The position numbers were made by a program, and so were the translations under genes. Source: Balanoglossus misakiensis (Eukaryota > Animalia > Hemichordata). From it: a DNA stretch of 64,000 nt. The stretch lies in NCBI GenBank assembly GCA_040954595.2, contig CM082596.2:529468-593467 (forward strand). The letters run 5' to 3'. This document shows positions 1 to 64,000 of the stretch, one piece after another. The notes beneath the pieces were generated by a model, which was not told the origin of the DNA, did no database searches, and saw only the letters and a list, made by a program, of their open reading frames with translations. Position 1 is the first letter of the stretch, and each line of letters starts with the position of its first letter.

Positions 1-1965
1 TTCTTCTCGCAGTTCTTTCGGGATCGCGACAAAGGAGCGAAATTGGCGGCAAGTGTAGAGGCATCAAAGCCTGATATATTGCTCTTATATCCGTGAAACT
101 CAGAATCAAATATCAACTGCAGAAAAATAGAACCAATACTACTCTAATCATCTTCTAGATTCATGTAGTAAAACATAATTGAAAACACTCTCCATTTTAA
201 TGTTGCTAAGGCAAATCTGTGCGATTTTATCTATACACGATTATATATATATAATATATTCAAAGAAAGAATTCAGTTTGTTCCTCTTAGTCGTTAGGCG
301 ACACTGAGTGCCTGAAAACTGAGTTTGTTTCTCAAAATACGGCGTGATTTGTTCGGCTGACTTCATCTCCTCGCCGATTATTAATAATATAACATCGTTG
401 TGGAGTTTGCAAAATTTATATCTTGGCGAATTCTGGCTGCAATTTCCCCCAATTATCTCTCTTCGGTTTGTTGCAATTTACTCCAATTAATTAATCATTA
501 ACGTTGCAAATTTGGTGAAAATGTCCCCTAAATAAAGGTAGGAACGAAGGCAGTAAATTAGTTTCCAGCCCATTGCTTTCAGCAAACCAAGTGTCGAAAT
601 CAGCCTATTCATTCCGAGTGTCTCTTTAGCAATTTGGTCAAAGTGGGTCCGTGTTTGATTAAACCATTTGTGAGTGTGTTTGCCTCTAAATTCGGTCATC
701 AAATACGCTTCATTTTGTCGTCGTCTGTGTTTAAAAAGCAAAAATTACAACACTCATTGTTGCACGTCAAAATGTAATCAGGGACGACCTCTGCACGACA
801 ATTTGTGCTCGACGTCCTTTTAAGGAAGACAGGACGTTGGTGGTCGATGTACGCAGTCGCGATGGTCACCGAGTGTGTAGGTGTTACACTGACGTGGTTG
901 TTACGTCTATGCCTGTTCACATACTCCCTCCCACTCTCAACATTAAACTGTACACGATCGCTTCCAGTTCTTATAAACTTTACCATAAACCATCAAAAAC
1001 TATTGCGCAGTGACACTTATGTCAGTTTAGGGTCAGGGTTACCACGTGACATTTTCCAGCTTTTGCGAATCTTTCCTTTTACAAAGTATCTATGGAATTC
1101 ACTTTCTACAAGATAAACAATTTAATACATCAGAGTGTCAAGAACTGTAGAATAAGATGACAAAATATTAGAAACTGATTTTGAGGGACAACAATGGGTA
1201 AATTCAACACCGCATGTCACGTTGTGTAAATTTAGTTGCTCTAAACGATCGAACTGAATAGACGTTTAAAGTTTGATTAAAATATTAAATTGATTTCAAT
1301 TTCTGAAGGGTTGAATAAATAGTGGTGAAAAAGGGACAAACGGGAAGTCTGCTGAAAATACTCAGGCAACTTTATAAATATCCAACGTATCCACAGCGGC
1401 GAATTGACGGCAATTGACTGCAATTTGAATGAGCTGCCTTTCTTCCGGGACGATTATAACAAAGGTTAAAAAATGAAATCAAACTCTCCAGGAAAAGTGC
1501 ATACGTGATTCAAGCCCCGTCGGTTTGAAACGCTCACTCAATTACACAGACCCTGGAGAACGCTAGATGTATATCGTATTGCATAGAAAAAGACGGAAAT
1601 GTTTTCAGCTGTTTGGATGCCAATTGTCAATTCACAGGCCTGAGATTTAATATCGGCAGATCACTTGTATTATGAAGTCGAATCAAAGTAATTTGGAACC
1701 AGATTTTTGGCCTATACTGCCGGAATTAATGTCCTGAAAGAATTATTAGTGCGATGAGCGCGCCATTGAGGTCTGTTTATCTCCACATTTTAAGTACTGC
1801 ATTGAATCTGGGATTCTCTCGCTTAATAGAAAAAAAATGTAAGTAAACAAAACACGAAGAGGCGCTATTCAAAATGGTTCAGACGACAGTTTTACGTACC
1901 AGTCAAAAGTAAATTTATCAACAATACACTAACCTAACCCAATATTCCCATGGGGATAAATATTC

Positions 1966-1979
1966 GTTGCCACGGCAAC
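1966..1979. promoter_or_regulatory. RFX X-box-like palindrome GTTGCCACGGCAAC
   Basis: One mismatch to the consensus GTTGCCATGGCAAC. Confidence 0.35.
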
Positions 1980-4900
1980 GCGATCGTTTTGAGGACGTTA
2001 TTACGGAGTCGATCGACAATTCTTACCTCACAGACTGAAACGAGAGTTTACGAACGTCTTTAGTGACACAGATAATCTAGAATCTCTAAAACTCCAAGCT
2101 TGAAGTGAACTTGCCAGTGAAAGTAACTAAGGTTTGTTAAGTGAAATGGAGAGAATCCGCACAATCTAAGTGTCAATGGGGTTATTACAATTTAGACTGT
2201 TTACTCAATACAGATGCATTAAATGAAAATCGTTTGTAGATTTGGTTATTTTTATCTTGCCTTCTCTCCAGGACTAATTTTGTAATTTTGATCGCATTAC
2301 TGGGCTAATTTCATTGTGTAAAATCCAATTGCTTTATTTGCGACCATGCTATGTAATCACAAGACTTATTCGGAGCTGCTATTTGCTCCCTACGACTATT
2401 ATACAAATGCTACAATACGCCCAAATCAACGCTTTTGGAATCGGGGCAATTTGTCGTGTCAGAGACCATAAGTCGACTTTCTACAAAGAGGGACACCGAT
2501 CATCTGTGTTCCTGCAGCGAAAATGTACCCACCGCATTAAGACAAAATTACCCGCTATTAGAGTTTCCAATGAAAAGGACCCCGTGTGTCATGCGAGCAC
2601 GGAATTGTACATAATAGAACGCAATCAGCGGCTTTGAAGGGAGGCTATTTCTGCGGCAAGATCGTTTGAATTGTCATATCCTTCTAGCCTGTGGAGAGAG
2701 CTTTTAAATCGTCCATTGAGATGCGATGTAAAACAGTATAATCGATGCGAAAAACATCATTGAAAAACGCTCCTCAAACATTGCTCGTTGAAAATTGGTC
2801 GATTTGTGCTTGTTTGGGATCTTTAAACAAAATAATCGTTTGCATGATGACTTGACCTCAAAGCTTTGCCACGACTAAAACAGAGAAACTTTCCCATCAG
2901 ATAATTTACAACGATGCTATGGCAACTGGCAGTTATGATACTAACATCAGATGTCCAAGAAATATAAAAGTATCTGCTTTTTGGAGTGGCGCGCAATCTC
3001 CGAATTTTCTTCCACGCTATTCATATTGTACGATTATCAATTTCGAATGAAACTCTAACCAGTTTCTAATATACTTCTCTATCTTATAACTTGAAGAAAA
3101 GAGGACACAAGTGGCGATAAAAACAACTAGATAATGTTGTCATATTCTCAGTTAGGGGTACCTAATAACTTCTACGGAATGGATCATTTTGTAATCAAAG
3201 CAATAAAGTAGTGCGGTATTTAGGGAGATGGCACAATCAAGTTCTCCGTTGGAGTATCATTGGAGGGCTTGCATGTTTCCGCCTTAAGACAACATTTATC
3301 AGTCCGCGGTCTTATAACGTCTTTCGCATCTTTTGCGTCTTAAATATTTTGGTTCACTGAATCACTTTTGTTGAGACTTCTTTCTTAATTAAAAGCACAA
3401 TGTGATCCGCCGACGCTGTAGTTCTGTGGAGCATCAGACGAAACTCAACATGGCTATTGCAAATCCTAAACTTTAATGTGACCCTGAGTTTATTTTATTT
3501 TGAAAGAAATCAAAACCGTCGTTTCAATTTAACAACTTGGCAGAGGTTCTCATCTTAATCCATTAAATGGCCCTTGGTTGTCATTTATGAAACAAATAAT
3601 GTCATTTTGTTGAATTTTCGTCTACATCTATGGTTGAAAATTAGTCTTCAGATACTAGCTTCCTTGTTATTTAGCCATAATAACACGACATGAACACGTG
3701 CAGAAACTCTCTATTGTGCACCAAATCCGGGCTGCAGGCCAAATTCACTCAATATCAATATTTTCAACTAAACTAATTATTTGCCTAATTTCCGCTTATT
3801 ATGAGAAAAAATAGAGACGCCCGGTTGGGAACAGCGACGATCGCGAACAAAAACAAACTAACGCCTCAGCAGGGAAAATCGAAAACTCATGGAAGTAATC
3901 CAAACGTGAAAGGTGAAATATTATTTATCAACACTTTTCGCGTGAGAAGTGGACGAATCGAATGCGTGTGAATATTCGGATAACGAAAAGACATGGTCAC
4001 TAGCTATTGAACATGGTCAATGAAGATGATTACTATAGTAAAAAGTAATGGAACATGACGTCATTCCTTGTAGACAGGAAATGCTAGCATCTAATGTGCT
4101 CTAACTTATATTGTTAACAATAAGTGATTTTAACACCGACTACTTTTAACGTCCAAACTTCTGAGTCGACTCTGCTCTAAAGTGCTGCAACAAAGTCAAT
4201 GTCGCCGAGAGATCAGCGGGTCGTGCCAGATCCACCGTGCAGACGTCAGCGAACAAAGAAAACGTCACCGCCATTTTCAAACCTAAACCTGTGTCGTGTG
4301 CGTCTACAATGAAAACATATAAAAGCCAATGTTTTCCCTTTATTTAAAGGTGCTATTTCCATAGAAAACCACTCTTAATTCATGACTTTTAAACAAACCA
4401 ATTTCACCAAATTGCACTTAATTAGGCCGCTTTTTATGAAAGAGAGTAGTAATAGGCCATTTCAGATTCCAATATTGCAGGGAAAATCTGTCTCCTCATT
4501 CAAAAAGAAAATAGCTGCCGCATTTTTCACGGATGATTTTGCTTTCGAGAGAAATACAACATTAAAAAGCAAAACTGCTTATAGTAGCGGACTGCAACAT
4601 TTGATTAAAGTCGACAACCTGGTATTGCGAAGGGCATGAAACTAGCTCATCCATTCCGCCCAATTGATTCTGTTTCCATGGAAATCAAATAAAGAGTACC
4701 GTCGTGTCATGGAAACCCCAATGAACTGTATATTCTCTTTTTACTGGTTTTTTTCTAAGAATTGTTTATACAAATGACCCTTGACCTGCACGCATATCAA
4801 CATGTAATAGTTGTGGATATTTTGAATTTTCCTGCATGGACAGTTAAATCGTCTGATTTTTACGCAAACTGTCATCTTGGGCTCTCATAGAAACTTATTA

Positions 4901-7900
4901 CACATAGATACATAGATGCATCACCGATAAATAATTTCACTAATATACAAACCATAACTACAAATCCTACTCTGACTCAGCTCTTGCTACTTCCAAGCAC
5001 TACCAAAAGCACCATATTTGGTCAAATCTAATCCTACCTCAAACAAAGCACCTCTATTTGCGCGGGACAATATCAAACTTACAAAGATCTTCAGAATATT
5101 TGATTTGAAATGTGTAGGCTTGAAGGAACTTGGGGAACTTATTTGAGACGTGACGGCTTGAGGGCAACTTCTACGACTTAACCCGGCAGTCGAATTGGCT
5201 CATTTTGTAAAGATTTATTGAATGTTCAGTAAAACATTACTTCCGTAATTTCCTTCAAATTCAGAGCGAGATAAGATAAAAGTCCCAGCATCCTCGCCCA
5301 AAAGCGATCTTCAAATTCTATAAAATGCGAAAAATTACAGCAATTCTGTCCATTCCAATCTCCAAGCAAATTAACACAGAGAGATAACGACTCGCAGATT
5401 AAAAATTAAAGATCAATTTAAGTTGCTACCGCTTTCAAAGACCGTCTAAAATTTCGCTTTCCGCTGTTATCTTGATACGCTCACAGGCATAATTTGCTGG
5501 TAGTTCTACGCGAATCGATGCAGTAATATTTGTTACCGCTGGAAGCCGGTCAAAATTAGCCGAACGATAAATATTACTTAGTCGCTCGTCGTAATCTATG
5601 GAAATAGAGCTCATCACTACAATGCATTATTGGAAATGTACCTCTGAAGTCAACTCACAAAAGTGGAAACATTCACGCTCTTATATTTTAGGGATTAAAG
5701 ACGGACATTTTCACTTGGAAATTTAAAATGCAATTAGTTCCAACGCTAATGTCTTAATGCAAAATTAATGCCGGTTTGCAAGTTTGTTGTTGAGTCACGT
5801 GTTCCTTATACACGTGTCATACGTCATACAAATATGAATAAATGTCAAAAATAATAGGAATGAAATCATGATACAGAAGATTTTCTTTTGACTATATGTG
5901 AATATCAAAGAAAAGTAATTAGTCCAAATTATTTCCTGGAACCACGACAAACAGATAGAGAGAGGGGGGCAGACAGATAGATGTACTTGTCAACTTTTAC
6001 GCTGATTAGTAATTTTTTTGCAAAAGGTTACTGCCTGCTTACTTCCGGTAAAACATTTCTCAGATGTACGGAACGTCCTCTTAAATCGTTATCATCGCCC
6101 GTTTCACTAATATCATGTTGCGTTTCTCGCCTTTTCTGAGATCGACTTGTTATCGATCTTAATCATGCACAGTCTCCAAGGAAACGTGTTTATTTCCAAT
6201 CAATTACCGCGGGAAACCAAGTTATAAAAAATTTAATTTTTCATCAGTCCGACCTTTGACCTCCTACTAGCCGAGACTCTTCTGGGGGCTGGCAATCGGG
6301 TGGATATCTTAATAATTTAATAATTTAGTAATGATTTTTCATTAGTGAATTAATTTCAGAGTTTTATTTGAATGTAATTGATGGGATTATTCGTCACAGT
6401 CACTGTGTCAGGTTTTTGGGGAATCAGCGGGTCACGTGACTGCATAACCTCGGAAGACAGTAAAACCGACGGTGAAAGGCTCATCAAGAATCGTCATAGT
6501 CCCGTGAGATCAAAACCACTGCGCCGAGATCTGACGTTTTGAAAATTGCTTATTGATTTGATTTGCTTCTGCTGTTCTTTCCAAGTTAGCCTCGTCCCGT
6601 TATTAAAAAGATTAAATTATCTTGCGTCACGTGGTACAGAACAATCTCGTGAACATGCCAACAGTTAAAGCTAGTGGGGCTTTAACCAAACATTATACAT
6701 GAAGATGACGGGTATTTCTTGATCACACCAACGTCTTTTCTACATGGATTATCCTGCAGTTATGTTTTCTTGGTCTGAGTGAGAAGTTGCTTGTATTGTC
6801 TTGCTTAAGTAGCGACACATGATTGAATAACAAACTCCACTCACAAGTTCCTGTCGTTATAAACTACATGTAAGAATCGTTTCACACATAGAGTTACTCA
6901 GTCTATAAACACGAGTGTGCATTTATGTCCTTAAATGTAAGCTAAAATAAAAGTGAAAAAATCAAGACTATTGCTACTATTGATGATTGGTTATACAGCT
7001 AGCGTTCAAACATAAAAATAAATAATCTAGGTTCAAACACACCCCTGGGCTGATTATCAGGCATGATAACATGTTCTACATTATGATTGATAGACATTTC
7101 TGTGAAATGACCATAGTTAGTGGGCATAGTGACGACAGTAAATTGAAATATACTTTATAGGATTTTCAAATCATAGTCTCCCTAAAACAAAAGACACAAA
7201 CGAATATACGGTAAAACGACTTTGTTAATATACAACAGTGTAGTGTAATAATATAAACGAGTTGCTACAAAGGTGAGCGACAAAAAAGTTATCGTGTTGA
7301 ATCAAAATCCAAAACACGAAGTGAAAGAGAGGCAGAAAAGGCCAACAGACTAGCCAGTCAGAAAGCTAGACCACACAACCATGGATGCACCCACAGTTCC
7401 ATCGGTTCCTGAATGTGTGTTAAAGGTACACATCCACGTGATGTATTACAATCGCATGAGTCTTCCGTCCTTCACGTTGCCCGGTCTGTGGGTACATAAC
7501 CCAGTGATATTGGGAAGCCCTAACCCTAAGCAGATCCAATCCTATCCACGTTAATTGGGTCTGTGTAGATAATATTTCATGGTCACACAGCCATGTTTGT
7601 ATCTACCAGCGACAGTTTTATATCATTCCACGTGATGTTTAATGATCACGTGGATGATAAACTGGGTCCAACCGAGGATTTTACATGCTCTCCAGATGAT
7701 GTCACGTGGTTAATCGTAATACATTTTACGGTCGAACCGATGTTATTAGATTATTCTGAAAACTGTATAACCATATCCAGGGATAATATCTCACGACCCT
7801 TTAGATAATTAAATTTGAGCTACTAGAACATATTTCACATAAACCTTTCATTGCACCGAGTTGACTCTTCCATGAGTGCGTTTTTAATAGAGCGCATCAT

Positions 7901-10900
7901 TGCGTTTCATAGAAGAAAAAACAGAAATTATTACGTTTTAAAGTTTGTGTGTAATGCGGATGATATCATCATGTAAAGAGCACAGGAATCGATGACATCA
8001 TCATTCTTGTTATGGAGACTGTGATTGATCACATTTATCCTTATCACATCATAATGACGTAACTATTAATAGTAGAAACGTTACAGTTGATGACATCACT
8101 AAATCTATCATATCATATCATTTCATGTCAAGACATACTCCCTACAGAACAAACTGGGTCCGTTACATCATAGCCGAGACCGATTGCGTCACTACAGCCC
8201 GTGTGAAACATGCTAAAACATAGCATCATCAAAGTCCGTGTAGAAAACACCCAGATTAATTACGTCATCATCACAATTAATACGAAATAGGGAGATTACA
8301 TCACCAAAGTTGTTATTTGTTTTAACACCACCAAAAACTGTTTCCATATCATCACAGTTCATGTCAAAGCCACTGAGAGCAACCACGTCATCACAATTCA
8401 TGATGGGAACTTCAGAATGAAATGACTGATGTTTTGACTCCCAATTATCTAATAGAAGCACGATATGTCACACCAGTAGCTACTTTATGGTTCTAGTCAT
8501 AGAATGTTATCACTGTGACCGCTGTTTGTGACACTACACATCACACTGCTGATTTTCGTTTTCGCCTCATTTTGACACTTGATTTCGGTCGTGTCTCGTG
8601 AGAGTCCGACAACAAACCTGTAAATATGAACACTTCAGAGTCCGTACTATTGTTCCATGTTAATCATTTTCAACGGATCGTGCAACAGACGGCAATTTTA
8701 GTCCTGAAAGTAGTCAATATCGACACAAAGCCGAGATGTCACGTCTTTTCACTTCATAAAATGACTATGTTAATAACTCTCATCCGATCCGTGCAGATGA
8801 CGAGATAAGACCCAAAAAAGCGTGAACGAAACGAATCATGTCTTGGAAAGAAGGCGACACAGAATTAGAATTATAAAGTGGTTCGCCATTTGAGCTGATC
8901 ACGACTGATGTTAGTGAGCAGTAGGTTACTTTTGATCGAAAAATCAAGATCATCACATCAATGGTTCAAACTCGGTTAACAATATAATTAGAAACTAGAG
9001 AAAGGACCCAATCCAGAATTAATATGCCAACCTGATATTGCCTGTCTCTGTTTTCATCTCCTCCCATTAAAAACACAACGAAATAGGGATTTTAAAATTG
9101 AAAGATAACTCCATAATCGTTTCATTTCAATCATTTATAGTAATAATTCCTCTATTGCTTCGAAACAGAAGAAATGGGAGCCCTACCATAATATGCAGTC
9201 TGTGGCTGCAGTTGTTATTTCCTATGGATAAAAGGCCAGCCACAAAGTCGAGTGGGAGCACTTGAATTGTGAGCACGGCAGTGGAAATGCAAAACAAAGT
9301 TGTATGAATTGGTATTACTTTACTCCACTCATTCATCACAGTCACCTGTCAGAACGCGGAGTGGCGGGGCCGGCAGGCGTATAATTTTGGCGGCGACGGT
9401 TCGTCTAATTGCCGGAGGGCAAGCATTTTCATCACCTATTGGTTTTATCGAATTCTCTAGCCATTTCGGATGAGTATCTTTGATTCTATAATTACATAAG
9501 ACACAGAAGGCCCATGATTAATGATACACGTTTTTGTCAAGCAAAAGTGTACCCAGATCGGTTTTAGAGCCGCGCTATAAGACTTGCTAGAACAGAGCGA
9601 CATAGTTGTAACGTTACAGTCACCAACGGTGCATCCAAATTGACCCGCCTCGCGTCTGAGAATTTACAGTCCACAGAAAAACAAATACGTTAGCAAATTA
9701 ATTGAATTTGTTTTACGTATCCGTCTGGCGGGTAGCGAGGTAATCACAACAGCCTATGACGAGAAAACACACTTCACACTCAAGTGTTTAGTTTCGCCCC
9801 AAGCGCCGAAATGTTCAATGGCCTCTTAATTTCGTTGTGAAACAGACATCAGGGTTGTAAGTTTCATTTGCGAAGTGACGAGATATTTCGCCTGTAAATT
9901 AAATGTGATCAGAGTCAAGTATACGGGGCTTCTCGCTTTAACTTCCTAATTTATAGAAGTATCACCATTAAGCAGTCGTCAAACTAGCATTTGTATGAAA
10001 TATTCAAACCCTGTACTTTCCCGTGTCGTTCATCATAGCGATCACTTTTCGGGAGAAAATGGATTTGGCATATATTCACTTAGTCGCGTTAAGACCCGGT
10101 GTGTGCTATTGAAGGTCGCATTGTGAAGTGAAAGCAACAAACGGATTTCAGTTGAAGCCGACACAGATAAGAGGAGGATTTAAGACAACTGCTCAATATT
10201 CAAGTATCCTTCATCAAATGAACAAAACAAACAAAACTAAGGCTTTCAAACGGCTTAGCGTAGACCGATAATTCACCCTCAACGCCTATTGTCTTCATTA
10301 GTGCGTTCGGCATGTGCTCTTCTGCGACAAGACCGCTCGCTGTGAACTCGCTAATATTTGCGATAGCAGACAAAATTGTGATCTGTTTAGTGATGAGGTG
10401 CTAATTGGTGATAATGACCGGCGGTGTACAAATCCTTAACGTTATTACTAATTGTTATACTCACAAACATAATTAGATTGACAAATTAACGTAATTAACG
10501 AGAATTCGACGGACGGAATTGCAGATCAGATTTCTGAGTGTTACAGATGTTGGTAAAATTTGCATCTATTTTGATTTTTATCAGTTGCTCAGTGAGAGGA
10601 AAGAACCGCTTTTAATTCAGATTTTTCACAAATTTCTGCAGCAAAAAGAGCGTGATGCACGATGACTCTAGCGTCGCCAGATAAAAGCGTCACAACCACA
10701 AACGTGCACCCTAGACTAAATTTTGTTTTTCCTGTTTCTGACACTATTCAAAATTTCCAGATTCGTGGCGGATACTCACAGACTGTTCCAAAAGGCACAT
10801 CTCACAGTTGCCATTTCCCAAGATAACAAATCGACCCCAATTTAGCGATTTATGCATTACAGTTTAAATGTATATCTCACTAAATTGTTCTTTTCAAACG

Positions 10901-13900
10901 TACACGTGTAAATTTCTTTGTGTTATTTGCAGAGAAAAAGAATGAATTTGGCAGCCTTCTGAATTGCTTCTACTTTTCACCAATTGTTCGGCTGGTTTTG
11001 ACCTCTTTTAGCAGACTGACTCGTGCTCTTTTGAAATGGCCCGTTTTTCCACAACGTCCACGAACAAAACGCTCAAGAGGAGAATATTTTATATAACTTA
11101 ATGTCTCTTGCTCACTCTCAGCCTGTCAATGTCTTTCGGGAAGGAGTTGCTGCCACGTTGCATGAGAGCGCACCCGAGCGGACCCAACAGTTAAAGTATC
11201 AGCGCGCTGGTTTTCTACCATCTTTAATTTCAGTTTGTTCGCGATTCTCGTCACCACGGCGGGTATGACGGGAAAATGACTGTGCGATGTGTCAACTGTT
11301 GCTGTCATCTGAGAAATACAACTCGGAGTAAATCTTTTTTTTATAGATTCGCATCATTTTTAGTGGAACAAAAAACATTGACCAAAGTTGATATTTTCTT
11401 CCCTATCTTGCTTTACATCCCGCTGATCACGGGGATGTAAAGTTGATGTTTCCTATATTCATGCCTATCGGTGGCATTTCCTATGGTGGGAGGAAACCTC
11501 CATACACTACAATGATGTTTCCTATGCTCGGGGCAAACTACAGCCGTAACATCAACCAACACGCGATGCTTGAGAAATTTGGCCCCTAACAACCCATACT
11601 TATGTTAAATTGGATGAAACACGGCGTTGTTGATCTCATTTCCACGGGCATGGACGAACGACCCCCGGTTACACAGTTGACGTGCACGTAGAATCAGATC
11701 TTCGCCGTCAGCCAAGCAGAACATCTGTGCGAACATCCATCGAACCACGGTCCCTATATTAATGTAATAGAGGGACTGTGGTCGAGGTAAAAAGCCTGCG
11801 CGCTCCGAATGTCGCCGAGCGCAACACACCAAAGTTGCAATCAAGGCTTGACAAACATTAGAAACGATCAGTTCACCCCGACAATGGCAACAATTTTCTT
11901 GTCCGATCTTTGACTAATTCATCGGATGAGTATTGGGCAAGTGGGCCATTATTTATCTCTGTGTTACAAACACCACTTCAGCAGAGACGCCGAAACGTTT
12001 CAGCGAACAGTGCAGGTCATGTGACCGGTTTAGATGCACACATTGATCAGAGAACCTCCACTTGCTATTGGTTGCAATGGTAATCACCGCTCGGAGAAAG
12101 TGGTCGTTTTTATCGACGAACAATAGTTTTCACTGATGTTAGAGGGGAACCGCCTTAATGTCGGAGGTGACGCGCTCACTGTAGTGGCCTTTCAATAACG
12201 ACTTCCACTAAATAAATTGGTCGCCGGGTGTCTATAATCTTTTGTGTGAACTGACACGAGGTTTGTCCCCACAAATACTGTCAGGGTTTCTTGCCAGGGT
12301 TTTGTAAATCAAAATTGGTGGGCTTTGCAATGCTACGACTAAAACTGTGGGTACTGTGTGCACTCCACTAAATTCAGCGCCCTCCACAAAGAATAGTCGC
12401 TGTACACATCTTTGGGAAGTAGCCAGCTATATCAACATGTCTGCTGCGGCTCAATATGAACCCATACATGTATACTTGTTGAAAGAAACGTTTACACGAT
12501 AAAAAGGTAATTTATCCCAAGTAGTCACAGACAGTTTAAAACCACGACAACGAGATGATTTAGTCAACGTTCTTGAAAGTTGACTGCACATCACGTGACA
12601 AAAACTCTGCAAACGTAGAAAAAGTTATAAAGGCGCGACGGATCCACAAACCATATGTTCAAAACATAAAGACTCATGTTGATAATATTAACTACAAGTG
12701 TACGACAGATCACATCTCGAGTTTCATCACTTCCAAACGTCGAAAAGATATTCTGGAACCTGGTTGTCAAAGTTTGCAGCCTGGTCACTCAAGGCGACCT
12801 AAAGGCCTGCTGTTTTCAAATAATTCATTGAGTTTGTCCAAGCCCTCTTAAAAGTGGGATGGAACCGTTCATTGTCTGCGGCGTAATAGTCTTTCCGATT
12901 CGTTTTTGTCAGCATATTTATCGATCTAACCTTTTGAAACCGGTCTAATTATAGGAAAATTCAATCGTTCTCAGTGTACCATTGAAGTACCGAAATTGGG
13001 CCACCTTATTAGCTTGTCCAAGCGATTCCGTCTCTGCCAGCAAAATGCCGGACTGAGATTTAAAAGTTAACTGCTCATTTCAAAACAAGAGAAAAGTCTG
13101 CCGAGAAAACCGAGCTGTGTTTTGGGGACAAGTGGTTGGTTGCCTCACACGCCGGCCCTGCCGAGAATGTGGGGGAGATATTGGAAGACATAGCCTGTGT
13201 CCGTGATTAAACAGTGTGTAAGTTACGTGCATTGGGTAGGAAAGTGGAGACTGACAAAGAGAACAAGCACTCCAGTGCACATTGCTAGTGTATTCACAGC
13301 CTGCTAAAGATTGTTCGCTTGATTGCATCTCTGCGCTGTGTTCACCATTTTGAAGAGGGGGTTTGGTTGATAGCGATTTTAGCCGTGCAATTTGGGCGTC
13401 GCATTGAGACCAAAACAGTCTCTCATCACCGGGATTATCGTAAAATCTCCACTTCCTTTGTTACGTGCACTTCTGTCGCAAACACAGCCATTGGACAACT
13501 TCGGTCTCATTTCAAAGATCCGTTCCACGTAGTTTTTTTCTTGTAAAATATATAGCTGTGTGGATATCATCTGACAAAAGCAAAGCCATTAGATGTTTGG
13601 AAGCGAATTCTAACACAGAGAAATATCTATTCCCGGACTTGGTAAAACTTTTGCAGTTTTACTGAGGCAATTACGGACCCATTTGGCGGGGGTGCTTTAA
13701 GATTAAGCAGAGCAGAGAAAATAGTCGCCCGCGGAGGTTTTCTAAGCTGTAGTAAGCAAATAGGTTTGTCTAAGAATGATGGCCGATGCTGTATACGCAT
13801 GATAACCTCATTATACCATCTAGTACTATCAGACTAACATCTGTAGTAGTATGGCCTTAAAGCCAGGCACGGCTAATCAATCGTTGCAACCAAACACTGT

Positions 13901-16900
13901 CAGTGCCAACAACACCAGAACGACATAGTCTCTCATTTTTTGCAGCATTTACACATGTTTAGATTGATTGCATTTGCCTCAGTCTATTTCGGGTGTAACT
14001 GCTTTGAGAAAGACCAGTAAAATGTTCTGATTTTTTTGTTGTCGTTCCGTGGCCACTAGTTGTGTTTTGTACGCTTCAAATGCGCTCACAGACGTGTTTG
14101 CTCTGCATGACTTGAGTACGGGCGCCCAGTGACGCAGTCTGCTTACTGGGACCGGCAATCTGTATAATTAGATCGGCGATTCCGCAATCTGTTGTCCGTT
14201 TCCAGTCGCACCGTGTTTAATTTCCAATTTCAGCGAGGCATCTGAGATCAATTATATTTCCGTTGTGTTGGTTTTACTTAATGTGAACTGTAAACAAAGA
14301 ACATCTCCTTTCCAGTCTGATAAGCTGTTTTGAAATCTCAAAGTTAATGCTGTTTTAGGTATTAATTTTTCTCTACATGACGCTGTCAGAGTCATTCGAC
14401 TCTTTGGTCGACAAAACCATCATGTATCGTAGTAAACAAAATAAAACCATGGGAAATGTGATGTTTTCTTTAATTAGCGGCCAGTTGAATAAAAAAAATC
14501 AGTCAGAAGTCGACGTTAGGTAGTCTCGTCTGTAGGGAGCATTCAGTTGTGTCTGAGGCTTTTGTCTTGACTGCCAACGTTTTACATAGTGTGGCCTTTT
14601 CCGTCTTCCGCAAGTCTTATTCCAGAGCACTAGCCCACTGAGCTTCTATTGTCTCCATTCACAACGCACCGAAAAGATCCAAACGTAACGAGAAGAAAGG
14701 GCCAAGGGAGACGAGCTGTCCCATTTGTGAAGAGCCTTACGCCGCAAATTGAAAGAAAACAAACGTACTTAGTAATTAAGAAGGTGTCGCATACTTGAGC
14801 AAACAAATATGCAAACAAGGTGTACAAAAGGAAGGACGTGAATAGTTGTGTTACACAAGCAAGCCGCTCAACACCGCTCCACTTGTTGGGTGCTACACAC
14901 ACAGGTAATTGAGGGCGAAGTGTAAATATATACATACTAAATCGTAAAATAAACACCTAGAGAACGACTCTATTTACCCAGGTCAAATAAGAAGGAGTGT
15001 CGAGCGTAGCGGGTCGTCAGCCTGTGTCTATTCTCAATTCCTGGGAGACCCAAGGATAGAACGCTGGACTCAAGAGAAGCTGTCTTCAAGTAAGTTACTT
15101 GTTTTTCTGCTTTCTGTTTTATGGGATAGAGTGCTCGTGACTCAACCTGTCTGTTGTCATTATTGCTAAATCTTAGTTTTCATATCATTTTGTGGACTGA
15201 AACGTTTTAGTTATCGTGTTTTATGTTTCCATCTCATTCTCTTGCAAAAAGACGTCAGTCCGCGTTTCTCAATCTGCGTTTACAGCTATTTTGGTCTCTA
15301 GCTTCAACAAAGGAAAAAATTGTTTAATAAATTTTTAGAGTTAAAAATAACTTCCATTGGGATGGACGATATAACCTACTCTGAACTTTAGACAAGACTT
15401 TATAAATTTCTGCGTGTGGCGTGCTTGACGGCGTAAGACCAGTAGCTACTACCAAGTGTCATATTCCACCAAAACAAACATTACAAACCCCTAAGGCTTA
15501 CGGTCAATACTTTTACGATATGTACACTGACTTGCTACATTACTACAAATTTGCTTATCTGGACACGGCATTAACCTGGCGACATTTATAGAGTGTGAAT
15601 TTTCTTTCAATGTTGTTGATCTGGCACCGTCACAAATTTGGTCAACACAGCTGCATGTAGACACGCGTGCCATAGTAAAGCGCGAAGTGAATTTTGGGCG
15701 CAGCAGATGGTATGAAGCCGTGGGCACGAGTTTCGACTTCACGCGGTTGACACGCATAACACTAATACCGATTAGTGCGTGTTTGGCAAAGACCTGGCGA
15801 AATTTGATATGTAAAATGTATTTGTGTGGGTTAGTATGGGTCGTTTCGCTGGGGTTAATATTCAGAACGTCTGGTGGGCCGACATAGAGGTGCTAATGGT
15901 TTGATTGGGTACTAGCTGAAAGAACGTCTACTGCAGCTCACTTCTGAATTATGGTAATGTAATTCCATCGCTAATCTGGCGTAACGAGGGAAAAAAGTCC
16001 TGGATATAGCGCAAATAGAGCAATAGTCATGGATGAAACTGTTGAGGGAAAAGTCTCACGAAATGCCGAGGCAAGGAAAGCTAGCGTGGAGTAGATTCTG
16101 GCAGCTGCTTAAATGGCTTTTCAGATCGATTGAATCGAAGTACTTATGGTTTTTATTTGTGTGTCTAAATGCTTAGTGAATTTGAAAAGAAAAAACCAAC
16201 AGTGTGAGTGGGGTGGTTGTCAAACTATCCCAGTGTATCCCTGCTCAATTTTACTACAGTTTTTTTTTCTCGGCGTGTTTAGCACATTCTGATTCCCGGG
16301 CCGTTTATGGGCCACGCTGATGATGTTAGAGAGAGGGTGGCGTCCCCCTCCCCCTCGACGCCCCATGACACACCCTCGGCCTCCCAAAAGGAAGACCAGT
16401 AACGCCTATGAGCCCTACTGATAGTTAGCAGTCTTGTTGAGCAAAACGCTTTACCAGCAAACGGCTTTGTCCTTCATCAATGGACTATTGTCGAATGTGA
16501 GTGTTTTGAGAAAACTGGCTGAGCCCTGGCGCTATGTCACGCAGGCGCTCTGCTGGCCGCAATAGCCGCTTGCAGACTGACCACTTAGAGCTGTCAGCAT
16601 TATTGCTCTTGTTTTCAACGAGATAGAGTAAACAATTAACAACAAAATAGGTGACAGCCACAAACACGTGTAGAAACACTTAGAAGACTGTCAAGGTTCC
16701 ACTTGTCGATAATAGCATCGATCTAACCCATGGTGTACAGGAAATCTTGGGCCGTTTAATAAGCAGTAGAGACTATCAAGAAAAGCCTTAGAAATAGGGA
16801 TGCTTTATGATAGAATATCGCCTCGGGCCACAGCCCATTTTACATTGAATAGAAGCTGTGCTTGAAGAAAGAACACCACATGTCATTTTTTCCATCGCCT

Positions 16901-18859
16901 GATTTCTGAAGCGTTTCCACCAAATCAAATCAATTTGGAGACCCAGCGACGACCATCCTTAACGCATTTCCTCATTGGAAATAAATCGGTTTGCATTTCC
17001 ATGGCAAGAAAATCAAGTGATTGAGAAAGAGAAGTTGTGTCTACTGGCAGGTGGAGCAATCGATTGAGGTAAAGGGGGCCTTCATCAAGCCTATTGTCAC
17101 CACCAAGTGGCAGTTTACTAGGTTTGAAACACCCCCTTATTTAGATTACTTGAGATAGCAAGGTGCCGATGCAGTAATTGGCTGCCCGCCCCCGGGGCCC
17201 GCCCTACCCCGGTTTCCACACAATCTGCAACGAAAATTTATGGAGAGAGCGAACGCCAAGGGCAACTGTAGCAGGCACGACAACGAATGGTCATCCACAA
17301 CGGACTCCCTCAAATGATAAATCTCAGATATTACGATCACGTGACACAAATAGATTATTGTTGCTTTTGGGTTGAATCATGGCAGGATATGCTAATCGAA
17401 ATACACAAGTCTGGATTATAGTTCCCATGATGCATAATCCTGTTTTGGGAGCGTACAAGTTAGGATAAGTGCCCTGGCATTAAGTCCTCCAAGGGGCTTG
17501 GTTGCAACCATCATTATGGTCTGCGTGAGCAATGTTCCAAGAATCTCTGTGTGACTCGACTGCGATTTTTTGTAGGTGCAGAGGGAATTGAATGAGGGAA
17601 GCAGATTCAGTGAAAGCCGCTTGAATTCAACATATCAATATCGGCATGAAAATAACCTAAGGCAGTCCGCTTCATTGATGTCGACTTGCAATCAATCAAG
17701 TCCCTGTAGACAATCTGCCGTTGTATTGCATCCACACACTGCCCGCTTTTATTGCACACTTCTAAAAACAGTGTGAAAACACACAAACCTCTCCCCAAAT
17801 AAAATATGTGGAAATGAAATTAAAAAAAGCCAAAATGGCGACCTATTTAGGAGCCCTGTGCCATGGACCCACAAAAAACCGTACATAATCATCTGAGGTT
17901 ATTTTTGCATTGTAATATCTTATTGTAAAGGTCTGCTCGGAGGGGGTGGGGCTACATATCCCAAGGGTGGAAGAGCCGCCGTTTCTCTCGAACACCTTCC
18001 ATTTTCCATTGTGCGAAAATTATATTTGCCCCTTCGGCACGCTGCAGATGTGGTAATTTTTCACCAGTCTTTTTATGCCAAGCCTTTGTCAGTTGTAGAA
18101 CTCTTTCTCTACAGTGACAAGTAAGAGAGGAACAAAATATATCATCAATTGAACGGTCACATCAACAACTTTACAAAAAATTACCTTCCTTTCCAACATG
18201 CCCAATGACAAATCGCAACCCAGACCACGACATATTGCGCAAATATTCGCCATATATTTGGATAATTATATGTCTTCTAAAACTGATATATGACTTTGTT
18301 GAGGAATTTTATGATTTTTTCTTGTTTATATACTTTGTCTGTGATTACAACCAAAATTATCCGTTGCTACCCGTATTGATGACGGTTCACGGAAAAGTTA
18401 ATCTACTGGGATAAGCTCTCGACTGAACCTTAATTACAACAGAGTTTTTTAGTCATCATTTCTATATTATTTTTAACCCTTTATCATCCTTCAAGGGGTC
18501 TTGAGTTTCTATGGCGACCACGTAGTTTCATCAAAGAGTTTTTATCCCGCGATCAACGGTAAATATTGACAAGAGAATGAAGGGCAAAGGCGTTGTAATG
18601 TAATGTGGTGGTACATTAATGTCCTCCTGACTCAAACTAAGCATGGAACCGCGTCACTGTAAAATAATAATACGAAAAGCCACAACAGCAAATATGTATT
18701 TGGAGAATTACACATACTTAATGATTGTCTTCGCGCAAATGTCTCACACGCGTGACGGGGATATCAAAATAGAGTGACCCTTGATGATCAACTCAGGGGC
18801 GAGTTTTTTGAGCGCCTCTCTGCGCATCTCATCATGTTGTATGCAAAAAGGAAAAGTGG

Positions 18860-19071
18860 AGGGACTCCGCTTTATTGGTGGATCAGCCAAAAAGCGGTAC
18901 TTCAAAGTATAGGTAAGCGGCAATTATGGGGCCAAATGGGCGGGCCTGGTCATTTGCATTGTCCCCGACCCAGCTCAACGGCTTACTATCGACAAAGTTA
19001 GGTTGGAAAGGCCCACTTGACGTAGGGCCAGTGAAAAAACCACCCCATCAAGTGGCGTACTGTTTCGTATA
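18860..19071 (+). promoter_or_regulatory. Putative Sp6-9 proximal promoter/5'UTR
   Basis: Directly upstream of exon 1. Contains TTTATTGG (about 18871), TCF-like TTCAAAG with adjacent GCGGT (18894-18907), GC box GGGCGGG (about 18938) and octamer ATTTGCAT (about 18952). Confidence 0.5.
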
Positions 19072-19092
19072 ATGGCGACGTCGATGCTTGGG
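19072..19092 (+). CDS. Sp6-9: Sp6-9 (Sp8/Sp9-like) coding exon 1, MATSMLG
   Basis: ATG GCG ACG TCG ATG CTT GGG followed by the donor gtaagc. It matches the MATSLLG/MATSILG first exon of vertebrate SP8/SP9. Its phase-0 junction fits the acceptor at 26998 and gives [28 protein letters not shown]. Confidence 0.88.
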
Positions 19093-22000
19093 GTAAGCAG
19101 TTCTTATATACCTTTGGATTCTAATTGCGACAATTGCTCTCATTTATTCTACAAATTGGGTTTGTTAGAGACCTAAGTTGCCTACTGATCTCTGTACTCG
19201 TTTATAAAGCTTGCCTTCGCCTGTTCTCTGCTCACTGTGTACACACGCTGCTTCTGGTCGACTTTACAATTTACAACCGTTCATCGCAGACCCGAAAGCC
19301 ATGCAAACCTTATAGAGTGCTAGCAGGCAACCGAACTTTGGAGGAAAAACTTTGTTATTATTATAGGAAAGCTCACCAATCCCGGACTAAAATTCTTTCT
19401 TCTGCATTTGTAAGTAGAAATGTCAAAGTTTTTTTTAACGATTTTTGTTCGTGTTTTCCATTTCTTAACTGTAGTTCACATGACACTGCTTCCGGGTACA
19501 TTCTGGGCAGATTGGCGTGATTCGGACATCAACATTCACGCAGTCTGTTTTGATCGTGTTATTGGACAATCTAGAGTTAGCAAGCAACATTCGGCTCCCT
19601 TCTGTAGTAAATACAGGCTTTTCAAAGTGGTCCAACTTATCCACACAATTCTGAAAACATTCAAAGGCATTTTAGTTCAACTCGTGACTTTAAAAATCAA
19701 TTAGAAATTCTGCGATTCACGACATAAAAGGCCTCGTGTTTTTTCTTACAAAATGTCCCAAAGGCGGTTGGCCGCGGTATTGTTGTTGTTGTCGATGTGT
19801 CTGATTATTTTTCGATGCCACAGTGCAATCTGTCCTCTCACCTTCACTTACAACCTGGGTCGAGATTTGTGAACACTAGTTTGGTTTAGTCGTCCGAACA
19901 AAAAGGAGACGTTAGAACACAGAGCATACACACGGGAACTGAACTCATTCAGTCAGCGCCGTCTGCAAGCCCTCTACCAAAACACGACTTTTTCAGGTGA
20001 TGCGAACGGCAGACAATGTCAGCCCAGCCACCAAAAGGGACGCCGTACCGCATTGTCATTTCTACGGCTGTTCATTTGCTAAACTGGACAGAGTACATCC
20101 CGTACATTCACTCACTCACTTTGTTTGTCATTTTGGTCAAAATATCGTTTTTCAATGAACCTGTTTTCCCTACTCACTGGAAGAGGAGATACTATGTGGT
20201 ATTTCCACTATTATTTATGTGTCACGGCACTGTCCCGAAATACATACATGTACCATTCTGCGATCGATCTAACATGGAGTCCCTATACGCGCTTGGCGGA
20301 CAGAGACCAAGTCTACGTTATTTTCTACAGTGTGTCTGAATGCCCGAGCATTGGTTACTAGCGAGGGATAAAAATCACGGGAACAGGAAGGTTTGAAAGT
20401 TAATGATGTCGGTAACCCGCGTGGAGAGCAGCGTGTCGTTTTCTATGGCTCAGCGTCAAATCAAGCTCTCCCGCTATGTAACTTGGCATCTTAGTCACAC
20501 GAATTTGGTTGCAATTTTTAGCGCATTGTTCTTCGCCAGCCCGACCTTCTCAGTAAAATCACCGTTACAGAAGAATTTATGTTTTTATCAGAAAAAAATG
20601 ACTAGTTACGAATGACAGAACCAAGTCCCAAAACCACAAAGCCTCAAAATCAAGAAACATTTTCGTATCAAGTTTGCGCGTACTTGTTTAGTAATATACT
20701 TGATACCAGTTATCGATATTTGCTTGTTGCTGTAAATACTGAATTCCAGTTGGACTTCGATAAAAACAGCATGGTCGTACACTAGAAATCGAAGTACACA
20801 CGTATGTATCACATAATTGCAGTTTAAATTGACTTTGGACGTTCGGTCCAGGGTTACAAACAATTCAATGTACCGAACCTTGGATGACGTGCAAAGCTCC
20901 GAATTTACTTGCCAGTAAGTTGACCAAGCGCACGCGTTTAAACACAATTATATTCGCTTCTGAAACACATTCCATATTTCAACATAAATTCTGGAGTGTA
21001 TCCGTTTTTCTCAAGTTGATTTCCCTGTGTATTTCACATGTTTCAGGGAAAACAAACTTTCCCGATGATTTTTGGCCACCAAAAGGCCAAAAACCTCGGT
21101 AGATGGTAACACATTTTACATGGCCAAGGACATGTCTATTGCAGAATGAAATATTATAATATAGGAATAATTTTCAGATATTTTACAGTCCTTGTGCGTA
21201 TCACACAAGATAACTTTTTACCACAGATAAATTTTCCACCGCGGTACATAAAGAATATAGGAAATACCTGTGTGTTTCCTACATTGGACGTCTGGTGTTA
21301 TTGGGCAAGTGATGGTGTCACTCGACTGGTACTACAACGCGATGAGATACAAATGGCCGCTTTGCATGTCACAAATGTGTCCATCCTACTCAAAGATGAC
21401 AGTTTCTCCTCAGAAAATTATACAAGTTCATGATCAACCTCATTCTACAAGTCAGCTTTATTACATTGAGTGGTTATATTACAATTTCCTTGGTTGATTT
21501 TGGTATTCCCCTACTTGGCTGCGTGTTGGTCCGGAAATTGGGTCGATTTGAATGATCGTTGCATGATTGATCGCTGCAACGGTAGTCAAAATATTAATAT
21601 TTCGAACACTGGCCGTCATCTGAACCAGGCAGTATCTATTCCTGGTCCATGTAATACTTGCATATAATTCACAAAAGTTGCGGACTTTAATTTTATATTT
21701 TTCAAAAATAAAGTTAAACAAAACAACGTAGATGTTTTACCAAGGCCAATTTTCGCGTTCCTGTTAGATCTGGCGTTCTTTACAATCTTTTTTTTATATC
21801 GTCTCATACATGCACGGATTATTTTTTCTCAAAATAGCAGAGTTTATCGTTTATCGCCTTTAAGTTTTATGATCATGTATTTTTGTATAAAGTTTCATTC
21901 ACCACAAGATTATTTTCATGGATGGATTGGCCTCATTCCACCTCAGTGTCACTAGATTACATATTCCAGCTTTCCATGGTACATGCCTTGAAATTTGTCG

Positions 22001-23168
22001 TCTATGTTCCGACAAGACACATGGAAGTCTTTTTGTAGGATATTCTGTGACAAAACTGTAGACTTTGCATGAATTAAATGAAAATTGCACGCGTCTGTCT
22101 CAGCTCAGAACGACTGTTTGAGATAGTTTGATTTCTGTTGGATACCTGTGACATGCTAGTATATAGACAATAAAAACTGACTGTTCGTCAATGAGTTTAT
22201 GTCAGAATCTTCAATAAAATTTAGTGGCTTCGCAAGTTATCGGCGCGCGAAATGTTACAGTATACGGGCGCAGAATCTAATAAAATCCAAAGGCAAAATT
22301 TTGAATGCGAGGTAAGCGTTTCGGAGTGTCCAGGTTAACTGAACGTTGGTTATCACGACCTCGATGCATTTCACCTTTTGTGTCCCAGCCGTTTGATTTA
22401 TAGTTGACCACTTGAAAAAACAAAACAAAGCAACACAGAATGATTGACTCTATTCCCCCTCCAAAAACCCCGAGTGCCAACAATCTATTCTTAAACTAGA
22501 TTTCTGTCAAATGTATTACCACAATCTAGTCAATATAGAAGCCGTTATTTCCCTTTTAAAGAGAAAGTGTACACAATTTATCCAGGCGTTTTGTCTTGCG
22601 TGGCGGCTGGGCTATTTTGTCTCCGCAGACAACAAAGAAGGCTAGCTATTGAACGACTTACTACTTTCAAAACAAACTGTATGTTTTCTTTGCCTTTTTA
22701 CAACCAGACCAATCAATATACATTGCGGATGCATGCATGCATCAGCATCTGTCTTTAATGAATTAGTGAACTGATCATATAATTAAAGTTTATTAGGAAA
22801 ATCGAAATTCAGAGGTCAGCTTTACTTCGGAGGCAAGTTTCTGGTTTTAAATTTAAAATCCAGTGTGGTAAAGTGGAACGCTTGAAAAGTCAGTGATGCG
22901 TTCAAATTCATGTAGAGGCAAAAACCGACGGAGTGAATGCGTTTTTCTATCGACGTTCATTATCATTACTCTTCCAACCTCTGACAATTTCTTTCGCTAT
23001 TGCTTTTCGTTTGAATTCCCTCTGTGCTTTCTCAGATGTTACAATAGGTTAGTGCACGTTTATCATGTGAGAGGGTATTTTTTCGGGTCACTGCTCCGTC
23101 TCTGTGTTTAGCTGCCGGATAGAACATGTTTGGTAATAATAAGTCTTTTCTGCGCCTCGTACTAATTT

Positions 23169-23405
23169 TAGCCTGGTAGTACTTCTTCCACGGTTCACGC
23201 TCCGTTCTACTGGTACCAGTACCGCAACTGGCGTATCCAACAGTACCCAGCAACGCAAATTATGATTGGCTATTGATAACGTAATCACGAAACACCGCAG
23301 CAGTAAATCAACCTATCAACGCCAGACTTGTATTTTGTACCAGATGGGTGTCACCTTTGTTGGGGGTAGGTTTCCACCCCCGGGGCCATAAGTCGATACT
23401 AGGCA
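23169..23405. mobile_element. Possible MITE with imperfect terminal inverted repeats in the Sp6-9 intron
   Basis: Left end TAGCCTGGTAGTACTT versus right-end reverse complement TGCCTAGTATCGACTT. No clear target-site duplication. Confidence 0.3.
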
Positions 23406-24217
23406 TGTTTGAGGATGGAATGACTTTTGCGTTTGTTACATCTACACAAAGGCGTATCTCGCAGACATAGACATTCCGAATGGTCAACGATGTCTGCGCG
23501 GGCTATGTTGAATATCTGGTAGGAAGCACGGTGTAAATCTGGACTACAATTGGCCAGTCAGTCAGTCACTCATTCAGTCATCAACAACGACGGAGGGTTT
23601 TGCCGGTTAACTATCTGTCTGTTGAGCAGATGCTTGATGAATCATGGCTTTGAAATTTAAATTAGCTTTTTGACATTTTGTATGAGCAGTTTCACATAGA
23701 AAACAGTGGAAACACTCAAAAATTGCTACTACAAGTACTGCTACTACTACTGTATATTTTAGACATTTCAAATACAGGGTATATCGATAAACCTGCGAAT
23801 AACAGACCCAGGATGTCCCGGGCTTATACGTTCGCTTTTCGAGGCAGGACTGTTTGTTTGGTGTGACGTTACTCGTTTCAAGAGAGAAGCATATGTCCTT
23901 ATTTTAAAAATTTAATGCGAGGCTGCACCACGCCCTATGTTCCACCTTTTTATCTCCTGAATAAAGATGACTAATAACAGGGATTTATATCAATCAACGA
24001 CAGGTAAAGGCAAAAAGTAAACCGGCTTTGGTGGAGTCGAGTTCACGACTTTGCTTTTACGACAGGCGGACAAAAATTACAACCTGTGGGTTTTATTTCC
24101 TTTACATGAGCGGGGCCACGTAGTCTGGCCATCTTCAAATGCGGCGGAGTTAATTTTGGATACTTCCTGAAGAGTCCCTTGGTCCCTCCCACTTTATCAC
24201 TTAAAATCACGTGCTTG

Positions 24218-24303
24218 CTGAGTCTCTCTCTCTCCCTCTTTCTCTCTGAGAGTGATACACACAGAGGGAGAGAGAGTCAGACAGACAGACAGAGCGAGAG
24301 AGA
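24218..24303. repeat. CT tract followed by a complementary GA/GACA tract (fold-back simple repeat)
   Basis: CTGAGTCTCTCTCTCTCCCTCT pairs with AGAGGGAGAGAGAGTCAG. Confidence 0.7.
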
Positions 24304-24779
24304 TGGCGTACATATTACGAAATAGGTGTTGATGATTCAAGTCTAATTAAGATAGTACCATTCACACGTCACAGTTGATAATACATCAGTATAATGATTT
24401 AGCACAGTGGTGTCAATATCGGACATTTCCTCCTTGAAGTTAAAATACATTGACGATGTTTAATGACATATTGTCTCAGTTTCAATTAGGAACTCTGCAA
24501 CACTTTAATTACCCAATTTCTTGGGAAGAACGTTGTATTGCTAAGGAGTTTCCCGTACACAGTTTCGTCCATTTCAGCACGAAATTTGAAATAATGACTT
24601 GTTCCAGTATTTGACTTGACTGAACACAGTCGATTGATTTGACAGCGCTAACCTAGGTAACCGTTGGCTACGACTTCTCCCATTTAAAGCATAGCTGACC
24701 GGTTTTGCATAGCCACTTCAATGGAGTACTTCTCATTTTTCACTCTGTCAACTGGCCTTTGTGTCAGCAACGCCCAGAG

Positions 24780-24965
24780 GTTTAGAAAAGTCGACGCAAG
24801 TGACATGTTTGTCAACTTAAACGTGAAATCGAGACATCTTTATCACGCTCTTTGGGATAATCTTATCGGTCGACGTACCACGGGAATGCTCGGCTATATT
24901 TCTCGGTCTGTCGAACTGTGTGGGGCGGCCATTACAAGACAATTTTACGTTCAGCTATGTGTTCT
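24780..24965 (+). mobile_element. Possible decayed CR1/L2-type LINE reverse-transcriptase C-terminal fragment
   Basis: Translation ...WDNLIGRRTTGMLGYISRSVELCGAAITRQFYVQL resembles the LINE pattern HIDNI..KA.RMLGFI.R......K.QLY..L. Weak. Confidence 0.3.
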
Positions 24966-26998
24966 TTACGGGGTAGCCGACACTGCTTTAGAATCAACGT
25001 TTAATTAAAACAGGATCGTTAAGTTTAAATTTCAATGACAGAACCAGGCCAATAAATAAGTGACAAAAACTGTGTGTTGTTTTTGGCCGAAACTTTTTAG
25101 CGCGGTTTTAGTGACGCCACACTAAAACTCCAATTGTGAGAGACATGTCTCTAGTTGTCATTTGCCATGTTTTCTGTTACCGACAAGCAAATCGCTGTTA
25201 TGATACCTTCTTTGTGAACTTCAAGATAAGTCTAAACTGAGATAAGTCTGTCGAGACGTTTAACAAAATTAAACTCAGTTAATTAAATATCCCTTTCAAT
25301 TGGACTGGAATGATGGCAGAATGAAGCTCTTCTACGATTTGATAGTTTGGATTCTTGTCCCCGATCTATTTGCTCAATTATTTTTATCACAATTAACCTT
25401 GACAACTTACACTTCCTTCAATGTCAACTTTTTATCCACCCACCCTCCCCCTCACCCCTCCCACTAATCCTCAACGGGAGTACCATCGATTGCCCCGCCT
25501 TCACATGTAATGCAACAGCATTTCAAACTACACAACGTACAAAATGTCGCGTCATCATTCTGTGCCAACGTCTAAACTGGAATTTCGATAATTTAAAGCT
25601 TTCGATATTTATTTGGTTTTGATTTTATACTCAAGAGCAGGACAGTAATTTTTCAAACACAGTAAGTCCCACACAAACTAGTGTGGCAGAGATGATTGTA
25701 AAATTGGCCGCTTTTCCCCAGAATTGTGACGGGTCAGATGAGCAATAACTCACCGGTTTGTGTAGAATAGAATACAGCACGTCCGTACCTGCCTACACTG
25801 AACAACAATAATAATCATGACAGACTTGTCAATGATAGCTATAAACTCTTTCATGATATTTCTGTTGACACCAATGAGGAAGTCGACGAAAATACATCGT
25901 CCCCATTTTCGCGTTAAACTGCAGGACGGAAATTCGGTGTCAGAAAATCAACAGGTACTGAAATCGTTTTTTAATCCCGATAAAATGAAAAGTATCTTGT
26001 TTTATTTAGGCATCCGAATTGCTTCAGAGCTGCTCAGACAAAAATAAACTGACTAAATCCTCGTATTATGGGATTGCGATTTGAAGTTAGTTAGTGGTTT
26101 GCATGGACACGGGTCAAATACACACTGTTGATTATTGGGAAAGCTATTCGCCTTTATAGTTTGACTAAATTTGGTTAATCCTAACATGAAAAGGTATCCC
26201 GCATCTGGGGAAATAAAGATATTAAACTCATTCCTAATGAAGGAACTTCACGGTATGGTCTGGGGTTGTCATCAGTGTTCACTCACAATTCAGTCGATCT
26301 ATTCCACCCAAAATCTAACGGGAAATATTACAACCTAGCAACCGCTTCACAAATGTTAGTGGCTAACTGAAGGTCAACCAGTGACAGACGTATGAATATA
26401 TCATCAGCAAGTGAGATGTATAGGCCATCTTGAAGCGATAATAGGTGCTTTGTTGAACGCTAAAAATGGTCAGCTTCAACAATGTCCGCAAGAAAGACAA
26501 ATGATGCCGACCGGCCTGATCTTTATTGGGTCCTAAAACGTCCCAGTACAGTCAAATACTTTTGTCTTTCCTTCAATACAGTAAACAAGGGGTTGAACGT
26601 AAAAAAATCTATAAAAGCACCCAACCGGACAAGAAATTGATCTAACGAAGAAAACTTTACGAGATGGCATTTCAGTACATGTTTCTTCAAGACAATTATA
26701 TGCGACTTTTGACACGTAGCATTCGGCTTATTACAGGGATTTTATTGCCGGGCCAAAAAAGTGGGTTTCCACACGGCTTCTTTATGGTGGTCATCATGCG
26801 TCCACTCGTATAGGCAACTAATAAGATAGCTTCACAAATACATTGTGAACGATTTTATAAGGAAACTAGATAAATGGTTTCTTAATGTTTCACATAACAC
26901 ACAGTGAGGGTCGTGCCGGTCCCCCAATGACCCCGGCTGGTGACACCATTTTCTACACTTAAAATTAATTTATTGTGATATGACGTTTCTTTTTGTAG

Positions 26999-28294
26999 GA
27001 GCAACCACGACCCGGTGCTACTCCGCTCGCCATGTTAGCAGCTACGTGCAACAAGATAGGGAATAGAAGTCCACCGCCTCTGGCAGATGCAGCCATTGGC
27101 AAAGGTTTTCATCCTTGGAAGAAAACGACACCAAGTTTTTCCAATCCATCAAATATTGTCAATCCAAGACTGAGTGGTTTCTCTACAGAAAGCCCGCTGA
27201 CGTCCGGGATCTCGTCGTATTCTCTAGCTCAGTCGACAAACCCAATGACATCATATGCCAGCGATTTGTTCATTCCAAACGTTGCATCCCAGGTGAGGAG
27301 CACGCAGTCTGAACTGACGGGTCAGCCGGCGATTATACAAAAAGTACACGGCAGTATGTCGGAAGGGTACATGTCAAGCATGTACCAGAGAATGGGTGTA
27401 GGGCACCCGTATGAGCCAGCCGCTTGGTTCAAACCGACGCCGCACCACGGACTTTCCGGGGAGGTCGCTAACAGTGGTAGTACATGGTGGGACATGCATA
27501 CGCACACGCCATCGGCAGCCAACTGGCTGGACCCAGTTCAAAATGTGAGTACAACGTTACACTCACAACTTCCTAACTACAGCTGTTCGGACTATTCTCT
27601 GGCTGCACACCCAGCACTGTCTGGCAACCACGCAGCTCAGTTTCTGACCACTCCGCCACTTTTACAGGACAGTTTTAAAACCATGCTTCCGAGCCACTGT
27701 GATATGATGAGCATGCCTAATATGTCATCACCGCTGATGAGCCAACCGGGGCTGTCGGGACTCTCGGCCGCGTCGAGAGCAACGCGCCGCTACACGGGAA
27801 GAGCCACGTGCGACTGTCCCAATTGTCACGAAAACGAACGACTAGCAGCGGCAGGGAAAAGTATTCCCAAAAAGAACATTCACAGCTGCCATATTCCCGG
27901 ATGCGGGAAAGTTTATGGGAAAACATCTCATCTGAAAGCTCATCTAAGATGGCATACGGGAGAGAGACCGTTTGTTTGCAATTGGTTGTTTTGCGGGAAG
28001 CGATTCACCCGCTCGGACGAACTCCAACGGCATTTGCGCACACACACCGGGGAGAAACGTTTCGCTTGTCCCGTTTGCAACAAACGATTTATGCGTAGCG
28101 ACCACTTGAGCAAACACGTGAAGACTCACAACAGCGGCAGTTCAGGAAAGCGTAGCGGTAGCAGCAGCGGCAGTGACACGGAAAATAGTCAGAGCGGCCC
28201 GCCCAGCGTACCACCATCCACGCCCGGTAGCGTCTCCACACCAACGCCGGTACAGACCGAAGCGCAATCGAACTCAAAACCCATCATTCCTTAA
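26999..28294 (+). CDS. Sp6-9: Sp6-9 (Sp8/Sp9-like) zinc-finger transcription factor, exon 2 (full protein about 438 aa)
   Basis: Acceptor tttctttttgtag|GAG, in frame with ORF 27032-28294. Contains Sp box [14 protein letters not shown], clade motifs GFHPWK, HPYE..WFK and WWDM, Btd box ATCDCPNC, and three C2H2 fingers ([51 protein letters not shown]). Confidence 0.97.
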
Positions 28295-29231
28295 GAACTT
28301 CACCACATATTGTAACCACATTTTAGCATGTAAGTAGTTTTGACAAAGATCATAATTTTACGCCACATTCATCTCAGCGCTGTATAGTTTGACGAGGAAT
28401 CTACAGTGAAGGGCGGATTTGGAACTTACCACCGAATATACAATACCGGATGAAAGGTACAGATCCGTCAATGACGACACTAGATTTCTACCAATTCTGA
28501 CAGAAATATTTTATCGCAAATTTCAACATGAAGTTCTCAACTTCCATTATTATGATTTTAATACCAGGTAAATACATAATGTAACAACAACCAGTTTTGT
28601 ATGGACTGTAAATATTGGATTCAGCTGTCTTGTAGATGTCTTATTTCAAAATCCCCATTGTAGATTTCAAAATTATCATATAAGCAAGCAATAATTTGCA
28701 GATTATGTTTGAGTTTAAGCGTGAAAGCCTCGAATTCTGAGATTTAGTCAACTTATGATAGAAATCTCTCAGATTGACTTTATTTCTGTATTGAAGGTGA
28801 TCACTAAACGCCAAAGAATTTCCAAAAGCAATAAGTCAGCCTGTAAAGTATTTGTATTAACGCACGCAGAGTTATGTTACAAAGCATAAAACCTGATTTT
28901 ATATTGTTTGAAACTTCTACAATATTCTGAAACACCTTTCCCCATCCAGAGAAGATGATACTAATTGTTAACAGAACTATTTGTCGTTGTAATCTACTTT
29001 CTGTTCATGGAAGTTTTATCCCTTCAGCAAGGAAAGAAACCAGTTTGGACTCGTTGACGCCACAGACAATTAATTTAAACGGGAAAGTAGTCTTATAAAA
29101 GCTAACATGGAGTTTTCAAACACAGTTTGTGCGTGTCACCAAATATTTTTCGACTGTATGTATATTGTTACGATTGCCCTTTATAAACAGTTTTGTCGTT
29201 AGTTGCATCAGTTTATTGGTCTTTTGAAGAC

Positions 29232-29237
29232 AATAAA
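29232..29237 (+). terminator. Candidate polyadenylation signal of Sp6-9
   Basis: AATAAA about 940 nt after the stop codon, with upstream TGTA motifs and a downstream T-rich tract. An alternative AATAAA lies near 30096. Confidence 0.4.
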
Positions 29238-32200
29238 TTCAATTGTTTTTAAAACGCATATATTCTCTGAGATTGAATCCATTTTTGACACACCACCAAG
29301 TGGACCATCAGACATCTATTTCTTTCCTGACTGTTTCCATTACGATGCCTTCTTTCAGTTTTATCCACACATTAGAAGGATATAGTCTCTATCATTTGAT
29401 ACAATTATGGCAAAATTTGTATTAGACAACATTCGTTGCTGAATCATCAATTATAGCGCCACCCCAGCCTGTTTGAACATATAATATTGATGGCATAATT
29501 CCTATATACCAGACATTAAATTATTTGTACGTTATGGTTCCATAATAATGCAATATCGAAGTAAAAACTTCGTGTATTTTACTTTTTGTCATGTACAGTG
29601 AACTAACATTGATGTCAATGGTACATACCGATTTGTAGGTGTGATTGATTAATCGAACTTAAAGTTATAGTTTGTAGAACAATAAGAGCTACAGGTCGCG
29701 TAATAAGATTACTATAAAAAAGGAGCAATATTTTTCTTATTCGTGTTCTGATGTCTATCGATTTCTCGCGTATAGCTTCCGGTTTTACAAGATGGTTTAT
29801 TGACTGGATTAAATTTAGCTGACGATTCAGAAGACTAGATCATGTAACAACCAATGGTTCCTGACTCTGCAGATTCTTTGGTTTTAAGCAGTATGTTAAA
29901 ATGTAAAATAATGTTATAATATTTATTGAAATCGTCAACTTTAAAGTAAGTCCAAGAGTTAAATCTAGCACCTAGATATTATGTAACTATCAATAGAATC
30001 TACCCCGCCCAGTCCTACCTACCAACTTCATACAGGTACTTATTGTATGGACTCATGGGACAGCGGTTAGTGATTGCACTATTGTACACACAGAAAATAA
30101 AGGCGAAAATTACAAAGTAAGGGAAATTAGGTTTGTAGGCTTTAAAACCATTATTTCCATCGTGCCTCAACTTGTCGGTCATAAATATTGCTTGATTTCA
30201 ACTGAACTACTCTTAAAGCACGACCACTGTTCAATTAATGCGACAAAAACAGCATTATCGATCAGCGGTTTGGTGGTTCTACTTCTAGTTCTGGTAATTA
30301 ATGTTGTATTTCCTCGTAAAATGCCATCTCTGTGGATTTCAACGAAGTAGCGACAGATTGCAGTAAAGGTGGATCTGGGAATTTCACAAAATCTCCTTCA
30401 GAACCTTTCTCTCGACAAAGCATCACTGGTCGGGTGGGGTAGGTACTAACAACACAACGGCGAGGCATTTATGGTGTACTATTTGATAGCAAACCCTTGC
30501 GAACTAACTGACCAATTTATTAACAGTTTATGTTTGGGACCAACATTTTACTAATGCACAAGCCTGTCTGTAGGGACACGTGGGTACTGATGGGTTGTTT
30601 AAATTAACAGAGACAAGTAACACGACAAAGCGACGATCTGCGGTTGTGTTGGTGCGCTGTTCTGCACTCAACTCATGAGTTGGCCCTTTTCCACGTCAGA
30701 TGATTTCACTCAATTACATCGGGACACGGTTAGTCATAGCTCTCTTCATTAAAGCACTGAAGCTCACAAACTAGATCGATACTGAAACAGTATCGGTCAA
30801 AGGTATTGAATGTGTGTTTTAATAATATTGTTAATCGCTGCCTTCAAAGAACCGCCGAACGAACCTATCCAGACACTGAACGAGGCGTGGTTGTTGTCAA
30901 ATGACGCGAGATCCCGAAGATATTAACTCCCTGTTTGCCTATTATTACAACGCGCCAGTGTTATCGCGCCTATGTCACATCGCATTTGCGCAGCGGACAA
31001 TTATCTTGTCCTGGTCATCTACTTATAATCAGTGTTTCCGGAGATTATTTTGATATCATCTCTCACCTGACTTTTTATTGATTGAAGTGACATCGCGATG
31101 AGTTCTTTTCCTTCAGTTCTGAATCAGTTCTGAAGTGGCATGCAGCTGTAAACAGGCAATCGCTTTCTTGAAGTTCCACGATCTATCATGGTTACACTTT
31201 CACTTAACCTTCAGCTCATCCTAAGTGTATTTTTCCAGGCAATCTGTTGGGACAAGAGAAACAATTAATTGGACAAATAAACAACGCAACATGAATTTAA
31301 TTCTGTTAAAAGTCAATATCTAAGAACACTCGCACATTTATTTCAAATTTTACAAGACACGAGTCATTTTCTGTCAATAGAACATTACTAATACTGCCCA
31401 CACTTTGTTCGATATGTTTTATTTTTATATTTTGCCCATTTCTACATTTTAACCACGAATCGTCGACAAAATAGGATTGGAGGGGTCGCCGTCTCTCCGA
31501 AATGACGAAGTGACAATGAATGTACTGTGCCAGGGGCTGGTTTGTTTTGGTGACACCATAAATGCGACGTAAAATTTTCACATCAAGTTTAATTCTGAAT
31601 ACCGTGTTTTCATTTCGATTCATTTCCGACTTTTATGTTTTATTTAACTCATATGAGACAATAATGCGAGAAATTAAATTGATCACTCTCCGCTGTGTCG
31701 GTTTTTATAAAATTCCGACAGCTTTACAATTCAAACTCTGGTGAATATTGGGAGTATAAAACACACTCAATCTGTCATTGCTACTTTACGATCAGCTGTT
31801 GACTGAGGATGGAAATATTGACTGTGGCCCGTCAAACTAGCAGTCCTGTGCATTGTGTGAATATGGGTGGAAATTATTAGCCTTTGTTTTTATTGGACAT
31901 TTCTGATCTGTGATGAAACCGTCAATGCGTCATAATGATCCCAACACATGAAACAGGAAAAGTAGGAATGAAATTGCTGTGTTTCTTTGTCTCGTATTCA
32001 GTTTCTCTCTGGAGCCACGCAATTACTGTGAGTTATGCTGTCGCTATTTGGGAGAGATCATCGACTCCATTTAGAAGAAGCGAGCAAAACGAAGCGCGAC
32101 CTCGCGGCAGAGCAATTTGACCACACACTGGGAAAATTGACAGAACAATTTAGTAATCTGTCCATTACTTTGACCATTTCAGATAAGGTTACACAGTCAT

Positions 32201-35200
32201 GAAAATCGACAGGCTCAGTTTAAGTCGTCATGCTCAAAATATAACAAACTGGAGAATGGATTTTAAACACAAATGGACAATTTCTGAACCCTTATTACAT
32301 AAATAAAATCAACGTATTTGGAGTCGAAAAGTGGAGGCTTGATTGAGGGTCCTTATAAATTCTGCTTACCTCTGGGAGTCCAAATGTTATAATGGACGAT
32401 TTCCGACACGCGCTGCGAGTTGCTTGAAACGTACATTAAGTCAATTTAGTGAATTGCTGAAAAATAGGAAATAGACACATTGTGATCAATCCAGAAATGA
32501 AATTGATAACTTGTAACAATTTACTACGAGAGACACCTGTAGGGAAGGAATATAACAACAACTTAAAGAAGAAATATATCTAATATGACCATGGGTTCCA
32601 TGGTGATTTGTTAACGCTTCTAGCGAAAGGCGATCCACTGTCGTGAATTGACGCCCAGGGGAAATGCTAGCATTGTGAATTTCGACCGTTAGCACCATCT
32701 ACAATCAATTGTCTGAAGTTTAGGCATTTAGAGAAATTACGGGAGCATTATAGTTTGTTGATGTTTGCCACTGAGATAGCTTGAGGGATGAACTTGTGTC
32801 ATTAAATCTAACATTTTACTTGTGTCATCCCATTTATTCATTTCAAGTAGCGTAATATTACTGTTCCAATATAAAAGTTAGCGTTTAACTGTCAGACAGA
32901 TCGATAGATGTCCAACTTAGCGACTGCTTTCGATCGAAAATCAACGCGCACTTAATTGACTAAATGAAATGGATTCGGGGGCTCCTAGCGTTGGAAATCC
33001 TCTTTGTAGAACCGAACACCGCCGACGAACTTAATGCCCGACAATAATTTAGAAAACAAGCAGTGACTAATTTTCCCCTCGTTCACCAACTCAATAAGTA
33101 AAGCTCGACCAGAAACCATTTTGCGTTCATTTTTGTCAGGTCGCGTTTTTTTCTGTGCGAATCTCATCCATCGCTCTTTTCAGATCATGATCAGATACTA
33201 GCGGGCTTAAATGTGCCGTTGAAATTTTAATGAGGACAGCGTTGTCATTTTGCGGGGATATATTGCTCCAACAGCGAGGAAGTGACACGATTTTCCACGC
33301 TCTACTTTAAAAGCAGGCTACCAAATGTATTCAAGTGACGTCGGTTGGTGTGAACTTGACGTTTTTCAGTCTTATCGCGTTTCATGCACGTATGACGAAG
33401 ACCCAGTTTAAAAACAATAACGACAAAATTGCAGGCAAAAGAACGCGCAGAAATTCATGAGTTTAGATAGTCTATTTGTTTGGTTAGATCGCCGGCGCTG
33501 CTAGAGATACTGACTGGATAATTCAAAACGGTGAGGTTTTATCTCAATTTGGCCTTCGCCAAACTAATGTACATGCACCGCTCGACAACCACATCGATGA
33601 CCTGCGTCAGTCAAGCACATCGTATGGGACCTCAGATATAAGACTCGCTTTTGCAGCGTGGGTTCTGCAATTGACCGTGAGCCTCAAGAAGATATTGCAA
33701 GGTCAAACCGTACACCTCAACTCTCGAGAGTTTATGGTTGGATCAAATATTGGTGATTTTGATTTGATTTCATGCAAATAAAGAAATCCTGGGACTATAT
33801 TTTGATTTTTTCTAAAATTTAAGTCGAGTTGCATGGGATCAGTCTACGATATGGATTTTGTTTCTAAACCACATATTTTAAATGAAGCACATATTGTATA
33901 TGATTGAAGACAAAACTCCAGCGACAGACAGGGCAGATAAATACAGTGAGACACACAAAAAGAAGGGGTGATGTCGGTCTTGTGTGAGAGTGAAGAGACA
34001 GACGCGTGAGTAGGTAATTCATCAAAGGCAAAGGGTTGGCAGTTGACTTGATGTTTGTCTCTCGGGGCGCGCCGTATGAGTTGTAAATTAAATAATCATA
34101 TATAATTCATAATCCATAAGACCAAAAACACATAAAACATCAATTATGATGACGGCTCGCCCAAGCCCGCTCTGATGCTTCCGAGACTCCAGTCACCTCA
34201 ACATAACAAAGGCGACTGGAAACGCCACCATTACAACTCAAATAATCTTAGTTACTTTTCATTGATGCTCAGCGTGTTTCAAAACATGGTTCAATCATCT
34301 ACTTTGTTTAAAACAGAGTTTCGTCTGAAATCTCGAAAAGCGTAGTCATGGCAACCATTTAGGCAAGAACTGCTTGCCTCAAAACACATTTTGGTGAAAA
34401 TCATACAAACACAGTATACCTATTGGTTAATGTGGTTAACATGCTAATTTTTCTTGGTTGCTATGGTGGACATACTGGGAGCCAATTGGTTGCTGGGGTC
34501 GACGCCATTCTAGATGTCTATTGGCTGCTGTAGAAGACATGATCGATATCAACGGAAACTATAATTTGCTCAAAGTTAAACACACCATAACTGAATAGCA
34601 CATTATATATTTGCATTCGAGAGATATGTTTGCCTAGACGAAATGTCCACGCAGATGGTTGAGCTACCGTAACCATTTTAAGTACTTTAAAAATCGCTTG
34701 AGTCACGAACAACTTCGGCCATAAAATGAGATGAAAACCAGATATTGTTTTTCAAAATAATAATTTAGAAAACTATTTGTGTATCCAGTACAGGCATGTT
34801 TTCTGTTATCTTTAAGTCCCCACGTATATCCACAACAATCAAGTTTCTGTGGCTAATAGACTAACGATAGACTAGTGATTCTTACGATGCAGAACGGAGA
34901 CAATGTAGCGGTCTACACGGAGTTACTGAAGCGTGGGGCTTCACAATCATTGCGTGGAAATGCGTTATCTGCGCTGCAGTAAACGACAAAATAAACTTCG
35001 TCTGATGTTAGCATCGCAACAAAATCTTTTCTTCAAAGGGGGTCAACGGGTCGAAATGACATACGCGACTGTTTCCTTCTACGGCTGTTTAACTTTACAG
35101 TTTTTATATCCGTCTGTCAAGTTCATAATTAAGCGACTTTGTAAATGGCCAGTTTTGGAAGTCGTTCATTTCTTTGAAAAAGAGTCAATAATACTTGACC

Positions 35201-37739
35201 CGCATGTGTATAGGGGGTTGACGGGCAGCCTTGATGGTTTTGTTTCTTTCTCCCTTCTGGACTTTCTCAAGGCTCTGGCTGACTGCCTCTCCATCAGTCT
35301 GTGTAAATTACGAGTTGACGGGGTGAAACCGTTATGAGGCACATATAAATCTTCCATATAGTAAAATGGGCCTTTATGTCTTTCTAGCCACTAGGGGTGT
35401 TTCTCGGCGCTCAACTCTTGTGTACGTATCGTATTTTATTGTCATTTTCGCTTCATTTGTTGGGAAAAAATCACCAGCCGTTTTACGCTTCGATTTTTAT
35501 TGTCACCTCATATGATAGTGCTATTATATTTGGGCAGTGGGCACATAACACTGTTCACGTGACAACACCCCCAAATCGTAATATTTTAAATACATGGACA
35601 CATTGAATTCAAGAGTGAACATGTGGAACAATACTGAGCAACAAAGTAACGGACAAGGTGATGATGGAAAGCAATGGACGTCAATGAATGGACTGTTTTC
35701 ATTGGCCTCCTGACTGTGCCCAAAGTCTGCATATCTCTCTCCACATTTCAAAATGTCTCTGACTTTATCTCTCCTCTCAAGTTCCCTCTTTCTTCAAAAA
35801 TCCCCATACCCTCCAAAATTTCCCTTCCAAAATCCCTCCCATTTCTCTCTCGATCATTCTCTCTCTTGATTCCGAGTTTGAAAATGTTATACTGATTTTG
35901 TTTGGTTGCAAACACCCTTCATTTATTTTGGTTGTTTTTCAACTTGAATTCCTTCAGGTCGGGAAGTAAAACCACGGTCAAAGAACGCTTTAATTTAAAC
36001 AGTAATCCCTTTGTTTACAATTTTACTTCTTTAAACCTGTAAAAGTACTGGTACCAAAATGCAATGCTTTTGTCGGGTTTCCTTTGAGGTCAGACGTTGA
36101 TTGCATCGAGTCTCCGCGGAAAGCCTCGTAAAACAAGCAAAAAAGCCACATTTTAAAAGTTGACTTTCTAGTAAACGACACCTCTATAGAAACCATCAAC
36201 AATGCGTAAAAAGCGGATGTAACTTTGTGTTTTCAAAGAATCCTTGTTTAAAATGATTTAGAGTCTAGTCGTGTTGCAAGTTGTAAACTAGTAGATGACG
36301 TAGATGTTCCAATAGCAAAGTGGAGTGAAATAACGAAGTTTCAAAATTTGTGGAAACTACTATTTTAACTTCGAGCTTTCTGTGAGATTTGACAAAATAT
36401 CATTGAAAGTCGCGGAAACAGAGACTAAGCAACTTCGGCCAATTCTCTACAGACCTCAACTCCAAAGAGCGCGTATAGCAACATGCGGCAAACATCTGCA
36501 TCACTCCTTCGCAGTTTCATAAGTGATTTAAATATATAATTAAAGTTCTCTCTTTTTTATACAAGAAATCACTTTTGACATAGATATGAATAGTATTGAG
36601 GGGTAGTCGTGATGGCGGCTGTAAAGGATCCAGCAGCTGTCGTTTGCGTCTCCTTTTACGTTATTCACAAGTGAACATATTTCATTCAAGTTGGTCAAGC
36701 GCCGCGAGTGTTAGCTCGCCCTCAAAGCGTACATGCATAATTGACATCCATTCATTATATTTTTATGCGAATGACAAGTTGTCCATAGAGGCTGTATACC
36801 CACAACATGCAGGAGAACAAAATAACATTTCTATTGTTAGTAATTATAGGACTCTGTGTCTTTGCGCCGCTTTGCCGTGGTATAGAACCATCCTTCCGTT
36901 GCCCTGTCTGCCCCGTGGCTTGAAAAGGCACTGGCAACCACAGACCCGTGCCCAGGGTTTGGAAAATGAGGGTCTCAATGTCAGAACATAAAAATGTTGG
37001 GCTGGGTAAACCAGGTGTTGATTTCTTAAATACACGTTATAGATTTCGGTCTGTTCCCTCAATGGTTTTTGGTAAATTGCATGATGAACAGTGTGGTACA
37101 GCAGTCAAATCACTGTATTTATCTAGTTGTCTTGAGAGACTCTAGATTACTGACAAACTAAAAGGCGAGAAATACAAGCAGTGAGGTGTCAAAGACTCTC
37201 TGATCAAGGGCTTGACAACACAATTGAAAATTAGGGGGATTGAAAACGATGGCCATTCAGCTAGTGGCGCCGTGAGTACGGCCACATCTCCTCCAACTCC
37301 CAGTCCCTCATTGTTATCTTACAATTGATTAACTCTTAAGAATTGCCTGCAAAACCAATGGTTTGCATTTCTACACAGATCCTTCAGAGTTTATTCTTAC
37401 TTCTTTTCAATCGATCGTTTAAATGTTTGGCGGTATAAAGCTGCCTGGCCCATGTGCACTCAGTCGAAATAAACGGCGCCTAATTTAAGAGCTAACCGAG
37501 ACCCCATCACTATCGCTTTTTATTGGCCAAAGCACTTAATTATTTGGTTTCTCAATTGAAACAGGCCTAATTGTAACACCTAGCGAATAGTTGGTGGTAT
37601 TTGCAAGTTTTACCATCGCAACTTGCCGTACTTTGCTCACAGAAAATCGAGGCATGAATCTTATCAGTTGTAAATCACGAATTTCCTCATAAGGTACAGA
37701 GACGTGATGTGACACCAAAATAGTCGTGTCGTCCAAGTG

Positions 37740-38110
37740 TGACGGTATAATGGGCGGCAAAACGTCCCCTCCCCCAAAGGGAAGTCCTTACTTCTAAACA
37801 ACCAGGCTAAAAAGTCCTGAGTCTACAATTATCCATGTATGAGTGCACAATGGGCGGCCAAGCATCCCTTCCCCTAAAGGACCAACTGCACCACCAGTGA
37901 CTTGCCTAATGTCTACAATTGGCCGTGTATGATTGCATTGTGTGCGGTAAAGCCCCCTCCCTCTCCCCTCCCCCTGTCCCTGTCCAAGGAAAGATGCCAT
38001 CAACAACGACTTTCATTTGGATCTACAACTGGGATGGTCAGATCCCTCTGGAGGGAAGACTCAAAGGCCGACCACTTGGCCCAAGTCTATTAAAGTCTAC
38101 AACTGGCCTG
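37740..38110 (+). repeat. Degenerate tandem repeat, about 75-110-bp units
   Basis: Recurrent RTCTACAAY at 37821, 37911, 38021 and 38095; TGGGCGGC...TCCCYTCCCCYAAAGG at about 37751 and 37851. Confidence 0.65.
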
Positions 38111-38231
38111 GTTGTGAAACACCATAAGAGAATTTTCTGTACTCTGTTCCATTAGCTTTGTTTTGTGGGCATTTTCCAAGAAGGATGTGGGAAGACACGT
38201 TACAAGCTCACAGCAACCAGTTCAGGACTCA

Positions 38232-38244
38232 CCACTAGGGGGCG
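38232..38244 (+). promoter_or_regulatory. CTCF core motif CCACTAGGGGGCG
   Basis: Matches the CTCF consensus CCASYAGRKGGCR; lies between the two Sp genes. Confidence 0.55.
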
Positions 38245-41200
38245 TGTCTAGTGCACAAATCAATTATCTTAGTTATGTCAAACTTTTTGACGAGTGGAAA
38301 CATTAATGCCGATACAGTAAGTGAAATTACTCCCCAATGTTCAACATAAAATCTATAAATGTTTCGGGGTGTTCTTATTAAGCTCGTATAATAGGTGAGA
38401 TATTTTCCAATGGATGTAAGGAAGTATTCCCATGGACACAATTCTATTAAAGATAACTACTTGTTCGTCTTTATTTAGCTTCTTTCGTTAATTTGTTAAT
38501 TCCTAACTCGTTCTAAAGTTTGTAACGACAACGTGCGGCAAATCATGGCCTGGATCCACCAGACCATGCTTGATTGAATGTGAAAGACGACAAAATAACC
38601 GGTGTCAAAGGTCAAATAACAATGCACCATGATCTTCGACATTTGAAGATGAAGTATGTTTTTATAAATAGAACGGTGAGAATGGCCATAGCTCTAAGCT
38701 ATATTAGATAAACAACACAACGTAGCACTGACCATAGTACATTGTATACTGTAAACGAAGTAAGGTTCCTTTGAAAAAAAATCCATTTTATCCATTATTA
38801 TATTATCACAGGTTTGCAGTATATCGACAAAATAAATTTTAATTTTGAGCTGAAAAACTCGAGAAAAATGTCCGCAAAATCTGAATAAACAATTGAACTA
38901 TATACTAAACACACGTTTATTGTTATCTAAAACGATGCAATAATTATTTCACGCTTCGCAAATATTTTGTTACGTGTTACGTGATGCACAGTATCTGGTC
39001 AGTTTAGGACATGGGTCATGTGACACAGAATGCCCAAAGAACTACAATCACCTGATTTATGACCTGTTATACAGCAACAAGTAGAATTTAAGGCGGGAAA
39101 GTTTTCAGCCCTCAGGTGATAAGTTTATTGAAAGTCAACAGCTTGAAACGTCCTCGTGATATTTCATTATTTTTTAATCCAGGCCTACAATGGTACAAGG
39201 AGTTTCTGTCTTTATGGGCATCTCAATGCTGCCATTTTGCTCTCATCGGGACACGATTTTTCCCACGACAGAAGCTGACCCAGCTCATGACACAAGACCT
39301 GTGTTTGCTACTTTGATTGATTTCGGAAGAATTGACTTCTAACTTCTAACTAACGCGACGATGCCATTTCAAACTGAGGTGAAAAGTATGGAGCGAAAAA
39401 AGTGTTCAGATCACGATCGATCGTTGAGAATGAATCTGCCTTGATCGATAATAAAAACTACGAATAGCCATCAGCCCAGAGTCAGGACCGCCCAACAATT
39501 CTAAATCTTCCAAGTATGTTTAGTAAATCTTTCAAAGTGATGGACTTTTCGAGAGACGTGGAAAGACTGGGACACGAGGGGTAGAAATACTCACAGAAAC
39601 ACTAAAAAGTACTGAAAAATAGTGAAAAGGTTCAACTGAAGTCACTTTTTCGAATTATCTCTATTAACGTGAGTGAATCCGTGGCATTTCAAAATACGTT
39701 GAAATTCGTCCGGTTGAAATAGATCACATCTTGTACGAAATCGGAGCAAATGAACACGAAGGGGGCTTATAATCTATTCCTGTGACTTTTACAAACTTTA
39801 CTCAATGTTATTTGAAACAAGTTTCAACTGTAGGATCGAAGGATCTGTGGGAACTCGTTTGAAAGCAATGGGTGGGTGTAGACTGGCCATTTATTTTAGA
39901 TTCCATCGAATAAATTGGTACATTCATTGTACTTGCTGACAAGTGGGATATATGTAACCACGTGCTCCTAAACAATCTCCTGATTGACTTCATACAATTA
40001 CATGAAAACTGGTAGTGCAAAACCAGACTATCTGAGTAATATTAAAACAGCTTTAACGAAGAAAAGGGCGAACAAGGCTTGACTTTTCTGAAACGAGTCA
40101 AATCTTTTGGAAGAAACGATGTTGTGTGAGAACATGATTGCCGTTCAAAAGTGGTGATACTTCACCAACTGAAAAACTGATTCTCAAAAGAACAGAAGTT
40201 GTCCTGTTCAAAAAGACGGTAAGATTGCGTGATATAGAGACAGACTGTGTCACAGACAAAGGTGTCATCAGTAATCACAGCAGCATATGCATCATTTAAA
40301 AATTAATGTCAGATTTCATTTGATTTATATCATATCAATGACAAATGAGGTCGAAAGAAATTTCTTCTCGGTTCAATTTATTGTGTTTTAATTTCACTTG
40401 ATCGCCTGGACTACAATGACCGAATTGGGGTTAAAATTTGATCATTTGTGTTCGCCATTACTCAGAGACTATTAATTTACAATCTACTTTGTTGGCGCCA
40501 AATGCGAGCGCAGACAACGACCCTACCGCCCTTTCCCCCTGGGTGTATAGACGGTAGGTGATCGTGTTGGAAGAAACAAGTATTTGTACTTAATTAAAAA
40601 GGTTTTGTCATCGTGGGCATAAAAGTCAAAATCTCAAGTTGGCTATTGCCAAAATTCGGTGATAATAATAAGTGCAATAATGGAAGGGTGTCTCGCCCTC
40701 CTATGACTATCGAGTGAAGACTTAAGTACTTTTGAGAGTATTAAAAGAACAATTTTATTGGGAATCGAGAATTCTACTTGTAACCCCTTTCATTGAGGAT
40801 GATCTGTCTATGACAGACACAACGTCCAATTAACGGGAAATGTTTATTTTGTTCATTTTTCACGTCATATGAGTGAATACGGTTTCCTTATTGGCCGGTC
40901 ATCTTCTCAAGTGTATAAAGTGAAACGAAATATTTGAGAGGTTGTCTTTAACAAATCACAAGACAGATCACATTTCTCATTCGTAAAAAGCACTAAATGT
41001 TCAGCTCGGAAGTGTGAAAGGCCTACACCTACATTCCCATGGAAACACGGGTTTTTGGAAATTAACATTTAAACTCTTGAGATTTGAAGGGTTGGTGCAT
41101 TAAACGTATCTCAGATGGCCTTCTCCATCGAAATTTAGCAGAAATGTGAAGATGGGCAAGAGAAGTAAAGGGCAATTGCGAACCAAATACAAGGTAGACC

Positions 41201-43459
41201 CAACAGACGAATGCGAAAAACAAACGTACCCCGATATAAACGAAATGTCGCGTCGATTAGGGTTAGGGATTTCTGCCAACCATTTTAAGTTAATGACATT
41301 TATTAGACGTGCCGCTGCTAGTGGAGAAAACAAATTCCAACCACAACGCATGAGAGATCGCGGGAAAAAGACTAAGATTTATCGACACATGTTAATTTTA
41401 ATCAAGAAGAACGCTTGGCTGCAACTACACTTTATGGTTGTGTCTGGGGTTGGACTTAATTCTAAACTCATAGTGCGTGGCCATGTCTACATGCCTGAAA
41501 CAATAAAATTGCCAAATTAATCGCCTTTATTTTCGGATGATTTAATAATCCAATCAAGGCCATAATTTATCGAGAATGAATTTTTCCAGTCGTGGTTGCT
41601 AAATTGATGAAACAATCATCAATAGACGCGTTGACTTGGGATGGTCTGGATCATAAAATTGATGAGGTGTGAGCTGTCCCAAACCGCATATCAGATGACG
41701 AGAAGGGAAAATTTCATACGAAACTTATAAACGCTTGATTAAGTAGAATGAAATCATGTGTAACATTAGAAATTGACCACTTTACACATTTTCACTCCCA
41801 CTTTGAGTTGGACTATAATGATTTTGGCGCCGAAGTCTATTAAACTAGGCGTAGTGCCAATAAGTTGATGATATTTATGTATAAATCGAAAGGTTTTTTT
41901 CTTTATCTCTGTGGGGGTTTTCCTTATGCCACATCTTTTTGAAAAGGTTGCGTCATTTGAAACGATGTACCCATGTGCGTGTACATAGCATTCACATTGA
42001 AAGTAACCAGGGCATACAATATTTCGTTATTTAACCCTTTCCTGACAAATGTGTGGAATAACAACTACCGACACAAAGCTAGCATCGTCACAGAGATGGA
42101 AACGGAAGCTGAACATTTTACAAGTAACCAACCAACCAACCAACCAAAGTAACACTGCTGTTTACAGATTCATATCCACGACGCACAGATACTGCAAATT
42201 TGGAACTTGTGATGATCCAACTAAAACTGGTGCTGCCTGATTCACGTAATGACCGTCTAAACGGTCTCAAACTGTAAAACTTCTGCGTGGTGTACATATA
42301 TTATTTTTTAAACAAAATAAGTGAAAAAGAATGACCAAAGGGGACGCTCGTACTAGTAGACACACCTTCGGACATGCGATCGTAAGTTTTACGATACCGC
42401 CGTAGGAGGCGCTCAGCATACGACACGCGCAGTCCTCATTTGCATATTAAATGTCCATGTGTAGTGACGTACAGCGTGTACGCTCGAATGGCGGTGCTTT
42501 CAAATCTGACCGTGCGAAAACAGACCCCAAAACACGCATTTGAAGTATAAGTAGATAATTGTACACGTTCTGGTGGGTTAACCGCCCCAAAACACACGGT
42601 TTGGGAAGAATGTTGTAAACTACACGCGGTGGAAATACCTGTTGTCCGCTCGAACATGTGCACGCATATAGCGTATGCATGTAATAGCATAGGACGTACG
42701 CGTTCTGGAATATTTTACTGTTATATGATAATAATTTTACAAAAGCACTTACCAGCGTCGTCCCATGTACTGTCTGTTACATCATATTACCATGGAGGTA
42801 GCCCTGTACTTCGACCTTGGCCGCCAAAATCACAAAATCCGCCCAGTTCCGCCACGCGTCCACGGTATAGGTACACGCCCCCTTCCAAGCCATATGACGA
42901 GCGCCTCCAAGTGACGGAATATTTGCAGCCTGTCTTCTTTATCCAACCCCCTAACTCTCCAAGAAACGCCCATCTGTTTGTTACATGTATTTCACTTGCA
43001 CATTACACGCCACAAAAGATGTCAAACTGGCCTCTCTGTTTTCGCCAACAAACACCGATTTAACCCAATGGGTTCGGTTTCATGTATTTGTTTTTAATTG
43101 CATTCAAAATTATTCTCACAGGAGGCCACATGAACGTCGAGCATACCCAGAATTCCTCTACCCCAACCTATTCTAACTACTGAATTCTCACTGGCATTTT
43201 ACTGTTATAACGCGCAAATAAATCGACGTCGGATACTGCTTTTATAGTTTGCTTTCTTGCAAACCGACGGTATTGTTGGCTATGGGATGAATATAATCGT
43301 CGAATGTGATGACCTGGGATTTCTTTTTTTGGTTTTGTGGTGAGGCGTTTGCTTCTTCATCTCTCAGGGGGCAAGACAATCCTGGAAAACAGGCAGAGGT
43401 TGTGCAATACGTCATCACGTTAGTTTCTCACGTCGGCAAGATAAGAAGCGATCCCCAGA

Positions 43460-46400
43460 TGTCAATCATGCTTTCAGAAGGCATGTGAAAAGGAGCGCAT
43501 TTCACAGTGCCTTTTCAGATTGACCGAATCACAAGAAGCCGCCAGGACTGAAATTTGAATATGCAAATGACTCCTATCGTTGTATCAGAGCGCGTTTATC
43601 ACCCTTGCCGATCTCAAAGTGCGCCGCCCAAGCTAATGATTATATCAATAGATACGAGGCGCAAATAGACTCCAACAATAGTTGGTAGTGTCGTAGTGAG
43701 TAGGTGTTCGACGAGCTCTCAAAGGGGAGCGACATTTTACGGAGTCGATAAGAAGCAGCCCTGAAAAATCGACCTATTTCCAGAGTAACTCAAATGGATA
43801 GTAAACCGCCCACTAAACAGCGCAAAATAACACTTGGTTTTCTGAACGTCATTGGGACCAGGAATTATTACATGTCTGTTTCTCTGGTTACTAGTGCCAG
43901 TGACTGTCGAGATTTTGTGCAAATTGATCGATCATGTTACAGTTGGTTGATAATCTGGGCGGACAGTTCGGTTCTAAATGTTGAGACATGATAATCATAA
44001 GTTTTACCATCGGTTCATTGTGAATTGTTGGATGACGGGGAAAAACTCGCCAACTTCGTGACTAGCTTCATCTGACAGAAAACAAGATTTCAATCCAGTT
44101 GCCAGAAATGTCACAGTGACGGTTTCTTTGACGGGGTGGGGGATGGGTGGGGGCACAGTGACGGTTTGTTTGACGGGGTGGGGGATGGGTGGGTGATGGT
44201 ACCACCAAAGCCGACACAGACACGCCGCTCTCGTTGACACGTTCATTGTTCCCGGATATCAAAGCGCGCCGCCAAGTGTCAATCACCTCAGATAGAGACA
44301 TCGTTAGCAGGTTTGCCTTGTGAGTGTCACAGTTTGTCTGGAATTTATGTTCATTAGTTCACACACAGTGACAATAGATCCACGATTTTCTCGAAGCAAA
44401 AATTTAATGCTAGTATTTAAACTTATTACGTTTATTGAAACAAGACAAATTTTAGCAAAGTTCAAGGTATATAGGATCTATCTTCAATTCCATGAGTTGC
44501 CATGGTTTCAACCATAGGTTTCCGGAGCGACCCTAATCTAGCTTAGCATCAGGCGCCGATGCACAGGTCCATGGTCACATACGAGATTCTCCACACACCG
44601 TATCTCTTTTCCATTACTAGCGCGCCAGATGGAAAAGGCGATTAAGAAATACATAGTATTCGATGGTGGTTTGGTTTTATGGGATAACCCATGGATAACA
44701 ACGACCTGTGTTTGAAATGGCGAGGTGTATAAGTATTTGAACTGGCAATTACCTGTGTCAATAAAAGACAAGATGGAAATCTTAAGTAAACAAATGGATT
44801 ACTATATGCCCAAAGGTCCGTTGATAGTGGGTCATGTAATAGTGGTGGTTGAATTTTGCAATAATGAATTCGACTAAAAATACATCCAAAGCAATAATGA
44901 CACATTGTAAGGGTGTTCAAACACATATTGTAATTATACACAGAGCAAGAACCTGTTGTGGCCTCGAAATATTGTATTGGATTTTTTTTATTGGTAATTT
45001 TACGTTATCTATCTCTCGCGGCAAGGATCACAATCGCTGTATGAAGGAACCCCAATGCGAAGACCCAGGTTTTCGTTCGTTTGGCAGTGATCAGATGAAA
45101 CGACGCCGCCACAGTTGAAAATTGAATATTCAGCCATAATGGAGAGGTTGCGTTGGTGTGTGTTTATCGCCTCTGCCGATCTCAAAGTACACCGCCCAAT
45201 AATTATAGAGATGAACCCTGTAGGTAAATGCTATGCAACAATGGTAGAAACAGCGTTCTCTCACCGAGGGAGCACGGATTTTATAATCACGTGCTAGCAA
45301 AAATACCGAAAGTGGCACACATATTTCAAAGGGCACATCTCACCCTTGAAGAATTGAAATATGAAGTAAACTTATTCGTTAAAAATAGTGGCCTAATGGT
45401 AATTTTATTTTGTTTTAAAATACCTATGCTTTGTGCATGTATAATTACAATCCAAATACCCGAACCATTCGTTGCCTGTATCCCAAATTGCAATGCAACT
45501 CCAGACCACCTACGATGATTGAAATACGCCGCCATACGCGCCGGGAAATTGAAACGCTGTGATACGCGCTGTTCCGTTCCATATCCTTCGCTTCTCTTTC
45601 GGGATAAAATATTCGGGCACTCTTTCATTACGCTATATGTGATTTTATCGTGTAGTTATAAATAGAAAGAAACTGATTGTGTTCGTATGTGTATAGGTAT
45701 ACGTTTCTTGTGTTGTAGGGGAGAGATACGTACATGAAAATCACCGTTGTCAAGGAATAGTTCGAATGTAGCGATGTGGTCTACAATGGAAAACTGGGTG
45801 CCGGGAAACCCAGTCTGGTTACCTGTCAATCATTATGTTCATTTGTTTAGAAGGTTGGGTGTGGGCCGGAAAGTTTGTCTCGGCAAGCTAAGATCTGAGG
45901 AAGCCGACTAAACCGGCCACATGCATATGTAACGCGCGGTAGTATGTTTATCTCGTTAAGCCAACATCAAAGCGAACCGCTTAGTGTCAATCACCATACT
46001 TAATAGTATGTGTAAATGGTTGAACGCATTCAGCCAATTTGCCAGCCAGTTGTGTACAACAGTTTGTCTGAAATATATGCACATTAGCTAACACTTCAAG
46101 ACATTCATGTCTACAAAAGTTTCAAACTTCGACCTTCCAACAACGCTTTGCAGTAATCAATATTAAAAATGTCACAATTTCCGGGATATATTTCTACACG
46201 ATTGCACAATTCTGACGACTAGCAAAACTGTGTACGTCCCCCTTACAAGATAGTAAATCATTATTGGGTAAAATTGACGGAAATGAAGGACATTCCCGCC
46301 CCTGACAGTTACGTCAGATATTGAAACCGACGTCCTTATCGTATCACAAGGTAGAACACTGGGTCTGAATGTTAATGCACAGGCCCTGGATACCAGGGTC

Positions 46401-47351
46401 TTGGGTTTTAGTCAGGCCTGGGTTTAGTGTAACTATAGAAATGAGAACTGAACGAAAATGTCACCGTATTGTCGCTAGTGTTATTTAATATAAACAAAAC
46501 ATATCACATTTCAATTCAATTCACACGAAAAACAGTCTGACCTGACCAAGGAGAATTTTATAATGTACATAGATAGTATTCGGAAATTTGATTAAGTATT
46601 ACTTGAAGGAATAGTCTTTTCCCCGAGCATTTCTACGGCTAGAGCTATAGCCTTCCAGACCCCCTATGGAAAACCAGACATACAGTTTTCCTGGGTGTCA
46701 GACCTTAGCTGTGTTGGGTGATTATCACCGAAGGAAGTGTCCCAGTCGGCAGGGCACAAAGGTCAACGCTATCTGTCAATCAAGGATTACCAGTGTTTGT
46801 GAGGTTGGACGGAGGTTGGTGTGAATCTTTCATCAATGGAACATCAAGGCGAGCCGCCAATTCTACCTATTCATGCCCTTTAATGCTGGACATTCACGCG
46901 CTATACATGCGTCCCATTGAGCGCGGACTCAAAGATCACCGCCCCAATGTCTATCAAACAACTGATAAACCCGAAGAGTAAATGGCGTGTCTGTTACCGA
47001 TCTCAGAGATGGCTGCCAATAGAAACCACAGAAAACACACACAAGATTCATGTCCCCAGTTGCATTATCACATCACAGAAACAGACTGTGACGTTTGTAT
47101 GTCAGTTTCGGGGACAGTATACATGTATATACATTGTATATTAATTAAAAGTGAATCGTTCGTGTATATACTCCAAAAAATAAAATAATCGGCAAAACTC
47201 CTTGGACTTGTCGGTGAATTTTTGCCGTGTTTCTGCTTCTGTCGGCTTACACCAAGCGCGCCACCACAGTTGTTGGGTATTTGCATATTTTAACACTCCT
47301 TGAGTATAATTGCAATCGGCGAACATCAGAAGAAATCTCCGATGTCAATCA
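43460..47351 (+). promoter_or_regulatory. Putative Wnt-responsive Sp5 enhancer cluster (TCF + helper + PBX/MEIS-type motifs)
   Basis: Six TCF-like heptamers each followed by 3 nt and RCCGCY, plus six same-strand TGTCAATCA nonamers (details in findings). Confidence 0.6.
44112..44193 (+). repeat. Tandem duplication of a 42-bp G-rich unit
   Basis: CACAGTGACGGTTT(C/G)TTTGACGGGGTGGGGGATGGGTGGG twice, one mismatch. Confidence 0.92.
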
Positions 47352-49069
47352 AACTATGCTGCCAAAAGACGGCAAGGGCTTCGACCTACACGTGCAGCAC
47401 AAACATACCTTCCCCCGATAGAAAACAACGATTGTAAGCCATATATTATATCTCCGACAACTGCGCGCTATCAAAACGCAATAAATTCTACCCACACTTA
47501 ACACATAATAAAAACGTCACCCTCTGCAATATCAAACACGAAAACCCTCATAATTGCACGAAAATTGGTTAATAGCCGTTGGGGAGGAGTCCTTGGACCA
47601 AATAGTATTGAGATCATAATTGCCACAAACCTGTGACATGTTAATCACTGACAACTGTAAATTCTGCTTGTATTTACCACAGCCGCTCTGGTTTTAGAGT
47701 TGGTGAGATGATTTACTTCCATGGTGAGATCTATGCTTGATGCGTAAAAGGCGGTTGCTCACAAAAAAGCCTCTATACCAATTGAACTTTTGACCTCCCT
47801 TTCCCATTTGCCGACGAGATAAACACAAATCTCGCGATCAGTTGCGGCGGAAGTGAAAAGAGCAGCAAATAAAAATATTTTCCTCGGGGCGATTAAAATG
47901 CGTTCAACTGAAATTTGAAGATCTGTTGAGATTGTCCGTTCAAACGAGAGACAGTCGGCGTTCATACCAGGTTGATGATTTATGGAGAAAATGGTTTCTA
48001 TGGAGAGCTTGAGAAGGAATGACCACAACTTCATCATCTGTCGCACGGTGGTTGTTCCGTTTGACTGACATTATTTGAATAGCAACGTCACTGCCATTTG
48101 AAGTCTGACAATTGGGAGGAGAACGGGCGGGGACGACACGACCAACCAACCTCCGGCAATATCTGAGACCCGTTGTCGTAAACAAAACACAATTTATATA
48201 AAAGCGTCCGTGATTCAAACTAAACTAACACTGTAAGCATGGTTAAAGATAGCCAGTGGCTTTGCTGCAATAATGCGGGTCTGAAACATGGGAAATTATG
48301 CGATCGACTGGTAATGATAGACTACGCAGTCGCTTCGTGTGTGTTCGACCACAAAGCGGTACTTTGTGTACACCCCACTGCTTTGCCGTCGCTACAATGA
48401 TACACTATGAATTATCATATGTATATTTCAAATGTATATTTCAGAAATAAAGATTGCTTCCCTGAAAGAGAGAAACATACATGTTCGGTCTGTTTTTCTG
48501 TAATCTATGGTTAATGGACTTTTGTGGAGATACACTGTTGACAACACAGTGCCCTTTAAATAGTGGATAACATCGCAAAACCCTTACAGATGTGTATTAA
48601 ATTGCAGTTTCTGATACGATGTCCAACAACCCACAAAGCTGTCAGGGAGATCGGCTCCGACAAAGTCGTCTCTTGCTCAAGCGTTTTTTCTTTCTGTCAC
48701 TGTTCAGCAGATGCTGTGTGTTTGTTCAGCTCCTGACTGTATTAGTCCATTGTTGGATCACGCATTATGGCATCCACTTTTATCCCTCTGTAGTCTGCCG
48801 ACAAAGTACGTATTGAAACAGTATTCCTGGCAAAACCCTGCCGAGCGAGTAAAAAAAATAACATTCTCTGGTCTGTGGTTATCAGGCCGTTCCCCGTACG
48901 CAACACCGCCTTTCGCAGTGGCTCGACAGCGAAACAGAGATGAGCACCGGCTTTGGTGTAAGTTTGCCTTCGGGCGACTATAAATCATCAACGGACGAGA
49001 GTTCAAACACACGCGAGTAGGGCAAGCCTTTGCCACTCGTTGGAGTATTCAAGTTACCAGCGGCTCCCC

Positions 49070-49560
49070 TTGGTGGGCGGCGAACTTTTATCTCTTTGTC
49101 AATAGGGATATAGTGAGAGAGAAATTAGCCTTCAGTGAACTACCATAGCACGGAACAATAACATGCAGCATCGCCTTATCTCTTAATCGAGTCCCTTGTC
49201 AAAATTAGCCAATCAGGATTGAGGAATGTCGGCTAGACTCCTCTGATGCCGTGAATCCAATTTGCAAAGTGTATAGAAGTGGCACCCGGCGATTAGTTCA
49301 TTAAGTTGCCCGCCTTTTGTCCCGCCTTGCCCAGCCCACGTAATAATCGCTTCTATTATACGTGTCAACAAACACACAGCAGGCCCTTTGTCAGCACAAA
49401 AGATTCAATTTCCTTTCAAATCACCCGCTAGTTTGCGTTAATTGGCTAGCGGCAGAGATGAGAGGCAGCCTACTGGTTGCTGATTGGCCGGCGGTGCTTC
49501 AAAGCAACCCGTTTGTCTCTGAAGTGTTACCGCCTATTCACACTTTCAGTGTACAAATTG
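49070..49560 (+). promoter_or_regulatory. Putative Sp5 proximal promoter
   Basis: GC boxes (GGGCGG about 49075; CCCGCC twice at 49309-49326), CCAAT boxes (about 49209, 49441, 49483) and TCF-like sites (CTTTGTC; TTCAAAG 49498-49504) just upstream of exon 1. Confidence 0.6.
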
Positions 49561-49718
49561 GACAGCTCTGGGAGGAGAACTGGCATAACTACCCTACCCA
49601 CACTCGTGTTCACAACACTGTACTACACTCAGTGCCAAAGGCTAGGTTCCAACGTCCCACCGATCAACCAAAGCAGTATTTCTGCCGTGGAAAATTTATT
49701 GCCAACACATCGATCATT

Positions 49719-49769
49719 ATGGCCAGGCAAGGAGCTGCCATTACATTACCAAACTCACAGTTCATTCAG
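49719..49769 (+). CDS. Sp5: Sp5/buttonhead coding exon 1, MARQGAAITLPNSQFIQ
   Basis: 17 codons ending FIQ followed by donor CAG|gtacgt. This resembles the human SP5 first coding segment (MAAVAVLRNDSLQAFLQ). Its phase 0 fits the acceptor at 49997. Confidence 0.8.
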
Positions 49770-49997
49770 GTACGTACTGATCCAGAGTCGCACAGCAGTG
49801 CAACTGAGTTCCCAGTTAATGTCCACCGTTTATCGTTCTAAACCACAATTTCTCTTATTTAGCGAGAACCAAAACCCAGGATCTGTTGAGTGAGTTAGAT
49901 ATTTTACGACTGTTAAGTGTACTTTGGTGTTTCAATCACTAGACTCGTAATTCTCTTCAATACAAATCTGACCGTATTTTTTTTATCTCTATTACAG

Positions 49998-51143
49998 CAC
50001 CCAGCACCAAGTTCAACCGATCTGAACAAACCGAGTCCGCTGGCTCTGTTGGCCGCAACTTGCAGTCGCATTGGTCAACCCGAATTGGCCCCACAACAAC
50101 CACCCCAACCACAACCCCAGCAGCAACGGGCGCAACCGTCTCCGGTCCCGGTACAGACAAGCGCACCAATGGTTACCGTCACACCAGCCCTTCCCGAGCA
50201 GAGAGGGATCTTCCATCCGTGGAGTTCAACACCAAGTCCCGTGGCTCCAACTACCACTATGTTCCCCTCCGCCCACAGTCCAATCGCTGCTTCTATGGCT
50301 CCGATTCCTCACGTCATCAACCACCATCATCATCTATCACCAACGCCCGGTACAACTATGCTACCCGGACATCTCGCTGTCTCCGTGCCTGCCGCGCCGT
50401 GTTCGCATGAGTTGCCTCCAACTCCACCAGCAGAACCGATCTACGCTTCTGGTTTTCCCTTCGAACTGAACACTAGTCCAGTTAAGTTTCTGTCACACAG
50501 CGGTGTGTGTTCCAGTGCGTTCACCAGTCCGATCGTGTCCGCGGCTCACTTCGCCCATGCACACCAGCCTGTCCCGCAGCATAGACCCGTCTTCGAGGAC
50601 GCCAGTCGTATTCCGTGGTGGAGCGTGGAATCTCAGAAGTCCCACCCATCTCTGACTCCCGCCGTTTCGCCTACCAGTTTCTGTGTCCAGCCCGTTGTCT
50701 ACGGTTCTTCACCGGCCTATCCGTTACCACTCGGTGGTATGGTGTCAGCTCGTCCTTCCATCGCTTCAGCTCGTCGTTGCAGAAGATGTCGTTGTCCAAA
50801 CTGCGTCAACGCTTCCAACACGAACAACCCCAACAAGAAGAAACAGCACATCTGCCACATCCCCGGCTGCGGTAAAGTCTACGGCAAGACGTCCCACCTC
50901 AAGGCGCATCTCCGTTGGCACACCGGCGAAAGACCGTTCGTCTGCAACTGGTTGTTCTGCGGCAAGAGCTTCACGCGTTCCGATGAGTTGCAGCGTCACC
51001 TCCGCACTCACACCGGCGAGAAGCGTTTCGTCTGCTCCGATTGCGGCAAGAGATTCATGCGAAGCGACCACTTATCCAAGCACGTGAAGACACACAGCAC
51101 CAAGAAGACGAAATCCAGCGACAAGCCAGAGGAGTCACAGTGA
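49998..51143 (+). CDS. Sp5: Sp5/buttonhead zinc-finger transcription factor, exon 2 (full protein about 398 aa)
   Basis: Acceptor tctctattacag|CAC. Contains Sp box [14 protein letters not shown], Sp5-diagnostic [11 protein letters not shown]...SPVK and IPWWS, Btd box [11 protein letters not shown], and three C2H2 fingers starting [18 protein letters not shown] with [12 protein letters not shown]. Confidence 0.96.
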
Positions 51144-51357
51144 TTTCATCGTTCTTGAACTCTCTTTGAGAAAGGACTCATTTTAAACAGTACTTTTGTT
51201 GCGTCTTTTTGAATTCGAAACCCACCGATACTGTGAATTGTACAGTAACCCCTTTCTGAACTTATTTATTGTGTACATTGCGATATTTTCGGTATTTGCC
51301 AAAGTTTCTGTACTTTTTGACATCCCATGAGATGGGATAATGCATTATAACTTTTGT

Positions 51358-51363
51358 AATAAA
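51358..51363 (+). terminator. Candidate polyadenylation signal of Sp5
   Basis: AATAAA about 215 nt after the stop codon, followed about 45 nt later by a GT-rich tract. Confidence 0.55.
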
Positions 51364-51404
51364 ATGATGAAATGGAGAGTACCTCTCGTGTTAGAAAGTT
51401 CTGT

Positions 51405-51405
<1 letters not shown>

Positions 51406-51441
<36 letters not shown>
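51406..51441 (+). repeat. (GT)18 microsatellite
   Basis: Direct reading. Confidence 0.97.
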
Positions 51442-51444
<3 letters not shown>

Positions 51445-53212
51445 AATGGATAATGCATGTTACGAGTGATAAAGTCCCGTGATCGGTTCCTTCTTCTACC
51501 AAGACTTCGACCCGATATCGATGCAACAATCAGAAACAGCAGATCAACCACACTGTCACGATTTCCAAATTTCCAGCAGATTGTCTGTGGTATAATAGAC
51601 GCCGTTGGTGAAGTTGGCGACGTCGACTTCAGTTTTTTGCCTGGGATCTGAGACCCGTCGCTTATAAATACAGTGTTCTCGTCCTCCCCAGATATGATCG
51701 CTTTACTTCGACCACGTCCTTGCTTGTCTCAGTTGTTAGAATATGTTGATAACATCTTCGAGCCTTGACTTTCAGAAAATATCGTTCCTGACCGTGTTGT
51801 TGCACGACTCAAAATCGTAATCGCGATCCGAAACGGCAGGAGTTCTTATCTCTGTATCAAATAGCAAACCCGATGCAATCAGTACGGACAGAAACCCTGG
51901 AGCCATTCGGAAAACGGGTGCGACTCAAACTCACGGCCAAACGAGCCTTTGGCGAAGTCGCATGATTAATTATAAAACCGATTGCTTCCCTGATGAAAAC
52001 CAGGCCGTTTTGAGACTGGACGTGATGCACAATTTATCAAATTTTCATGAAACGACATGCCCTTTTCTTCTACGACCAGACTGGTCGACGGGAAGAATCT
52101 TTTGCACAAAAAAAACAGTTTTGTCAAGCTACTGCACTTGCGAAATCATAATGATAATAAATTTTGGTAAACGGCCATGGTAACAATCGACCATGGGGGT
52201 AATCGTCAATCGAACCGCCAACGTTGCTATGACAAAATCCACTTATTCTTAAAAAAGAATAAGCAGCAAAAAAACACGTAGAAGGCAAATTGGATTTCTC
52301 CTCCTTGAGGTCGCAACACACAATTTGGTGAACCAGGGCAGCCATAATTTCAGGTATTTGACTAGCAACCAGCAGTCACCTCTCTGACCACGTGGCATCG
52401 ACAGGCTTTACATTTCAACTTCGTTCTTTTCTATCATTAAAACGCATTCCCTATTGTTTCTTTGAAACCGTTAAGTTTGAAGTCATCCTTGATATCGCAC
52501 CAAGCCACATAAGGAAGAGAAACAGCAATCCAATTAACAACAGCAACCATGACAACGTCCGCGGACAGCGGTGAAAGAAACCTAGATAATAGCAACCGAA
52601 CTTTTATCGAAAGAGGATTTGCCAGAACATGGCAACTTCTGAAAAACTCGCTGCTGAAGCTCACAACACGGGACATAGTCCACTAGCAACGGTATCTTCA
52701 CCCATCTGTCGCCTTGGTAACTGGGATCCACCCTCTGCCGTCGGCAACCATGACAACACCGACACATTACAAAATACGAATTTCAAACATTTAATTTTTG
52801 TCAGTGAAATATTTAAAGATGCCGGCACTTTGAGGATTTACGGAAAGCTACCCGATAACCATGACAACCCAAAGACAGGATAGGCTTTGGTCGCTTCGTT
52901 CGCAATCAGATCATCAAAAAATTTGGCTTTTTTATCGGAAGTCGCCGTTCTTCGATTTTGACAGACTGGTTTTTCAGACTGGTGGGAAACTGGTTGTAGT
53001 AGTCTCTTGTGAACTTATCCACATAGTGGAGGGATGAAGCATTGATAGCGGAATTAAAGAATGAATTCAAAACGCCGGCTCCATGTCCCTAAGTGTTCAC
53101 AGTAGGCTCCAAAAAGGCACCGAAAGGAGATTGCTAAAATCGCCGCGGGCTGTGTGTGAAAACCGCCGCCGCCGCTTTTGCCATCGCAACAGCTGCTGAC
53201 ATCAGATGAGTA

Positions 53213-53229
53213 CAGCGCCATCTGGTGGT
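53213..53229 (-). promoter_or_regulatory. CTCF core motif CCACCAGATGGCGCTG
   Basis: Full match to the CTCF consensus on the - strand, between the Sp5 and Myo3 3' ends. Confidence 0.65.
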
Positions 53230-54735
53230 GATATGCCCAAATGCTTTTTCCAAACGCATGTAGGATTTCAGCGAAAACAGCGCCCGTTTAAATACCCAAC
53301 AACACTATTACAATTATTAGGTCAACTGTATACCAGTAGCTGATAATGTGTCCTTGAAAATTTGGTGGCTGTAAAATGCTAATTTTTCACAATTTCCATT
53401 TCAAATATTAAACTTGGTCTTATAGATCGAAACCCAAATCAGCAATTCAAAAATGATCTGATATTAAAAATCACATTTTATTTTGTCTCAAATCCGTCCC
53501 AACTGAGTATAACCACTGTATAGCATGATAAACTACCACTATACCAGAAGTACTTTCTGAGTAAATGTAGGGAATACAATTTAGGTAATTTCAAGAAGCA
53601 AATATACAATTTATACCAAAAATTTGCTAACATCATTTAAAACTCTTCTTTATGAAATTCTTGACTGTTCAATAGAAACTTTAGACATTTACTTGTAGTA
53701 AATTATAAATTGGTGATATGTGAAAGTGACTAAAAGAAATACTGTCAAATCTCAAGTGGAATGCATATTTTCAAAATCCGGTAAAGTGAAAGTCTGTTCA
53801 AATTTTTAAAATTAACTCTGGAATGTGTAATGCTGACAAAATGACCAGATTCATGTCGATAAGTTGAAAATTTGAAGATTTTTTCAATGTAAAGTTTATA
53901 ACATTTTAAATGCTTGGTTTCTGAATAAAATTTTTGCTTTAAAATCTGAATATATATTTAAAAACCAACACTGTACTGTGTTGGTAGTACTCTGGTTAAA
54001 TAGGTACATGTATATCAGAACTGATTTTGGTGTCAAAATTTTCCAGCACACATAACACAACAGCTGCTATACTATAGTACTATATGTTGAAGTGAATTAC
54101 AATGGAACTCAACTTCATGAAAACATACAAACTGAGAGAAAAAAATACAAAATCTTTAAGAATGTTCCACTGAACTAGAAATATGAGGGAGCTTACCTTC
54201 TTCCAAAGGATGGGCTTTACCCACAGAGATGATTGGCAGCCATTTTGAATTTTCATTAGTAGAAATTTGCATAATGAGTGACCCATCAGTATTTTGCATA
54301 GTGACCCTTATTTGCATAGATGCCCTTGATAAAAGACCCTTCAACCTCATGGTGATTCCTGATACATATATTTCCATGGTGACAAGATACTCTCCTCTTT
54401 CCCATAATTTTAACGAGGAGCGGCTTTGAATTAGACAGGGAAATTTGACATAAAGCTGAGGACTGCTGCAAGCTTACGCAATTTATAATTGCAACCGATA
54501 CTTTTCAAAACACAGATTTTTTCTGGTTTGTGTCAAACCTGGACTAGTTGATATGTACATTGTCTTTATAAGTTTGAGGTGAGCAGTGATTACCTGTACC
54601 GAAAAAGGTCTTCCCATATGATTTGCATAGAAAATCAAAATCCAAACCCAGGTACACGATTTTGCATATGATATCAATAAAGGTAGTACTTAGTCGTCAC
54701 TTGACCGACTTCTAGAAAAGTTGAACCCACTTCGT

Positions 54736-54916
54736 TTACTGTGCTGTTATTGCTTCAAGATGCGAAGGCAGAAGAGCTGACTTGGATTTCCCCAGGACTT
54801 GATTGACATCAAATTGTCCGTAGCTGTCCAGAATGAATTCATCTCCAGTGACCATTGATACACGGGTAATTTCGCTCGATTTGTGCTCTCTACGCCGACG
54901 ACTAGCCAGTTCATCT
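54736..54916 (-). CDS. Myo3: Probable Myo3 terminal coding exon ([11 protein letters not shown]...EAITAQ*)
   Basis: ccattccag acceptor in matching phase 2, open to TAA. No recognisable homology, so tentative. Confidence 0.5.
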
Positions 54917-57900
54917 CTGGAATGGCATAATAATAACGTTTGTATGAAATAAGAGACCACAGATTTTTATTGTTTGAACCAGTGTGTTGCTAGGTTACAA
55001 AAAGTCTCTACATGTCAACAATGGTTTAAAAATACAAATTGTTACCAATGGGAAATGTTGACTAATCACATCAAGGACTTCCCTATTGGCCGAGCTTTGA
55101 GTTCAAATTCATGATGGGTGTATGAGGGCGCTAGACTTATGGAAAGGCTGTAACCAGTATACATTAATGTTAATGACACAAACAAGTAGCACTACAACAT
55201 GACAAAACATTACCATGGTTTCAATAGATTACATTTTTAGCTCACTTCACTGTTTATAGCTTTACCATGTAACTTGATAACAACAGCACAGCATTATTTT
55301 GCAATAAGCATTATACAATCATGGTTCCACAACACAAACTGGGATCTAATACCAGTGACATTTCCACATTGAGTCAAGTGGCAGAACATTATCAATTTTT
55401 AAATTCAGTAAACAAAAGTAAACAGTTTCAATTACTCTTGTCTGAACATGAAATAAAGGAAGCGATTAACCTCTTACTATCAGAGAAAGTGTTTATTTGA
55501 TCACTTCAGTTCAAGAAACTCCAAACTGTTCTGACATTGGCCATTCAAAGTTACAACTCTTGACTTCCCTGCCTATTATGAACATTACAGATAACTATGG
55601 AATATCATTTTGTGAATCTCTTCAAGTTGCAAGTTACCTTCATATATAAACGACGTCCCATGGGTTCAAACTTGGATGCAAGATGAGGGGCGGAAATGAT
55701 TTGGGTGTTAGTAGAAAGCAATGTTTGGTGGGAAATGTTCATGCAAAAGAAAAACTCCAAGGCAAGTCATTCATATTCAATGGATTTACAGCGTGTCATG
55801 GGAAAGAAAAGAAAAAATTAAGGCCTTTGTGTGCTGAACACATTTTATTTCACCTTTCCATGCACTGAGTGGACAAATTAACCTATATATTTTGAGTTTC
55901 AATTCTCTATCGTTACCTGTTTGGTGGTGTGTGGTCTGCATTAAGTGATGGCGCCCTCTCAGGTACAGCGTGATGGTTTATTTCTGCCTGGATTTCAATC
56001 TGTCTCATGTAACCAATCTGAAGCCAAAACAAAGGCAATATTATATGGCTTAATGAAAGGAATTCAAAACGTCTCCAAAAATTAGATGGTACTTGTTCAG
56101 AAAGCAAAATACATGCAAAACAAATATGGCAACATGTAACTGATACAAAAAAGTAAAGGAATATTTACCTCATCTTTCTCTTCTGATAATGACCTGGATG
56201 TTTCACTATGGAAACCAAAACCATGAAGATCCCCATCAGATGAAACATCAGAAACTACACTAGTTGGTCTAGCATATTTCTCAAATCTATTTGGTCTGTG
56301 AAAGTTAATGAGAACAGAATTAGTTGAACAAGCTCACTGTTGGCTGTACTGGATTGCATCACAAAACAAAACAAACTGACTTGAAAGTAGATGTCATAAT
56401 TCTGAACCAAGATGAAAAGAAGCTGGCCAATTTTCTTGTAACACACTCGCCTTTCTTCCTTCTTTCGAGATGATTTCTTTGCCAGATCAACACGTGCGTA
56501 CACATGATCTTCTGATTTTGTCAGATTACTTGATTTAGAAGGAGTAGGATTGCTGGATGTATCAATGGATCCAATCTCAGCATAGCCATGATTAAGTATT
56601 TCATTTTGGTATTCTGAATTTTCACTTATTTCTGACACAATACTGGAATAGTACTGACTGTCACCGCTTGATGTCAACTCCTTCAATTCTCTGTTGGAAA
56701 TGGAAACACAACATGACATGAAGAATGATGGGACAACATTACAACATAAAGCATGCAACACACGTTTCATGTAGACATTACACCACATTATAAAGATGAG
56801 ATGGCATGGTATATACATGACAGTTCATGGGAATAACATCACATGATAATGTGTGATTTTACTTTACTTTCAGGAGATTTCTTGGTGCAAACATACCCAG
56901 GAAAATATGGAATTTATACCTCCACATTGTTCTATAACTATAAGTTGGTGAAAGCACTCCATGGAAAATGATAGGGTTAGTCCACATCGTGGTAGCACAA
57001 GATAGAAATACACACCCTCTATCTCTTGCAGATCTTCTCAAGATCTCACTACTTCTCTCACTGCCATTACTTGACACTGTATCCTGCAACGAATTCTGGG
57101 ATGTCATCAACCCTGGCTTGGCGTCAATGTCTCCTGTAATACTCTCATAGTACGCTGCATCTTGTAGAGAGAATGGCATCTTGATCAGATCTGCCTTCTG
57201 CATATGTCTCCGTCTTTGCTCCGATAATCCCACGCTGTTTTGTTGAACTGGTGGAGTCGTTGGGATGGATTCTGAGTAGGAAACGTCCGGATATACCGGA
57301 GAGTTGATCTCGAATAGTTGTTCATGGAATTCTTGTCCATAATTTTTTACCTGTATAGAAATAAAACAAAGAACTTATATCCATATACTGTAGTACACCT
57401 GGGATCTAAATGACATCTGTACAATTGTTTACCACTGTCGATTTTATGGCTGTTTGTATCAGTGATATACTATGAAGAGGAGAGTAAAGATACTCTCAGT
57501 TTCATACCTGTTGTAAGAAGTATATGGTTCTTGTTTCCTGTTGTGATCTGTAGAGTTGTATCTGTTGGTAGAGAGATTTTTTCTTCCACATTCGGAACCA
57601 TCTCTGCAGTAACATACTGGCATCCCATTTCTTGCTGTCCATCTTTGCTTTGATGACCTTGTATTGCTGTCTTGCTAAGAATCCTCTCACAGCTAGGGAG
57701 TCACAAAAACATACTTTGTGTCATTAAACAATAAAGTTGTCATTAAACAATGAAGTAAGCCAAGTTTATGATGATTTGTAATTTTGGTATGAATTGATTA
57801 TTTCTGAGATATACTGACTTAGCTTTCTTCATTCAAATTTGCTTTGAATGTTATGGTGTTGTGTGGTTGCCAAAGCAAGTTTCCAATCTTATATTGAACT

Positions 57901-60900
57901 TGAACATTACTCTGTAAAGATGCAAAGTTGCTTGCATACAGCTTCTTGTATTTGTATGAGTGTTCATAATAACAGATGCAGAGTTAAAATCTAAATATAT
58001 CTACCGGTACTCATAAGTGCCATGAACAAATATAAATCAAAATTAAAAGCTCATACTAAATAGATCTATCAAGATACAAAGTTTACAATGACAAGATAAA
58101 ACACAAAATCATATTGTACATGTAAAATAATATCTATTTGGAATACTGAACACAAACCAAGCTCTACTATAACAGTCATACAGTAGGAAAATGACGAACA
58201 TGTACTAAAATTAAATGCACATAGGATTGGCTGGGGTGTATTCACTATTACAGAATGCATTTTGAAAATAAAATAAGCTTTTTTAGTACAGAAATTGGCA
58301 GAAATGTTTCACTGCCACCATGCCAAAGACAGAAACAAAAGTATTAGTTTTTAAACCTGACTGCAATAGCAGCAACTGTTCTTCTTTGACATTCAATGTC
58401 TGGAAAGATTTCTCCACTTTCTCAACATCCATGACAACAGAGCCGTCTGTGACATCACTCTCAGTAATGGCTGCCTCTATAGCGTCTGTTACCATAGCAG
58501 CAGCTTCACTGGGAGTTGATGGAAACCTCTGGATTTCTGAACCTAGCATTGTCATCTCTGAATCTTCTTCCATATTATCTGTGAAGCTGACCTCACTTGC
58601 TTTTGAACTGCCATTTTTTCGGTCATGTGTCTCGCTGTCATGCTCTGCCATTTGCGACTGAGACATGGCTGAATGTTCATCATTTTCAACTTCTATCATT
58701 TCAATGTTTGTGTTTCCAGCTGATTCACCATTAGACTCTGTCAAATTACCGGTTTCCATAGAAACATTCCCACTTGATTGCATTCCTTCTTCAGCAAGGT
58801 CATTCACTTCTTCAAGGCACAGACCTTCAGAGATAGTATTTTCACAATGATCGCACGGAGTTTCATCACTGTTTGTTTGTTGTTGTGTCTCTTCTACGCT
58901 GTTGACCTGTGAACTCTCTGACAAATGATCTTTTGAGATTATAATCACATTTTTTGTCGCACAATGATTTGACTTATTTGGTTCTTTTGAATGTACACCA
59001 AGATAGCTCTCTAATTCATGCATAAGATTTCGTCGAACTGTTTTGTTTATGCCTGACTTGTGATCAGTAACATTTCCATCAGACTCAGATGCATCTAACT
59101 GTCGCTGAATCTTGCTCTGTGAATTATCACTTGTCTTCTTGTATCCAATCAGTTCAACTTTATCAGAAAACGCCAGAACTTTCATTTTCCTCTTTTTGGA
59201 ATCTTTTCGTTCCTTTTTCTCAAAGGACAGTTTCATAATCCTTTTTCCTACCTCTAATGCAGTTATCACACATTCGAACATATTCACATCATTCAACATT
59301 CAAATTAAATAATTTAAAGTAAGTTTACAGAACATAAGAGGGCAGCAGAGACAGAAAAGAGAAAGCAAGGAAAACTATTAAGATTTGTTTCATATTTACT
59401 AAAGACACTCCTGAAAATGATAATCACACTAAAAATTCACGCACAAATAACAAAAAGTCTTCCACTACAGTTTCAAAAGAAGTACAGAACACTACTTCAA
59501 ACATACTTGAAACAAAAATATCAAATAAAATGTAATCATTCTGAAGATGAAACACTAGCAATAACACTCCTGCACAAATAAAAAAAACATCTCTCTGATA
59601 AAACACAGTCTAAGTGGAAATGAGTTTTGCAGAAAAAAACAACAAGCCTAAAATAAAGTGTCTAATGCACTCAACTTCAAACTATCAAACCATGCAATCC
59701 TATTTATTTTGACCTTATGGTAGGAATCTACTGAACGATCATTTAATGGAAAAAAATTCTGGTATTGTTTTATTCTGTACTTATCCAAGAATTTCTTCTC
59801 TGATAGGGTGGGTAACTTTGTGCCTCACTCACTACTATCAAAAGAATCCATTTTATAATAGGGGTGGAGGAACTCACCTGATTGGGCAACAACTATTTTT
59901 CTGATACTCTGTCTGTGTTTGAGCTCCCTAGCTTTGCGTACTTTAAATCCTCTCCAGTTTTTCTGGATGATGTTGGCAGCTTTGTGACTTTCAACAACTT
60001 GTTGGCTGTATTTCTTTCTTGCCTGGAAACCTCTAAAAGCTGGAAATGATAGAATTCAAAATGATTATTTTCCCCAAATATAAGAATACTACAACACATT
60101 TTCACCTTGTCTTTTCTACAAACTCTGAAATGACTTCGTTAGTGAAACCCAAAAAGTGTAATTGCCAAGTACCACACACAAAACATGCAGTGATAAATCA
60201 TTTAAGTGATAAGATCTGTTTTCTGTCATTGTCTGCAACTTACCATGTTGGATCTTCATAGAGGCCTCTTGACGACTTACACACGCTTTCTTATAACGCA
60301 TCCTGGCTGACCAACCCTTGAAATCTGTTAAATTTTAGGGCATAACATGCAATGGCATGCAAAATTGTAACACATACAATCAGAAAAATCATGCAATATT
60401 AATCATAAACACATATTAATTCATCACTTCAGTTTTAAAATTTCTGATATGCAGACAACTAGCATGGCGTTGCAGTTAATTCTTGGTGCAAATCATCAAC
60501 ACATTATCCAGTGTCTGATACCAGGCAGCTGATCGTACCCAGGGTGCTTGTTACAAATGGTAGTATCTGTGATTTTTGAAACGATACCTATTGCAGCAGA
60601 AGCAAATATTTGTTTGACTTACTTTTCTGAATAATTATTGCACTTTTCCTTCTCTTCATTAAAAGTCTCTTGTATTTGACCCGATCCAGCCAGGCTCTGA
60701 TTCTTGCTTGAATCACAATCGCCACCTTGTGATATCCTTCGAGAAGTCTGTCCAGTTTCTCAACGTGGTAGTACTTCAAGAAGACCTGAAAATAACGAGC
60801 ACTACAAATTCAAGATTTGATGGGGACATTGGACTTGCATGTGCAATTTGTTTGTCTCATGTATTACTGGTATATTGTTCATACATGGCTGTATATTGTG

Positions 60901-63870
60901 AATAACAATACAATACAATACAATACAATACAATACAATACAATACAATACAATACAATACATAGATATCACCACACATAGTACGCACCTTGCTTTTTCC
61001 CATCACCCAATTGTCAAGTTCACATTTGTTCAGAATGTCTCCACAAGTCGTTTCTGTTGTTGGCATGACGTCACTCATGCTGAAGGCAATGACTTTATAC
61101 CTGTGAAAAGGTGCAACATTTTTGGATTATTGACAACAGAGTTCATAGAAGTTCTTTTAACAGGTGGCTCTATATCAAAAGGACAGGAAAAGGTGTTCAG
61201 TTTAGACAGATTTTACTGTGTGTTGCTTATGCCTCTAATACTCACCTCTGCACAAAGTCAGGGAAGGTTATTCTATGAGAATACCCTTGTCTTCTGATTC
61301 TGGTTGTTTCTAAGACTCCAGTGTATTTCAATTGTGTCATCACTTTGTTGTGTGCAAAGTGTCCTGCCAGCTTCTCGTCGTTGGGTTTGATACAACGAAC
61401 AAAATGTGGCGTTCCAGCAACCATCTTGGCCAGCAGTTCCAATAGAGAGTACTGCAATGTAATTAACATATAGAGAATGAGTTGATTTATTGGGTTTATG
61501 AGTGTGATATTCTTGTGTTTAAGGTAGCGATACACGTTTGAAACCATCCAAACTCTTTGCAGACGTGTCCACACTTACCCTGAAGTAAGAAGCCACTGTC
61601 ATTTTATTTCTGTTCTGTGTGATGCCTTCATCTCTTGCAAACAGGGCACTTTGACTCTGAAAAGTACATGGAAATATTTGTGCAATTATCAAATAGGCCT
61701 ACTTGAGACAGGCCATACCATTAGACCGAAATGAATAGAATCTAATCGAGACTAGTTGCAAGAATCTATTCCATCCATAAATCCATAAACAGGCAATATC
61801 AGAAACTAAATGCATCATACAAGCAGAAGATAAGTAGAGAAAAAAGACAGAGATGATATAGACAAAAAATTTCATTATGAAATGGCATTCACAATGACAA
61901 GGTGATCACGTTCTGCAGTCTATTAATCCATTCATCCATCCATTCATGTACACATCACACATATTGTTAAAGGATATGACATACCAAGCACACACACACA
62001 AATGATGGGACACTTTGTTATGTGAGATGGTCAACCCAGACAGTGATGTTAATGATGATGGCAACGATGATAAATAAATGGCAATGGAAAGGGTTTTACC
62101 TTTCTCATGGGAGGTTTGTATTTGAAAATTTGGGCTGGCTGGGATTTGAAGTCATCTCTGGGTTTACCATCAGCTAGGTTACCTGTGGGAAAATATTGAA
62201 ATTTGGGAAATTGGGAATAAAAGCCCATGATGTGAATACCTGGACAAGGAGATCTTTGATGTGCTCATATTTTCCTTGTTTGCCATCGGCAAGCCGACCT
62301 ATGCACCAGATTTGAGAAACAGATTTGAGAAACTGGATATTAGTGAGGGATATCAAGCCCAGGGCATTTCTAGACCACCACCACTGTGATGAGTTTATTT
62401 TCTTTTCAATTAAAGTGTATTGTTTTGACAAGAAATACAAAGATCCTGAAATGGTGGATTGGCTTTGTATTTCAAATAACACCCTACCTGTTTTGGTGAG
62501 TTGTCTTTCAAATAACACCCTGAGTAGCGGCATTTCTGAAGCTCTCATCAGAAGCACAACATCCGATGCTAAAGTGTCTCTGTTCTTCTCCAGAAATCCT
62601 GTTGCATCATAGTACACCTGGGGAAATACACAGAGAAGATTTACATCTCAACCATATTAGACTACACAAAATTGACCTGGTTGTGAAATTAAGCTGTTCA
62701 AAGCACCTTAACAAAGAACGCCATCTTACCTTTCCAGCATAATGGATAATTCCAAAAGTAAGGCCTTGTTGCAGAGGTTTCCAATAGAACTTTCGACTCA
62801 AGTTGTTGTAAAATTTATCTGCGTGAGAAAAGTTCTTTAGTCAGCATTGAAAAACACAAAAAATATTCACAAATGAAAAATTGCTACTGCAGAAACAAGG
62901 TATAACAGAAACATTTTATATTGGTTTTATAAAAATATGACAGGACAAAAGTTTCACTCACTGACAAGACTGTCATCGTCTCCTTCTGGAAAGCGAGCCT
63001 CTTCATCCAACAATGACAACATTCCCAATGGTTTCTGAAGGAACATGTCCAACAATGGTCGGTTGTCTTCATAGGTGATCAGATCTGCATCGATTCCTTC
63101 ACTCAGATACTCTTGCTGTCAGATAAACATAATAAATAAACATTTAAAAATCATTTCTTGTGTCAGTTGTGAGTATCTCAGTCTGTGAGTTACACAAAAG
63201 GGATACTGGCTAAAAGCTGGAGTTCTGTCACATCCAGTTTTAACATATCACAATGTCCGGATGGAGTATATTCCAGACCCTGATAGTCCGGGTAAAATAA
63301 TGTCTTCCTGAAGTCTGTTGTACATGGAAGTTATCAGAATGTGAAAGAGCTTGCAGCCAATGGATATCACTGACCTGTTCCCAGGCAAAGATATGTTGAT
63401 TGAAGTAATACTGAATCTGTTCATTGGCAATGTTGATACACAGCTGTTCAAAGGAATTCACCTCAAAGTTCTCAAAACCAAAGATGTCGAGAATTCCAAT
63501 CTTGCGGTGCACCTCACTACAGAACGAGAAAAAAAAATGATTAGAGTAATAAATCTGATGTGCAAAGGCACAAGTCAAAAAGTAAAATGTCAATCATGGT
63601 CCTGGACCCTAAAACTGCCAGATTCATTTTGTCCTTCCTCACTGCACAAATAGACTTACCCATCATCCTGGGAGGGTTTCATCAACAAGTTGATCTTATC
63701 AACAATCCAATTAAAAAGTCGTCCATAAATGGCTTTAGACATGGCGTCTCTCACATCTTCTGCCTGACTGACAGTGTTTGTTCGCACAATAGTTTCTCCA
63801 CGAGCTACAACGGCAGTTGTTGTCAAGGCTTCTATCAGTTCATTCTCATTAACAGAGAGGATTTTCGCAA
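54736..63870 (-). CDS. Myo3: Class III myosin (MYO3A/B-like), partial: C-terminal motor domain, six IQ motifs and tail; the 5' part lies beyond the window
   Basis: Phase-consistent exon chain with Myo3-typical motifs: [79 protein letters not shown]. The diagnostic N-terminal kinase domain is not in the window. Confidence 0.9.
55917..56017 (-). CDS. Myo3: Myo3 tail exon ([12 protein letters not shown]...TPPN)
   Basis: ttttggcttcag acceptor, gtaacg donor, phase 0 to 2. Confidence 0.62.
56169..56295 (-). CDS. Myo3: Myo3 tail exon ([16 protein letters not shown]...EEKDE)
   Basis: ttaactttcacag acceptor, gtaaat donor, phase 2 to 0, open frame. Confidence 0.65.
56451..56690 (-). CDS. Myo3: Myo3 tail exon ([18 protein letters not shown]...HVYARVDL...KKEE)
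   Basis: ttccaacag acceptor; ends at a probable GC donor AG|gcgagt; phase 2 to 2. Confidence 0.7.
57016..57350 (-). CDS. Myo3: Myo3 tail exon (VKNYGQEF...[10 protein letters not shown]...RDR)
   Basis: tatacag acceptor, gtgtgt donor, phase 0 to 2, open frame. Confidence 0.75.
57508..57692 (-). CDS. Myo3: Myo3 IQ exon ([11 protein letters not shown]...LLQRWFRMW...)
   Basis: ctccctag acceptor, gtatga donor, phase 1 to 0. Confidence 0.85.
58357..59253 (-). CDS. Myo3: Myo3 large acidic/low-complexity cassette exon (299 codons), putative
   Basis: Lies inside ORF 58283-59299. cattag acceptor, CAG|gtttaa donor, symmetric phase 1-1, ends LLLLQS before the next IQ half. Both splice sites are weak. 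Confidence 0.6.
59878..60039 (-). CDS. Myo3: Myo3 162-nt double-IQ exon
   Basis: tttccag acceptor, gtgagt donor, phase 1 to 1; [10 protein letters not shown]...IIQKNWRGF...VVAQS. Confidence 0.88.
60244..60324 (-). CDS. Myo3: Myo3 81-nt IQ exon
   Basis: taacag acceptor, gtaagt donor, phase 1 to 1; [10 protein letters not shown]...KIQH. Confidence 0.88.
60623..60785 (-). CDS. Myo3: Myo3 exon (VFLKYYHVE..., IQ1 and start of IQ2)
   Basis: tttcag acceptor, gtaagt donor, phase 0 to 1; IQARIRAW motif. Confidence 0.92.
60906..60960 (+). repeat. (CAATA)11 pentanucleotide microsatellite in a Myo3 intron
   Basis: Direct reading. Confidence 0.97.
60989..61100 (-). CDS. Myo3: Myo3 converter exon (YKVIAF...NWVMGKSK)
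   Basis: ttcacag acceptor, gtgcgt donor, phase 2 to 0. Confidence 0.9.
61246..61451 (-). CDS. Myo3: Myo3 exon ([10 protein letters not shown]...[10 protein letters not shown]...GYSHRITF)
   Basis: ttgcag acceptor, gtgagt donor, phase 0 to 2. Confidence 0.93.
61579..61656 (-). CDS. Myo3: Myo3 exon (SQSALF...KMTVASYFR)
   Basis: cttttcag acceptor, gtaagt donor, phase 0 to 0. Confidence 0.9.
62100..62182 (-). CDS. Myo3: Myo3 loop-2 exon B ([15 protein letters not shown]...PPMRK)
   Basis: tcccacag acceptor, gtaaaa donor, phase 1 to 0; restores the conserved LTKTGNL. Confidence 0.82.
62240..62298 (-). CDS. Myo3: Myo3 candidate alternative loop-2 exon A ([20 protein letters not shown])
   Basis: gcatag acceptor, CAG|gtattc donor, phase 1 to 0; its start parallels the adjacent exon B (G-NLADGK). 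Confidence 0.5.
62488..62617 (-). CDS. Myo3: Myo3 motor exon ([14 protein letters not shown]...QLTKT)
   Basis: ttccccag acceptor, gtaggg donor, phase 0 to 1. Confidence 0.92.
62730..62818 (-). CDS. Myo3: Myo3 motor exon (...FGIIHYAGK)
   Basis: cacgcag acceptor, gtaaga donor, phase 1 to 0. Confidence 0.92.
62962..63115 (-). CDS. Myo3: Myo3 motor exon (QEYLSEG...[23 protein letters not shown]...)
   Basis: ctgacag acceptor, gtgagt donor, phase 0 to 1. Confidence 0.92.
63375..63516 (-). CDS. Myo3: Myo3 motor exon (switch [14 protein letters not shown]...FAWEQ)
   Basis: ttctgtag acceptor, gtcagt donor, phase 2 to 0. Confidence 0.93.
63660..63870 (-). CDS. Myo3: Myo3 motor exon (VAKILS...[23 protein letters not shown]...)
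   Basis: AG/GT boundaries, phase 1 to 2, myosin motor homology. Confidence 0.9.
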
Positions 63871-64000
63871 CTTTAAATAAACAAAGAATAGAATGAATTT
63901 GAAAATGTTCTAAACATCATAGTAGAATTCTATATGTTGAAATGCGAATAACATGCTCAATAGAGACTACAGTATAACAGCAAACAGGCCACAGTTTTTA

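What the first reader, a model, noticed from the sequence alone, without database searches (positions are those of the whole stretch)
43460..47351. Six co-oriented TGTCAATCA (PBX-MEIS/PREP) sites, forming a tripartite TCF-helper-TALE module
Seen: TGTCAATCA (reverse complement TGATTGACA) occurs at 43460, 44277, 45824, 45985, 46774 and 47343, all on the same strand within 3.9 kb. A rough base-composition estimate gives well under one copy by chance. Three copies sit exactly 12 nt after a CAAAG site, with a helper-like word between: ATCAAAG cgc GCCGCC aag TGTCAATCA (44258), ATCAAAG cga ACCGCT tag TGTCAATCA (45966) and CACAAAG gtc AACGCT atc TGTCAATCA (46755). A variant, TGTCTATCA, follows the 46928 copy at 13 nt. 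Established: TGATTGACAG is the PBX-MEIS/PREP heterodimer site. Inference: a composite element integrating Wnt/TCF with TALE cofactors at fixed helical phasing. I know of no description of this arrangement.
Basis: partly seen in the sequence, partly recalled or inferred. Interest (0 to 1): 0.8.

Follow-up and report, generated by a model that had tools for sequence, protein, structure and literature searches.

The report
Duplicated Wnt-response enhancers upstream of Sp5
Six copies of a nine-letter motif and seven evenly spaced motif pairs cluster just upstream of the Sp5 gene of a likely acorn worm, in blocks that were likely copied locally; they likely act as Wnt-responsive switches read by TCF, likely with help from PBX-MEIS/PREP proteins, which is a known kind of control at a classic Wnt target gene, and a rigid three-factor unit is not shown.

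Summary
TGTCAATCA occurs six times on one strand in 43460-47351, the densest 9-mer cluster of the window; 0 of 60 simulations reach six. The strongest signal is TCF site + 3 nt + helper: 7 copies near Sp5, 0 in the other 57 kb, an 'Akimbo-2' pair of a class known from fly. The region holds old direct duplications (43408-43688 with 45001-45247; 44258-44405 with 45966-46122), so the two clean tripartite copies are paralogues, which largely explains co-orientation and the 12-nt spacing. The third copy has a poor helper; three of six nonamers have no TCF site at 12 nt; only two are full PBX-MEIS/PREP decamers. PBX-LEF1 cooperation is published, with flexible distance. Best reading: a likely Wnt-responsive Sp5 enhancer array with likely TALE input, expanded by duplication. 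Fixed helical phasing is not shown. No relative's upstream DNA was reachable, so conservation is untested. The scan's notes hold no look-alike on other DNA.

The parts
43408..43688 (+). Block A: nonamer 43460-43468, lone helper-like word 43538, octamer-like word near 43560, TCF-helper pair 43613-43628
   Evidence: aligns to block A' with score 105.5 against shuffles 22.6 +/- 3.3 (0 of 200)
45001..45247 (+). Block A': likely duplicate of A; TCF-helper pair 45181-45196 kept, nonamer decayed
   Evidence: 68% over 122 nt, E 5e-10; nonamer 6 of 9 identical
44258..44405 (+). Block B: clean tripartite unit 44258-44285 (TCF site, 3 nt, helper, 3 nt, nonamer 44277-44285) plus a second conserved stretch 44329-44364
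   Evidence: aligns to B' with score 78.5 against 22.6 +/- 3.6 (0 of 200)
45966..46122 (+). Block B': likely duplicate of B; tripartite unit 45966-45993 kept with the same spacers (nonamer 45985-45993)
   Evidence: TCF site 8 of 8, nonamer 9 of 9, helper 4 of 6, other positions 81 of 125
45823..45832 (-). Full PBX-MEIS/PREP decamer, no TCF site at 12 nt
46755..46782 (+). Weak third tripartite-like unit: weak TCF word, two-mismatch helper, full decamer at 46773-46782
   Evidence: below 9 bits on the pair matrix; flank likeness to B' p=0.023 uncorrected
46843..46858 (+). TCF-like word + 3 nt + helper, no nonamer after it
46928..46956 (+). TCF-helper pair 46928-46943 followed at 13 nt by a one-mismatch nonamer (46948-46956); resembles block A'
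   Evidence: (score 35.5 against 20.0, 0 of 200)
47316..47368 (+). Nonamer 47343-47351 in a stretch resembling 43433-43480 (possible further duplicate)
   Evidence: 42 against 17.8; flanks only: p=0.005, 1 of 15 pairs, uncorrected
49059..49091 (-). Two tandem TCF-like + 3 nt + helper pairs on the opposite strand, about 0.65 kb before the ATG; the second was not in the training set
   Evidence: held-out score 17.1; best other held-out hit 12.6
49200..49420 (+). Sp5 proximal promoter matching the segment conserved from human to coral (CCAAT boxes, GC boxes, Fox-type word)
   Evidence: one search compared by eye with the acorn-worm and human rows of the Frith and Ni 2023 supplement (text extraction scrambled)
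49719..49769 (+). Sp5 first coding exon (17 codons, GT donor at 49770)
   Evidence: its last residues match the N-termini of P0001 and P0002
49998..51143 (+). Sp5 second coding exon (SP box, buttonhead box, three C2H2 fingers)
   Evidence: best hits Glandiceps Sp5-like 60%, Saccoglossus buttonhead-like 55%, then vertebrate Sp5

Best explanation
The cluster lies 2.4-6.3 kb upstream of an Sp5 gene and is likely an array of Wnt-responsive enhancer modules, likely expanded by old local duplication, in which TCF would bind an HMG site and a helper site together and PBX-MEIS/PREP dimers would likely bind the nonamer as flexible co-inputs. Shown: the motifs, their spacing, the gene identity, and pairwise similarity of blocks A/A' and B/B' in collinear order at offsets of about 1.6-1.7 kb with unalignable DNA between. 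Inferred: (1) one TCF molecule contacts both sites of each pair through its HMG box and C-clamp, the helper making up for mostly imperfect HMG sites; (2) with beta-catenin this switches Sp5 on in Wnt-high cells; (3) TALE dimers open or license the modules, as at mouse Msgn1 and at zebrafish DECA sites, without needing one fixed distance; (4) co-orientation and the repeated 12-nt spacing are mostly inherited from the duplicated ancestor, with the motifs retained by selection while the spacer DNA drifted.
For: Gene: Sp5; Sp5 is Wnt-activated in Hydra and sea urchin and helper-dependent in human (passages). Pairs: 7 of 10 Akimbo-type matches with gaps 0-15 in 43000-49800 have gap 3; 0 at gap 3 in the other 57.2 kb; simulations give mean 0.2, max 1 per 64 kb in 60 runs; a held-out eighth pair at 49076-49091. 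Orientation equals Archbold's AK probes; AK0-6 pairs are among the most enriched in TCF-bound fly chromatin. Duplication; spacers not alignable (23 against 27.3; 32 against 30.1); helper words 9 on + and 0 on -, nonamers 6 and 0. Retention: TCF sites 16 of 16 identical across the two duplicate pairs against about 75% of other aligned positions. Not a young repeat: contig depth over the cluster 60-65, like 64 on the Sp5 exon; no blastn match of the region to the rest of the window. Duplication signatures are reported in 18% of fly and 34% of mouse shadow-enhancer sets (abstract).
Against: No binding, chromatin, expression or reporter data for this species; Sp5 expression is stated to be uncharacterised in hemichordates. 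No orthologous upstream DNA was reachable. The pair pattern was defined after seeing the sites. Only 2 of 7 pairs have a perfect WTCAAAG, and WTCAAAG alone is not enriched (3 seen, 2.25 expected). AK2 itself was not among the spacings assayed in the passages read; AK6 and FF0 bind best. 4 of 6 nonamers lack the last G of the decamer. Allelic differences avoid the motifs (0 of 64 in 143 of 4727 bases) but not significantly (expected 1.9, P=0.14), and the duplicated blocks as a whole are not depleted (17 in 829 bases against 31 in 2361). A C-clamp in this species' TCF was not checked; it rests on the statement that non-vertebrate TCFs carry it (abstract of PMC4267635).
Confidence: 0.62

Rival explanations
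1. Rigid tripartite element: TCF and a PBX-MEIS/PREP dimer bind one 26-bp unit cooperatively, the MEIS/PREP half-site 3 nt from the helper, and the spacing itself is selected.
For: B and B' kept all three motifs and both 3-nt spacers without an indel while DNA between blocks became unalignable. A third CAAAG lies exactly 12 nt before a nonamer; the chance that any of the four other nonamers has one there is about 0.011. A near copy lies at 13 nt. I found no paper describing this unit in searches.
Against: B and B' count as one origin. The third unit has a poor helper and weak TCF site and may be a further paralogue (p=0.023). 5 of 7 strict pairs lack the exact nonamer at 12 nt and 3 of 6 nonamers lack a TCF site there. 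No spacing one helical turn away in gaps 0-30. In mouse the PBX-LEF1 distance is flexible.
Confidence: 0.15
2. The TCF-helper array is functional, but the nonamer is read by another factor or serves repression: a Onecut/HNF6-type protein, or the TALE repressor TGIF (both consensus sites recalled, not from a call), limiting where Wnt can switch Sp5 on.
For: The tenth base of the decamer is G in only 2 of 6 copies (T in 2, C in 2); the alternative decamer core TGAGTGACA is absent (0 in the window); the MEIS hexamer alone is not enriched (4 seen, 2.95 expected).
Against: The word is an exact 9-of-10 match to the Pbx:Prep DECA motif; ordinary Onecut words are not enriched (6 seen, 7.2 expected).
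Confidence: 0.15
3. A non-functional relic: an old tandem duplication or decayed repeat multiplied a few chance words that have no regulatory role.
For: Duplication is evident and explains co-orientation; the polymorphism test is not significant and the blocks overall are not depleted of differences; one nonamer has decayed.
Against: Similarity is confined to motif-rich islands while the DNA between is unalignable; the same TCF-helper spacing recurs twice on the opposite strand near the promoter with unrelated flanks; the motifs are those expected for this gene; single-copy depth.
Confidence: 0.08

Closest known systems
Bipartite TCF HMG-Helper Wnt response modules, Akimbo orientation (Archbold et al. 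2014, PMC4154663; sections 7, passages and Table S1 rows seen)
   Same: Same two motifs in the same orientation as the AK probes; spacing 2 by their count, inside the AK0-6 range enriched in TCF-bound chromatin.
   Different: Fly modules vary in spacing and AK6/FF0 bind best; here 7-8 pairs all use one spacing, mostly with imperfect HMG sites.
C-clamp/helper-dependent human SP5 promoter (Hoverter et al. 2014, PMC4267635; passages seen) and Wnt-responsive Hydra Sp5 promoter (Vogg et al. 2019, PMC6338789; passages seen)
   Same: Same gene, clustered TCF sites upstream, helper dependence in human.
   Different: Those are proximal promoters; no TALE sites or duplicated modules are mentioned in the passages read; Hoverter found no genome-wide spacing rule.
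TALE/HOX-WNT integrated code at mouse Msgn1 (Mariani et al. 2021, PMC8390530; passages and section 10 seen)
   Same: PBX complexes and TCF/LEF on the same Wnt-responsive elements; PBX needed for LEF1 recruitment.
   Different: There the key site is PBX/HOX-1, the partner LEF1 lacks a C-clamp, distance is flexible, and the code is described as eutherian; here the site is DECA-like, next to a helper, in a hemichordate.
Pbx:Prep DECA sites in zebrafish blastulae (Ladam et al. 2018, PMC6023610; passages seen)
   Same: TGATTGACAG motif; proposed to prime chromatin rather than act as an enhancer alone.
   Different: Partner there is NF-Y; CCAAT is not enriched in this region (10 seen, 10.1 expected); only 2 of 6 sites here are full decamers.
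Shadow enhancers born by duplication (Ness et al. 2026 preprint, PMC13345019; abstract and outline seen)
   Same: Detectable similarity between neighbouring modules of one gene.
   Different: Enhancer activity of these modules is untested.

Membership tests
TCF HMG-Helper Wnt response module | HMG site close to a helper site (RCCGCC) in one of the four orientations | tested here: met
   7 pairs, Akimbo orientation, spacer 2; 2 of 7 HMG sites perfect, 5 with mismatches
TCF HMG-Helper Wnt response module | Pairs clustered beyond chance near a Wnt target gene | tested here: met
   7 near Sp5, 0 in the other 57.2 kb, max 1 in 60 simulations; pattern defined after seeing the sites; one held-out pair
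TCF HMG-Helper Wnt response module | The organism's TCF has a C-clamp | not tested
   TCF gene not in the window, no genome held; general statement for non-vertebrate TCFs only
TCF HMG-Helper Wnt response module | TCF occupancy and Wnt-dependent activity lost on mutating either site | not testable with these tools
   needs ChIP, EMSA and reporters
PBX-MEIS/PREP DECA site | Adjacent PBX and MEIS/PREP half-sites, TGATTGACAG | tested here: inconclusive
   9 of 10 letters in all six, 10 of 10 in two
PBX-MEIS/PREP DECA site | Neighbouring NF-Y CCAAT boxes as in zebrafish | tested here: not met
   CCAAT 10 seen, 10.1 expected in 43300-47500
PBX-MEIS/PREP DECA site | Occupancy by a PBX-MEIS or PBX-PREP dimer | not testable with these tools
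   needs binding data
Rigid composite element with helical phasing | Same spacing in several independently arisen copies | tested here: inconclusive
   two clean copies are paralogues; the third is degenerate and of uncertain origin
Rigid composite element with helical phasing | Spacings recurring one helical turn apart | tested here: not met
   only 12 nt (3) and 13 nt (1, one mismatch) among gaps 0-30 in the same orientation
Rigid composite element with helical phasing | Conservation of the unit in relatives or at other Wnt targets | not testable with these tools
   no genome held; no relative among the runs; metagenome scan gave 3 isolated hits, none near an Sp gene
Transposon or dispersed repeat | Many copies elsewhere, terminal repeats or transposase | tested here: not met
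   single-copy contig depth, no match to the rest of the window, no convincing inverted termini, no Pfam family in 4 of 4 frames tested within 42.5-47 kb; an old, diverged element cannot be excluded
Shadow enhancers by duplication | Sequence similarity between neighbouring modules | tested here: met
Shadow enhancers by duplication | Overlapping expression driven by each module | not testable with these tools
   needs reporters

The most novel reading that the evidence does not exclude
TCF's C-clamp and a PBX-MEIS/PREP dimer sit side by side on a rigid 26-bp unit (HMG site, 3 nt, helper, 3 nt, TALE site) that is a selected deuterostome Wnt-TALE composite element; its repeated duplication upstream of Sp5 raised Wnt input in this lineage, perhaps offsetting a decayed copy of the human-to-coral Wnt response element in the Sp5 promoter.
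Probability: 0.15. Interest if true: 0.62.

Novelty: new variant of a known kind. Interest (0 to 1): 0.33.

Why it matters
How TCF picks its targets in a tissue-specific way is an open question, and described TCF-helper pairs and PBX-LEF1 pairs are flexible in spacing. This locus gives a compact, naturally replicated test set at a universal Wnt target: seven or eight pairs at one spacing, with and without an adjacent TALE-type site, in a phylum where Sp5 regulation is undescribed. If the tripartite unit proved rigid it would be a new composite element and would push TALE-Wnt integration back to the deuterostome ancestor. As it stands it is a well-marked candidate enhancer of an expected type in one species, untested and without cross-species support.

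Tried and rejected
Whole genome: none held, so no genome-wide spaced-motif count at Axin, Notum or Nkd. Sequencing runs: 3 listed, one sample and one study, probably the source; no RNA holder listed. Allelic-difference test: underpowered, P=0.14; it used 64 of the 79 distinct places shown (40 of 141 and 40 of 48 places were shown; 15 places outside the seven long X1 contigs were dropped). Metagenome scan for the full tripartite pattern: 3 single hits; L001 overlaps long open frames, L002 lies inside one, L003 is non-coding DNA with one copy, no cluster and no flank similarity to the window; read as uninformative. Rfam: 0 matches in 42000-50000. Pfam: 0 families in 13 of 13 longer non-Sp frames and in the frame at 41107-41517. 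Tandem Repeats Finder: only a 42-nt two-copy repeat and short arrays, none holding the motifs. A plain 7-mer diagonal count showed only weak peaks at the duplication offsets (1.55 against about 1), so the duplication rests on the local alignments. Pairing of 45824 with 46774 was suggestive by free local alignment (3 of 200) but not by the anchored flank test (p=0.14): left open. [quoted passage not shown] The sea-urchin Sp5 footprint figure (PMC10765061, Fig. S2A) was not seen and may bear on conservation. The hemichordate ATAC-seq paper (PMC11618098) has 0 occurrences of Sp5, Pbx, Meis or Wnt in its main text; its supplements were not searched. Scan notes: no look-alike windows, one unrelated TCF-helper cluster, three unrelated notes in this genome. 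Complex prediction was not run: no TCF or TALE protein of this species was in hand and DNA cannot be given as a chain.
Full report
Observation. Shuffles give 1.36 per window and none of 100 reaches 8. To allow for the word having been picked out after the fact, I ranked all non-low-complexity 9-mers by copies in any 4 kb: this one is first with 6, the next have 4, and in 60 order-4 Markov simulations no 9-mer reached 6. Three copies lie 12 nt after CAAAG and a one-mismatch variant lies 13 nt after a fourth.

Context. The frame at 49917-51143 encodes an Sp-family zinc-finger protein. Its first 290 residues hit Glandiceps talaboti Sp5-like (60%) and Saccoglossus buttonhead-like (55%) best, then vertebrate Sp5, so the window is likely from an enteropneust hemichordate. 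A 17-codon first exon at 49719-49769 ends like the N-termini of those two proteins. The stretch 49200-49420 matches by eye the acorn-worm and human rows of the Sp5 promoter that Frith and Ni report as conserved from human to coral (PMC10735318; passages; supplement part 8, text scrambled by extraction). The nonamer cluster is therefore 2.4-6.3 kb upstream of the Sp5 start codon. No other gene was detected between it and a second Sp gene at 26999-28294 (frames tested, not an annotation). Sp5 is Wnt-activated in Hydra (PMC6338789, passages) and sea urchin (PMC10765061, passages), and the human SP5 promoter depends on C-clamp/helper contacts (PMC4267635, passages; PMC4999783, passages). One search also states that Sp5 expression is uncharacterised in hemichordates.

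The stronger signal is the TCF-helper pair. CAARG followed after exactly 3 nt by RCCGCY occurs six times on + (43615, 44260, 45183, 45968, 46845, 46930) and once on - (49072). Of 10 such matches with gaps 0-15 in 43000-49800, 7 have gap 3; the other 57.2 kb has 3 matches, none at gap 3; simulations give 0.2 per window, maximum 1 of 60 runs. The pattern was defined after seeing the sites, but a matrix trained on the seven finds an eighth, directly in tandem with the 49072 pair, as its best new hit (17.1 bits; next 12.6). By the probes in Table S1 of Archbold et al. (PMC4154663) this is the Akimbo orientation with a 2-bp spacer. AK6 and FF0 bind best in vitro (section 7), but AK0-6 pairs are among the most enriched in TCF-bound chromatin and AK1 worked as well as the native pair in one enhancer. 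Most HMG sites here are imperfect, and WTCAAAG alone is not enriched; the helper would compensate (inference).

The copies are not independent. Self-comparison shows 43521-43640 matching 45088-45206 (68% over 122 nt, E 5e-10) and two pieces of 44258-44364 matching 45966-46094 (E 5e-4 and 0.004). Local alignment extends these to blocks A/A' (105.5 against shuffles of 22.6 +/- 3.3) and B/B' (78.5 against 22.6 +/- 3.6), 0 of 200 shuffles each, while the DNA between them does not align (23 against 27.3; 32 against 30.1) (intervals chosen). Order A, B, A', B' at offsets of about 1.6-1.7 kb suggests an old direct duplication, with weaker pieces in 46.7-47.4 kb. With the motif itself excluded, flank similarity links nonamers 44277/45985 (p=0.003) and 43460/47343 (p=0.005), more weakly 43460/45985 (0.010) and 45985/46774 (0.023), among 15 pairs, uncorrected. 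The strand bias (nonamer 6:0, RCCGCC 9:0) is what direct duplication gives. So the two clean tripartite units are one origin. Within the aligned blocks the TCF sites are 16 of 16 identical, the B nonamer 9 of 9, helpers 9 of 12, other positions 234 of 313 aligned (383 in all); the A nonamer has decayed in A' (6 of 9). Islands of similarity around motifs point to selection, but short separate duplications or gene conversion are not excluded.

How good is the tripartite claim? Of seven strict pairs, two (B, B') carry the exact nonamer at 12 nt and one a one-mismatch form at 13 nt. The unit at 46755 has a weak TCF word and a two-mismatch helper and falls below 9 bits; still, the chance of a CAAAG exactly 12 nt before any of the four other nonamers is about 0.011, so it is either a further paralogue or modest evidence for a preferred distance. 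Three nonamers have no TCF site at that distance. No spacing a helical turn away occurs. The nonamer matches 9 of 10 letters of the Pbx:Prep DECA motif (PMC6023610, passages); the last G is present in 2 of 6. PBX-MEIS/PREP remains the best match; Onecut and TGIF are rivals from recall. In mouse mesoderm PBX complexes are needed to recruit LEF1, and the distance between them is described as flexible (PMC8390530, passages and section 10). Searches returned no paper whose title or abstract opening describes a fixed HMG-helper-DECA unit; I saw listings only, and the library lacks most subscription papers.

Tests that did not decide. No genome is held. The three runs are one sample, probably the source. 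Their contigs show single-copy depth over the cluster (60-65, like 64 on the Sp5 exon), which argues against a young repeat, and the region has no blastn match elsewhere in the window. Of 64 allelic differences on the long X1 contigs, none falls in 143 motif bases out of 4727 (expected 1.9, P=0.14), and the duplicated blocks as a whole are not depleted (17 in 829 against 31 in 2361). A metagenome scan for the full unit gave three isolated hits, none near an Sp gene. Conservation in other hemichordates is untested.

Mechanism and verdict. Most likely (0.62) this is an array of Wnt-responsive Sp5 enhancer modules: TCF bound through HMG box and C-clamp at Akimbo-2 pairs, TALE dimers as flexible co-inputs that open or license the modules, and copy number raised by local duplication, a route reported for shadow enhancers (PMC13345019, abstract). 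Sequence arrangement and gene identity are shown; binding and activity are inferred. A rigid ternary element is possible (0.15), another reader of the nonamer (0.15) and a neutral relic (0.08) remain.

Noticed in passing
window 49241-49261: At the place of the Wnt response element that is conserved in Sp5 promoters (CTTTGAT, 6 nt before the AATCCAAT word in the human row), this species reads CTCTGAT; the X1 contig differs only at the base before it (49240). The ancient site may have weakened here while TCF-helper pairs multiplied upstream.
   Followed up: partly
window 49059-49091 (- strand): Two tandem TCF-like + 3 nt + helper pairs about 0.65 kb before the Sp5 start codon, on the strand opposite to the upstream array and with unrelated flanks.
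   Followed up: partly
window 26999-28294, 49719-51143, 55000-64000: Two Sp-family genes in tandem on + (the first likely Sp6-9, name from recall) followed by a myosin gene on - (Myosin_head; class III and the vertebrate Sp5-Myo3b linkage are recalled, not tested).
   Followed up: partly
window 43538-43568, 45105-45132, 47259-47288: A second shared module: a helper-like GC word followed about 15 nt later by an AT-rich or octamer-like word (POU-type site) in blocks A and A' and weakly near 47260.
   Followed up: no
window 44329-44364 and 46059-46094: A 36-nt stretch 83% identical between B and B', 45-65 nt after the tripartite unit, not explained by TCF or TALE motifs; probably another binding-site block.
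   Followed up: no
window 45176: A 4-nt insertion allele in run X2 just before the TCF site of block A'; the site itself is unchanged.
   Followed up: no
window 44112-44193: A recent 42-nt two-copy tandem repeat (97% match) with G-rich runs between blocks A and B.
   Followed up: no
window 30845-30856: A lone TCF site with a helper 1 nt after CAAAG, 2.5 kb downstream of the first Sp gene.
   Followed up: no
L003 1144-1169: A single exact match to the full tripartite pattern, with the full decamer, in non-coding DNA without long frames; no cluster, no flank similarity, no neighbouring gene seen.
   Followed up: partly
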